A stretch of 64,000 bases of DNA from Cetorhinus maximus (lineage: Eukaryota). Positions within the stretch are counted from its first letter, which is position 1. Every line of letters begins with the position of its first letter. This document shows, piece by piece, positions 1-64,000 of the stretch. The stretch is taken from NCBI RefSeq assembly GCF_964194155.1, contig NC_135881.1, positions 202,554,001-202,618,000 of the forward strand. The letters are read 5' to 3'. The position numbers and the translations under genes are program-made. The notes under the pieces are model-generated. The model had not been told where the DNA came from, made no database searches, and saw only the letters and a program-made list of their open reading frames with translations.

Positions 1-379
1 CAAGTTCCATTTGCCTGCAGAAGAGCGGTCCCTGCGTATGACTCTATGTAGCTTCGAGCAAACATAAATGAGTCACATTGCAAGCCCAGCTAAGAATTAC
101 ACCAATGCTAACTTAGATTATTACATCTGTCAGCCCAGTCCCTCCTTTTTCCCAAAAATAAGCTCACTTCCTCACCCACCCCCCACCCCAGCCCACAAGC
201 ACCCCCATCCATATCTTCACCCAACCCCACCTAAAGTCCACACCCTCCCCCACCTGCAGCATCTCATGCATAGTTTGACAGTGACTCTCAAAATTATACT
301 ATATTTTACAGAATCCAATGTATTGCCACAGTTTCTGTTGTTTGATGTACCTCATATGAAAAAAGTCACGGTACAGTAA

Positions 380-1090
380 ATTATGGAGGGGCTGCAAGCA
401 GTTCTGGGCACCATACCTTAGGAAGGACCTACTGGCCTCGGATGGAGTGCAGCAAAGATTTACCAGAATGATACCTGGACTCCATGGTTTACATTACAAA
501 GAAAGATTACACAAATGTGGGTTGTATTCCTAGGAGTTTAGAAGGTTAAGGGGTGATTTGATCAAAGTTTTCAAGGTATTAAGGGGAGCTGATAGGGTAG
601 ACTGGGAGAAACTATTTCCATTTGTTGGCGAATCCAGGACTAGGCAGCATTATCTGAAAATTAGAGCCACACTGTTAATGGTAAGTTAATTATATTGTTA
701 GGGTATAGCAGATGAGAGGCATTGTTTAATTAAGTACTTTAAGCACATATAAATAGGAGCTGGGACACTGGTTTGAGTGGGAGGAGGCTGTGAGACTGAA
801 TAAAGTCAGTCGACTCTCTCAATAAAGAAAAGCTTCATGTCTTGGTTTTGACTTCACCAACAGGCCTGGTTCCTATTAACATAGACCTTTCAGGAGTGAA
901 ACGCAAAGGGTGATAAGTTGGAACTCTCTTCTGCATTGGCAATGGATGCTGGATCGATTGTCAATTTTAAGACTGCGATTGTTAGATTTTTGTTAACCAG
1001 AGGTATTTAAAGGAGTTAGTTCACAGATAAGTCATGATCTCATTGAATGGCAGCACAGGCTTGAGGAGGTAAATGGCCTCCTCCTGTCCT
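380..1090 (+). mobile_element. CR1 LINE 3' fragment, interrupted by a solo LTR
   Basis: Degenerate CR1 ORF2 3' end (gagtttagaaggttaaggggtgatttgatc ... aaatggcctcctcctgtcct). Boundaries approximate. Confidence 0.75.
673..881 (+). mobile_element. Solo LTR (about 209 bp)
   Basis: Starts TGTTAAT and ends ATTAACA (7-bp inverted ends, TG..CA). Internal TATAAATA and AATAAA. Flanks CACAC/TAGAC each differ by 1 nt from the CR1 target CAGAC, and the CR1 sequence resumes after it. Confidence 0.7.
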
Positions 1091-2559
1091 TTAAGAGACT
1101 GGGCGAGGTTGTAGAGTTATAATGTAGGAGTTTGAAAATTAGTGTTTTAAATTTAATGCACCGGGTGTTACAACTTAGATAATCAGATGGAGAAGGATAG
1201 AACTAAAGCCTAGTCTATATACAATTACAAAATTTTATTTTCAGAGATATACATTACATATTCTGCACCTTCAATGCAAGAATTACTCTGCTCCTATAAT
1301 GTATATATAATAGTCAGTGCCCGCTGCCTGAATACAATTAAGCACTCAGTTAATATACAACTAAGAACCAGTGTAGGTCAGTGAGGACAGGGATGACAGG
1401 CAAACAGTATTTAGTGTGGGATAGGATACAGTTAGTTTTGGAGTATGTGGAATGTGGAGATTAGGAAGCCAATGAGGAGCAAATTAGAGAAATACAGCCT
1501 GGGGGTGACAATGGAACGGGCAAGGATTTCAATGGTGGAGGTGCAGAAGGTGAGGTGAAGGCAGGACATTATGCAGAGATGGAAATAAACAGTTCTGGTA
1601 ATGAATAGGATGTTTTGAAGCAGAGCTCATGGTCAAAGGAGATGCCAAGATTTTGCACAGTACAGTTGAGACTGGGGAGGAGGGATGCGGCTAAGCGTGA
1701 CGGTTTTGATCTTCCTTATTGGAGAAAGTTGTGATTCAGCAGTGAAAAATATCAGGCAGTCTGACTGTAAGGAAAAAGGTAAATGTACTCACTCCGTGCT
1801 CCGTGCTATATTTCAACCCATTTTGATAAACACACAGAGAGTGTGTTTCCTCTTGTGGGGAAGAGCATACCTAGAGGCCGTTAATATAAAATAGTCATCC
1901 AATAGGGAACTGAGAAAAAACATCTTTACCTAAAGCGTGGTGAGAGAATGTAGAACTCACTACCTCATGGAGTGGTTGAGATGAATAGTACAGATGTATT
2001 TTAGGGGCAAATGGACAAGCATATGAGGGAGAAGGGAAAAGAGTTAGATGAGGAAAGATGGGAGGAGGCTTGAGTGCACCATTAAGGTAGGCATAGCCTG
2101 GTTGGTTTGAATAGCCTATTGCTGTGACATATATCCTATGTATATGTAACCGTCAGCAATGCAAAGGATTTTGAAAACAATCCTTTGGCTCAATACACTT
2201 GTACAGATAACACTGTGATGGAGCTGTGGGGAAAGCAGTGAGCAGCTGTGCTTTGCTCAAATGTGGGAATTTTATTATGAGGATTGCTGGGGGGGGAATA
2301 ACTGTGACAGTTACAGGCAGCCTCCCATATAATTCTGTAACTAACTCCCTCTTCCCTCATAACATAACAAGCATCCAGACCCTCCGAGTGTCACTGAGTT
2401 CCTAGGTACTGATTCCAATAGCCCACCTGAGGGATGCACTAGTCAGTTTATTGGTGGCATTGTCCTGACTCCAGTTGTAATAAGCCAGGGGGAAATGTTA
2501 TATTAGCAAGCGATGCATTAGTGTAATGACATGTACTGACTAAAATTTGCACCTGGAGT

Positions 2560-3550
2560 ACAAGCTTGGAATGAGATGGCACTGAGGAAATGTTGCTTTT
2601 CTGTAGGAACATCGTCCCCTGAGACAAGGCATTAAACCAAGGCCCGCTTACCTGACCCAGTGGTTCAGGGGAACATCAAAGATCCTATGGCACCACTGGG
2701 TGAGTAGGATGTTCACACAGAGTCCTTGTTATAAATCACTGCTCATTTACTGAGTAAAGGAGGAATCTGGAGCCAGTCTTTCCTTAACATAGGTTTATTC
2801 ACAAAACCGAGAACACAAACTCCCTTTTCCTACCCCACATTGGTGGAAACCGGTTCTTATATATACTTAAGAATAATGCCCTAACCATCCCCAGTTAGTA
2901 ACAACAGCTCTCACTTACAACTACAGCATGCACTTCATTGTGACAGGACTGCAACCTTAGCAGCCCTGACTAATATTCCTCCTTGAACCCCTACCAAAAT
3001 ATACCTGATGGGAGCGGTGGTTATTATGCTACTGCACCAGTAATCCAGAGCCCTGGACTAATCGACTCATGATCCAGAATCCTAAAATCAAATTCATCAT
3101 GGGCAATTTACATTCAGTTAATTGAATATAGCAGGAATAGGAAGAAAACTAATATCAGTAACGGTGGTCATGGAACAACTGGATTGTCATAAAAACCGAA
3201 CATCCTTCAGGGAAGGAAACTTGCCATTCTTACCCAGTGTGATCTACATATGCCTGATTCCAGGCCCACAATAATGCATTTGGCTTTTAACCGGCCCCTG
3301 AGCTAATAAGCCACTCAGTTGTTTTCAAGGCAGCTGACCATCATCTTCTCAATGAGGAAAGGATTATAAATGCTGGTCTCTGCAGCATGCCCACGTCCCA
3401 TGAATGAATTAAGAAAAAGCAGATAAATCGGCCTTTACCATTGCGGGGCGTGTTGGATCTTGCTATGCAGAAAAGGGCTGTCTATTTCGCTGTGATTACA
3501 CTTCAAAGTAACTAACTGTATGCAAAGAGGCACTTGAGGCATTGAGAGAT
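2560..3550 (+). mobile_element. DeuSINE (SacSINE1/AmnSINE-like) broken by nested LTR-like and tRNA-SINE insertions
   Basis: Deu-domain pieces aaagatcctatggcac (about 2680), taatattcctcc (about 2970) and gattacacttcaaagta (about 3495), separated by an LTR-like segment (about 2727-2925) and a SINE (about 3010-3418). Confidence 0.55.
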
Positions 3551-3840
3551 CACAGGTTCATACAGCGATACAGCACAGAGGGAGGCCATTTGGCCAGTCT
3601 AGCCTTTGCAAGCTCTTTGAAAGAGCTATCCAATTAGCCCCAGTCCCTGGCTCCTACCCCATGTCCCTGCAATTTTTTTCCCCTTCTAGTATTTAGCCAA
3701 TTCCTTTTTGAAAGTTGATGTTGAATCTGCTTCCACCAGACTCTGCAGAGAGTCTATGCCAGTTTATAACAAGTCTTTGTGTAAAAAAAATGTTTCCTCA
3801 TGCCATCTCTATTTTTTTTTGCCAATTATTTTAGCTCTTT

Positions 3841-6800
3841 GGGCGGAATTTTCCGTGTCCGTTGGCGTTGGGCATGCTCAGCGCCGTGAGCGGACAATAT
3901 GGCAAAAGGCCAGAAAGCGGTTTCACAACGTCGTGAAACCAGTTTGCGATCGTCCGCTCAGCCCATCGATCACAGCCGTGTTTCCCGCCATCGGACATCG
4001 GGAGCCTCATTGTAATACATCAACGTATCGTTATAAGGCCAGCCCGCCAGACTCATCCCCCACCTTCCCTCCCGCAGCTTGATCGTCCGCCCATGTCCGT
4101 GTGATTACACACCGGTGCAGAACACGTCTTGATAAGTGTGACGTGCAGAAGTCGGACTTACCGCCAGGGTCTTGCTCACATCGCGGACACCCGAGGAGCA
4201 GAAGATGCTGAAGCCCGACAGCAACAACACTCTGGAGGAACACCCGCGGCTGCTGGGTGGATTCTCATGGACATGGCTCTGCTCACGGAAGTTGGAAAGT
4301 CACCGTTGAGAATCTGCTCACAACGGATGATGGTCGAGGGGGTGGGAGAGGAAGGTCCAGCTGTGTTTGGGAGAGGAAGATGTATCGGGGGAGGTAGGAT
4401 TGACTGGGAGAGTAAGAGGTGTCAGCATGGACGGGGTTGGGGGGGTGAATTATGGTGTCAGGATGGGGCGAGGTTGGGAGGGGGGAATGAAGGTGTTGGT
4501 GGGGAGGGAGGGAGGGAGGGAGTACAGAGGGAGAAGGCAATAACAGGGGGGAAGACGGCAACTGGGGAGGTAGGGGTAAGGGGGGGTGGAAGGTGTAAGG
4601 GAAGGAGTTCAGAGGGGGGAAGGAGTATGGAGAGCGGAGGGAGTCTGGGGTGAGGAAGGAATGCGGAGAGGGGGAAGGAGTAAGGCTGGAGGAAAGAGTC
4701 AGAAGGCGGCAAAGACTAAGGGTGGAGGAAGAATTAAGGGTGCCTGAAGAAGTCAGGAAGGGGGAAGGCCTAAGCGGGGGTTGGAGTCTGGGAAAGGAGA
4801 GGACTGTGGAGGGGGGGGAAGAGGTTCCAATGGAGGAAGCGGTCTGGAGAGGGAGGGGGGATGTCCAGGTGAATGTGCAAGGGAGGGCTCCGATGAGGTT
4901 GGGATTTTCAGGAAGGAAGGGAACATCCACGTTCACCTGGACATCCCCAAAAGAAAAGGGTTGTGGTTGGTAGGTCACGGAGGGGAGCTGGAAGGTGATT
5001 GCCGGTAGTGGGGGGAGGGGGAAGGGGTCAGCAGTGATGGGGAAAGCAAATGGGTAACTGGGGGAGGGGGAAGGATGGGGTAGTGCATGAAAAGCTGAAC
5101 CCCGAACATCCAGTCTAAATCGAAAGTGAAACGAGAGTCGTGGTGAGTGAGATCAGGTGCTGCACGGGGGTGTGGTCAGTGGCTGGGCGGAGATGCGGGT
5201 CAGCTCAGATGGACAACTGAAAGTGAACTCCAGGAGGCAGCATTGAAAATGCTCAGCACATTGAGGTGAGTGTGATACGTGAAGGATCCGTGTGTGTGGG
5301 AGAGGCTTCCACGAGTCTCCGAGAGGCCCTGCCACACACACACTCCTCCCTCCAGAATCACTCGTTGGCCGGCTGCTCCCTCCGCAGTGACAGAGGGCGA
5401 GGTTGAGGGGCTCCCAGGCAAAGGGGACTCAGAGGGAGTGGACAGCCTCTCAGATTATTAAATGGATGACCCAGGGGTGTCCAACTTCCACTCCTCCTCC
5501 CTTTGGGTGCCCGGGAGCCCCGGCCTGACTCCTTGAGGGGAAGGAGCACCTGGAGGGACATTGAGATGCCCCGTTTCCCTCTCACGTTGCCACTGCAGGA
5601 ACTCACCCATGGCTCCCATGATGCAGTGCAGGTCTGCACACATCTCCGCATCCTGCTGGACCAGGATCTCCATGGCATCCACCATCCTCCCCATGGAGAC
5701 CTCCATACGCGCACGTGTGGGCACCACTTCATCAGAGAGCAGGCAGACGCACTCCTCTGCCTCATGTGCCACTCTGCTGAAGGCTCCCACCAACTCTGTG
5801 TGATGTTCCCCTGCCTTCTGTTGACTCTCCAGGATTAGGTGGGAGGCCAAGTCCAGAGGCTCATCATCTGACTCGGGCTTCACAGATGCCTAATCCCCAG
5901 CAGCCCTCTGAGTGCCAGGGGGCTCAGCCGAACCTGCCTCCTCTTGTAGCGGACATGTATCCGTGCAGTGACCACCAGATTGTGAACCCGAGCCTACTCT
6001 AGATCCAGGTCCCACCGAGGTGTGTCTCTGCGCTGGTGGAGGGTCTGGGTAAGCGTTGTAATGGGTCTTCCAGGCTGCTTATTTCCAGCTCTCCAATGGA
6101 GGAGGTGTCCTTTTGGCTGGAGGTGAGGATGTGGATGGAGCTGAGGGACTGGCTGGGTGAGGGTGTCGGTCACTCGGCAGAGCTCCCTGTGAACCAAAGT
6201 AGAGATAATGAATGCATGGCAGCAGAGTCAAAACAGGCGAGAGAGCACTCACAGTTGCGTTAAGAGGGGGATGATGTGGTGCAGGATCCTCACGAGGGTG
6301 TTTGCTGCCAACCTCCCCCATCACCGCAGGCACAGTCCACGTCCTCACCAGTCAGCATGATGGCACACTCCTCAAAGTGAGTGAGGGGCCTAATGTGGGC
6401 CACTCCACCCCAAGTCTGGGACCTCACCCTGCCGCTGTGAGCCAGCTTCTCCTGCATGAAAACAGATGGAGAGAGTGTGAGCAGGTCACTGTGTGGAATG
6501 TTTGTGTGCTGAGCAGAGCTATGGACAGGATGAGGACGTGAGCTCGAGAGGATAAGAGCCTGATGGAGATGTGAGGGTGTGTGTGAGAGTTAGTGGCATT
6601 GTCCCTTTGAGGTGTGAGATCCCTGTGGATGTGTGATGGGTTTGTGAGTGTGTGAGTTGAGACTGATGAGGAGATTGAGTTACCCTGGCGGAACAGATGA
6701 GACCATTCATCCTGTAGCAGCACTGGGTGGCTGTCCTCTTTTGCAGGGCACTGGCGCTGACCACCACTGCCATCGCCTCCCATGCTGAATTGGTGATGCC

Positions 6801-7111
6801 GCTGCCCCTCCTGCGGCCAGAGAGGAGGTAGAGGATATTACAGTGGGCCTCCAGAGCGTCCAAAAGGCGCTCGAGGGATACGTCACTAAACTGGGAGGGG
6901 GGGTGGTTTGGAGTCTTTTTGCCTTTCGGGGCCATCCTGTCTTCTGTGTGGCAGTCCTGGGCTGGGAGCACTGAGAGGTGTGCGCGCGGCTGCACTTTGA
7001 ACATGGTGGCCGGCGAGATGAAGTGGCGAGGTGATGGCATGGCGGGCAAATGAGAGCGTCCTTTTCCCCACCCACTGCCACACTTAGTGCAAATCTGGGA
7101 CAATTCCACCC
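3841..7111 (-). mobile_element. PIF/Harbinger DNA transposon (internally deleted), encoding a degenerate spliced Myb/SANT-like protein
   Basis: Left TIR GGGCGGAATTTTCC (3841) and right TIR GGACAATTCCACCC (7098-7111, reverse complement GGGTGGAATTGTCC). Minus ORF FSDVSLERLLDALE..W..MAVVVSA..KRTATQC..RMN is a Myb/SANT-like domain. Flanks rejoin into one CR1 fragment. No DDE transposase recognised. Confidence 0.75.
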
Positions 7112-9059
7112 TTCGTCTCCGGTTACCAATTCCCGTTCCTCCTTATTTATTCAAACAAACTCGGTCATAATGTTTATATGAAGTAACAACACTCCTTTTT
7201 AATGGTGCCTTTAATACCAAAGGGGACATTTCTGCCCTGGCAAACTCATGCAAGGAAAATGATTGGATTGGTGAATTAAAAAGGCTGTTTTGCCAAAAAT
7301 GTACATCAGTTCATATTAAATAACAAAAAAACCTAATCGTGCTTGGTTTTTATTTTAAAACAAATTAAACAGAGGAGGGTTTAGGGTCAGCACCCCTCAT
7401 ACAGCACTGGGACACACAAACCAGCAGATGAAGTGCACTTAAGCATTCTTTCCATCTCACTGTCAAAATATCAAGCCATTGTTATTCTGTTCTCTGGAGC
7501 TATTCAGGAACTAAAACTAGATAGAGTTCCCAAATCAGAAGGTTGCTCTGAAAATAATATGGACCCCTCTAGGTAGCTGACATATTCAAATGATTTGTAA
7601 GATAAATACCAGGCCAGAGTTTAATTATAAAAAAGGATGGAATAACAGCCAATGCAATTGTAATATTTATCAACTTGCCCCCAAATTTCACCACGTTATC
7701 TCCTCTCTGAAAATTATTCTACGAACCCTGATGGTGTACACAAAACTTGACTTCAAGAACGTTGTCACGTTTGGCAAATGTCACCTACTTAAAGACAAGT
7801 TAGACCTCAAGTGTCTGTGTGAACCAAACCGCAGCAGTATTCACAAAGGAATCAACACATCTACAACCAAAGAATTAGGAATTTCCTACTCGTCACATCT
7901 GCTCAACTATTGGAAGTACACCAAGCGTTAATGGAACGCCTCCCTCTATACCAGTTTGGCAGCTATCTAGGAACAATTTTTTAAAAGGCAGTTTTTTACG
8001 CTTCTTTTCCATAAATTTTGCAGGTCCTGTAGGCCACACATCGATCGCTACAAAGCCATGTAACGGAAGTCAGACAACAACCTTCTACCCCGCCATCCTG
8101 ACACCTCCATTTTGTTTTGCTCCCATCCAGGACGTCCTCTCCTTTAACTCTGTTCATGAGCAGGAACACAGCTGCACTCAGACTTTACCTGGAAGCCCAT
8201 CATTCTGGGTCATCCTCCACTTAAATTTCTTTTCCCTTCTCTCTTTATGCGTTGTAGCGTTCTTGGTCCAAAGTGTAAAGCACAATGGCTTGGGCCGGGC
8301 CTTCACCAGCATCTCTTTTATACCAGCTACAAAGAAGGCCCAAAATTAAATTTAAACTTCTGGAACCTAGATAATGGATGCCATAACTGGACATAGAGCC
8401 ATAGAGTCATTATGGCACAGATGGAGGCCATTCAGCTCATCAAGTCCATGCTGGCTCTCTGTAGAGCAATGCAGTCAGTCCCATTCGCCTGCTCTATTCC
8501 TGCAGCCCCAAAAGTTTATTTCCCTCTAGTGCCTATCCAATTTTCTTTTGAAATCATTCATCATCTCCGCTTCCACTGCCCTCGTGGGCAGCGAGTTCCA
8601 GGTCATTACTCCTCGCTGAGCAAAAAGGTTCTTCCTCTCATTCCCACCCCCCACCCCCCCCATATTTTTTGCCCAAAATCTCAAATATGTGTCCCCCTCG
8701 TCCTTATATAATCAGCCAATGGGAACAGCTCTTCATTGTCTACCTTATCTAAACCTGTCAAAGTTTTGTATAACTCTATCAAATCTCCCCTCAACCTCCT
8801 TCGCTGCCAGGAGAACAACCCCAGTTTCTGTCCTAGACCTGAAAGGAGGTTGCCTGACCAACTTCTGTTTCTCTACAGATGTTGGTTGCCCTGTTAAGTA
8901 TTTCCATTTTCTCTTTTTCCACAATCATTGTCAAGTTCTAGCCCTGTTCTTACCAATTGAGTACAGAGTAGGCTTTGCACAGCACTTGTAAAGACTTGTT
9001 GAAGTGGAAAAGAGTCTCAGTATCAATAATATCATTTAGATGCTCAATTTACTGCAACT

Positions 9060-9760
9060 ACTGCTTAATTTATTCTGGTATGGACTTGGTGGGCTGAATG
9101 GTCTCCTTCCGTGCCATAATGACTCTAGTGGCTCTGCGACAGAGAAGTACTTTGGATGAATTTTAATTTATCCAGTGGCATCAGATGAATTGCATCAACA
9201 AGCTCTGCACCAACATGAGTAAGCCAATCAGGACTGAGACGGGATTTCTTCACTAAGAGGTTGGTGAATCTTTGGAATTCTCTACCCAGGGGGCTGTGGA
9301 GGCTCAGTCATTGAGCATGTTCAAGACAGAGGTCGATAGATTTCTAGATATTAAAGAGATCAAGGGATACGGGGATCGTGTGGGAAAGTGGCTTTGAGGT
9401 AGAAGGTCAGCCATGATTTCGTTGAAAGGCGGAACAGGCTCAAGGGGCCGAATGGCCAACTCCTATAGAGTGTACAGGGACAGAAGGATCTTGTGGTCCA
9501 TGCGCACAGATCCTTGAAGGTGGCAGGACATATTGAGCAAGTAATTAGCAAAGCCTATGGGATCTTGGGCCTCACAAATAGAGGTAGTGAGTAGAGAAGC
9601 TATGCCACAGCTTTATGAAGCTCTGGTCCAGCCACAAATAGACTATTGCATCCAGCTCTGGTCACCTCGCTTTAGGAATGATGTGATGGTCTTTGAGAGG
9701 GAATCACCAGAATGGTACCAGTGATGAGCAATTTTACCAAAAGGTTAGGTTGGAGAAGAC
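9060..9760 (+). mobile_element. CR1 LINE fragments
   Basis: tttcttcactaagaggttggtgaatctttggaattctctacc ... ggggccgaatggccaactcct, typical CR1 3' ends. Boundaries approximate. Confidence 0.7.
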
Positions 9761-11049
9761 ATCGGTGTGCGATATTTAAACTCCTAACAATCTCCCAACG
9801 GAACTAATTAGAATTAACTTTCAGTACAGCAATTCCTGAGCCTGTGTTTGAGGAAGGGTGTATAAATTCTCAAATGTAATGCCAATTTTTACAATTTCTT
9901 ACTACAAATGTTATAGGTGTCAAAATTAAAAATCTAGGGCACGGAAGTGCTACCCTCCTTTTAAACAGAACAATTACATAAGCCAGGGCTGGTATTTCCT
10001 GTGCATGTCTATGATTACCGCGCTGGTACAAAGTCACAACACTTGTTCATTTTTTTGGGAGATGGAGTGCGGTTGGGCAAGATATCTGCTCCCAGGGTTC
10101 CCTGAATGTGAGTGAGGCAGTCATTGCAGGGCATAGGAGCACAAGGGAATTGTAACAATGTGTGTAAGTTCTCAAAAGAAAGAGGTTTGGTTATTCTTTC
10201 AATGACTCAGTAATATAACACACCAGCCATAAGATGCCTCGTTCATTCCTTGCCTGTGCTCTCTGCCACTATTGTGTTATGGGTTTGGTTGGTGTCTCAT
10301 TGATGAGATTTTGAGACTTGTATGTTTAAAATTCTTTCGAGTTATCAACAGTCACAGATTGCAACTCTTTCAAGTACAATCACAGTTCTTGGTTTCCGGG
10401 AGTGGGACATGAACCCACAACCCTCTGATTCAAAGGCTATGAACTGAGCCACAGCTGACACCTCCTTGTATGTTTAAACATGAACCATTTATTGGTAATC
10501 CTTAACTATGTGGAGATCCCAGTTACTGCCATGCATGGTGCTGCTCCCATGCAGGTTCCTTCTAGACTGTTCTCTGAACCTATTACCATGTGATTCTATA
10601 CATCATACCTTGAGCAGTGCTTTTCTCCAGTCCCACGTTAACCCTTGTTCTGCAGAGCATCTTTACGTTACAATGACATTAAGGCTATTAATGCACGGCT
10701 GATGGTAAATGCCGAGTTGCCCAAATGCCAGGGGGAAACTTGAAACAGCTGCCAAAATGGATTTTGCAATTTGGAAAGTACGAGGAGAGGTTCTGAAATC
10801 AGGAAATGATGTCCCCGACTACTTGTGATGATTTTATAGTAGAGTGAATGTTGATTAAAAGAAAATAGAGCAAAAAAAACACAATTACACTTAAATACAA
10901 GAATGGCTTCACCTAGTAAACAGTACTTTAAAACAGTTCCACAAAATCGTATCTTAACTACCCTCAGAGCTAACCGTCCCCTTTTCTGTTCAGCAACTAT
11001 CCTTATAGATTTCAAAATCTATAGAATTCCAGTAATTTTTACCCACAGT

Positions 11050-11560
11050 GCCTTTTTCTCTTGGGGTGTCCTCTGAGGCTGAAAACAACTGGATCTTCAG
11101 GTCTGGTCATGTGCACACTGTCTTCTGGGAGTTCTGACGAGCTATCCTGCTGTCTTCTGGGAGATCTAAACAGCTACCCCCTCACATAGGCTTCAGTATT
11201 TCCTTAAAGGCATTCCTTCCCTTTGATCTCTCTATTGTCTCAACCGGTCTGTTTAGAAATGCTTTCTTCCCAGACTTGATTAGATTCTCCTTTACTTTAG
11301 CTCTTAGGTTTAAAAAAAGATAAACTGTGATGTTTGTGTTTAACGTTTGTGCTTTTTTGTAAAAAGACAATTTAGTTAAAAAGTGCTATATAAAAAACCC
11401 GACAGTAGGATGTGCTAAGTTGAGGATGTATTGCCCTCTGGTGTAGAATAAGGAATAAAGGAGCCTTCTGTTTTTTTACACAGGAAGTTGGGGTTCAGAA
11501 GCAGATTGCTGTGTGTGTGTGTGTGTTTGTCTGTGCATTCTTAATTGTTAAGAAGTGACA
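11050..11560 (+). mobile_element. Possible solo LTR
   Basis: Internal short direct repeats (tgtcttctgggag), CTATATAAAA, AATAAA twice, GT-rich segment, ends GTGACA. Left end not defined. Confidence 0.35.
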
Positions 11561-11989
11561 AAACACTTCATGAACTCACCCTAACTTTGCCTTATTTATT
11601 TATACCTTTTTACAACCTGCATATATCCCCCTTTGAACTAAAACAACTCAGTTCAAAACCACTCCTGTTACTGTTTTAGGTAAAACTCTGATTGAGGTTC
11701 CTCTTGGTTCATTAACACATCAAAACCATTTCTTACTGTTGGCTTTAGGTTCTTGCAATCACTCTGGCTCTTACCGCAATTACCATATTTACTGTCTTCC
11801 TGTACTGAAGAAATATGACAGGGTTATTAACAGAAGAAAAATAGTACAATTTCTTCTTTTCTTGACAAGGCACACACAACAGCCACAATCAGTGATGTGC
11901 TACATTGGCTTGTGTGTCCGAGTCTAGCAAAGGGGGGATAAAACATGGATTGTTGTCAATGGCATCTGTTAGGGAGAGTGCTTGTGTGA

Positions 11990-12200
11990 ATCCTCAGTAG
12001 GTCAGGCAGCATCCGTGGGGAGAGAAACAGAGTTAACATTTCCTGTCAATGACTTTTCATCAAAACTGACTATAGGTCATCGACCTGAAACACTAACTCT
12101 GTTCCTCTTTTCACAGATGCCGCCTGACCTGCTGGGTATTTCCAGCACTTTCTGTTTTCATTTCAGATTGCCAGCATCTGCAGTATTTTACTTTTGCTTG
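11990..12200. mobile_element. Palindromic Penelope-terminus-derived element
   Basis: Left arm tcagtaggtcaggcagcatccgtggggagagaaacagagttaac is the imperfect reverse complement of the right arm taactctgttcctcttttcacagatgccgcctgacctgctgg. Confidence 0.6.
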
Positions 12201-14212
12201 TGTGAATGTCAGGTGAAAACAGTAGCAGCTGCTACTGTGATGTCTCCAGATGAACAAACAGCCTGCCAGTGCAAAGACACTTTACCAAACCATTTTACAC
12301 TCGCACATGAGCAAGTTGCTGACTAGGGGAGAGGGAAGGGAAACCATTTTTGGTTGAAGTGTTTTGCTGCAGATGACTCTCACTGGTGCCATTAAGAATT
12401 AAATCACAAATTGAGTTTTTTTAAAATATATAGAAAGGGTAGCACCAGGAAAATGGGGAGTGATGAAAACGCCATCAACTAATTACAGCCAATCATTTTT
12501 CATTCTCAAGTATTGCACCCACGTGACCCTGTTTTTAGATGCACATAATCTGATGTTACAACAGAAATGTTTACCCAGGAATTACTTTATAATTAGGATT
12601 TGAAGTTCCTGTAATTGGATTCTTTGTAAAGAACCTTTGAGATGAGATATTTTGTTTATTGGTCGCCTTTCCACAAGCATGGAAAACCTCTCACACAAAA
12701 GACCTATAAAATGCACTTACATAACAGGTACGTAGCAAATATACAGCTCAAATCCATTTCGAACAAAACATTTCAATAAGGGTTTTACTTCCCATGAGGA
12801 TTTTACTCCCATGCCCTAATTGGTCACCCTCTGGCCTTCCCTTCATATGTTTCCATGGTAGCACAGCTAAGATTGTTAACTCCGTGTCAAACATTTTGGA
12901 ACTGAAATCATGTCTTGGCATAGTTATAATTACCACAAACCAGAGACTACTTCCTCGCTACATGGCAAGGTAGAATTCCTAAAAATATCCACAAAGAGCT
13001 TCTGCTGATTTTACTTTTTTTGACATGAAAAAACATGATGAAAATATCAGTTTTACCTCAATGTCTAGCCATCACAAACCTAGTCTCATCTCCCTATTAA
13101 CTGGATTTAAATGTAAAAGATATTGTTACATCGCTTACTCCCACTAATTGGTTTATTTGCTTACGTTAAAAATGGCCCAAGGTCTAATATTTTACCAGGG
13201 AACTTGAAACATCAAATGATGGAAAGTAAACTAAATGATTAATCTTTCTTACTATTATCTTCTGACTCAGGCACATTGCTTATACAAGGAAACCAGTTCT
13301 GTAGCAAAATGCAAATGTCAAGCTGTTAAATACCATTAGATTATGTAGTGAAACTGATAATCTGCTTTATATCATCAGCAGATTTTAAAATAAAATATAT
13401 ATATTACATATAGTAACAACTCTGGCTGAAAGTACCAGGTGGATCAATATTATTCCCAACTGGCTGTTAAGTGATGAACAGGAATAACCTGGGAATCAGG
13501 GTCCTTCAGGTTTTCCCTCCTCTCCAGGGAAAGCCAGACGCTCATGCGCACAATTCGGAGAGGAAATCAACAAAGAAAGGGCAGGAACTGCAGAAAATCA
13601 AACAGGCAAAACCCACCTAGTACTCCAATGTGCTGCATTGCTATGTTAGCCGGCCTTAAACCGGCCATACATGAGAAAATGTAGAACCACATTGTTAAAA
13701 AAAATACCAGGGATGCCTTTATGGCATGACTTTGGAGGAGAAATTGTTTGATACTTCAGTCTAACAGCATAAGAAATGGGAGCAGGAGCAGGCTATATGG
13801 TTCCTTGATCCAGGTCCGCCATATCATTGCTGATCCTCAACTTAAATTCTACTTTCCCACCCAATCTATCGATGTCAGTCTTGAATATTCTCATTGACTG
13901 AAGCATCCGAATCCCTCTCGGACAGAGAATTCCTAAGATTTACGACCTCCTGAGTGCAGAAATATCACCTCATCGCAGTCAAAAAAGGCTGAACCCTTAA
14001 CACGAAACAATAGTCCCTAGATTTAGACTCTCCAGCCAGGGAAAACAGCATCGATTCCAATAAAGAATCAATATTCTTCAAATTGACACAAAGGAAAGTC
14101 TGAGATATTCGAACACACTCAAACATTTTTTTTTCCCCACTTAACCTTAGTGATATCCTTCATTTTGATTGTTCAGTAATAAAAGGTTTATCTTTAGTCG
14201 GCTCCAACAAAA

Positions 14213-14215
<3 letters not shown>

Positions 14216-14244
<29 letters not shown>
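14216..14244. repeat. (CA)n microsatellite
   Basis: Direct reading. Confidence 0.95.
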
Positions 14245-14374
14245 TTGTATAACATTTTCATTCATGTACTATCCAGCACCCATACATAACTACTTAGTAA
14301 TCTTTCTTAGTTATAGCTATGACTAATGACCATGTACTGTGACCACTTCTTAAAGGTGTAAAGCTTCAACTTAC

Positions 14375-14541
14375 AGCTCTTCTCCTTTTCGGGATTTCTT
14401 ATCCAGTACGAGATAAACCATCCCAAAACTGCCTCTCCCAAGTTTCTCTTGTACCTGGTATCTTCCTGCAATCGGTGACTCAGTGCAGACTGCTGCTAAA
14501 GTGTTTGTAACACTTTTTGTGGCTTCTTGGAACTTAGGCAT
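14375..14541 (-). CDS. NEK11: NIMA-related kinase 11, first coding exon (rest of gene lies left of the window)
   Basis: Reverse translation MPKFQEATKSVTNTLAAVCTESPIAGRYQVQEKLGRGSFGMVYLVLDKKSRKGEE(L) matches recalled human NEK11 N-terminus MLKFQEAAK..RYVLQQKLGSGSFGTVYLVSDKKAKRGEEL. Kinase G-loop GRGSFG. Donor GTAAGT at 14374-14369, acceptor ttgttccAG/cAG near 14631. Syntenic with ASTE1 and ATP2C1. Not in the ORF track. Confidence 0.93.
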
Positions 14542-15794
14542 GTTTCCCCTCTCACTGAGTGTAGATTGACAGCTTTCTTCCAGTATGCTTTATTTTTACG
14601 CTCCCACATATAGAGCCTCCCAAACACCTGCTGGAACAACCAAATGCCAAGCAAGCTCAGTTGACACAGTCAAAGGATTGAATACTTCAAATAGCTCTTA
14701 AAACTAACATAAGTGCTAAATTGATAGAGTAACAATACAAAATCTAATGCTAGAAAATTATTATAACTTGTAGCTAAGAATCGGGAACAGCAAACCATTT
14801 AGGGGATAGAAACTGAATGCACCAATTATTCCATCACTGAATAAGATGAAACAGTTCACAAACGATGAAGTAATTCACAAGTGTAACAGAAATTATATTC
14901 AATGACTTTCAGTGCAGTGTTCTATGAAATCATGTAGATGTTTAAGTTGTGTGTTATTTTTGAAAAAAAATCAGAAATTTTAATTGGACTGTTTCACCTC
15001 AAATGGCAACCATTCTTTTGTGAAGAGAGAAGTAGATTTCTGCAATCCTTAATGTCCAATCTACCCCTTAAACACTAACTGCTATTCTTTACTAATGCAG
15101 GTGTAATGCAACTACCATTAAGCATTAAGATCTACCAGTATAAGAACTGCTAACAGGAAACTCAGTCACAGCACCTCTCAATAGCACAGATTCTGTTTGG
15201 GCTCGAGTTTTCCACCTGTGTTCGGCAGCCTATAACCTTTTGCCCATTAACATGAACCTGGAGTAAAATCGCAATCTGGTGCGCGCAAATCCTCTGCCCA
15301 CCTCTTCACCATCCCCCAAATCCTCCCCTCCACATCTTTCCCCACACATAAATGCCTCCACCCCCCCGAACTGATATGCAATTCATAATTGTTTCTGACG
15401 GTTAAGCACTGCATGTATGACAGCGTGAATAACTGGTGAACAACTGTGGAAAAAAGTGCAGTGCGAGTATGTGCAGCAGCCACTTACTAAGGTGTGTTGG
15501 GATGATTTGTATTAGGCAATTTTATATTAACTGTGGCTGATGATAGGTCCTCGAATTGAAACATTAACTCTGTTTCTCTCTCTGCAGATGTTTCCAGACC
15601 TGCTGAGTATTTCCGTTATTTGCTGTTTCTTTCAGAATTCCAGCATCCGCTCTCATGCCTGTGACTCCTCGCTCCAAATCTATTGTGGAGATGGTAGACA
15701 GAAAACAGATCCTTGTGCGACCCCAGCGGTAACACCCTCGCCAGCTGTTCCTGTACGATACCTCTAAATTCTATAAGATAAACAATTGCGTATT

Positions 15795-16930
15795 ATAGGA
15801 ACAGGAGGAGACCATTTAGCCCCTCAAACCTGCCCCATCCTTCAATGCCATCATAGCTGATCTGTGACCCAACTCTACGTACCTCCCTTTATCCCATATC
15901 CCTTTAATACCTTTGGATAACAAAAATCTCTCAATCTCAGTTCTAAAATTAACGATTGATCCGGCATCAATTGCCGTTTGAAACAGAGAATTCCAAATTT
16001 CCACTACTTTTTGCATAAAGAAATGGCTCCTGATCTCAGTCCTCAAAGGTCTGGCTCTAATTTTTAAGAATATTCCACCCTAGCCCTAGATTCCTCAGCC
16101 AGTTGGGAATAATTCCTTTCTATCTACCCATTGTATCCAATGAAAAATATTTCCACTGATTCTGGAACATTTTCTGGTATATTTCTGGTATGTACCAGCC
16201 TTTCCATTGGAACTGTTATCAAACGCCTTCCTGAAATCCAAGTACACCACATCCACTGCCTTACCTTATCCATCTCCTTTGTCACGCCCTCAAGGAAAGC
16301 TAGTAATTAATAATTGCAAGAGCGTCCCTTCACAAACCTTTATTGACTAGCTTTTTAGATCTGATTTCTAGCAAGAAGCTCCATAGTTAGATCTTTAATA
16401 AAAGTTTTCATAACTTTACTCATAATGGACATCAAACTCTGTAGTTCCCTGGACCGCATATATCACAGAATCACAGAATTGTTACAGCACAGAAGGAGGC
16501 CATTTGGCCCATCGTGTCTGTGCTGGTTCTCCGTAGGAGCAATACACCTAGTGTCACCCCCCTCCTTTCTCCCTGTAGCTCTGCACATTCTTCCATTTTA
16601 GATATCAAATAAATTCCCTCTTGAATGCCGTGATTAAACCTGCCTCCACCATATTGTCAGGTAGTGCATTCCAGGCCCTAACCCCTTGTTGTGTCAAAAT
16701 GTTTTTCCTTATACCACCATTGCATCTTTTGCCAATTACCATAAATTTGTGTCCCTCTGGTTCTCAATCCTCCCATCAATGTGAACCATGGTCTACTCTG
16801 TCCAGTACCCCCTATCAAACCTCCTTTCAACCTTCTCTTCTCCAAGGAAAATAGTCCCAACTTCTCCAATCCATCTACATAACTGAAGTTGCCCATCCCT
16901 ACAATTCTCATGAATCTTTTCTGCATTCAT
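15795..16930 (-). mobile_element. CR1 LINE 3' fragments
   Basis: Minus ORFs FFMQKVVEIWNSL and LEKLGLFSLEKRRLKGGLI are the CR1 ORF2 C-terminus. Confidence 0.75.
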
Positions 16931-18031
16931 ACATATATATATTTTGAACAATAACAATGTTTGCCTCTCTGCTGTCACCAGACAACTTGCAGTGCTAAGC
17001 AAAATACTGCTGATACTGGAGATCTAAAACAAAAAGGAAAAATAGGTGGTGGCATGGTGGTATTATCACTGGAGGATTCCAGCAACCAGGGTAATACTCT
17101 AGGAACCTAGGTTCAAATCCCATGATAGCAAATCGTGAAATTAGAATTTAAAAGTCTAATGATGATCAGGAAGCCATTACTAATGCCCTTTAGGAGATGA
17201 AATCTGCTGTTATTGCCTTGTATGACCCACAGCAACATGGTTGACTCTTAAATGCTGGACTAGCCAGTCATGCCCACATCCCATGAAGAAACAGAGTTAA
17301 TGTTTTTTTTTCTTTACAAATGCTGCCAGACCGGCTGAGTATTATCAGTATTTTCCTTTTTTTTTTGCAAAGGTTCGATGGCTTTTGGAGGATTTATGGC
17401 AGGTTTCATGCAATTTCTTCCATTACTTCATTAAGAATCCTCGGGTGTATCTTACCTGGTCCCTGATATTAATTCACCTTTAGTTATCACAGCTAATTGG
17501 CTGGCGGAATGTGAATAATTTACCTTTGCGACTCCCTCTAGGCTCCCCACTTTCCAAATCAAGTGCTTGTCTCTTTGGTTTAAAAAAGGGCAATAAAACT
17601 TATTTAGCATTGGTTGCCCGGGCCTCAACCGATCAGACTCTGACTTCATTGATCTCATGTCAATAATTGGCCTTGAATTTGAATATTGCAATCAAGACAT
17701 ATTTAATTAACTGCAACTACTTTTTTTTCCCCCCAGGAAATACTCTAAGCGCACAAACGGTGTGTTTTAACACTGGGTGTCAGCTTTGCAAACTGTTGCA
17801 TTGTAACTCAAGCTCTGTGAAAACTCAATGAGACCCAGCTCTGTGGGAGCGACAGGTCCGGCTTGGAGTCCCACTTAAGGTCACAGGTATCCCAACAACT
17901 GCAGCTCTGGTGTGGAACAAAACCAAACACCACAGCTTGGCTGAGTTGAGAGATGTGTGATAGTTTCGGATGAATTGGGGGGGGGGGGGAGGAGAGGAAT
18001 ACATCTAAAGAAACAGGTTGGTAGCCGCACA

Positions 18032-19274
18032 AAAACAGAAATACCTGGAAAAACTCAGCAGGTCTGGCAGCATCGGCGGAGAAGAGCAAAGTTGACATTT
18101 CGAGTCCTCGTGACCCTTCAACAGAACTAAGTAGAAATAGGAAAGGGGTGAAATATAAGCTGGTTTAAGGCGGGTCGGGGGGGAAGAATGGGGGGGTGTT
18201 GTTTGGGACAAGCAAGCAGTGATAGGAGGAGATAGCCAAAAGATGTCACAGACAAAAGAACAAAGAGGTGTTGAAGGTGGTGATATTATCTAAAAGAATG
18301 TGCTAATTAAGAGTGGAGAGCAGAACAAGCAAGGTAGCTCTAGTGGGGGTGGGGTGAAATAAACCATGGGTGGAATACATTTAAAAATAATGGAAATAGG
18401 TGGGAAAAGAAAAATCTATATAAATATTGGAAAAAACAAAAGGAAGGGGGAAGAAACGGAAAGGGGGTGGGGATGGAGGAGGGAGTTCAAGATCTAAAGT
18501 TGTTGAACTCAATATTCAGTCCAGAAGGCTGTAAAGTACCTAGTCGGAAGATGAGGTGCTGTTCCTCCAGTTTGCGTTGAGCTTCACTGGAACGATGCAG
18601 CAAGCCAAGGACAGACATGTGGGCAAGAGAGCAGGGTGGAGTGTTAAAATGGCAAGCGACAGGGAGGTCTGGGTAATGCTTGCGGACAGACAGAAGGTGT
18701 TCTGCAAAGCGGTCACCCAGTCTGCGTTTGGTCTCTCCAATGTAGAGGAAACCGCATTGGGAGCAACGAATGCAATAGACTAAATTGAGGGAAATGCAAG
18801 TGAAATGCTGCTTCACTTGAAAGGAATGTTTGGGCCCTTGGACGGTGAGGAGAGAGGAAGTGAAGAGCCAGGTGTTGCATATTTTGCGTTTGCATGGGGA
18901 GGTGCCGTAGGTGGGGGTTGAGGAGTAGGGGGTGATGGAGGAGTGGACCAGGGTGTCACGGAGGGAACGAACCCTACAGAATGCCGCCAGTGGGGGTGAA
19001 GGGAAGATATGTTTGGTAGTGGCATCATGCTGGAGTTGGCGGAAATGGCGGAGGATGATCCTTTGAATGCAGAGGCTGGTGGGGTGATAAGTGAGGACAA
19101 GGGGGACCCTATCATGTTTCTGGGAGGGAGGAGAAGGCGTGAGGGAGGATGCGCGGGAGATGGGCCGGACACGGTTGAGGGCCCTGTCAACGACCGTGGA
19201 TGGAAAACCTCGGTTAAGGAAGAAGGAGGACATGTCAGAGAAGCTGTTTTTGAAGGTAGCATCATCAGAACAGA
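18032..19274 (-). mobile_element. Penelope-like retroelement (GIY-YIG endonuclease C-terminus plus 3' terminus), 5'-truncated, with TSD
   Basis: ORF 18487-19371 contains NLVYCIRCSQCGFLYIGETKRRLGDRFAEH..PVACHFN..RKLEEQHLIFRLGTLQPSGLN. 13-bp TSD TGGTAGCCGCACA at 18019-18031 and 19275-19287. Confidence 0.9.
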
Positions 19275-19545
19275 TGGTAGCCGCACAGTTGCAGCAATGA
19301 GGAAGACTGGAAAAGGGAGGCGTTTCAATAGGAGATTCTGCGTTTCTCATTCCTATGCACAGACAGCGCAAAAAAAAAGGATTAAACTACTTTGCAAACT
19401 ATGGCAACATCATACACAATGCAATCCACAGGGGTCCCCAAGCCAGCCCTAAAGAAGTGAAGTCAAAGTTGTTCTGCTAGCAACAAGGGTCAGGCAAAGC
19501 CTGCGACAAGTGTTGTAGGAAGCCAGGCACACGTGCCACACTCAC

Positions 19546-19800
19546 CTGCCCAGGTAACAGACAAAGTGATACAGTGAGGAACAGGCTCGCTGTTTAAATT
19601 AACAACTGCAATCAAGCTCTTTAACTATATCTCTCTCTCTCTCTCTATGCAATAGTTTTAATGCAATAAATTCTATAAAATAACATTATGCAATAAATTC
19701 CACGCAGTAGATTTTCTGCAATGCACCTTTGTTTACCCGCTGGCGGATCCCCGGGGGAGGGAGGCGGGTTTTAGCGTCCCGGTTGCTCCGCAACGGCTCG
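19546..19800 (-). other. NEK11: Probable NEK11 non-coding exon 1
   Basis: Strong donor CAG/GTGAGT at 19546/19545 downstream of the CpG-rich promoter; weaker alternative donor near 19737. TSS not determinable. Confidence 0.4.
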
Positions 19801-19925
19801 GGGCATGCCGGGAATCCTTCCCCCGTGAACAGATAGGGCAGTTTCGCAGTGACGTCACTGCAATGGCGGCCGCCACCGGAATCAGCTTCAGCCAGTGTCT
19901 TTCCCGCCTGGATCCCTGGAGCAGA
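19735..19925. promoter_or_regulatory. CpG-rich (probably bidirectional NEK11/ASTE1) promoter with RFX X-box, palindromic CRE and YY1-like site
   Basis: GTTGCTCCGCAAC (19782-19794), GCAGTGACGTCACTGC (19846-19861) and AATGGCGGC (19862-19870) in a local CpG cluster. A + strand donor CCG/GTAAGA lies at 20292/20293. Confidence 0.65.
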
Positions 19926-20491
19926 GTCAGACTGGTTACACACTTGATCTTGATCAGATTAAATCCTGGATCCTTGCAACAATATTTATACCCAGACATC
20001 CTAACTCTACAATTTCTGCCTGAATAGAGAAGAGACTTTTTGAAAATTGAACCTTTATTTGATGCACTTTTTAAAAGAGAGATTATATATATATATGTAT
20101 ATATACACACACATATACCCTGAAAGCTGTTTCGATAAATGATTAAAAAATGTTTCAATATCTCGGCCCTTGAATCTATGGAAAAGTGTTGGGCTGTTTT
20201 CAGTCGGAACTGTTGTTTCGAGTATTTGCCTTCCGGCCTGACACTGCCGAGGACAAGGGGAGGGTTTCACTTTTGAAAGGCTTGTGTTCCCGGTAAGACT
20301 TGTTGCTTTTTTTGTTTAAAACTGTGGATCGCGGGAGGTGGAGTCATTTTAGATCCTCGATTCGTTGAGACCAATAAGGCAACTTTCACATAGTTCAGTG
20401 CCTTCAACGTCTCACGGTTAGGATAACTTTTTGCCCATCCTAGCCAACTCAAGAGGGAGGCGGTGGTGTATGGTCCCTGGACTAATACTCC

Positions 20492-20822
20492 CAAGTAAGG
20501 TAAAAAAAAGCAAAATACTGCGGATGCTGGAAATCTGAAACAAAAACAAAAATAGCTGGAAAAACTCAGCAGTTCTGACAGCATCTGCGGAGAGGAAGTC
20601 AGAGTTAACATTTCGAGTCTGTCTGACTCTTCATCAGAACTAAAGAGAAATAGATTTGAGGTGAGATATAAGCTGTTTAAGGGGTGGGGGGGGGTGGTGG
20701 GACAGGTGAAGCTGTCCGCTGATAGGTGGAGGCAAAGGAGAGATTGCCAAAGATGTCATAGACAAAAGGTCAAAGGGGTGTTGACTGTGGTGATATTGGC
20801 TAAAGGATGTGCTAATGGTGAC
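20492..20822 (-). mobile_element. Penelope 3' terminal fragment inserted into a tRNA-SINE
   Basis: Similar to 18032-18310. AATACTCC direct repeat at 20484-20491 and 20823-20830, and the SINE continues on both sides. Confidence 0.7.
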
Positions 20823-21754
20823 AATACTCCAAATACCCTGGGTGCCCATGTTCAAAGCTCACCATAACAGAAGATGAAACTTGAATTTAAGATGCAAAAA
20901 AAATTGGCAAAATCTCCTCTGGTTCACTTTAGAGACGGGAATATGTGACTCTTAAATGCTTAATAGCCCAGCCCAACAAAAATCTTTCAACCTTTGATCA
21001 CCACAATATTAACCTTGCACCTCGCTGCACATTGGTCTCGTCAGCAGTTTCGCAATGTCAAATTATTTGTTTATCGATTTCAGTGATTTGGTGGGAAGGG
21101 GGGCATTCTGCATTTCATTTTTATTTAACTGAACTTTAGCTTTTGAACTGATAAGCATGAACCAGCTGCTTTATTTTCAATTCATTGTCTAACTGGAACA
21201 CTCTACATCAAACAAGCACAACATCTGCGGGCCGACAAATAGCTTGGGTTTTCCTTGGCGGGCTGGCACCACAAGGTACAGCTTTCATTCCCGACCTTAA
21301 AATACCGCTGTCGTGGAAACGGAAAATGCTGGAAATACTCAGCAGGTTTGGCAGCATTGGTGGAGCGAGAAGCAGAGTTAATGAGAAACCACCACGTTCA
21401 GTAATTACTCTTTGCTGCTTCATTTGTTTATTTTTGTTTTCTGTTGTGTGGCAGTTTAATGCCACCTTCCCAGATGTTTTTGACTAAAAACAAATCTCCA
21501 GCCTTCAAACTGCACCTGCCCAATAGAAGAGGAAGCTGGGGAAGAGTAATCTTAAATTTGGGAGTGATATACTCTTGCCAAAAGAACAATCTTAAACAAA
21601 GTTATTTACATAGATATGAAGGGGGAGGCTGGCTAAGGTTGATTGAGCACATAGACCAAAAAAAAAGGTATTGGCTGTGAATGAACAGTGGGGAACATTT
21701 TTTTTAAATCAAAATGTTCAACAACAAAAACATGTTCTGTTAAAAATTAACCCA

Positions 21755-21830
21755 GAGGCAGGGGCGGGGTGATTCCGGAAGTGACGTTGCGGTGCCAGTG
21801 ACGTTTCTGGGCACCGTTGATTGGCTGGTT
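21755..21830 (+). promoter_or_regulatory. TATA-less housekeeping promoter of HSCB
   Basis: GC box GGGGCGGGG (21761-21769), ETS-CRE composite CCGGAAGTGACG (21775-21786), second TGACG near 21799, inverted CCAAT ATTGG (21820-21824), directly upstream of the ATG. Confidence 0.7.
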
Positions 21831-21836
21831 TGAACG

Positions 21837-22724
21837 ATGCTGCGCGGGCTGCTGTTGCTGCGCGCGGCTCCAACCGCCGCCCGGATCGGAGCGGGGATCC
21901 CGCTCCCCCCGCCGCTTCCCGGGGCGGGGATCCCGCTCCCTCCTCCACCGCCGCCCTGGGCGGGGATCCCGCTCCCGCCGCCGCCGCCTGGGGCGGGGAT
22001 CCCGCTCCCTCCGGCCGCCGGGAGACGGTGTGAGCTGTGGGCCGGGCCCAGGCCCGGGCTCTACCCGCTCCGCGTCCCCGGCCGCCGCGCTCTGTGTACC
22101 GGGGGGGCCAGAGGCTGCTGGCGGTGCGGGGCGGCCCTGGTGGAGCCCTCGGACTTTTTCTGCCCATCCTGCCGGGCCCTGCAGCCCCCGGACCCGACCC
22201 GCGACTACTTCCAGCTGCTGGGCCTCCCGCGCCGCTTCCGCCTGGAGCCCGAGCGGCTCCGGCGCTGCCAGCGCCGCCTCCAGCGGGACCTGCACCCGGA
22301 CAACTTCAGCCGCAGCTCCGAGGCCGAGCGCCGCTTCTCGGAGGAGCAGTCGGCGCTGGTCAACGAGGCCCTCGGGACTCTGCTGAAGCCCCTGACCCGG
22401 GGCCTCTACCTGCTGCGGCTGGAGCTGCCGGGCGAGGCCGGGGTCGAGCAGGAGGAGGAGGCGGGCGGCGGGGTTCCCGGCGGCGGGGACCCCGCCTTCC
22501 TCGCCACCGTCCTCCAGCTCAACGAGCAGCTGGAGGAGGCCCGGAGCCAGGAGGAGATCCGCCGGGTGGCCGAGGAGGTGGAGGCCCGGCTCCAGGAGCT
22601 GACCGAGGAGGTGGCCCGGGCCTTCGAGCAGGGCCGCCCGCGGGAAGCCCGCCCGCTGCTGCGCCAGATGCGATTTTGGAGCAGCGTCGGCGAGCGGGTG
22701 AAGGAGCGGCTGCTGCCCCGCTGA
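21837..22724 (+). CDS. HSCB: Iron-sulfur cluster co-chaperone HscB/Hsc20, mitochondrial, intronless, 295 aa
   Basis: Arg/Leu-rich N-terminus, [23 protein letters not shown] tetracysteine motif, J-domain with [16 protein letters not shown] and C-terminal scaffold-binding domain (MRFW). Collinear with recalled human HSCB and uninterrupted. Confidence 0.93.
21891..22012 (+). repeat. Coding minisatellite, 4 units of 33-36 bp (AGIPLPPP..)
   Basis: Core GCGGGGATCCCGCTCCC at 21891, 21924, 21960 and 21993; spacings 33, 36 and 33 preserve frame. Confidence 0.9.
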
Positions 22725-22809
22725 TGGTGGCGGGGGGGGGGGGGGGGGGAGGAGAGAGAGAGAGCGAGGTAAAGTATCAGGGGTATCACATAACTGGGGG
22801 GGGGGGGGG

Positions 22810-23383
22810 TAACTCTTGTAGAGTTAAAACAATTAACTAAATTAACAATAACAAGGGAGAAATCAAGCACAGCCCCTAAGTCAGGTCAGCTGTAAAATCA
22901 AGGAAAAACTTTAAAGGAACCTTACAAACATCAAACCAAAATGTGATTAAAGGGGTCAACAAAACACCCACCGGGCACAGAAGGCCTCGATGGTGCCGGC
23001 AGACACCGCGTGCTCCCTTTCCAGGGACACCCGGCCGCGAATGTAGCCGCGGAAGAGGGACAAACAATCGGGCGGGACTCCCCCCTCGATCGCCCGCTGC
23101 CTGGACCTGTTAATGGCCAACCTGGCTAGGCCCAGGAGCAGGTTCACGAGGAGGTCCTCCTCCTTCCCGACCCCCTTCTGCACCGGGTGTCCGTAGATCA
23201 GGAGCGTGGGACTGAAGTGCAAACAAAACAGCAACAGAAGGTTTTCTAAATAACTAAAAAGGGAGTGCAGCCAATGACACCCTATATAAACGTGGTCCAC
23301 GGACTCCACAAAACCGCAAAAAGAGCAGGTGTCTTGGGAGTCCGTGAACCTACACATTCTACGGTTGTATGGGACTGCTGCGT
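22810..23383 (-). mobile_element. Tx1/L1-clade LINE 3' fragment (ORF2 CCHC zinc finger and 3' UTR)
   Basis: ORF 22956-23417: HAAVPYN..CSFCGFVESVDHVYIGC..LLLGLARLAINRSR..F..RW. Flanked by G runs at 22796-22809 and 23384-23388. Confidence 0.8.
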
Positions 23384-23507
23384 GGGGGTCCATTGTAGAG
23401 AAACCACCTCTCCCCATTCAAACCCAATTTAATTTAGTATTTATAATTGATGACAGTCAGACCACCTTGAAATGTTGACCTTGATTGCACGGAGAATGTG
23501 TACAGAA

Positions 23508-23662
23508 GTGGGGGAGTTTTGCTTTAGCCCCACAGGGCGTAGGGGAGGAATTTGACACCCGTGGGATTTGATGCTCCCGCCAAAGTCGACGGACTTTTGA
23601 ACGACTCGCTGCAATTTGCGCCCCGCCACGGCGGGGGGGGGGGGGCCATAAAATTCTGCCCC
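23508..23662. mobile_element. Harbinger-type MITE
   Basis: Right end AAAATTCTGCCCC (reverse complement GGGGCAGAATTTT) resembles the TIR at 3841; degenerate left end GGGGGAGTTTT; CpG-rich interior. Confidence 0.5.
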
Positions 23663-23679
23663 GTTTTTTGCACAGTTTC

Positions 23680-25400
23680 GGTTCACCCTAAGGAGGGACA
23701 TCCTTTAATCGGAAGCAGCTCAGAGAGGTTGGCTCGGCTGATTCTTGGGGTGAATGAGGAAAGGTTGGGCCAGTACTCGTTGGGAGTTTAAAAGAATGAT
23801 CCTATTGAAAGATATGAGATTCTATATGGGGCTTGACAGGGTAGATGCTGAGAGGATGTTTCCCCCACATGGAAGCACAGTTTAAAAATAAGGGGTCTCC
23901 TATTTAAGACAGAGGTGAGGAATTTCTTCTCAGAGGGTCCTTAGTGTTTGGAATTCTCTTCCCCAGAGAGCAGTGGAGGAATAAAATCAAGGCTGAGATC
24001 GATAGATTTTTTTAATTAACAAGGGAGTTGAGCGCTACGGGGCGGAAGGCAGGAAATTGGAGTTAAAAAGCCACAGTCAGATCTTATTGAATGGCGGAGC
24101 TGGCTCGAGGGACCAAATGTCCTGCACCTCCTACTTCTTATGTTCTTATGTATGTAGTATTAATGTAATCACCACAGACAGGCTGGAATTATCAGCTCCA
24201 ACTTGCATGAGCGCAAAATGTGACGGTGAATTTTTATTTTACTCAAAATTAATCCAGATTTAGTTGGGAATGTTTGATAGGAATTAAAACCTCCAACCTC
24301 TCCAATATTCAATCAGATCAAGGCTCATCCCTCTCCATATTTCTTATTACCCTTGGCTGGCAAAGATTTGTCAATCTCAGATTTAAAATTATTAATCAAC
24401 TACTTTTTTTTTGTTTGAGTTCCCCATTTCTACCACCCTTTGCACAAGGAGCTGCTCCCTAACTTCTGGATCTGATTTTTCATGTTATGTCCCCTTGTTC
24501 TGAACTCCCCCATCTGTTAAAAAACTATGTACTCCAACGAGATTTGTTTAAAAATCCTAAAAACCTCAATCAAATCACCCCCACCATCCCCCCCAACTTT
24601 CTATATTCCATATAAAATAGCACAAGCCTGGTTTATGTAACTTTCCTTGTAATTTAACCCTTGTGACATTCTGGTGAATATGCACTACGTTCCTTTCAAG
24701 GTCAATATATCCCTTCTAAGGTGCAGTACCCAGAACTGGACACAGCGCTGCAGATGTGTAACCAGTTACATTTCCCTTAAAACACTGAATTTTAATTAAA
24801 ACATGAAAATCACAAACATATTTTAACCTTACCACATACAATACAATCACAATATACTTGGGAAATAAGTGGTATATAAATCCCAACACGGCTTTGCCCT
24901 TCCCATATCTCTAAATTCTAGCCCCGTCTGCACTTCACCTCACTCGATTCTGATGCTGTCCTCGTGTGTCTCCTCACTTAACAGCCAATTGAGTACTTAC
25001 AAACATACAAAATAGGAGCAGAAGTAGGCCATTCAGCCCTTCGAGCCTGCTCCGCCCTTCAATAAGTCCACGTTCCCATCCACCCCCGATAACCTTTGAT
25101 TCCCTTGCCTAACAAGAATCTATCCACCTTCACTTTAAAAATGTTCAATTACCCCCCCCACCTCCACCGCTTTCTGAGGCAGAGAGCTCCAAAGTTGCAC
25201 AGCCCTCAGAGAGAAAAAGAATTCTCCTCACCTCTGTCCTAAAAGGCCCAAATTTTAAAACAGTGCCCCCGGTTCTGGACTCACCCACAAGAGGAAACAT
25301 CCTTTCCACGTCCACCTTATACTCCAATCAAGTCACCTCTCACTCTTCTAAACTCCAGTAGAAACAAGCTCAGTATACCCAACCTTTTCTTGTAAGACTC
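23680..25400. mobile_element. Cluster of CR1 3' fragments in both orientations
   Basis: ERMFPLVGESRT-type ORF remnants and CR1 3' UTR motifs; + at about 23680-24150, - at about 24250-24760 and 25000-25400. Confidence 0.7.
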
Positions 25401-26258
25401 TCATACTTTAAACTGTAATCACATGAAATGTATCCTCCCTGAAGTCTCATTCTTTGGATTGATGTCCGTTTCTTTGTTACACCCTCGGGGTCCTCTGTGA
25501 TGTTTCTCTATGCAAAAGTTGCTAAATAAATACAAAATACTGATATTTCTTACACTCAATTGGTTCAGCAGATATGTATCCAAACTCTAAAATACCACAA
25601 GGTTGATGATATCTCTATTGCTACCACAGCAGTGTGCTAACAAATTTAAATAGTTGCAATTAAAAGTACAATTTTTAATAGGGGGTACTGCATCCAAACC
25701 CAGTTGGTGCCAAATATTGATCACTTTAGGTTAGTAATTTGCTTAAGCAGTCAAATGTGCACAGTAGTCGTGACTGGGGCTCACTGGAGACTGATCTAAA
25801 ATTTTTGATCACCGCACCTGCTGTAACCTAATGAGCTACCATGGGCATCATGATCGGACAACCTGGACCCTTATGTAGAAACAGAAGCCGGAGTAGGTCG
25901 TTCGGCCCTTCGGACTTGCACCGCCATTCAATATGATCATGGCTGATCCTCTATCTCGATGCCGTACTCCCGCTCTCTCCCCATACCCCTTGACGCATCT
26001 GGCAGAGCAGAGGGGGATAGGAATGGCTGCTTTCATTGGGGAGGTGGAAGGGAATTGGTAACATTCTCCTAATTTCTGCTTAGTTGTGGTAGAACTTTCA
26101 ATATGTAAAAGGCTGAGCAAATATATATTGATATAGTGAATTTGGACTTTACTTCAGTCGCTAAATGAGCATATGCACTATATACAATGTTCACGTATGA
26201 CCTAACCAGCCCAACTCATTGTATTTGTTACCTAGGGTGAAGCCTTTCGCTCATTAAC

Positions 26259-27614
26259 ATGGGTATCCATGGATTGATGACTTACATTGGAGAAAATAAT
26301 ATATTTTTTAATAACGTCAAGGTACAAAATACGAAAATTGTAATCGATGGCAATAACTTATTTCATAGACTTTACTTTGACTCTGGTCTTGATCTTGAGC
26401 ACGGAGGTGAATATGATTTGTTTACTGACGTCATCTGCAAGTTCTTTGAAGCCCTGTCTCTCTGTAATATTACACCATATGTGGTATTTGATGGTGGATG
26501 CGACTGTACTGATAAGAAGTTTGAAACTATCAAACAGCGTGCCAGGGAGAAAATCCAAAAGGCACATGTTATCTCGAGGGGCGGGGGAGGGTTGCTACTG
26601 CCGCTGCTCAGCCCAGAAGTTTTTAAACAAGTTTTAGTGCATTTGCAAGTACCTTTTGTCCAGTGCCATTCAGAAGCAGACCGTGACATTGTAACCCTCG
26701 CTAATCAGTGGGCCTGTCCAGTCCTAACACTAGACAGTGACTTCTGTGTCTTTGATTTGAAGGCTGGTTATTGCCCCCTCAATTACTTTAAATGGCAAAA
26801 CATAATTACTCATAAAGACCGCACCGGATCCTACATTTCGGCCCAGTGTTTCTCCGTGGAGAATTTCTGTAACCATTTTAGCCACATAAATAAAGCTCTT
26901 CTCCCTCTGTTTGCGGTGTTGAATGGCAATGATTACGTGAATCTTCCTTCCTTGGAGGCCTTTTTCACCCGAGTGCGTTTCCATGCAACGACTTCTGTGT
27001 CAACGGGAAGGAAAAACATGCGGATTCAAGGGCTCCTCAACTGGCTGTCCAGATTTACTGATCCGAAGGAGGCCATTGAAAATATTCTGAAGTACCTAAA
27101 ACAAAATGAACACGAAGAGGTCCGCAAAGTTCTCTGCTCTCTTATGGATGAATATACTCAGTCAGAAGTGGACCTTACAAAGTTCTTTCAGAATAAAGAT
27201 GTGAGACCCCACATTGCGACTGCTTTGGCCAGCAAAGCCCCCGAATGGGTATGCCTTGCTCTAATCAAAGGAGAGTTAGCCCCATTTCTTAGTGACTGCT
27301 TGATCTTAAAGAGGGTGTTTTTGCGACCTCAGGTGGAGAATACAGGCAGGCCCAGCAGTAATAGTTGCTCGTTGCATATTCGCCAGGTTATGTATGGACT
27401 TCTACTATATACCAATGAGCCTTGTCGTGACTTAGCATTGGATTTGGCGAGCAGCACGTGGGGAGGGGCAGGCATTGATGCTGAGGAACACAGCAAAGTG
27501 CATTGTGTGGAGGAATTCGATAGATATGAGCAAACACTGAGAAAAACTAGTGTTCAAGCGGTGCTGAAAAGATTCAACTCAGATGAAATCTATTCATTGC
27601 AAAGACTACCAGAG
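26259..27614 (+). CDS. ASTE1: Protein asteroid homolog 1 (XPG/PIN-family ssDNA endonuclease), coding exon 1
   Basis: MGIHGLMTYI..KIVIDGNNLFHRL..YVVFDGG..SEADRDI..CPVLTLDSDF..GNDY are XPG-N/I motifs. Acceptor cctAG at 26234-26235, donor GAG/GTGAGT, phase 0. Confidence 0.96.
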
Positions 27615-28914
27615 GTGAGTGTACACATATGATATAAAGTGTGAGATATAGGAACTAAGGTATATGGTATTACACAATGTCATGGATATGTCTCCTATGG
27701 AGGGAGATCTCTTCTAAGTCATAACCACCCGTGCCTTGATCATCACAATAATATTTCTTTAACTTTGATTTTTTGGGGGAAAATTATGTGCATCAAGGCT
27801 GGACCTGAAATGTTTTTCATTTTGGCTCTGTTCACAGTATCATCCACTGTTTATCCATATACAAATTAAAGTTTCCTACTTTTACTCCAAAATCAGAGCA
27901 CCCAACATGACATTTTTATTTTAAAAGCCATATATCCAGCAGTACCTCTGAGATTGACATAAATTGGCTAATAATGGGCACTTCCTTGCCATTGGTCGAC
28001 CACTATGAGTCAAGATAAGTCAGCCTAACTTCATGTGAAATCCATACATTTTACATAGTTAATAACCAACTTTGTACTAATATATTTCCCAATATATTGA
28101 AAACAAAATTATATGGAAATGGACACCAGCTTAGATTTTGAAATTTGGTGAGCTTCCAGTTTAAATTTACTGTTTTAAATTCATGTGAAATATTTGTAGA
28201 AATTGTCCAAGTTACCACAAATTCTGCTTTTATCACAGAGTTATAGTTTGTAACTTTCAACATTTGTACTTTAAATTTTCAGCTTTTGGGTGTGTTTTTT
28301 TAACACCCTTACTGATTTGTGTCTCAGACTCAGTATTGGAAACATGCTGAATTACATTTTAAGCAAAAAAGCTTTCCTGATCCCAATATATCAAGTAGTA
28401 ATAAAACAAAGTGCTGGAATCACTCAGCACATCTGGCAGCATCTGTGGAGAGAGATGATGAAACATTAGCTCTGATGCTGCTTGACCTGCTGAGTATTTC
28501 ATACCAATTAGGAGGAGTCGGCCATTCGGCCCCGAACCTGCTCAAGCATTCAATAAGATCATGGCTGATCTGACTGTGGCCTCAACGCCACTATCCTGCC
28601 TCTCTACTCTTTGATTCCCTTGTTAGTCAAGAATCTATTTCTGCCTTAAAAATATTCAATGACCCTGCCTCTGTCACTCTCTGGGCAAGAGAGGTCCACA
28701 GACTACCTACCCTCAAAAAATTTCTCCTCAACTCCATTTTAAATTTTTAAATAAATTTCCAACATTTTCTGTTATTTCAGATTTGCAGTATCCACAGTAT
28801 TTTGCTCTTATATTAGGCAGTAAACAGTTCTGTTAATTAGGAATCAATACTGAGCAGTTACGTGTAAATGGATTGGTTTGTTAGAGGATCTTGATCACAC
28901 GTTATCTTTTGCAG

Positions 28915-29122
28915 ATTTCTACGTCAGACAGAATCAGCTTTCTACTGGACACCTTGAGGACAAAACCTGATGTGCTGGCCTTGCCAGCTCACCTGCAGTT
29001 AACACTTGCTGTAACCTGCTCCTGGGTAGCTCATGCTGAACCCAGAGTGACATTGTACCATCTCCAGGCTTTGCTGCTTTGCATTGTAACTGGAGAACTA
29101 CATAAAATAATACACAAGCCAG
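28915..29122 (+). CDS. ASTE1: ASTE1 coding exon 2
   Basis: ttttgcAG / ISTSDRISFLLDTL..LPAHLQLTLAVTCSW..LQALLLCIVTGEL..KP / GTAAAT; 208 nt, phase 0 to 1. Confidence 0.9.
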
Positions 29123-29429
29123 GTAAATAGAAACTACAAAAAGACAGCATAGCATAATAGCATTTCTGTGTTTATATATTGTAAATTAGAGTGGCGTTAT
29201 TCAGTGGTGAAAGATACTAGCAGGTGAAAGATTCGTTGGTTTCCCGTAGGCTGTTTCTTGAATGCATGGCTATCCACAGTGCAGGCAAGGATGAATTGTC
29301 TGATTTTTGTTGGGACTGCTGATCTTTCTAGCTTGCCTTTTGTCCTTGGCTGTCTGTATTCTTTGCTGCTTAAAGGGAACACCACCACTACTTGAGATTG
29401 CTCCCCAGGTAGATCTTTCTTGTGCATGT

Positions 29430-29700
29430 CTGTACTGGACGTATCACATTTCCTTAGGTTTGCCTTCCAGAAATCTTTGAACCTTAATCTTGGTGTTCAA
29501 TTTAAGTTGTGAATAAATGACTACCTTGGGGATAAAGTCAGCCAGACGTACAACATGTCCACTCCATCTGAGCTGAGCTCTCATGATGAGTGCTTCAATT
29601 CCAGACATTTCTGCTCTTTGAAGTATCTCAGTGTTGGGCACTTATCCTCCCATTTGATGCCCACGATGTTCCAAATGCATCTCATGTATCTCATTAGTAG
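29430..29700 (-). mobile_element. RTE LINE fragment
   Basis: PNTEILQRAEMSGIEALIMRAQLRWSGHVVR is the RTE C-terminal signature. Confidence 0.75.
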
Positions 29701-31108
29701 ATTAGTGCTGCATCTTATCACTTTATAATTCTACTACACTGAGTTCTTGATCTGAAACAGTCCCCTCCTTTCATTTCCTCTTTTCCCTTCCTTTACTGTC
29801 CTGGATAAAATAAGTGACAATTAATTTGTGGTTCAGTCAACACCTCTTTGTTGCATTATTGACAGATATAGAACGAATTGTTATTGTCAGAATGGTCAAC
29901 CCCCTCGCCCCCCCAAATGTTCCTTAGGCTGTGTTTATTTGTGCCATAACACTAGGGGGAGCACTTCCTGCACATACACAGAGGGAGTGTCAGCCACAGA
30001 AAGTGAGATCTTTTAAATGCAGCTGGTGTGTCGTAACTCATTTTATCATTTACAAGTAGACAGATAGCCTAAATTAAGTTTTTGAGATGCAAACTGAAAC
30101 CCGGTATTAGGGAGTAAATTAAAACTGGATCATGTTAGGATTAACTTTTCCCCAAGATGATCTGTTCATTTGCCTGTCATTAAAATTCTCCACCAAAACA
30201 CATCAGGGTATTGTTTTTTTTAAATTGGAACTTTTTTTTGCTGATGCTATCAAAAAGACTTTGGGAAACATCAAAATGTATGCGCCTACCCCGTCTTGTA
30301 TTATTTATTAACACGTACTATTTTCTACAAGCGAATGTATTCTCTGGTGACTGGGCTCTCCTGGTTCACTCTTTATAATTCTTGTACCTGTGACAAGGGC
30401 CTTTATTCACCACAATTCTTCAGTGTTTTGAATTAAAAAGTAAAATTAAGTAAGTAATAAAACACTTTTAAAAAAAACTATCATGCAATAGGCAATGGGC
30501 ACAAGGCAATGATTCTGGGATGAAGAACTCCTTTAACTATCAAATGAGCTAGCCAGGCTATGCAGGAGTTGGCATTTGCTGTAGCACTGATGCTCCTGCC
30601 ACTGACCAGAAAATATTAGTGTATTGGAGTGGTCACTGCATATCAGTTGGAAGCAGGAACCAGGATTTGATTGCCTCTTTCTTCCCACCCCACAAAAACA
30701 GCTACAGTAGCCTGCCTGTTGCCCTGACTCAGACCAGCTAGATTGACACAAAAAGAAAGTCGAATCTGGCGTCTTTTGCTAGTTTTAAATCATTTCATGG
30801 AAAAGCTTATGGAATTATCTTTTTGCAACTTTACTCAAAGACTAGTGTTCTGAAGCAAGGGTTAGTATTAAATGGTGGCGACAGACTTAATTCTTAGGAG
30901 AATCTTTTGATGGCTTTCCCAGAAGCAGTCACAGGGTTTCAGTTGACTGAGATGTGGATACATTTAGGGAATCCCCATGACCATTCTGCAGCGTGACAGG
31001 CCTGCGTCTGTAAACTCAGATGTTAAATCTAACAATGGAAATAATAAATAATTGCTGAGGAACTTGGAGGGAGCATGACTAATTATGTTTACAATCAAAT
31101 CTGCCTAG

Positions 31109-31304
31109 GTAACAGCAGCTCTGAGGAGAGGAACGTCAGAATGGTGTATGACAGACTGTCTCAGCTGAGACAAAGAAAGCAGCAGATGGGGAATCTGGAT
31201 ATAGATGTAGCTCACGTGTTCTCTCAGTGGCAGAGCTGTCTTTTAATGGGAATCTATCTAAATCGGCTCCTGTGCTGTCCCCTTCCAGTGCCTGATATTA
31301 CACG
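31109..31304 (+). CDS. ASTE1: ASTE1 coding exon 3
   Basis: cctAG / NSSSEER..LDIDVAHVFSQWQSCLLMGIYLNRLLCCPLPVPDIT / GTAAGG; 196 nt, phase 1 to 2. Confidence 0.92.
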
Positions 31305-31574
31305 GTAAGGAGATATATACAAGATAATTGTAGATGGCAGCGTGATCACTAAGGATTATTAAATACCAGCTTAATGTTCATCGTCTCATCTGAAAAATGG
31401 ATAAAGCCTTGTTCCCTCTCAATTCCCTTAGATTACAGGACATAGCAGTTTGCTTGGTAAATGTGTGAATATAGTTCATATTTAATATCCTGCAAATGCT
31501 ATTAGTGATGAATGAGATCCTTGCCTATATATGTGAATTTGGCAAAAAAATACAGTAATTATGGTGCAGTAGTT

Positions 31575-31860
31575 TCTCTCCTGTGCTCTATGAAAGTTCA
31601 CCATCACCTGCAAGGTCCAAGGTCCCCTCCAAGCCACACGCCATCCTGACTTGGAACTGTATCGCCGTTCCTTCAGTGTCATTAGGTCAAAATCCTGGAA
31701 CTCCCTTCCTAACATCACTATGGGTGTACCTACACCACATGGACTGCAGCGGTTCAAGAAGGCAGCTCACCCCCACCTTGTCAAAGGCAGTTAGGGATGG
31801 GCAATAAAGGCTGGCCCAGCCAGCAACTCTCAGCCCGTGAAAGAATAAATTTTTAAAAAC
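31575..31860 (+). mobile_element. LINE 3' end (CR1-group family whose tail is shared with the tRNA-SINEs here)
   Basis: ggcagctcacccccacc..ggcagttagggatgggcaataaa.. tail; related copies at about 37330-37625 (+) and 54950-55330 (-). Confidence 0.65.
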
Positions 31861-33731
31861 TTGTGGTTTTAGATTTACAATATGTTCAGACTATTCCAAT
31901 ATTTTAAGATTAAGAAAATGATCATATAGTTAGTAGAAAGTAGTTATTTTATCCTGTATATAACTGGTTACAAATCCCTTCCGCTGCCCTCTCCCCACCC
32001 CCCCACCCAGTTAAAATACACCAACTATCTGTGATCCGGGACAGAGGAATAATATCAATATGCACAGAAATATGGGCAGAAAGATGATGGATGAAATTTA
32101 ATGTGATACATTTTGGGAGGAAGGATAAAGCATGTTCACTAAATGGTGAAAACTTTACAGTGCATAGAAAGACCTGGTGTTCAGTACAGAAATCTTTGAA
32201 AGTGAGAGGTTAAGTTGTAAATAAGCTTATAGGACCTCTGATTTCTAAATTAAAGTGTAGAGTACCAATGGCCAAGAGTTAATGCAAACAAGTACATATT
32301 GATTGGGCCTCAGTTAGAATGATATTCAGTTTTGCTTGCCTTATTTTAGGAGGAATATCAAGGCTGTGGAGAGGCTGCGAGAGCAATAATTTCTGATTGA
32401 GAGCTTTAATTAGGAGGATAGACTAGAGAAACCTGAGCTCTTTTCACAGGAATACAGAAGGGCAAGAAGAGATTTGATGGAGGTGTTCAAAGGCCTTTGA
32501 TAAAAAGGAAAAATCGATTGCCACTGGTCTGAATTGGTCATCAGAAAGTATAGATATGAGGTCATCACCAAAAATGGAGACATTACGAGCGTTTTCTTTT
32601 CACCCAGATAAGATGTTGGGACAGAGTCCCAAAGTCAGAATTCATAAAATGGAAATTGGTGATTTCAAATTTAAATGGGGAGTGGGAATGTGGAACTCTG
32701 CTGAAAGGCTGCGGATACTTGGCAAAATGAAAGTTTTAAAATTGAGAAATTATTCAGTAAGGGTATCCATGAATATGGAGCTAGCAGGTAAATGGAGGTG
32801 AGGTGCTGTTGTTCCTATGGATGGGGCAAATAGTCTCCTTTTGTCCTGTATAATTCTAGAATAGGGCCTTGGGATGTGGTTAATACCTTTCAGTATACTG
32901 TTTTCTAATTTATGAGCAAACTGTTATGATTGAACTCAGATTAGCACAACAGAAATACAAACTTATTATGGTACAGCTATTTCCATACCTCTGTTATATG
33001 ATGAAAGCAGTTTAGTTGCACAGGTGAATAACCCAGAAGAGGCACCCTGCCCTTTCCAAAAAAAAGTTTCAGGATATGCACTAGGTGGTGGTCGGTAACA
33101 GATAATACTGACAACTGAGACTGCTGGGTGCTGACTGTTTGGAAGGGCATTGGAAGAGGCAAGCAGAAATGAAAAACTCATTTGGCCAAGAGGGCCTAGA
33201 GAAAATAGAGGCCAGCAAATCATTCACCTTCCCAGCCCACTGTCTTCCTCTGCAGCAAATGCGGCAGAGACTACTATGCCAGAGTAGGGCTCCTGAGCCA
33301 CGCCAAGCAATGCTTAATACAGAGTTGACCACCACGGCGCATACGCGGAAGGCTGCCACAGATAGATAACCTTCCTTCCTGCTTTCCAGTTTGTAATAGT
33401 TCTCTTCAATTTCTGCATTTCATGTAACACAGTAAATGTATGTTCTCTCTGAATGAAAAAATGACTCTCTGCCCCCAGCACCTAATGAGTTCATCTCAGA
33501 TCAAGAATTTCCCTTAGCTGGCCTCAGATCAGTGCTGGAAGAGATTTGTCTGTTACCAGGGAGAAACTTCCACAGTGTTCACTTTTTACTAATATATTTC
33601 CAACCCTGCTTATGATCAGAAGTTTTACATTTTAAGCAATGCTACCAGTTTTTGAATAAACCTAATTGATTTCCTGCATAGTCCTTTAAGAATTCCCTCT
33701 CATATCTATTCTTTCTGTCTGTTCTGGAAAG

Positions 33732-34026
33732 CCTCTATAGTGGGTCTTTTGTGCATCGTTTGTATCAAGAGCTAAAATCGATGGTTGCTGCAAAGGACCT
33801 ATTAAAGGGTTCTCTGATTGCAAGTGAGCTCCTGCACACACTGACCGCCGCAATACCAGCAGACCTCTTCCAGAAGAAAAGTAAGTCCAAGTCTCACAAC
33901 AAACTGAAGGAAAAGCAAACAGCTAATTCAACTATGTCATCCATGAGCAAAGATAATCAACGGCTCCCTACCTGGCATGATGCAAATAACCGATTTGCAG
34001 CCTTATCAACTGAGGATTTTGGATAA
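33732..34026 (+). CDS. ASTE1: ASTE1 last coding exon
   Basis: Pyrimidine tract then AG / (R)LYSGSFVHRLYQEL..NNRFAALSTEDFG*. The four exons total 2055 nt = 684 aa plus stop. Confidence 0.9.
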
Positions 34027-35484
34027 AACCACAATGTTACTTTACAGCACCAAAAACTGTTGGAATCTTGAATACAAACTGCACGTGAGACATGCAACTC
34101 ACTTTTCACAGCACTGCACAAGGTTTTGGCAAGGATGGATCACCATGACCCATTTTGTTTTTAAGCTTGCCTTTTAAAGAGGAAAGCAGTTAATTTCATG
34201 GTGAATTTATAACAGTTGCATAAAATTGACAATGTTTTTCAAAACTTTATGTTTCTAAGGGGCCCATACCTAATTCATTAACTAAGCTTCAGTCAACAGG
34301 TGCACAATGCTGCTGCTGATACTGTAACATAACAGGCTTATAAATGATAAGTGAAATATTTTACGACAGTATTTAGTTCAGATCTAATTCTAGGACCATC
34401 AGTTTGGGAAGTAGCTTATCAAATATTTTAGGTGTAGCGTAAATTAATCTCAAATGACCTTTTCTTGCATACCAAATTTATTGTAAAATGAGCAATTGCC
34501 ACTTTCTTTTCTGCTATCAAGTGTAGAACTTGACCAGTGCACCATTATATATTTTTTTAAATCTGCTGCATGAATTCCATAGTGGTAATTTGTATACTTT
34601 GCTCTCCCCCTTCCCAACTAATTACGATACCAATTTCTATTCATCTCCTCTTACCTGAAGGTAATAATCTCTCACTGGGCAAAGTTTCCCTTTTACACAT
34701 TATCCAAGTGGCCATTTATTTGTGGACCTCAAGAATATGTTGGGCCATTTCTCAGTTATCATAGCCGAGCCCAGTCAGGTTTGCACCTGTGATCCACATA
34801 CGCACAATTCCAGCCTTTTCTCTCTGTCAGCTAGGGATTGAGAGTACAAATGTGGTCCTGTTATTGAATTTATAATGATATCTAGTGCAGTACAGACCAG
34901 TTGAATCATGGCTGGACTCTGCTGTGCATAGATGAGCATTTGGTTAAGTTCATTAAGCAATCAAAGCAGTTTGCACGTTGCCATTAAGTGACACTCCCAA
35001 TTTTAGACCGTGTGGGGGTTACAGTTAAATTTAACCAAAGGTCTAAGCGGGGTTGAAAGGACTTCAGATTATCGGAGCATTCTCATCCTTCCACATTACA
35101 ATGCTAATTTAGCATCTATTAATGCACTATTCCATCCAACACAGAAGATACATTTTTAAGAACTGTTTATGATGTTGCCTTCCATCTATTAGATAAACAG
35201 ACTATAATGTACAATAGAAGTAAATGGTTTAACATTGAAGAGTTTCAGCTTTCATATGCATCAAACATTATATGCAGAAGTCACTGATTTATGTTGGCTA
35301 ATTTCAGGACTAGTATCCCAAAGAAGTATATTTTATTCAAAGTGCTTTCATTTTACGAGTGCTAGATTCTACCGTACCAGCCAGGTTGCATCTTACCAGC
35401 CTTATGGCCAGTAAAGTCTTGACCATTTTCATTTTGAATTAACAAGAATTGTTGTAACTATTATCTAATTCTATCTGGAGATGA

Positions 35485-35490
35485 AATAAA
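35485..35490 (+). terminator. Probable ASTE1 polyadenylation signal
   Basis: AATAAA followed about 15-30 nt later by a GU/U-rich element tttgttttcttttgtg. Confidence 0.55.
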
Positions 35491-38400
35491 AATTTACTGT
35501 AAGATTTGTTTTCTTTTGTGGAGACTGAACATTGTCTAAATGTTTAATGCATTATAGCACACCAATCATTTATGAAATATTTCAATTTTTAAAAAAATTT
35601 CATACCATGTTGGAGGGGCAAGTAAACCAAAGAAGCTAACTTAAAAAAACAGTATTAACACTTTTTAAAATCAATTAAACACAGCGCAGAAACTAGCTCC
35701 TAACATTGGGAATTTCCAGTTCTGTCATGTCCTCTTTCTCCAAGTTTGAGAGAGACAATTTCAGTATCCATCATCTCTACAAATGTCAAGGTCATCACTC
35801 ATCAAAACAAAAAGATTTAGAATTCCATGTAGCTCAAAACTTCAGGAATCTCTACATTAAGCTCCTTAATTTTGTCTGGCTTATTGTTGCAAGAAACCAG
35901 TTTCTAAAGCAGCCAGGAGTCACTGCATTCCAAAATCTACTGTCTAAGTGCATTATGTCCAACATGCTATGGCTCTCCATAACCTAAGAAACAAATTTCC
36001 TCTGTGAAATCAAACAGAAACTTGCTTAGAAAGGAATTGCTTCTTGTAAAGTATTTCATGCTGTAAATGACTTGGTCCTGGGTCTGGATGATGGAAGTGG
36101 TATTAGATAATTAAAAACTAACCTGTGAAAGATTGAGAAGGTCACTAAACATGGGAATTGGAATGTATCCAGTAGGGAGGTGATTTTGGCAAAATACTGG
36201 TTACAGAAATTTGGTGCAGCAGGGACCCAAATTTGACCTGTTTCAAAGCTACTATATTCCTGCTCTTTAGGTTCCTTCCATTACCATTTACGCATCAGCT
36301 GATTGAAATTTTTAAAATATTTTTAGGCAAAAACTTAAGTGTAAATTTTGTTTGTTAATGGACAGGAAACACATAGGGCTGAGAATGTGAACTGTTGGTG
36401 ATTTATATAATCAATAAACAAAATAAAAATTTTAAATACTAAAAAGATTGTAATTTAATCTTTATATTTAAGTTTTTACAATAACATTGTTATGCCTCAA
36501 AATGGTTCAGGGGAGATTTTGTGACTGGATGATTTTATAACAACTACAATCACGTATTCATATTGCAAACTGAATATAATAAAACATCCCAAGCCATTTC
36601 AAATGAGTGCTATAAAGTAAAATTTGACACCAAGCCACAGACAGAAAATACACAGGGTTCAGTGAGGATAATTTTTTTTTTTAAATTGTAATTAAAAATA
36701 AACAGAAAATGACTTTATTTCAAGGGAACTGGAATACAGAGGTTGAAGTGTTGTTGTATTAAGCTCTGGTTAGATCCCATTTGGAATACTGCATTCAGTT
36801 CTGAGCACACCACTTCAGGAAGGATATATTTTGACTTTGGAAGGGCTGCAGTGCAGATTCACCAGAATGATAAGAGGTGCTAAAAGGTTTGAATAAGGAC
36901 AAGTAGCATAGACCAGGCTTGTATTCCCTTCAGTATAGAAGATGAAGGGGTTATCTAATTGAAATGTTTAAGATGATTAAAGGATTGATGCAAAGAGAAA
37001 CTTTCCATTGGCAGTGTGCAGCAACATCTGGAGATTTCTTGAGCATTTACTTGAAGTAAATTACAGGGCTGTTTCATGCAAAGTATTTATTTTTAACTAT
37101 TACAAATTGTCACCATTTGGCATTCTTTCCTATAGTAATTCTTAATTCCAAAGATGATCCCAATGGCGTTAAAGCTATAGAATTGTAAATATCCCACATA
37201 TTGTTGCAGTTATAGTGATTAAACATGATTTATGCTTATTGAATATTGCATGTACACTTATGTTCATTAATAAAACTGCTAAAAAGCATGATATTCTCCA
37301 AACACTATCCACATCTAAAGGCTTCATTAAACTCTACCACCTAGAAGGATAAGGACAGCAGATGCATGAGAATACCACCACCTGCAAATTCCCCCTTTCA
37401 AGTTACACACCATTCTGAATTGGAACAATATTGCCATTCCTTCACTGTCATTGGATCAAAATCCTGGAACACCCTCCCTAACAGCACCAAGGATGTACTT
37501 AAAGCACCATGGACTGCAGTGGTTCAAAAGGTGGCTCATTGCCAGCTTCTCAACAGCAATTGAGGATAGGCAATAAATGCTGGCTTGGCCAGCACTACCC
37601 ACATCCCAAAAACAAATATATTTTAAAAACACATTGTAAGAATCAAAAGCGTTGCAATATTGCTCAGGTTTTCTGTTGCTTTTTTTCCCAATATCTGAAC
37701 AACAGCCTTAAAATCATAGATTGACAGTACAGTAGCAGGCCAATCAGCCCACTGTGCTCATGCCAGCTCTTAAGAAAAAAGTATTGAATTAATTAATCCC
37801 ATTGTCCTCTGTTCTTCCTCTACAACATTTTCTTCTTCAACTCCATTCCTTTTGAAAGTTACTATTGAAACAGCTTCTACAACACCTTCAGGCAGTGTAT
37901 TCCAGATAATAAAAACTCTCATCAATTAATTTCTCACCTACACTTCCATTATTTTCCCAGTTATCTTAAAATCTGTGCCCTCAGGTTACTGACCTTCCTG
38001 CCACTGGAAACAGTTTCTCCTTATTTACTGTATAATTTTTTTTTATTGATTTTCAATACCTCTATTACATCTCCCTGAGATTTTTCTCCTCGGAGGACAA
38101 AAACCTCTGCTTCTCTAGTTTGTAGTCAGTTACCCTGCTTCTTCCTTGGTCTGCCGTTTGGTCCTTCATCCTCCTTCTCCAAACTTGCTCTACTCATTGA
38201 GAAACAAAACTACTATCAATTGTAGATGTGGGGAAGGTGTTCAGCCCACAGCTAGAAAAGACAGTTGAGTATGGCTGCAATATTTATGTGTGGCTACGAC
38301 CTTGGGAACCAGCAGGAAAAACAATCCCATTGAGGAATCTTGAGGTGCCTCGGGGGGAATAATGCCACCTGTTATTTTATTGTGCTGCAATTGATGGCAT

Positions 38401-39603
38401 TCAAGAAATTAAATTTACTACAATGATCACAATATCGTCCAGCCTATTGCAGTACTATTTAACAGCCAAATTAATTAACAGCACTCCGATTGGAGAGGAG
38501 AAGCTACAATGATATAATGTTAGCTGTGGATTAGGATCTGTATTGAAATCAGGTTTCCATTGCTGAAAGAATGTAAAGTGGGATAAATGTACCATCCCAA
38601 GAAAAGAGGCAAGTCTTACAAAGATCATTTAATTACAAACTGTATTTTTCAAATACACTGTACATTTCCATCACAGATGTAGCCTGACAAATGGTGTCCA
38701 TCGCCCAATACAAAAAAAAAATCACTGCCTACATTTCTGATCTTCATTACAGTTGCCAAGTCTTAGAAAAAGCAATGGTGTTTAAGTTATCACAGTTTAC
38801 ACAAATGCATTCAGTTACTAGTGAGAGCAAACATGTATTTAAACAAAAAATCAAAACTGCAGACTCTGTATTTAGTCCAGTATTACAGGCTGTTATATCT
38901 GATCAATTCAATGCTCCGGCATACACAGACTTCATTTGACACAAAACTGTACACATTTGCACTTTTTCTGTTAAAACACATATATACAATTGTGATACAA
39001 CCTCTAAATTGCAAACCATGGTTTCTATAGTGGTCAAGACCTTAGAAGTTTAAAAACAAGAACACAAAAGCACTTCAGCAATTTATTTTTTTAACATTAT
39101 TTTATATTAAGAAAATAAAAGCTGCAGGAATCTTACTTTTGTGGCTTATATCTTGGAATAAATGGAATGCCCAATGCATATGAACACCTAATTTATGCTA
39201 TTGAAATCCACACCACCATATATAAAATAACATACTATTTATTGATAAATAATAGTATTCAAATTAGGAAAAGAAACGGCTTTCATTCTATCCAGTGTAA
39301 TGCAGACTCTACACCACATCCATTTGCACAGAGTCTTTCCTATACAGAAAACAAAATGTTATGTACATTGAAGCAGCGAATCACACTGTCTGCAGGGAAA
39401 AATTCTGCATCTGGTTTGCATTGTGCTATCCCAACAGATGGAGATCAAGAGATACTTCATAGTCCTCATTTTCAACACATCCTTTAAGTCCTTTTAAATT
39501 ACGAGTGCCATTATATGTCAATTCAAAGTTCAGCCTTCAAACACATCACCAGGTCATTAGGTACCTAGTATCTTATTTATTAAATTCCAAGATGCAATAT
39601 GCA

Positions 39604-39722
39604 TCATACATCTAGAAAGGATTTATTTTGTTTGGGGCTTTTCTCTTTCCGTCTCTCCAACCGCTTGATGATCTCAGAGACTATGCAAACTGAGGAAGTG
39701 AGCCCCACCAAAAAAATAAGAT
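39604..39722 (-). CDS. ATP2C1: Secretory pathway Ca2+/Mn2+-ATPase SPCA1, last coding exon
   Basis: (D)[38 protein letters not shown], like the human SPCA1a end ..SFLEV. Acceptor tcttttAG. Confidence 0.93.
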
Positions 39723-40959
39723 CTAAAAGAGGAAGGTACAAAAGATAATTAATACAGTGTGAAGAATATAACAGCTGTCTGAAATCATGACTTTCGCAAT
39801 GTGTTCACACACCTCGTGGCGGTGAATTACAATATGGTATTCTCAAAGTATTTCACACTACTACTCTGCCTTTCAAAGCAAAAGATTACAAAAAATCTGA
39901 TCAAAAAAACCACAACATACAAAATACGATGACAAGCTAGAATACACTAAGTCAAAGCTATGCAGAAATTAGACAGAAGGACAACAGGTAACTTCCGAGG
40001 GATGGTATGGAGAATGTAACCTGGAATCCCAGCCTAGACCTGTCCCCATTCTGGTTGTGATCATTGTAAGAGCATATTCCCTGGTACTCTGTCACAAAGC
40101 AGCACTGACACAGCTCAAGCTATTCATGTTCTTCAGCATATGCGCCTAAAATTATGTGAATCATCTTGGATCATATGGATTCCTTTTGGAAATGTAAGCA
40201 ACAAAATATCAACCACAGAAAAAAGTAATTTTTCTTTTTAGTTTTAGTTTCTGAACATTTTAGAACACAGTTACTGAATCCAAATGAATCAGTGGTATTC
40301 ACAATATGGCCCAATGTAGAGAGACCAGCTCTTCTGGTTCTTGATTCATTGTCTTCTAATCTGCCAGACCAAAAGTGGGATTTAGTACTGCTCCCTCTCA
40401 TTTTCCAACAAAATGTGATTAAGAAACACATACATCTCAGCTTCCATTAAGCAAATTATGGACCTATTGAAAGTGAACTATTGTCCTGTAGTTTGATATT
40501 TTGCTTTCTACCTGTCCCAATGTAGCCAATACATTCCTTCCTCTCCAATGCCCGCATGGTTAACTTCAATGTTTTCCAAGATTTCATCCATGATTCTCTC
40601 AAAGGCACCATCTTTAAATATGGGGTCAACTTACACATGTATATTATTAACTACTTTAAACACATTTGTTGTTGTTGACACCCGGCTTTACTTCTCCTCT
40701 AACACACTTTCAACTCTACTGTGCCTATACAATCTTGATTCCCTACCAGACGAGGAAAAGTGACCGAGTCAGAATTTCCACTAACCATGGCATGACTGAC
40801 GCTATCCCATTTGGTCCTTGCCAGGCAGTATATCTCTCAGTTCAATTCCATTTCCCTCTCTAGCTACTCACTTAGAATGCAGAGCTTGATGTCCTATTGA
40901 ATCCTGAGTGGAGCTTCAAACCTCAAATGTAATCCATTATTAAGATCATCTCAATGATT

Positions 40960-41630
40960 ATATCTAGAGTTAGCATGCAAGTATAGCAAGTAATTAGGAA
41001 GGAAAATAGAATGTTGACCTTATTGCAAGGGGGATAGGAGTATAAAATGTAGGGAAGTCTTGCTACAACTGCACAGAGCTTTGGTGAGACCATATCTGGA
41101 ATACTGCGTACACAGTTTTGGTCTCCTTATTTAAGGAAAGAGATACTTGCATTGGAAGCAGTTCAGAGACTGTTCAACTAGGCTGATTCCTGGGATGAAG
41201 GAGTGGTCTTATGAAGAAATATTAAGCAGGTTATACTCATTGGAGTTTAAAAGAATGAGAGGTGATCTTATTGAAACGTATAAGATTCTGATGCGGCCTG
41301 ACAGGATAGAGAGGATGTTCCCCCTTGTGGGAGAATCTAGAAGTAGAAGGCACAGTTTAAAAATAAAGGGTCTCCAATTTAAGATGGAGGTGACGAGGAA
41401 TTTCTTTTCTCAGAGGGTCGATAGTGTTTGGAATTCTCTTCCACAGTGAGCAGTAGAGGCTGGGTCATTGAATATATTCAAGTTAAGACAGATTTTTGAT
41501 ATACATGGGTTAAAGAGTCAGGCAGAGAAGTGGAGTTAAGCCCATATCAAATCAGCTATGATCTTACTGAATGGTGGAACAGGTTCAATGGGTCGAATGG
41601 CCTACTCCAGCTCCTATTTCTTATGATTTT
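40960..41630 (+). mobile_element. CR1 LINE 3' fragment
   Basis: ORF SYEEILSRLYSLEFKRMRGDLIETYKI..FFSQRVDSVWNSLP plus CR1 3' UTR. Confidence 0.85.
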
Positions 41631-43085
41631 CTTATCACCCCTACCATCATTTAAATCCTCATCCATGTTTTGCTACTTATAGGTTTGCACAGCTATAGGT
41701 AGATTTCCCAAACACACTTCTCCCAAACTATAGACCCCACAAACCACAACTCATCTAGAAGCCCAGAACCTGTACCCCATTCCATATTAAGTCCCATTTA
41801 TTAATCACCTCCATCCACCACTGGTTTTCCATTCTCTAACACATTGACTTCATTATGCTCATCTTCAACAACAAATCTCTTCATGGGTTCACTACCCTAC
41901 CTCTGCCTCCTGTCCTTTATTGCAGCTCGCATCCTCTGCATTTCTAACTCTGCAGTGCCGTATTTCCTTCCCTCCCACCCATACCATCATGTCTCATCAG
42001 TGACTATGTCTTCTACCATCAAAGCCCTCGCTCTTGGAGTTTTCTTCCTAAACACCTGTCTTCCATATTTCTTTCCACCTTTTAAAGCTTCTTCAAAAAG
42101 TAGTCACCTCTCTTAATTTCTGCTTGGTGTCTGATTTTCTCCCAGTCTTGTGAAGAGCTTTGGTATATTTAAAAATGGTAAAGGTATTTTATGGAGTGCA
42201 ACCTAGTGTCGGACAGCCTTCCACTTGACAACCTGCCACAGTCCTATGATTGAAGTCAGGAGCTCACCATGTGGTGTAACGCAGGCACAGACCTGTTTTA
42301 TATTCCATTGTGGCCCTTAAGCAAGACATCAGTTGAGACTAACACTTTGCAACAAGTGAGCAACAGAAATATATGACTGTTCTGAGATTACATTGGTATA
42401 TACTGTCATTAACACAAAAAGGCTGATTTGTCATTTTAATTCTGTTTTCAAGCTAGTTATTCTTCCACACTTCCTTTTCCCCAGGATGTCCTCTACACCC
42501 ATCTAAACAAAATGACTGAAATAGAAAGGATACTAAATCAGTTATTTTATAACTAATTGTCAAAAAAGGGGACAACCAGTGAGGCTCCTTTAAATGACTG
42601 GACTCAGTGTAAGAAAGTTTTCTGCTCCTGCAGTTCAGGTTGTAGATGTTCAATGTTCCTGCTTCAGCTTCCTGTGCTTATAATACTAAAATCCATGAAA
42701 CATCTACAGTGTAAGAACATTAATACAGTTTATGGGTTCCATGAATTCAGGGTTCGTATGAAACACTGTAGAACAAAACATCAGAGTTCATCACTTTCAT
42801 TTATGGAATTGGTTATGTTGTATTATGACTATTTACCTTTAATCACATTAATCTATTAAGGTGAAGGTACCATTTATAAAACTAGCCTCAAGAATGACTT
42901 TGTGATGATCAATGAAAATGATTTAGCAGATTTTTGTGTGAATATTGAATGGTGCCAAGGCTATTTAACCTACAAATTCAATTTAGCAGTCAATGTAGTA
43001 AAAATTTATTAAAATAAAAAATAAATTGGAGAATGGCAAATCACAATCAAATCTGCTAAATGCACAAACAGGTGTATAATTGTCA

Positions 43086-43361
<276 letters not shown>

Positions 43362-43742
43362 TTAATTAACTATACACATATTTGGCTCATTATATATATT
43401 TAACCATTATATAGTGTGTTACCTATCAATACATCCTGGAAAGACATCTATGAGTGAGGAAACACTGATGGAGAAAGAGTATGGCACAAAAACACAAGCT
43501 TCTCTTCGAGGCAATTTTACTAATGGAAGAGATTTGTGCTAGTTTCATCAAGTTTGAGTTTTTGGCTACATTCACAAAGCTGAATTTAACATAGTTCATT
43601 AAAGATTCATAGACACATTAATATAAATAAGCTTGAGGGCAGTTATGTAATGTCAAAGAAAGAAAAAAATCCCCTTTGGTGTCTAACAGCCTGAACTACT
43701 TAAATACACTTTGGTTAAAATTCCAAGACTTTCATATCCCAC

Positions 43743-43838
43743 CTGCGACCTGGAGCTCCACGCATTGAACATGTCAAAGAAAACAAAGCAGGTAAAGGTC
43801 ATTGTTGTGTCGCGTGGCGTTATTACATTATCCTGTAA
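43743..43838 (-). CDS. ATP2C1: ATP2C1 exon
   Basis: [32 protein letters not shown]; 96 nt. Confidence 0.95.
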
Positions 43839-44152
43839 CTGAGAAACACAGATAACAAATACAAAACTCATTACCAACACACTATTTTTAATGAATATTT
43901 TAAAATTACATCTCTAAAAGAAAAGGATTCGCCACAAACTCTTTAATACACGTTTCTTTTTTTTAAACTGATGTTTTTGTTAAAAACATAATTATGATTA
44001 GCAATTTACTCGAAGTAGAAAAACGTCTAATCAGCTAGTAATTTTAAAATAGACAGACAGGACAACTCCCATACTTTGACTAAGAGCAGAGGTGGTTTCC
44101 ATCTGGAAGAAAAGGAAGACTTCACTGGTACAATTGGCTAGAAGGTGCTTAC

Positions 44153-44300
44153 CTCCCTCCAGAAGACAAATAACGTCCCAGAAACAATAATCAATGATGA
44201 AACCAGAATTTTAACAATCAGGTTTCTGGTCAGGATGCTGTCTTTTACATTTCTTGGAGGCTGTCTGATGACATCTTTGTCGACAGGTTCTACTCCCAGG
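44153..44300 (-). CDS. ATP2C1: ATP2C1 exon
   Basis: [49 protein letters not shown]; 148 nt. Confidence 0.95.
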
Positions 44301-45541
44301 CTGGACACAAGAGAACAAAGCAAAAGCAGTTCAGAATGTCACTGCAATAACTTGTTTACATTTTGCAAGATTGAAGAGTTGGGAGGGAACATGAGAATAA
44401 AGTCTGCTTTTTTGTTTAAACATATAAAGTGGAACAAATAGTTTAATTGTGCAGTAGGGGAATTAAATGCATGAAAGTCAATCAGATTTTTCCTTTTGAT
44501 TGTTGTTTTCAAGTTTGAGGCATTTTAATCTTGATTAAAATGTGAGTCTTGATTTGAGTCTGTAAATTACATAATTTTCTAATGATAATGTGTTCAAATC
44601 TGTGCTTTTCTCCTTTTGTTAGATTACTCATGCATCCCTCAAATAATTTCACCAAACATATTCAACTCAATCACATTCCAATACTTAAAAGCTGAGATGC
44701 AGTCACCTCACTTTAAATCTCTGAAAGTAAAATGTAGTATCACACAAAAAAAAATCATAACCTTACTTATAAACTTAAGTTTATAGGTGATTCCTATCAC
44801 CCTTTCATCCGCTATGACCCACTTGCTCCTGATCTCCCCGTGCCTTTTCTGTGGTTCAGTCCTCCTCACCACTGCAGTTTCTTTACATGCAGTGCAGTAG
44901 TTGCTTGAAGTAGGCAGAGGAAAGTATTTCAAAAGAAATAGGTAAGAGATGCAATCCTGAAGCTCAAGGAGGTGAAAGTGAAAAGGAAGAGTAGAGAAAA
45001 CGAGCAGAAAAGAGAAGTGAAGGAGGTTATAAAAGAGAGGAGTGGACATGGAAGAGGAATGAAGAATATGAGAACAGTGATAAAGCAGGTAGCAGGCAAA
45101 AGAGAATTGAAGGAAATTAAGGCAAGGAAAAGAGACATGAAACAGGTGAGCAAAAGTGATATTCACAGAGTCCAACTCTGATTAACAAGATCCAAATTAC
45201 ATTTATTTCAGCACAATGAATGGGGAAAGAGAAGAGACTCTTCACAGGATTGAAAAAAGTATCCTGCTGGGGCGGGGGGGGATGAACAAAAATGTGACAG
45301 AGACCTTGTTGAGGCAGGGGAGAAGGACACACTCTGGATCAAGCAGTAGGGGAAGGGCTTTGCATGAAGGGAGAGATTAGCAGTGCTGTGAAGAATCTGC
45401 TGGGGTCAGAAAGGATTATTGGCCCATTTCATAAATGCCAGATCCTACAACTCATGAACAATGTCATGTGACATCCACTACTTATAATCAGGCAAGTTTG
45501 TAGAAAGACATTTCATCAATAATTGAAACTTTTCTTTTTAC

Positions 45542-45658
45542 CTCTGTGCTGGTGGTCCATCCATAATTATGTTAATCCATAAAATCTGCATAGCATTTAG
45601 TGGATTAGGAAAGTTCATTAATGTGGCTAAAGAAATCAACGTTAGAGCAGCTATACTC
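45542..45658 (-). CDS. ATP2C1: ATP2C1 exon (M5-M6)
   Basis: [38 protein letters not shown](S); 117 nt. Confidence 0.95.
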
Positions 45659-45836
45659 CTGGGGAAAAAAATGAAATTGAATAAAATTGTTTATGTTTTA
45701 TCATACAGTGAGTAAATTTTAACATAGCATAGCTAGATATTTAAAATATTACATATTTATATTTATATTTAAATACTTTAAAAGTAAGCTTGTCAATGAC
45801 AAATTTCCCTCAGGTAATCGTCCTAAGTTGTACTTA

Positions 45837-45926
<90 letters not shown>

Positions 45927-46930
45927 TTAACTGACATGGCTAACACACTGGACAGATTGTACTGACACACACTAAGATGCGTTAGTCAACCAAAATGTTT
46001 TATTCTACAAAGAGCTAGTCAAAAGAATCTAAACAATTGCCATTCTGTAACTGAGCACAGCATCACTCTGAGCTATGCAGTCATACTGGTGTGTGGAATA
46101 ACATAAGAACAGAAGGCAGCCGTTTATCCCCTCGAGTCTGTTCTGCCATTCAATGAAATCAGTGCTGATCTGTGACCTAACTCCAGTAACTGCCTTTTCC
46201 CCTTATCCCTTAATTCCTTCAGTTAACAAAAATCCATCAATCTCGGATTTAAGATTAACAATTGACCTAGCATCAACTGTCATTTGTGAGGGAGAGTTCC
46301 AAACTTTTACCACCCTGTGTGTATGTGTAGAAGTGTTTCCTAATTTCACTCCTGAACATTTTGGCTCTAACTTTTAAACAATGCCCCATTTGCAAATTAA
46401 AATCCAAAATACATAGGTGCAAGTTTTAAACCTTTTCTTAAAACAAACTGGCAGGTGAAAAGGTATGGCTCAGAAATAAAGTTTGCAAATCTTTTCTGAT
46501 GTGTTCATTTCAGCAGAATTATCCTCTTTTCTTACAATAAGGCACATTATAGCTTATGATATGGGATTCTAACCTGTGTCTCAATTTCATATAAGTGATA
46601 TATACAATACACTCTCTGTAGGAGAGCTTGGAGAGTTGCATAAACAACATAAAATAAAAAGACATTTAAGTGGATTCGTCAGGGCAGGGAGCAATAAACT
46701 TAAGCTGATGAAAGCACATAGCCAGATGTGCACATGTCTGTAAAGTTCAGTACTACACACCTGAATGTACAGAATCCGGTAAATTATGAATTCTAACAAG
46801 GATCCTTTGTATTTTTTTGGACATAATTATTGGTTATTCTTCAGGGTGGAATCTCAAGATACAAATGAAAATGTTTCATTTTAACCAAACTAGAACTCAA
46901 AATACCTAGAAACACATAGGAAACATTTGC

Positions 46931-46967
46931 AGTTCTGATGAACGGTCATTGACCTGAAACGTTAACT
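46931..46967 (+). ncRNA. Minimal type I hammerhead-ribozyme motif in a Penelope terminus
   Basis: AGTT-CTGATGA-A-cGGTC att GACCt-GAAAC-GTT-AACT: stem I AGTT/AACT, catalytic core, stem II and palindromic stem III AACGTT. Confidence 0.55.
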
Positions 46968-47127
46968 CTGTTTCTCTCCACAGATGCTGTCTAATCAGTT
47001 GAGTTTTTCCAGAAATTTTTATTCTTATTTTCGGATACATTTGCTGTTGATTTGCAATGGTTTAATCGTGAAACATTCAGTACTCTATTGCATAATGATT
47101 GGTAGGAATGACAGAAAGCATGACTTA

Positions 47128-47391
<264 letters not shown>

Positions 47392-48817
47392 TTATACTAT
47401 GAACACAGATAAATTACAGAAACTTTGTTCCAAATCAGTATGAAACAGCTAATCTGTTGTAAGAAGAATATTGGAAATAACATGGACATAGGAAAATTCA
47501 CTAAAAATAAATAATTATAGTTATGAAGAAAGGAATGATAATTTGGAGGGAAAGGCTTAAGAGGTCAATCTAATGGAGATTTTCAAAATTATAAAAGGTT
47601 TTGAAATAGTGAAATATTATATGTGAGCAGTGGTGAATTCAAAGGGACACAAACCCAGGACTATCACCAGATCAGTGAAAAAGTTAGAAATAATTTCACA
47701 GAGGGTTATTAGAATATTGAATGTATTACCACGTCCAGCTATTAAGGCAGAGTCAATTTCATTTAAAAGGAAATTAGGTGCATAGTAAAAAGAGGAATAC
47801 AAAAATAGACAGGGAAATGGGGTGACAATAGATATTATCTAAGGAGCCTGCACAAGCACAGACTCAATGGGCCAAGTAGCCTCATCTGCTGTAATTTCTA
47901 TGAAGCTATATTCCACTCTTCTACCAATTCAGCCAAGGATTTGCTCCAAAATTGTTACGTCTCAACTTTTTATGCAAATTGGAAAGAGACTAGCCCCATT
48001 ATGTAGTATATTCCAAATCTGCTGTGCTATTTTAATTAAATATTAATTTTCATTAAAACAAATGTGCCTCCAATGATCATTAGGCAGTTCACTTTGAATT
48101 CAGCCACAAAAGGCAGGCAAAAAACATTAAGTTTTATACCTGGATAAATCAGATCTTTAGGTAGTCAGAAGAAATTAGGATAGACATATTAAAGAAAATT
48201 TATGATCAAGTGACCTCAAACTGAAAGGTAAATTATTAGCATATTAAAATAACGAATTCTATGGTGATACTGCAAATACCTAGTTTGATTTGTTCACAAT
48301 CATTCTCTAGCTTCACATCATTTATGTGCAGAGCTGGAATATTCAGATATGGAAGAACACATTTGAATAACATGGTCAAGGTAAACAAAGGTGATTTAAT
48401 TAACAGCACTTGGGCGTAATTTAAAAAGAAGTGGATGCAAACTTCTTTCCTAAAAGGCCTCATATTTCTGACATACACAGGCATGCTTCTGGAAATTGTA
48501 AATTCTAGGTTGCTAATGGTAATTAGTCACAGTCCACGAAAGACCATAGGAATCTCTCTCCATTAGACAGAGACAATTGATTATCTAGCTTGAGGGACAC
48601 CACTCAAGGTGCATGGAGCAAGACAAGGAGGCAGACCTCTGTGAACTAAATTAAACTGACAAAAATATGGACTATGAAGTAAATTACCTGAAATTATAGA
48701 GATTTACTGAGCTATCTTTATAAGCTAAGAAGTTAGAGAGAGAAATTGTTATAATACCAAGGAAGAAGAAAATAACAGAGCCTGCCTTCAGAGCTATCTT
48801 TTGTCAATGGCAGTTAC

Positions 48818-48868
48818 CTTTATAATCTTCAGCTTGTGTCTTGGACTAGATCTGTAAAACACTGCTAT
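48818..48868 (-). CDS. ATP2C1: ATP2C1 exon
   Basis: IAVFYRSSPRHKLKIIK; 51 nt. Confidence 0.93.
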
Positions 48869-49058
48869 CTGTGAAAACACGATTGAATTAAGTAATTTAA
48901 AAGAAAAGTCTGATATAAAAGCAGTGCCAAGTCTAACATTATCACTTATAGATAAACAAATATGACAGTCACTTAAAATAGACAATCACTAGGGGAATTA
49001 CTTTCCCATATCCTTTCTGCAAACAAATATATGTTTTCTAAACAAAAACCTTTTTTGC

Positions 49059-49227
49059 CTAACAAAAACACCTGGAAAAACTCAGCAGGTCTGAAAGCAT
49101 TTGCGGAGAGGAACACAGTTAACGTTTTAACTGTGTTCCTCTCCGCAGATGCTGTCAGACCTGCTGAGTTTTTCCAGGTATTTTTGTTTTTGTTTTGGAT
49201 TTCCAGCATCCACAGTTTTTTGCTTTT
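49059..49227. mobile_element. Inverted (hairpin) Penelope terminal insertion with 12-bp TSD
   Basis: Arms 49061-49122 and 49127-49188 are near-perfect reverse complements. TSD AACCTTTTTTGC at 49047-49058 and 49228-49239. Confidence 0.85.
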
Positions 49228-50619
49228 AACCTTTTTTGCATAGCAGTATTCAGCAACAGAGAGGTTAAGACTATTCAGGTCACTGAAGATCATCCTTCTA
49301 GCCACTCATCCAGATGAACACATTTAACAGATTCTTTTTTTTTGGTCATGATGTGATTGACGGTTTTACATAACCAAACTAATTGTTTTTAAACCGCCCC
49401 TCACATATACAAGTTAACATCATTACTTATTTCAGAACTGTGCAATCCAAGTTATACATTTTATGTTCTTGGGTCAAGACTGTATTCACTGACCATTCCT
49501 AGTTACCCTTAGGGTTTCTTCTTCTTGAATAACAAATCATTTTACAACTGAGTGACTTAGCTAGGCTGCTTCACAGAGCACTGAATGTCAACCACATTGT
49601 ATAGGTAAGATCAGGTAAGGGTGGCATGTTCTCTGCCCTTAACGATACAAGTGAACAAGCTGGGTTTCTACAACAATTCTGCAACTTTCTTGCTGCCAAT
49701 CTATAAATTAACAAATTTGGTGAAGTCAGTTTTAATTTGTCATGGTGGAATTTTAACTCATTGACCTGTTCCATAAACAGTGCATGGCCATACCCATTTT
49801 GACACTCATAGTTCCATACTCCTTTGCACTTGGGCAAAGTTGAGTTCTCTGCAGATATACTCAAATGCATGGGCAGAGCTACACTTACTGACTACTACCA
49901 TAATTGTAAAGACCATGTGTTGAATTGTTACACACAGTAGTTTTAATACTTAAGAAGATAGTGTTGCACCAGTTCCAGTTCTAATTTGGTTGGTGAAGCC
50001 CAAGCAGCAAGAAGTTATGGTCACTTGCCAAAATTCAAATGTCCCTCAGATGGGTGATTTCAAGCCCCAGTCATATTTTGCCTTGTTGCATTGATGTTGG
50101 ACAAACACCGCATCACAAGAGAAAAACTACAGTGGAATGGAACCTATGGTCCTCAAGTTCCGTCATGTGCAGCAACTAAATAGAGTTTTGCTACTCTATT
50201 TCATCAGTTTCATAAGTTATAATGGACTGCTTGTGGAGGTTTAATGCAACTCCTGCAAATATTAAGAAATGTAAGACAGGTTGGTTACTTTCTTTAGTTA
50301 CAGAACAATTTAGTTGAGTTCTGTTAATTTAGACAAACAATTTGAGGCTAAGTGTAATTGCTTCTCCAAATACTGCAAGTCTCCTAAACATAAAGCCAAA
50401 CGGAGCCAGCCTAAGGGAGATTCCTGGTGAATTTGTGAATGTTCGGAGGCTGAAGTCGTTGTAGTCCTGCTCTACCGTTTACCCCCTTACGTGTAGCCCC
50501 CAGTTCTGTTGTACAATAATTTAATTCCACAAACAAATGTAGATTCTTCTTTGCTGAGCTTCATACTAATAATTAGTTTGCATAAAGTAAGGTTTCACTT
50601 TACATTAGACACTCCATAC

Positions 50620-50717
50620 CTTTTGGACTATTTGTGACAGCTGTTGAATATCGAGTGAATCTATTTCTTCTCCTGAGAGTGTTTGGGATCCCTTGGAATA
50701 CAAGCCCAAACGGGTGG
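50620..50717 (-). CDS. ATP2C1: ATP2C1 exon
   Basis: (A)[32 protein letters not shown]; 98 nt. Confidence 0.93.
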
Positions 50718-51504
50718 CTGTATACAAATAAAAAATCTTTTATAAAAAGTGAGCTTACATGAAATATCCACTATTATCCAGTGTGAGCATTGTACAAAAT
50801 TAAATGTATATATCCAATATCAAATTATTCCAAATATCTTGTACTCCATCTCAAGACTAAATAAAAAATAAAATTAAAACAGCAACATTTTATATTCATT
50901 TATTATTCAGCTAATTGATAATATTTTGGTCAGTAAATTTATTGAATGATCTTCATCTGCTGTCTAGGAAAATGTTTCAGGGAGATTTTACATTGCTGTT
51001 TCGAATGGCCATGGAAACGGGCTTAATAAAATGGTCAGTCTTTTGCTCGCATCAGTTTAATTTACCATGTTTAACAACCTTTTCAAATTAATTTAATTTT
51101 GTCTTAATTCTCTGAACTTTAAAGTACAGGAACATGAAAACATCCTTTGTTTACTAACTTAATTGATTGCCTGCACTATTACCTGCACATATCTTCGGCA
51201 AGCTCAACTGGCTTCCTTAAATCCCTTCTCAGCTTCAATTCATGCTTCTCCAGACTTGAGTCTCTCAAAGTACCCGAGTTACTTTGCATTTTCTATTTTA
51301 TCATCGGAGACCATGCCTTCAATCACTACTCATCTGCCTTCTGGAATTATTTTCCAAAATCTCCTTAAACGGATCACCTCAATCCCTACTGCTATGGGCA
51401 GGGGAGCGGGGCAAACTGAACTCCTTAAGTTTTCTCACCATCTGTCTGTAAGCAGAGGTGTTTTAATTTTTGAAATAGGCTGTGAAGTTTTTTCCCAAGC
51501 CTTC

Positions 51505-52648
51505 TGTTTATGAAATCAATGTTAAATTGATTCGCAGCAAACTCTCTTTAGGGTTAAATCAGAAGTATTATTTATTCATACATTCAAACCCAGGGGATGG
51601 TCGTCACAATTACTTATACACACACAAACACACAAGGAGGAGATAGGAAAGAAAAATTTTACAACTAGGAATAACTTAAAATATATTGGATATTAATTCA
51701 CGTGAGTATCAGAGTCCAGAATGTCAGAGTCCATTGAGGGTTCTTTCATGTAGGAGTTAAAATTCAGGCCGGTTCAGCTAGCTGGAATCAAGAATTGCCA
51801 AATTCCTTCAAAGTTGGTGATGACGCAGCAAGATGAGATTTATATACAGAGCCTTGGTCCAGTCTATAGAAGATGACAGGAATATTCCAGAGAACCGGGC
51901 TTCGAAGAGGTTTGGACTTGAGGCAGGCTTTGCTGTCAGCCTGGAGTCCAGCTTTAGTGTTGACAGGTTGGATATTAACAGCAGACTGTCCTGGGAGTGC
52001 AGGAATGTTACATTAAAACTTTTCAAAGGCCAAAGGAGCTTAGGTCCTTTGGTGTTGCCCATTGATAAGTCAATCAGTTTCTATGTCTCTGGTCAAAATC
52101 CATTGTTCACCTTAGGAAACAGATGATTACGACTAGTACCTCCGTAGGTATAACCAGTTTTGACGGCTATCTCTTTGTTCTAAGTCCAGGCTGGGGAGAC
52201 AGACCGTCTGCTGCTCCTTTGTTTCAGTGATTGTAATGAGTCCACACATTGATAGGTGTGAGTTTCCGTAAGATGTGAGCATTGAGCTTTGTCCTGTAAT
52301 TACTGTCAGAAGTTTCCAGAACTGTAGCCAACTTGCAAATCATGTGGCCTGTAGCAGCCATGTTTTTGGTCCACCAAAGTCCATTTTTAAATAAGCAGAA
52401 AGTCAGGATTGATTTACACAATTTATGATCTCTTTTATGTCTCACAAACATGACGCTACCTTCAAAAGTCTTGTAAACACTCTTCATTTTGATCTCATCA
52501 TTGGCTTCCGCTCCCAATTTCTTTTCCCCTTCTTTCCCCGCCTTCTTAAGTACTAAGAGGGATTTATTTAAAATGGAAACTGTTTGCTCAGGTGCAAGTG
52601 ACACTCAATCAATAGCACTACATGCTAATTCCCACCTTGGTTTATAGA
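51505..52648 (-). mobile_element. Possible long solo LTR
   Basis: Degenerate inverted ends (TATGAAATCAA / TTGGTTTATA), minus-strand AATAAA near 51571 and TATATAAA near 51840; no coding capacity. Confidence 0.35.
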
Positions 52649-52896
52649 GCCAAAGAGGCCTACAACACAGAAAAAGCCCCTTCGACCCATCAAGTCTGTG
52701 CCGGTCAAACAAGTACCTAACTATTCTAATCCCATTTGCCAGCACTAGGCCCAGAGCCTTGTATGCCATGGTATCACAAGTGCACATCCAAATACGTTTT
52801 TCAAAAGTTTGTTTATCTTTGCTTTAGTTTTTATCATAATCTGATCATGATAATTGATCTTGCTAACTGAAAATTTAAATTAATAATGAAGACATT

Positions 52897-53560
52897 ATCC
52901 ATTCATCCATCCATTTTCACACCACTTCTCCTGGTGAGGGTCACGGTAGCAGTAAGTGGAGCAGGACCGACCAGACTTCCCTTTCCTCAGCCACAGATTC
53001 CAGCTCCTCCTGGGGGATTCCCAGGTGTTCCCAGGCCAGCCGAGAGATGTAATCCCTCCAGCGTGTCCTGGGTCAGCCTCGAGGTCTCCACCCAGTGGAC
53101 CGTGCCCGCTATAGCTCCAGCGGGACCCTACCAGGGGTGTTCCTTGTCAGATGCCTGAACCACATCGACTGGCCCCCCTCGATCCGGAGGAGCAGCGACT
53201 CTACTCCGAGGCTCTCCCAGATTGCCGAACTCCTCACCCTGTCCTGGAGAGTATGCCCAGAAATCCTGGGTTCTCTCAGAAAAGAGCAGGTTGCTCTCTC
53301 CAGGTGAGGGGTGAACAGCTTCCCTTAGTGGAGGAGTTCAAGTACTTCAAGATCCTGTTTGTGAGTGAGATTGGCCAGCGGATCAGTGGGGTGGCTGCAG
53401 TTCTGCGGGTGCTCTACCAGTCCATGGCAGTGAAATGGGAGCTGAGTTTTAATGTGAAGCTCTCGGTTTACTGGTTGATACACGACTCCATCCTCACCTA
53501 TGGTCATGAACTGTGGTAATGACTGAAAGGATAAGATTGCGGGTACAAGTGGCGGAAATG
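52897..53560. mobile_element. Rex3/Expander-like RTE LINE with 5' inversion
   Basis: Minus segment 53270-52897 gives HTLQDRVRSSAIWESLGVESLLLRIE and an (ATGG)n tail. Plus segment about 53271-53560 gives EQLPLVEEFKY..LTYGHELW(V)MTERIR..AEM. Degenerate TSD AATGAAGA at 52885 and 53557. Confidence 0.8.
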
Positions 53561-54949
53561 AAGAATGTTACGTGCTTCTAATTTCCTGATTTGCTGCCTG
53601 TGAGAATACTTCAATCTGATTGGCGGCTGACCTGCTTGCTGGCATCAATACTGCTGCACACCTGGAGATCCCCTTAACTTGTTGATCCAAGTCTCAACCC
53701 ATCAAGTAGCCCCTTAGCCTAATATTTACTTAATCCTTAGCTGGGTTAAACTGGATTTTTCATGCATGATAATGTATCAACAGAATGTGTAACTTATCCA
53801 TTGGAACTCCTACATTTTTGAAGTTAAACTAAAAGGGATTCACATCAAATGGCATTTCACTGCATCCTGTCTCTCTGCCCCACCCCTTTGTCACTTTTAA
53901 ATGCAAAGCTGATACCATTGTGTGAAAGTAAACGTCAGAACTCTTGGTACAGAGAGTGATAAACCACTGTAAAATAACCTCCATGTTCTGACAAAAGAAT
54001 GCAGATTACAAGGATGTACACGTTCAGGAAACAGTGACAAAGGAATTTGTAGATCTCAATGTTAAAGTATCCAATTTCTACCACTGGATGGCTCTGTTTG
54101 GAAATCCAGTATACCATCTGTTCCCAAATATCAAATTTGACAGGGGGCGTTGGGGAAACAGGACAAAACAAAAGGGAAAATGAAACGCTAAATAAAGCAA
54201 AGTGGAAAATAGAAAAAGTAAACAGAAATGTTGAGAATTTTTTAAAATGAGAATAATGGCTGCACAGGTTACAACATTAAAGCAAGCTGTTGTTACATTA
54301 TGGTGGAAAATACTACTGTGCTTCATACAATACCAGTGAGTGAAGTGGAAGGCTTTTTAAATCATCAAAGGGAGGTAGATTAACTGGGTCCTATAGTATT
54401 AGTTGCATAGTCTCCTGGAATTTGCCTGATTGCATTTAGGGGTTGGACAGAAATTTTCCACAATTTTTTTTACCTAATTTGGTCTAAGGTTCTTTCTCAG
54501 GGGATTGCATGACCACAGAGGGTGGGGTTGATGTCCTTCCTATATGTTCAAATCGCAAATATTTCTCATTACATGGACATATAATATTTTATTTAAAAAT
54601 ATGCAGTGGGGAGCTAACTTATTATTCAACATCAATATTTCTGCCTATATTCGGAATTGTTCCTGTATTCCCCAAGTCAGTTTAAGAGTGAGTAGTAACT
54701 ACCAGGCAGATTCCAGGTTTGATCCACAGTCTGTACAATGTTAGCTGATTTGAGACAGAATAGCAGTACAGGCAAAAAACTGGCCTAACTCACTCTTGGT
54801 TAGAGAGGAAAAAATTGGGCTAGTTGCTTTCCCCCCCCCGCAAGGCTCAGGGGTACTGAGGCTAATTCAAGCACATAAATGCTGCCGTGTCTGCGATTAA
54901 CTAATTCAGCACAAATAAGGAATGAAACCAGTTTGATTCTGGGCTTGGT

Positions 54950-56235
54950 TTTGTTTTTTATTCATTCATGGGATGTGGGTGTTGCTGGCTAGGCCAGCAT
55001 TTATTGCCCATCACTAACTGCCCTTGAGAAGGTGTGGTGAGCTACAGTCCATGTGGTGTAGGTACCCAGTGTGCTGTTAGGGAGGGAGTTCTGGGATTTT
55101 GACTCAGTGACAGTGAAGGAAAGGCAATACATTTCCAAGCCATGAAGGTGTGTGGCTTTGAGAGGAACATCCAGGTGGTGGTGTTCCCATGTGTATGCTG
55201 CCCTTGTTCTTCTAGGTGGTCGTGGGTTTAGAAGGTGCTGTCTAAGCCTTGGTGAGTTCCTGCACAGCATCTTGTAAATGGTACACACTGCTGCCAATGT
55301 GCGCCAGTCATGGAGAGAGTGAATGTTTGTGGATGGGATGCCAATCAAGCAGAGATAAAAACAAAAAGCTACTGCGGATGCTGGAAATCCAAAACAAAAA
55401 CAGAATTACCTGGAAAAACTCAGTAGGTCTGGCAGCATCGGTGGAGAAGAAAAGAGTTGACGTTTCGAGTCCAACATGATCCTTCCACAGAACTGAAGTA
55501 TAGTTAGGAGAGGGGTGAAATATAAACTGAGTACTGCTTGATAACACTGTTCATGACCCCTTCCATCACTTTACTGGTGATCAAGAGTAGTCTGACGGGG
55601 CAGTAATTGGCGGGGTTGGATTTGTCCTGATTTTTGTGGACAGGACATACCTGGGGAATTTTCCATATTGCTGGCTAGATGCCAGTGTTTTACCTGTACT
55701 GGAACAGCTTGGCTAGGGACACAGCATGTTCTGGAGCACAAGTCTTCAGTACTATTGCTGGAATATTGTCAGAGCCCATAGCCTTCCAGTGCCTTCAGCC
55801 ATTTCCTGTTATCACGTGGAGTGAATCGAAGTGGCTGAAGGCTGCCACCTGTGATGCTGGGAACCTCCGGAGGAGACCAAGATGGATCATCCACTCGGCA
55901 CTTCTGGTTGAAGATTGTTGCAAATGTTTCAGCCTTATCTTTTGCACTGGTATGCTGGGCTTCCTCCATCACTGAGGATGGGGATATCTGTGGAGTGTCC
56001 TCCCCCAGCAAATTGTTTAATTGTCCACCATCATCCACGACTGGATGTGGCAGGATTGCAGAGCTTAGATCTGACCTGTTGGCTGTGGAGTCGCTTAGCT
56101 CTGTCTATCGCTTGCTGCTTATGCTGTTTGGTATGCAAGTAGTCCTGTGTTGTAGCTTCACTAGGTTGACACCTCATTTTTAGGTATGCCTGGTGCTGCT
56201 CCTGGCATGCCCTTCCGCGCTCTTCATTGTGCTGC
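54950..56235 (-). mobile_element. CR1-group LINE fragments interrupted by a Penelope terminus (about 55355-55530)
   Basis: ORFs SAKDKAETFATIFNQKCRVDDPS and NIHSLH..TLAAVCTIYKM; Penelope terminus ctggaaaaactcagtaggtctggcagcatc. Confidence 0.7.
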
Positions 56236-56239
56236 TTAG

Positions 56240-56900
56240 AGATACATTGTGTAGAAAGTCTCTCGAGCAACAATCCTGCCACTCTGTTGTAAGCATGTGA
56301 GGCTAGGACTGCGTACCAGCATCATGCCAACAAGATCAGCCATTTTCACTCGAGCTGTCTTCAGAAGCTTCTGGAAATCAGATGGCAGGACAAAATACCA
56401 GACACTGAGGTGCCCACCCAAGCTGGCATGCCCAAGTATCTACCCCATATTGAGACAGTCACAATTAAGTTGTGGTCATGTAGCCAGAGTGCCTGACACT
56501 CGCGTACAAAAGTGAATCTTGTATGGAGAGCTTGAGACTGGGGTACACTCTCATGGCGGTCAAAGGAAATACTACAAGGACATTCTGAAGGCTTCACTTA
56601 GGAGTTTGGATATAATCTTTGAGTCCTGGGAGAAGCTCGCCTAGGATCACAGCACCTGGCGATAAATAAAAAATAACAGTACGGCTTCCTTTGAAAGCAA
56701 ACGTATATCAGAGGCAAAGAGAAAATGCAAGGAGAGCCAGCAACTCATCCAACTTGATCGCCTGCTGTATCCTGACCTATTTGCATCAGAACCTTCTGGG
56801 TGCAATGTGGCCTTCACAGTCACCCATGTACCCACCAGAACCCTACCAAACATCCTAGATGATGAACAAGATCATCTTCACCTCGAAGGACAAACAAGGT
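56240..56900 (+). mobile_element. RTE (BovB-like) LINE 3' fragment
   Basis: WQDKIPDTEV..CPSI..LRQSQL..GHVARVPD remnants. Confidence 0.65.
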
Positions 56901-57255
56901 TTTAGTGCCTCTACCCACCAGCCCACCAGGGAAGCCTAAACTTACCTTAAAAAAAAGTTTGCATACATACAAGTGAGAACACAAAAGAATAGTGTGGAAA
57001 CCCATTTCCGTACTGTTTCCTGATTAAATTAATTCAGACTAACAATTTGCATGATAACCCAAGGAAAATGTGTTATCTGCAGGAAAAGTCAGATTGGGGT
57101 ATAACAATGCTAATAATATTTGACAATGTGGACGAAATAGGAAATTAATAGAGACATGTTAAAACAGAAAACATAATCATTGTGTTAAAGTGCATCTTTC
57201 AGAACACTACCTCCCAGCTATAATTTTTGGTACCAACATTGAACCATTAGATTAC

Positions 57256-57426
57256 CTATAGCAACTGCTGTCTCTTGTGAATCTCCAGTGACCATTTTGA
57301 TTACAACTCCTGTGTTGATCAGTGTAGCAACTGCTTCTTTTACACCTGACTTCGGTGGATCGATCATTCCCACCAGCCCCAGGAACGTGAGTTGTCCAAG
57401 TTCAGGTCCAGATGCTAAAGCAAGAA
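57256..57426 (-). CDS. ATP2C1: ATP2C1 exon
   Basis: (V)[56 protein letters not shown]; 171 nt. Confidence 0.96.
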
Positions 57427-58339
57427 CTGGATGGAGAGAATGCCAAACACAATTTGCTAGTTGCAACATTTCTACATAGATTGTCATGACAGATTTATGC
57501 ATCATCGCTGAATAAAAATGATTCTCTCAAATGTAAACGAGCTTGCACCAATTGTATATCCGCTAAGTGACATGCTATAGATTACATCAATTCTTATAAT
57601 ATTGTCCCTTCTTGCCAGAGTAACAGCATGAGTGCTTTTACCACAAAAGTAATTTTGTTTGCATTCCTGGCAAATGATACAAGATGCAACTTCAGACTGT
57701 TCAGGTTTCCTCCATCAGTGAAAACCCATTATTACAGACACATACATTTATCATTTCAAGAATTCTGAATACTAAGTAGTTAGGTATGATTTCTTACTAT
57801 GCATTTCCTACATCAACATTATTTAGAACTGTTCTAAATGCTGTGCAATTCTTAAATAAATGATCTCATCACATCAGATGTAATTATTAAAAACATTACT
57901 AATAGATTATTTGCAACAATGTACTTTTTCAAAAGTCAACTTCTTCACTTGCTGATTTATTTCCCCTTCCCTCTCCCTAAAATGTTATCGCCTTGCTGGA
58001 GTACAGTTCCACAAGCATCTGATCATCTTTTGGCATGCTGTTTGACAGAGCATGCTAGTAGCCTACCCACCTTCAGGGACAACACCTGATAACCACATAT
58101 ACATGCTTCCTGCAGGAATCACTAGATAGACACCAGGATTAAGAAATCACACTGATTTTGCTCTCATTAACTCCGGTGACATGACCAACTTTAGTGCCAT
58201 TTTAGATGCCATAGCTGAGATCAGCTTACTCAGCATAGACCAAGAATCAGCTTGGAACCTTCTTCAACTCATTTACTTTAATTTAGTTATTAGAAATATG
58301 AACATTAAAAAAAAACTTGGCAGCCAGATAAAAACAAAC

Positions 58340-59740
58340 TGCCGTTCATAGCCATTTATGCAGTGCTTTTAAAGTAAAAAAATTGCCCAAGGTGCTTCAA
58401 AGAGGTGTAACAGACAAAAATAGATGTCAAACCAAAAGTGAAGACATTAGGAGTGGTGACAAAAACATTGGTCAAAGAGACTGGCTTAAAGAAGGAGAGA
58501 TTAGTGGAAAGACAGAGGTTTTAGGTTCAGTGAGGGAATTCTAGAGTATGGAGCCTAAATGACTGAAGACATTGCCATCAATCATGTGGCAATGGGAGAG
58601 AGCGTGCACAAGGGGTCAAAGCGGGAAGACATTCTAGAAGGTTGTAGGGCTGAATGAGGTTATAGAGGTAGGGAAGGGAAAGGTCATGAAGGGATTTAAG
58701 CACAAGGATATAATTTTAAACAGGAGAGATCAGTAGCCAATGTAAATCAGCAAGGATAAGAGCAATGGGTGAGTAGGACTTACTGCAGATAGAATACAGG
58801 CAGCAGTATTGAATAGGCTTAAAAGTTGATGTGGTGGGTAGAACAGAAGAAGGGTGGCTGCCAAGGACAGAATTTGAACAGATAAGTCTGGAGGTGAAAG
58901 ATGTGGGTGAGGGTTTCAACAGCAGATGATCTGAGGCAATGACAGAAACGGATGACGTTTTGATGGTGGAACGAGATGGTGTTTGTGATCGAAAAGAAAC
59001 AGGGTTGGAAATTCACCACAGGATCAAATAGGACGTCGAGGTTATGAGGAGTGTAATTCAACCTTCAGCAGTGGCCAGGAAGGGGACAGAGTTGGCAAAG
59101 TTACAGTGCTAGTGGTGGAACTGAAAATGATGGCTTTGATCTTCCCAATGTTTGACTGGAAAAAAACTGCAATTCATTCAAGCCTGATGTCGAATAAGCA
59201 AGCTGAAAACATAGGCAGTGAGTGTGTCAAGGGACATGATGGAGAAGTACAGCCAGGTGTCTTCGGCAGCTTTTTGGAATCTTGAAAGAATGACTTTGAA
59301 TGTTGTTGCCAATAAGCAGCATATAGATGAGGGAGAGGAGGTAACCAAAGATAGATTCCTGGGAGACACAATGTAATGGTGAAGGAGACAGAAAGAGAAG
59401 GCATTGCTGATGATGATGTGGCAACGACTGGATAGGTAACAGTGCATCAAGCGAGAGCAACAGCTGCTGAGAGAGAAACTGGATAAAGAGGCAGGGTCAT
59501 GGCTAGGGCAGAGGTCGGGGGGAGGGTCGGCTTGGTGAGTAAATGAAAGCTGGAAGGCAGGGGAAACAGCAGAGGCAACTAAACAGATGGCCCTAATCAA
59601 AGTGATAAAGAGATCCATGAACTCTTTGCATTCATTGTTAAGGTGAGAGTGCATGGGACACATGAGGAGGGATAGTTGGTAGTGCAGAAAAGCAGTGGCT
59701 TAACTATACTGTTCAAGATGATCCTGGACCAGTAAACGGT
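58340..59740 (-). mobile_element. Old L2-like LINE fragment
   Basis: Purine-rich + strand; minus remnants NLDVLFDP..NFQP..TNTISFH, ETLTHIF, SPIALILADLHWL. Confidence 0.65.
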
Positions 59741-60607
59741 TTTGGCAGAGGGTAATGTATCGAGCCTTTTCATCTCAAACAGAAAAATTGAAATGAATTA
59801 CTGTCCTTAGCCTTCAGAGTTTTGGGGAAAAATACTACAAAATGAGACCACAAACTATTTTAAACGATATTCCAGATCATTGAAGTGCACTTTTGTAAGA
59901 GCTTAGGTTACATAAGAATCAAATCATCAGATCTACACAATGTTTTCAAACATTTTTTGTTTAGTTTTACAAAAGCATTTGTTTCTTAATTCTATTTCGT
60001 TCCTACAACATGGAAATTAGTTCATATATGCTGCTTTGCTCTATTCTATATCTAACAGTGGCTGTGAAAGATTTGGGTCCAATGTTCCATTCTTGACACA
60101 TGTGTTGAATCAGGGACATAAGATATATAGATTTTACCTTGTTTACACTGAACATTAATGAGGCAATTTAAATATGCACTAATAATATGCACAGTTTGTC
60201 TGGAAGCACAATACTTAATGCAACCTGTGCTGATAACAGGACTCAGGTCAGAAGGTGGGGGCAGTCCTATACTTCTTTGGTATTAGATATCATTCTGGGT
60301 ATATGGTTGGTCTCTGACCTTGGCCAAATGGAACATTTGTCTGAAAATGTCTGGTCCTCATTCTGCTTTCCCCACTCCTGCTCGGTAAAATCTCACTCCT
60401 TTGATGTAATGCCAATAGCTTTAAGGGCGTTAGTTACAAGAGATAAATCTGCATTTTTCTACCTTAAAATGCATAAATTGTTTAAGTGTATGGGTGCAAC
60501 AAGAGGCTGAAAAAGAGAGGTCAACACTTGGTTTTCTACATAATTACACGTAACCATATTGCTCTGTGCACAGAAGAATGGTTTCCTACTTTAAACAAAA
60601 GCATTAC

Positions 60608-60764
60608 CTCGGAGTCCAGCAGTGCCCATGTAAGTTTTCTCCTGGTGATACAACTCCTTTTGTTGCTGGGTGAGTGGCAGAGTTTGCGAGTGGCTGTTGT
60701 AGCTTGAGCAAAATTGAATTACATGCTCATAAGCCCCTTTCATAAAATAAATCTCCTCTTTATC
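60608..60764 (-). CDS. ATP2C1: ATP2C1 exon (N-domain KGA motif); upstream exons lie right of the window
   Basis: [52 protein letters not shown]; 157 nt. Confidence 0.94.
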
Positions 60765-62635
60765 CTGAACAGAAAGAAATTTGTGAATGTACAGCTATCA
60801 TGACAGCTTGCAATTAGTTTCAACAACTTTAAGGTGGTACATGGCATTTTTTTGATTATTACCTAAAAGAAACATCAATTCTCAGTGCCACTATGAGCTA
60901 AACAACCAAACTGACTCAGGCAGGTTTCTTATGCTTGTGTGCTTGCAGCAGTCTTAAAGTAACCTTACTTCAATAGTGTTTTCAAAAATGACTTAATTGA
61001 AAACATTTCCGTTGACATGCCATTTGACATGTACTCGGGTCATGGAACAAGCGCAATACTTTGATCAATATGTAAATCCTAAAAACGGGGAACACATCCC
61101 CAGCCCACCCCTTACTTGACCATTGGTTTTTTTTTTATATGGTGGCAGGTTACAAGGCGTGTGTATGTGTTCCTTCCTGGGAGAGGTTGGGCACTTCATT
61201 ATCATACTGAAATCAGGCAATTTGGAGTCTGAAATAAATTTTATACCTGCCGCAGCGTCCCAGAGGTCGAGAAACCAGCCACTAAAGAACTGCTGGCTGA
61301 AGACGACAACTGCTTTTCATTGCACTCCTTGTGGGTCAGGAGGAGCAGAACTACTTCCCCTGGCAATTCAAACAAAGGTTTGGCCTTCCTTTTGCTGCTG
61401 GCAGCCTCTCTTCCCCCCACTTCATGATCGGCAGCCTCCTCCGTTCCAACACCCAAACTTCAACCTGCCCCACAATCGGCATCCTCCCCATGATCAATCT
61501 CCCCTCCGGCCATTTAACCCCAACTTCCAGCCTGTCCCATGATCGACTTGACCCCACTCCCTCCAACCCCCAAACAATGCTAGGGTTCACTACACCCCTC
61601 CTTGTGCCAACCTCACCAAACCCCAATCTCCCACCTGCCTGCGATCAACTTCACCTCACTGCCGCCATGCCCCAATCTTTGATCTGCCCTTGATCAGAAT
61701 TGTCAGGGACCACCCTCAAGGGTCTTTTGCTAATAGTTTTCTTGTCCAGCAGCTGGTCAGCCTGCCAGTGTGGCTGGTTGTGGGCAGGAAATGGAAAATA
61801 GGAATTATAACTAGGTCTTGGCATTAAATTTGAGGCTAAAATCTCCTGATAGTGGTAATTGCAACTTCAATTCCTCTGATTTTACATTAATAGTCTCTGT
61901 TTTCGATTAGCACTGCTGTCAAGGTTTACCTCATACAATTCTGCAATTTGAGATTAAATTGAAACTGTGATAAGTTTCATTAAACCCAGAAAAAGAATGC
62001 AAAATTGGGAGCACCAGAAATAAAGGGAGGAAATGAATACAATTCAGCTTTGGCCATTACAAGCACTGAAAGCTGATCCTTAGCAAAAACTACAGCCCAG
62101 GAAAATTAATTTCTTGTAGTTCTGCCCAAGCTTATTTTATTGCTGAATAATCGGAAATAATTTAATTATACTAAAAGGCCAAATTATAGACTATAACATA
62201 AGTAGATCTACATTGTTATTGGAACAAAGATTTTTTTTAAAAGTCCTGTAGAGTTTTCACTGAGTATAGAATTACATTATGCCAGCAAATGATTTAATTG
62301 ATTGCTTATCCCCTTCCACGGGTAAGGGAGAAACAATGATCCTGGTTTGCAATAAAACAACTGCACTCCAAAACTTAAACCTGCAATATTGAATCTGAAC
62401 AGTATTTACATCATTTCCATTCAATATTTTTTGTATGATCAAATCCTATCACATTCCATTAACACTTTGAAAATTCTTATCACACTGTTGCACCAACAAT
62501 CAAACCACAAACTATGCAGTGTATCGTTAAATACAACACTTAAAAAAAAATCTTTGTCCAATTACTTCATTTCTTAAAGCACAAAGAAACTTTCCTTTGA
62601 CATCAACCAGATGGAGAGTGGGAAATGTTTTTAGG

Positions 62636-63032
62636 TGTCAGCTCAGTGGTAGCAATCATACCATGGAATTACAAAGTTTTGGGTTCAAAACCCACTCTAG
62701 AACTTGAGCACATAATTTTGGCTGGCACTGCTATAGCGAGTGCTGCACTCAGTGGCCATGGCTTTCAGATGAGATGCAAAAGATCCCATGGCACTAAAAG
62801 AAGTAATACAGGGGAGATTTTCTGGTGTCCCGGCACTTATCCTTCAACCAATACGACCAAACAGTTAAAGTAGTCATTATTTCATGGTTGTTTACAGAAC
62901 CTTCTTGTGTGCAAATTGGTTGCTGTTACCCACATTATGACAACCATGACTACACTCCAAAAGTACTTCAATGGCTGTTAAGCACTTGGGAACATGCTGA
63001 GGTTGTGAAAAACGTTATACAAATTTAAGCTT
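62636..63032 (+). mobile_element. DeuSINE (SacSINE1-like), near full length
   Basis: A-box-like gctcagtggtagca, B-box-like ggttcaaa, Deu domain aaagatcccatggcacta..ggggagattttctggtgtcc and tail gactacactccaaaagtacttcaatggctgt. Confidence 0.75.
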
Positions 63033-64000
63033 TTTTATATTTAATGGTCTCCTCTCTACAATTCTAATCAATTACTATAGAATTTTGCAGAAAATCCAAA
63101 AACATCTGTAAAAAGTAAATGCGAATTACAGGTTTAAAACAAATGCCATTAGTTATTGTTAATGAGACTCTTTAAATTGCTGCACTCCAGGATTCAAAGT
63201 TTTTTTGGGAGATGGGTACAGGGAAGAATTGCTATTTACATTAGACATAATAGTATTATGATGTGGCAGGTGATGTGTGCCAGGCAGACCAAATCCACAA
63301 GGGAAATTTGGCCATGCTATCCATAATGATTTTGCACTTTGTATTTATTACGAGATGCATGCATTGAATTCAGAAGCAACAAGTCCACTAACACCCTTTA
63401 GAGATTTTAGAAATTAAATTAAAACATTTATTAACAAAAGATTTCAAGCACATACAAAAGATTACAGTTACTTAATACTATAACAAATCCCAAAATTCCT
63501 AGTTAACCTGACTCCCAACTACACACTCCTTTAAGGCATCAGTCCAAAATAGATTTTAAATTTAAAAAGCAAGCCAACAAATTACCACAGCACCCACTCG
63601 GCAGTGGAATTCCAAAGGCTTTTCTCCAAGTTTAGTTACTGGACACAGCAGACTTTTGCAAAAATGCATGAAGGCTTCTTCCAGGCTGTTTCACCCACTC
63701 CTGTTAGGTCTTATATGGCCCGCTGACATGGTCTTTCATTCCTCCTTTATATATGTTTCTCTCTCTTTAAGCTGTAAATTCTATTATTTCATATGTCTTT
63801 CCAAATTTACTTTTCCCATAATATAAAAATCTTTCATATTGCCAATATGATCTCTTTCCTTTTGGGAAAAATAAACACACTGCTTGTCCTTATCTTGCCA
63901 GTCGTAAACATCCTACCATCCCTTTGAAATCCAAACAACTCCTTCACTCATCTAAAAATGCAAATTTCCTTCACACATTATATGCTAAGACCTCATTCCT

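Follow-up and report, generated by a model that had tools for sequence, protein, structure and literature searches.

An intronless HSCB gene that looks like a retrogene nested in the 5′ UTR intron of ASTE1 in Cetorhinus maximus

Introduction

The intronic retrogenes in the pairs Mcts2/H13, Nap1l5/Herc3 and Inpp5f_v2/Inpp5f, as described in PMC3113556, are intronless, possess a CpG-rich promoter and lie in an intron of a multi-exon host, as appears to be the case for HSCB of the shark Cetorhinus maximus; such retrogenes can alter the RNA processing of their hosts (PMC3113556). Those retrogenes are eutherian and imprinted and have X-linked parents (PMC3113556), whereas shark HSCB is an essential housekeeping gene, apparently parentless, in a predicted 5′ UTR intron. 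Like the orphan retrogenes of PMC3548309, it is a single-exon copy that is the only copy found, with a conserved protein. The main text of that paper deals with human genes and does not name HSCB, and nesting in, or splicing to, a host lies outside its definition.

The bicistronic pairs STREMI-SLC35A4, ASDURF-ASNSD1, MIURF-MIEF1 and PYURF-PIGY, given a "bipartite origin" in PMC13303939, resemble the present locus in that unrelated conserved ORFs were joined by retroposition, a mitochondrial protein is encoded upstream, and cartilaginous-fish annotation shows two genes. They differ from it in several respects according to the same paper: their two-ORF form predominates in long reads and carries ribosomes on both ORFs; their first ORF encodes a microprotein (103 aa in STREMI), compared with 295 aa for HSCB; the intronless ORF is more often the downstream one (50% versus 14.3%), whereas here it is upstream; and ASTE1 has a candidate promoter of its own. 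Green-algal bicistrons translated by leaky scanning, as presented in PMC11892635, have in common with it a start of ORF1 that is not optimal, a low number of ATGs ahead of ORF2 and a short spacer, but the HSCB ORF is roughly threefold longer than the median algal ORF1 and its scarcity of ATGs lies within codon composition. Support for a Drosophila Hsc20 dicistron was sought and not found in the literature consulted.

Results and Discussion

Structure of the HSCB-ASTE1 locus

The window is a stretch of 64,000 nt, one strand, with coordinates counted from its first nucleotide. It contains the following features.

14375..14627, minus strand: first coding exon of a kinase gene, with a Glycine-loop motif, ATG 14541 and donor 14374, head-to-head with ASTE1
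19545..19870, no strand: divergent promoter region, with the kinase-gene exon-1 donor 19545 (minus), an X-box-like site at 19782, a full CRE at 19850-19857 and a YY1-like site at 19861
20230..20300, plus strand: candidate non-coding ASTE1 first exon (P1), with an ETS site at 20230-20236 (minus) and donor CCG/GTAAGA at 20292/20293
21760..21825, plus strand: HSCB promoter-like cluster (P2) at a CpG-island edge, with a GC box at 21762, an ETS site at 21775, CRE half-sites at 21782/21799 and a reversed CCAAT at 21820-21824
21837..22724, plus strand: intronless HSCB ORF of 295 codons, encoding a presequence, 4-Cys module, J domain and HSCB_C
21887..22020, plus strand: tandem repeat of a 33-bp unit (3.9 copies), by which the proline-rich HSCB presequence is lengthened
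22695..22703, plus strand: weak donor-like CGG/GTGAAG (22697/22698) within the HSCB coding sequence, the exit point of the sawfish HSCB model
22722..22726, plus strand: TGATG overlap of the HSCB stop TGA (22722-22724) and ATG 22724
22725..22776, plus strand: purine tract of 44 nt, made up of G18 and a GA repeat, and donor GAG/GTAAAG at 22768/22769
22813..23688, minus strand, ends approximate: antisense LINE 3′ fragment, presumably Tx1-like (label of the sequence-only reading), with an ORF piece at 22956-23417 and ATTAAA 22946
23689..24142, plus strand: repeat copy, presumably CR1-like, carrying AATAAA 23980
26200..26258, plus strand: ASTE1 acceptor 26235/26236 (TAG/G) and 23-nt leader, which contains TGA 26238, in frame with ASTE1, and a second AG at 26241-26242
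26259..27614, plus strand: ASTE1 coding exon 1, 452 codons, start context A-3, G+4
28915..29122, plus strand: ASTE1 coding exon 2
31109..31304, plus strand: ASTE1 coding exon 3
33732..34026, plus strand: last ASTE1 coding exon, the first AATAAA 3′ of it being at 35485
44152..57400, minus strand: ATP2C1 exons, four of which were placed, in a partly mapped gene that runs convergently to ASTE1

Sequence analysis bore out the identities of HSCB and ASTE1, and ATP2C1 was named from its best solved-structure match (E=5.5e-25). The Pkinase profile matched the kinase exon with E=0.013, short of the cut-off, and an atlas search with this exon returned no family name; we take the gene to be NEK11 from human synteny, with no tool match behind the name. 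In a motif scan with consensus motifs, the X-box match at 19782 was the single one in 64 kb. The LINE fragment gave no Pfam match, and no structured RNA families were found in 19000-27000 at E up to 0.1.

Intronless state and relocation of HSCB

The whole of HSCB is one continuous ORF without introns, with a third-position GC (GC3) of 0.93; over 21750-22750 the GC content is 0.76 and the CpG observed/expected ratio about 0.8. HSCB has six exons in mammals. The same internal 16 residues are missing in six named mammalian isoforms, which indicates a skipped exon and hence a spliced gene. Shark HSCB therefore lacks the introns of its orthologues, one criterion of a retrogene. Another, a new genomic location, is seen in the contrast with tetrapods: HSCB and ASTE1 lie on equally long contigs in 10/10 sharks and rays and in 0/13 tetrapods, equal size standing for the same chromosome and not for adjacency, which is seen only here and implied for Pristis. 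Human HSCB is listed alongside CHEK2, in the 22q12 region. The direction of the move assumes that the tetrapod state is ancestral, with chimaera and bony fish outside the comparison; no chimaera HSCB was among the matches listed. Elasmobranchs have one HSCB per species among the matches listed, and no second copy appears among them (120 of 216; word-indexed searches).

HSCB is positioned between donor 20293 of the predicted upstream exon and acceptor 26236. It has the appearance of an orphan retrogene lodged in the first intron of ASTE1, within the 5′ UTR. The sequence-only reading overlooked both its intronless state and this nesting. Independently of what the transcripts are, HSCB could instead have moved at the DNA level and lost its introns separately, or a retrocopy could have entered an existing non-coding ASTE1 exon, P2 and the 22769 donor being older parts of ASTE1. 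On inspection, neither a poly(A) remnant nor a target-site duplication was recognised at HSCB, the 44-nt tract after its stop is purine-rich rather than A-rich, and promoter motifs stand within 80 nt of its ATG, all of which speak for such an origin. On the other hand, an ancient insertion would have lost the marks of retroposition, and P1 is nearer the divergent kinase promoter, where the human arrangement leads one to expect an ancestral ASTE1 start. Retroposition is also the simplest way to account for a gene that has both moved and lost every intron, an argument made in PMC3548309. We consider this alternative origin unlikely and favor retroposition into the ASTE1 intron.

HSCB and ASTE1 were not found named together in a search of the openly searchable literature, and no matches listed for HSCB with retrogene, retrocopy, intronless or shark terms mention HSCB; we found no earlier report of its move into ASTE1. 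Whatever the RNA does, an essential gene has apparently been relocated lineage-wide into the leader intron of another gene. To our knowledge, imprinting is not expected in sharks.

Promoter and poly(A) candidates

The motif CCGGAAG occurs only twice in 64 kb, marking P1 and P2 as candidate promoters. The P1 donor scores 4.85, ranks 2/100 among GTs in 19800-21790 and exceeds the 22769 donor. There is no ATG within 20235-20292 of the putative P1 exon; should transcription start near 19.85 kb, this exon would hold six, which counts against the account proposed below.

The first AATAAA past the HSCB stop is indeed at 23980 (the next at 25525), as had been noted, but its late appearance is no sign of read-through: only 0.42 would be expected in 22725-23979 (1,255 nt), and we rejected this argument since base composition predicts the gap. 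ATTAAA is present at 22946, as well as at 24283, 24795 and 25659; the 22946 copy is without a U-rich downstream element (9% T downstream). AATAAA 23980 is followed about 21 nt 3′ by a T7 run and is a plausible HSCB poly(A) site, which would give a 3′UTR of about 1.27 kb. It is missing in 3/3 other aligned copies of the repeat and falls where about 11-15 nt have been deleted. Its distance of 1.2 kb, its location within a repeat and the competition expected from the upstream donor weigh against this part of the account.

We propose that, in an ancestor shared by sharks and rays, an mRNA copy of HSCB entered the ASTE1 5′ UTR intron by retroposition and replaced its intron-containing parent. P1 (about 20.2 kb) would give the ordinary ASTE1 mRNA by 20292>26236 splicing over HSCB, and most ASTE1 protein. 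P2 (21.76-21.83 kb) would give HSCB RNA ending at an intronic poly(A) site, the best candidate being 23980. Alternatively, this RNA would be spliced into ASTE1, leaving from a donor close to the end of the HSCB ORF (22769; a 22698-like one in sawfish), to yield two-ORF RNAs, translated mainly as HSCB with little ASTE1 and probably held down by NMD. Taken as a whole, this two-promoter account seems to us modestly probable.

Candidate splice sites between HSCB and ASTE1

The donor GAG/GTAAAG at 22768/22769, 44 nt past the HSCB stop, and the acceptor 26235/26236, 23 nt 5′ of ATG 26259, lie where the sequence-only reading placed them, and the intercistronic spacer after a 22768>26236 splice is, as it held, 67 nt. 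The acceptor is not the first acceptor-like site: six pyrimidine-rich YAG sites precede it between 22769 and 26236. Donors were scored with a frequency matrix against a reference of nine donors called in the window. The 22769 donor ranks 2/188 among plus-strand GTs in 21790-26235, scores above three of the nine and is slightly above the near-identical ATP2C1 donor (3.42 versus 3.26), which makes it a credible donor for a bicistron. Sites of its grade occur at 1.2 per kb, with P=0.06 for one within 50 nt, and the surrounding tract resembles a microsatellite; both facts suit a chance match. The in-CDS donor 22697/22698 scores 1.2, lower than all nine reference donors. A fusion protein was correctly excluded, given TGA 26238-26240 in the ASTE1 frame, and neither splice route keeps the frame. 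We likewise rejected an HSCB-ASTE1 fusion among the best 150 representatives, the longest of which has 545 aa.

HSCB gene models of sharks and rays

The NCBI model of HSCB from the sawfish Pristis pectinata ends in a tail that is ASTE1 coding exon 1 in another frame. Its acceptor is the one at 26236, but it leaves HSCB at another donor, located within the HSCB coding sequence. The tail agrees with ASTE1 at 6/6 testable positions (chance about 5e-6), its length independently matches the acceptor position, and the model is not flagged as low quality. The Pristis protein is listed without an isoform designation, and the only HSCB of this species seen here is thus the spliced form, which counts against the two-promoter account. 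Such a splice is found in 1/18 elasmobranch models, and the normal stop ends 16/18. The in-CDS donor is impossible in 5/16 species, where Ile replaces Val.

Gene models of HSCB in sharks and rays cannot be relied on. Of the 18 elasmobranch proteins examined, four deviate from the usual HSCB form: besides Pristis, that of Heterodontus has a reverse-transcriptase N-terminus, that of Heptranchias is truncated, and that of Pristiophorus exits early into a tail not fitting ASTE1. This last tail, tried as a second ASTE1 splice, was rejected (best offset 12/27 positions; no good match in 19-35 kb). The Hypanus HSCB labelled 'isoform X1' has three cluster members.

That HSCB is simply a monocistronic nested gene in this shark, where 22769 resembles a donor by chance within low-complexity sequence and the sawfish HSCB model reflects a ray-specific event or annotation artefact, draws on these apparently mis-built models, on the frequency of 22769-grade sites and on the Logan ASTE1 record (682 aa), whose 2,425-nt contig is too short to hold HSCB too. 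The contig size is weak evidence, as assembly contigs break at branch points, and the 6/6 agreement of an unflagged model is hard to place on this reading. An unmethylated same-strand intronic promoter with a donor at the end of its exon is also commonly an alternative first exon, which tells against the monocistronic reading as well. We regard it as quite improbable. Some HSCB RNAs probably splice on into ASTE1, and two-ORF RNAs probably exist. The proposed HSCB-to-ASTE1 transcript thus stands in part: the splice is supported by the Pristis model and the linkage is conserved in elasmobranchs, but the donor differs and the motif arguments are no better than chance.

Possible translation of ASTE1 from a two-ORF RNA

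There is, as had been observed, no ATG in 21840-22667, with ATGs at 22668 and 22724, and the HSCB start context is A-3, C+4. The gap does not signal leaky scanning: 65% of 10,000 synonymous codon shuffles are without an out-of-frame ATG; P(0) is 0.06 under a first-order Markov model and 0.02 under a mononucleotide model. With no depletion beyond codon composition, selection for leaky scanning was rejected as its cause. Internal Met per HSCB core is 1.2 in 16 elasmobranchs versus 3.7-5.8 in other groups, which would suit a bicistron; however, Ile (0.8% versus 3.4-4.1% elsewhere) and Lys (0.9% versus 7.3-8.8%) drop as much as Met, and the loss is therefore explained by GC drive. G+4 is possible in 0/15 elasmobranch and 0/101 other named HSCB proteins, and a moderate start as an adaptation was rejected, +4 being non-G in all 116. 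The HSCB start is weaker than that of ASTE1 (A-3, G+4), as leaky scanning demands but not specifically.

A point that the sequence-only reading missed is that, after 22768>26236 splicing, ATG 22724 opens a 28-codon ORF that ends 19 nt into ASTE1, out of frame; its fate varies with the length of the G-run. The P2-type leader before ASTE1 would be about 990 nt, with folding of -44 to -65 kcal per 100 nt versus -22 for ASTE1. Such an RNA would have three ATGs upstream of ASTE1 and three junctions downstream, and the latter would invite NMD. The contexts of ATGs 22668 and 22724 are weak to moderate, compatible with leaky scanning, which counts against the two-promoter account; the HSCB leader is probably short and compatible with it as well.

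It is conceivable that the RNA is a true bicistron, P2 RNAs being mostly spliced into ASTE1, with the first ATG used for HSCB, ribosomes reaching ASTE1 through leaky scanning or re-initiating close to where HSCB ends, and ASTE1 translation clearing junction complexes and so protecting the HSCB message. Besides the credible donor and the low Met content, this reading has in its favor the acceptor shared with the sawfish model. Vertebrate bicistrons have been described as arising by retroposition followed by read-through, and in NCBI annotation one such bicistron of sharks and rays appears as two separate genes (PMC13303939). Against it stand the splice in only 1/18 models, the in-CDS donor excluded in 5/16 species, the G-run-dependent overlap of the 22724 ORF with the ASTE1 start, and the absence before either stop of TGGGA, a viral-type re-initiation core. 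The first ORFs of ASDURF and SNURF are much shorter than HSCB. At 888 nt this ORF also exceeds what re-initiation favors, namely short ORFs (PMC9661723), and the algal first-ORF medians of only 291-357 nt (PMC11892635). The long GC-rich ORF1, the overlapping ORF, the NMD-inviting junctions and the cleaner 20292>26236 route without an upstream ATG make a functional bicistron less likely, and we hold it to be doubtful but a real possibility. The same tentative standing applies to its wider form, in which one elasmobranch mRNA would serve an Fe-S co-chaperone and a DNA-repair nuclease, ORF1 would be a 295-codon parent-replacing retrogene, GC drive would have removed ATGs as a by-product and so enabled scanning, and lineages would reach the same acceptor from different donors (post-stop here; in-CDS, with overlapping ORFs, in sawfish). 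MOCS2A/B is said to be an overlapping bicistron, and a sawfish-type RNA would carry overlapping ORFs as MOCS2 does.

The locus offers a natural test of the model of bicistron origin by retroposition and read-through, with a first ORF far longer than in known cases, and the sawfish long-read RNA data that already exist (PMC13303939) bear on its first step, the splice. As for the bicistron criteria of PMC13303939, two near-full-length known-protein ORFs of at least 30 codons are present, and the intact, conserved shark and ray proteins indicate that both ORFs are under purifying selection.

Organization of the HSCB–ASTE1 locus

HSCB lies between a divergent kinase gene, which we take to be NEK11 from synteny, and ASTE1, with ATP2C1 past ASTE1. 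The HSCB coding sequence is a single unbroken ORF with Pfam matches to HSCB_C, 4-Cys and DnaJ, its core being 87% identical to Carcharodon HSCB; the ASTE1 ORF is 97% identical to its Carcharodon counterpart, and PMC9894118 describes ASTE1 as acting downstream of shieldin. Judged by these two proteins, a lamniform shark is the probable source of the window. The sequence-only reading proposed one mRNA encoding both proteins, and all coordinates on which it relied are present in the window. The main sites of the locus are:

20292/20293 (+), donor at the candidate ASTE1 promoter P1 (~20.2 kb)
21.76–21.83 kb (+), promoter-like cluster P2 of HSCB
21837–22724 (+), HSCB ORF, 295 codons, stop codon 22722–22724
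22697/22698 (+), weak donor-like site inside the HSCB coding sequence
22768/22769 (+), donor-like GAG|GTAAAG, 44 nt past the HSCB stop
23980 (+), earliest AATAAA past the HSCB stop
26236 (+), ASTE1 acceptor, 23 nt ahead of ATG 26259
26238 (+), TGA sharing the ASTE1 reading frame

Splicing of 22768 to 26236 would leave the proposed intercistronic spacer of 67 nt. An HSCB–ASTE1 fusion protein is ruled out by the reading frame, and the 150 best representatives include none of that length.

Six named mammalian HSCB isoforms share an internal gap of 16 residues, which shows that mammalian HSCB is spliced. Neither a second elasmobranch HSCB nor a chimaera HSCB was found among the 120 of 216 matches listed. 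The simplest reading is that HSCB would be an orphan retrogene nested in the ASTE1 leader intron. Linkage was judged from protein tables listing the length of the sequence that carries each protein, with HSCB and ASTE1 compared per species; the lengths are equal in all ten sharks and rays having both and in none of the 13 tetrapods found in both tables, equality meaning the same chromosome only, not adjacency, and several tetrapod assemblies being scaffolds. Species in only one table, the two different Mobula species, Logan rows and rows having no length (e.g. Pristiophorus) were left out of the count. The linkage in elasmobranchs is old. No paper naming both genes was found in the literature searched, and none of the further literature matches listed mentions HSCB in sharks.

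Only two ETS motifs occur in the whole 64 kb, one directly ahead of donor 20293 and one directly ahead of HSCB, the latter within a cluster of GC-box, CRE and CCAAT motifs. From consensus motifs we infer a pair of promoters on the same strand, P1 serving ASTE1 and P2 serving HSCB. A P1-type leader has no ATG from 20235 and six if it starts at ~19.85 kb; given an upstream plus-strand start, a good-context ATG within a YY1-like motif opens a 54-codon ORF (19863–20027, +). Adjoining the first exon of the kinase gene is a 299-residue open frame (18487–19386, −) that resembles GIY-YIG weakly, at E=4.6e-4 and so below cut-off, and is presumably the end of a Penelope-like element. Another open frame (6519–7142, −), weakly matching Myb/SANT-like domains (E=0.043), is probably a DNA transposon remnant.

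Base composition of HSCB and the ATG gap

GC3 is 0.93 in HSCB vs 0.45 in ASTE1. Internal Met averages 1.2 per HSCB core in 16 elasmobranchs vs 3.7–5.8 in 41 others, a rarity that points to GC drive, because Ile and Lys in elasmobranch cores fall as far as Met. Lys makes up 0.9% of the elasmobranch core vs 7–9% in other vertebrates, and G+A+R+P 38.5% (21837–22724 and the HSCB proteins P0002–P0017) vs 19–26%; the drive appears extreme. The presequence is lengthened by a 33-bp repeat (21887–22020); similar short repeats occur in the Carcharodon, Scyliorhinus and Mustelus proteins and are absent in rays and carpet sharks.

The stretch 21840–22667 indeed contains no ATG, which the sequence-only reading had called compatible with leaky scanning. 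When depletion was tested, 65% of synonymous codon shuffles of HSCB likewise had no out-of-frame ATG, and cruder sequence models gave P(0) = 0.06 and 0.02. The moderate HSCB start context is nothing special, G at +4 being possible in 0 of 116 named HSCB proteins examined, and the lack of AATAAA, read as evidence of read-through, concerns 1,255 nt ahead of 23980 in which only 0.42 are expected. The supporting motifs of the bicistron argument are not beyond chance.

Probable splicing of HSCB to ASTE1

Donor 22769, scored with a frequency matrix, reaches 3.42, second of the 188 GTs in 21790–26235 and better than three of nine reference donors called from coding continuity. By its sequence the site is a usable donor, which does not prove use; equally good sites occur at 1.2 per kb.

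In the NCBI HSCB protein of the sawfish Pristis pectinata the eight conserved C-terminal residues are missing, and a 13-residue tail ending in WVSMD stands in their place. Seven of nine residues of this tail match window 26248–26274 (E=2.4e-5 in 16 kb). The tail also fits the sawfish's own ASTE1 start in a shifted frame at all six testable positions, including the stop (chance ~5e-6); acceptor 26236 predicts a tail of exactly 13 residues. Therefore, in this one ray, ASTE1 follows shortly after HSCB, and in the annotated gene model a transcript is predicted to join HSCB to ASTE1 through the same acceptor as 26236. The model shares the acceptor of the proposed splice but not its donor, which in sawfish corresponds to 22697/22698 inside the HSCB coding sequence, scores only 1.2 in the window and is impossible in five of 16 species, where Ile occupies that position. 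Carpet sharks are a lineage without this in-CDS donor. ASTE1-derived tails occur in one of 119 named HSCB proteins and one of 18 from elasmobranchs. Long-read RNA data exist for Pristis pectinata according to PMC13303939.

The 8-mer GGGTGAAG is present at both 22696–22703 (in-CDS donor) and 26235–26242 (ASTE1 acceptor), and could blur the junction in this species via read alignment or template switching. An extra AG lies at 26241–26242, 7 nt into the ASTE1 exon; its use would delete TGA 26238. The HSCB models of Heterodontus, Heptranchias and Pristiophorus (P0008, P0018, P0019) look mis-built, with a reverse-transcriptase N-terminus, truncation and early exit; such faults are to be expected when a single exon is very rich in GC. 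Hypanus sabinus HSCB (P0016) carries an isoform X1 label. The label implies annotation of a second protein isoform, which for an intronless ORF suggests another spliced form.

Coding capacity of the probable joined RNA

A true bicistron, making HSCB and ASTE1 from one RNA, is rather unlikely in our judgement. After either splice the leader would be ~920–990 nt long and have a folding energy of −44 to −65 kcal per 100 nt, with two or three ATGs to pass before the ASTE1 start, and an out-of-frame ORF would overlap that start and end 19 nt inside ASTE1; on the 22769 route this ORF hinges on a G run (22732–22749), one base more or less ending it ahead of ASTE1. Under the 50–55 nt rule for NMD, a stop-to-junction distance of 44 nt would spare only the first junction. 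The HSCB stop precedes three ASTE1 junctions, which makes NMD likely unless ASTE1 is translated. Re-initiation, as treated in PMC9661723, prefers short first ORFs. Each gene also has a candidate alternative: ASTE1 the 20292>26236 splice, whose donor scores 4.85, better than donor 22769, and HSCB a 3′ end at AATAAA 23980 with a T run behind. Strictly separate transcripts are quite improbable in our judgement. We lean slightly towards a nested retrogene whose RNAs probably include a minority spliced from HSCB into ASTE1.

The predicted anatomy of HSCB in ASTE1 matches intronic retrogenes, of which Mcts2 in H13 is an example described in PMC3113556, and a second feature proposed for the locus, replacement of the parent by the retrogene, has a counterpart in PMC3548309. 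The bicistrons reported in PMC13303939 originate through retroposition and read-through, and by analogy the HSCB–ASTE1 locus could work like them; four criteria are set there, two of them being long-read predominance and ribosome occupancy. ATG depletion, the mark of leaky scanning in the bicistrons reported in PMC11892635, does not exceed background in HSCB. We therefore do not class the locus as a bicistron.

AATAAA 23980 is lacking in all three other aligned copies of the repeat in which it lies and coincides with a deletion. Within 23975–24015 this deletion is unique to the present copy, and the T run is longer than in the three others. AATAAA 23980 is possibly a poly(A) site newly gained once LINEs had inserted into the 3′ region of HSCB.

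Follow-up and report, generated by a model that had tools for sequence, protein, structure and literature searches.

Cetorhinus carries HSCB as a single uninterrupted coding exon, which lies upstream of the ASTE1 coding exons and on the same (plus) strand within the window, i.e. the whole 64 kb stretch of DNA analysed here. The relocation of HSCB to this site is real and old; it is apparently undescribed, and the kind of event behind it is known. We consider it probable that the gene is an orphan retrogene, nested in ASTE1 intron 1 and provided with its own promoter. The coding region comprises the following features:

21837 to 22724, plus strand: single-exon HSCB (HSC20/Jac1-type) coding sequence of 295 amino acids, from the open reading frame and from profile, PDB and fold matches
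21837 to 22100, plus strand: probable mitochondrial presequence, amino acids 1 to about 88, with 9 Arg, 1 acidic residue and a terminal cleavage-like motif RRALC
21887 to 22020, plus strand: 33-bp coding minisatellite, 3.9 copies, within the presequence
22116 to 22172, plus strand: tetracysteine metal-binding motif C94, C97, C109, C112
22203 to 22400, plus strand: J domain, HPD at amino acids 153-155 (22293-22301), continuous over the junctions after amino acids 162 and 192
22488 to 22703, plus strand: HSCB C-terminal (IscU-binding) domain, PF07743, amino acids 218-289

The preliminary description of this DNA had reported an uninterrupted frame of 295 codons with HscB motifs, and this was borne out by Pfam, TIGR00714, the match to 3bvo and the motif check. 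The stop-free frame encodes a complete HscB. Pfam HSCB_C was detected with E 5.6e-17 (62.3 bits, cut-off 22.1) and TIGR00714 hscB with 59.2 bits (cut-off 46.75); HscB_4_cys (PF18256; E 1.9e-5, 24.8 bits) remained just under its cut-off of 26.2, and DnaJ (E 4.4e-4) was below its cut-off, too. The top PDB sequence match was human HscB 3bvo (E 1.9e-45). The predicted model of amino acids 86-295 (mean pLDDT 90.1) superposed on this structure with a TM of 0.82/0.87. Both CWxC..FCxxC and HPD were found, the latter being invariant in 20/20 and 48/48 aligned sequences. The features of HscB/HSC20 membership are thereby present, namely the HPD J domain, the C-terminal three-helix domain and the N-terminal tetracysteine of animal type. 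Compared with vertebrate HSCB/HSC20 (human 3bvo), E. coli HscB and yeast Jac1, the domain order, the tetracysteine, the HPD and the fold are the same, and a presequence is probably present.

An entry identical to the 295-residue protein already exists in the protein collection; among named entries, HscB of Carcharodon carcharias comes closest to it (87% over the core). In comparison with vertebrate HSCB, the shark protein is shifted towards Arg, Ala, Gly and Pro, is about 43% identical to rodent HSCB and has a presequence expanded by repeats. According to the known rules of matrix targeting, residues 1-88 are probably a matrix presequence. The minisatellite units expanding it are proline-rich, and similar units occur in the proteins of Carcharodon, Scyliorhinus and Mustelus, with none in those of carpet sharks or rays.

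The HSCB frame has GC1/2/3 values of 0.80/0.57/0.93, compared to 0.50/0.35/0.45 in the ASTE1 exon; in the HSCB core GC3 is 0.96 and GC2 0.49. All five checked motifs are kept in 16 of 19 chondrichthyan HSCB proteins, the other 3 being truncated or aberrant models. Over 190 sites, per-site conservation in elasmobranchs correlated with that in 94 outgroups (Spearman 0.34, p 1.4e-6); of the 45 near-invariant outgroup sites, elasmobranch HSCB keeps 39. At the protein level, these values indicate an intact gene under purifying selection and long-term constraint. The earlier claim of an intron-free, relocated HSCB at ASTE1 that is a functional gene is supported; sharks and rays share the relocation, and introns are ancestral at the checked junctions. 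The known HSCB pathway consists in binding of ISCU and HSPA9 and hand-on of Fe-S clusters, as outlined in the available text of PMC10235907. By analogy, the shark protein should have these activities: it would be imported into mitochondria, its C-terminal domain would bind the ISCU scaffold, and its HPD would stimulate HSPA9 to bring about Fe-S cluster release, as HSCB does elsewhere. The new location does not imply new biochemistry.

Vertebrate HSCB genes have several coding exons (six in human), unlike the single one in the shark. Three of 145 representatives (P0207, P0223 and P0243) lack exactly the residues corresponding to window amino acids 163-192 (or 162-191). These exon-skipping forms belong to one snake (P0207), one Gouania (teleost) and one teleost-like sequence, and the skipped exon of 30 residues is continuous in the window frame. 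Among 113 proteins (the named entries and the window protein) no gap of this type was found. A distant homolog, P0275, which is only 39% identical to any named vertebrate, has an insert of 46 amino acids at the same junction, and this insert begins and ends like a read-through intron. Truncated HSCB models break near amino acids 192, 250 and 266, and the window frame is continuous at all three; a further exon junction is presumably located near amino acid 129. Because exon-skipping isoforms and an intron-like insert share a junction that is continuous here, the introns are ancestral at the tested junctions and were lost in the window gene, as the preliminary description had supposed. The intronless state itself was seen in the Cetorhinus genome only. 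Isoform labels on NCBI names are rarer in elasmobranchs (1/15) than in the outgroup (31/77, hand count, p 0.016), which fits an intronless elasmobranch HSCB and lends it weak support.

A GC-shifted composition was considered as a marker of intron loss and rejected, as the shift also occurs in all 5 snakes, and an internal exon is skipped in a snake isoform. Over amino acids 140-282, GARP is 0.31-0.41 in all 19 chondrichthyans compared to a median of 0.20 in 94 named outgroups. Five of these 94 reach at least 0.30, all of them snakes (P0293, P0305, P0320, P0341, P0380), indicating an independent GC shift in an intron-bearing gene. ASTE1 controls exhibited no composition shift. Eight Logan HSCB entries were excluded from both the composition and the skip analysis.

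Around the HSCB frame, the following features were assigned:

14375 to 14630, minus strand: first coding exon of the upstream kinase (ATG 14541; Pkinase E 0.014)
19737 to 19850 (start approximate), minus strand: probable non-coding first exon of the upstream kinase (donor 19736)
20200 to 20298 (start approximate), plus strand: probable non-coding ASTE1 exon 1 (ETS site 20230; donor 20293)
21761 to 21824, plus strand: HSCB promoter candidate (GC box 21761, ETS-CRE 21776-21786, second CRE half-site 21799, inverted CCAAT, ATTGG, 21820)
22698 to 22703, plus strand: cryptic splice donor in the last HSCB codons (simple consensus score 5.2; the exon ends at the corresponding position in the Pristis HSCB model)
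22769 to 22774, plus strand: candidate donor 44 nt past the HSCB stop (score 7.4, seventh best GT in 19800-26240)
26236 to 27614, plus strand: ASTE1 first coding exon (acceptor AG 26234-26235, ATG 26259)

The ASTE1 coding exons extend over about 26259-27614, 28906-29127, 31108-31305 and 33724-34023. Beyond them a P-type ATPase is encoded on the minus strand, which we take from sequence and gene order to be ATP2C1. There is no other foreign gene between the kinase and ASTE1. The site had been described as lying between the 5' end of NEK11 and ASTE1. For ASTE1 this holds; the upstream gene is represented by the start of a kinase domain only, and no search returned NEK11. An Atlas search returned no name for this kinase, and by motif scan no further kinase exons were found in 1-14300. 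From its N-terminus and the gene order we presume that it is NEK11. Rfam gave 0 matches within the window.

The postulated donor at 20293 is present on the plus strand (CCG/GTAAGA, score 8.85, third best). Joined to the ASTE1 acceptor at 26235/6, this donor, which lies beside the ETS site, yields a leader free of ATG; ASTE1 intron 1 therefore probably extends from 20293 to 26235 with HSCB inside. Two arrangements had been offered, HSCB nested in ASTE1 intron 1 or HSCB occupying an ASTE1 first exon; nesting is favoured, yet splicing from HSCB to ASTE1 is modelled in a ray (sawfish).

Human HSCB has a head-to-head cell-cycle partner, which we take to be CHEK2. That HSCB again lies divergent from a checkpoint kinase, as had been pointed out, is not supported as meaningful: its own promoter candidate is located about 1.9 kb from the first exon of the kinase, with a probable ASTE1 exon between them. 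As far as the accessible text of PMC4176359 describes it, human HSCB is arranged head-to-head with its cell-cycle neighbour without co-regulation. With a separate promoter and a probable ASTE1 exon intervening here, and human HSCB not co-regulated with its neighbour, the renewed pairing is probably a coincidence.

Some minor elements were observed on the kinase side. The kinase-side end of the head-to-head promoter (19845-19870) contains the palindromic CRE CAGTGACGTCACTG, with a word beside it that we take as a YY1-like motif. An ORF of 287 amino acids in the first intron of the kinase (18487-19350, minus strand) has a weak GIY-YIG match and is presumably a Penelope-type retroelement fragment. 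Another of 173 amino acids (6519-7040, minus strand) with a weak Myb/SANT-like match (E 0.031) presumably derives from a Harbinger-type transposon.

The promoter attributed to HSCB was recovered as promoter-like sequence consisting of GC box, ETS-CRE, CCAAT and CpG island. The ETS-CRE 11-mer CGGAAGTGACG, a motif defined in PMC3464117 (text available in part), begins at 21776, 51-61 nt before the HSCB ATG. It has one match in the 64 kb window, and 0/100 shuffles gave one. CpG o/e is 0.76-0.94 over 21601-22800. No ATG occurs between the promoter candidate and the start codon, and no strong splice acceptor was found upstream of the ATG. This region is a candidate CpG-island ETS-CRE promoter of HSCB, from which the gene would be expressed. 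In the searched files of the ETS-CRE paper's supplements there is no entry for HSCB, CHEK2, ASTE1 or NEK11. A disease-linked ETS site controls human HSCB, according to the part of PMC10235907 that is available. The shark ETS site may have been inherited, by an mRNA started upstream or by a move as DNA, or may be convergent. CpG-island promoters are reported for 9 of 10 broadly expressed mammalian orphan retrogenes in the accessible part of PMC4772013.

Within 1.2 kb of the HSCB stop no AATAAA was found, the nearest signal being ATTAAA at 22946. This signal is at the end of an ORF of 153 amino acids just 3' of HSCB (22956-23417, minus strand), for which Pfam gave no match. We assume a resemblance to the C-terminal end of a Tx1-type LINE ORF2.

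The linkage of HSCB and ASTE1 was followed in other species using the length of the longest sequence record listed per HSCB and ASTE1 entry as chromosome identifier, compared by hand. Both genes were on the same record in 10/10 elasmobranchs with both entries (Carcharodon, Mustelus, Heterodontus, Scyliorhinus canicula, Heptranchias, Chiloscyllium plagiosum, Rhincodon, Pristis, Rhinoraja and Narcine), which are related and not independent species and for which, outside Pristis, record identity means the same chromosome and not adjacency. The shark gene is thus on the ASTE1 chromosome, unlike that of the 15 tetrapods with both entries (0/15), some of which are scaffold-level entries or clusters with several members. 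Because the species are related, no weight is placed on a Fisher test of this contrast. The comparison covers elasmobranchs and tetrapods, with pairs from ray-finned fish, coelacanth and chimaera absent; 7 of the 17 named elasmobranch HSCB entries had no ASTE1 record from the same species and were left out.

Adjacency became visible in Pristis. The HSCB model of this sawfish matches the window to 22697, at the cryptic GT, and continues with a 13-residue tail, NEADRTVTWVSMD. Read in a shifted frame from its acceptor, the ASTE1 start exon gives GEAFRSLTWVSMD followed by a stop. The two share 9/13 identities, the sole match of at least 6 among 127,916 window positions. Being spliced onto the ASTE1 start exon, the model shows in sequence that HSCB adjoins ASTE1 in a ray. 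The shared chromosome in sharks and rays and the adjacency in Pristis indicate that the arrangement predates the shark-ray split, roughly 270-300 million years ago. Chondrichthyan HSCB proteins formed one clade in a tree built from a selection of 52 proteins, for which the aberrant tails of Pristis and Pristiophorus had been cut off (99/95 with Callorhinchus, whose long branch makes its placement less sure; 99/98 for elasmobranchs). One HSCB per species was found in 17 other named sharks and rays, in addition to a partial Callorhinchus sequence, among the matches listed (best 120 of 390).

In the favoured reading, a spliced HSCB mRNA would have been reverse-transcribed before the shark-ray split and inserted on the ASTE1 side of the head-to-head NEK11/ASTE1 promoter, ahead of the coding exons of ASTE1. 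There it would lie within intron 1 of ASTE1, in the same orientation as this gene, and be transcribed from a CpG-island ETS-CRE promoter of its own. The copy would have replaced the intron-bearing parent and would now be the working HSCB gene of sharks and rays. Retroposition is the simplest explanation, since it accounts for the new location and the intron loss by one event. Around the ORF, a poly(A) tract and a target-site duplication were looked for and neither was found; the RNA step is therefore deduced from the missing introns and the new location, and such scars are not expected to survive at the age of this insertion. An RNA-mediated origin is likely. Loss of the parent is likely as well, as suggested by the single copies among the matches listed (best 120 of 390); a shark parent that evolves slowly could have a rank beyond these 120. 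HSCB evidently lies away from its parental locus, and we infer the direction of the move.

Alternatively, the HSCB exon might be the first exon of ASTE1; a single promoter would then produce a two-gene mRNA in which the donor at 22769 is joined to the acceptor at 26236. Such a structure would not conflict with a retro-origin. In its favour, HSCB is connected to the ASTE1 start exon in the sawfish model, a good donor follows 44 nt past the stop, no canonical AATAAA is nearby, and Hypanus HSCB is labelled isoform X1. We nevertheless regard such a transcript as rather unlikely, because the stronger 20293 donor provides an ATG-free ASTE1 leader from the kinase-facing promoter. Moreover, the sawfish join cuts the last HSCB residues and overlaps the ASTE1 start out of frame, and thus looks like read-through or an annotation by-product. 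The ATG that overlaps the HSCB stop does not share the ASTE1 frame, and full-length ASTE1 (P0034) is found on a contig of 2,425 nt with no room for HSCB, a weak point as such contigs can break at splice branches. The stop/ATG overlap itself (TGATG, 22722-22726, plus strand) was rejected as a route for re-initiation at ASTE1, being out of frame with the 22769 donor; its reading frame relative to ASTE1 depends on an error-prone G run. In a more specific form, the retrocopy would have arrived in the ancestor of all cartilaginous fishes, bringing its ETS promoter to the 5' region of ASTE1 and turning into the first ASTE1 exon, which we consider doubtful. In that case, a spliced mRNA would have been kept in sharks and rays for hundreds of millions of years, with one promoter serving a mitochondrial Fe-S chaperone and a DNA-repair nuclease.

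HSCB might also have moved as DNA together with its promoter, its introns being lost separately, before or after, by recombination with its own cDNA and with no duplicate stage. This would explain the single copy directly, and it would agree with the missing retroposition scars and with the ETS element just upstream of the start codon both here and in human HSCB (PMC10235907, available part). The move is unlikely, however, as it needs two rare events and as no other foreign gene came to lie between kinase and ASTE1. In addition, housekeeping promoters often contain ETS and CRE elements (PMC3464117), and a retrocopy can take over the promoter of its parent (PMC4772013).

A functional retrogene with its intron-bearing parent still beside CHEK2 in sharks and rays appears quite improbable. 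No second chondrichthyan HSCB was found among the matches listed, and the NCBI names are listed without a '-like' suffix, which in NCBI practice marks an assigned ortholog. On the other hand, the search covers the best 120 of 390 matches. Furthermore, most retrogenes coexist with their parents, according to the available part of PMC4772013.

That an intronless HSCB at ASTE1 is the ancestral state of jawed vertebrates, the bony-vertebrate gene being derived, is very improbable. The position data cover no lamprey, amphioxus or chimaera (the Callorhinchus entry has no contig), which leaves room for this reading, but P0275 has its intron-like insert at the junction shared with snake and teleost isoforms. 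Vertebrate genes rarely gain several introns. That the gene is a young processed pseudogene or results from misassembly, for which the long G-runs flanking the HSCB 3' end might speak, is largely refuted by intact orthologs on the ASTE1 chromosome in 10 shark and ray species, the adjacency in sawfish, motif retention and the strong GC contrast between codon positions.

As a probable orphan retrogene, shark HSCB resembles RNF113A, MARS2 and TRMT12 (Ciomborowska et al., PMC3548309; Carelli et al., PMC4772013), which are intronless functional copies of housekeeping genes at a new locus, apparently single-copy and with a CpG-island promoter. As far as the text of these papers is available, those cases are from human and other mammals with demonstrated parent loss, whereas parent loss of shark HSCB is deduced. 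A figure legend in PMC4772013 describes the mouse Taf9 retrocopy in Ak6, nested in a host intron and with chimeric transcripts. Shark HSCB is like this pair (in the part described there) in its same-strand insertion, probably in a 5' host intron, where splicing between retrocopy and host exons is possible. It differs in that the modelled splice leads from HSCB into a downstream coding exon of the host, whereas in the mouse pair host exons splice to the retrocopy. Both classes, orphan retrogenes as well as retrocopies nested in introns and forming chimeric transcripts, have been described before (PMC3548309 and PMC4772013).

The main text of PMC3548309 does not mention HSCB, and neither do papers in which three or more of the locus terms occur or the main text of the VGP preprint, whose retrocopy tables were outside the scope. 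No description of the shark HSCB structure or position was found in the open literature among the matches listed, with subscription papers and bioRxiv supplements outside the scope. The cases in which an intron-free copy has apparently taken the place of a housekeeping gene are here extended by a very old and lineage-wide one from sharks and rays, which are outside the orphan-retrogene surveys of PMC3548309 and PMC4772013 as described in their accessible parts. If the parent has disappeared, HSCB would escape pipelines such as that of the VGP preprint, which detect retrocopies by aligning mRNAs of the same species over the exon junctions of the parent. As a rare genomic character, the insertion could be mapped on the tree of sharks, rays and chimaeras, and the head-to-head arrangement of HSCB and CHEK2 would prove dissolvable if the parent is indeed lost. 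The adjacency of HSCB and ASTE1 also explains at least one wrong-looking public protein model, that with the sawfish HSCB tail.

Several elasmobranch HSCB models look mis-predicted (P0018, P0009, P0019, P0020), including the sawfish one with its tail from the ASTE1 exon. The Heterodontus model has a reverse-transcriptase N-terminus, that of Heptranchias starts at an internal Met, and the Pristiophorus model ends in an unrelated tail, for which tblastn against the window gave no match beyond the HSCB ORF. The chromosome carrying HSCB is about 49 Mb in Hemiscyllium and Chiloscyllium plagiosum compared to 151-163 Mb in Rhincodon and Stegostoma (P0010, P0011 and P0006, P0007, respectively), suggesting a fission or fusion within carpet sharks.
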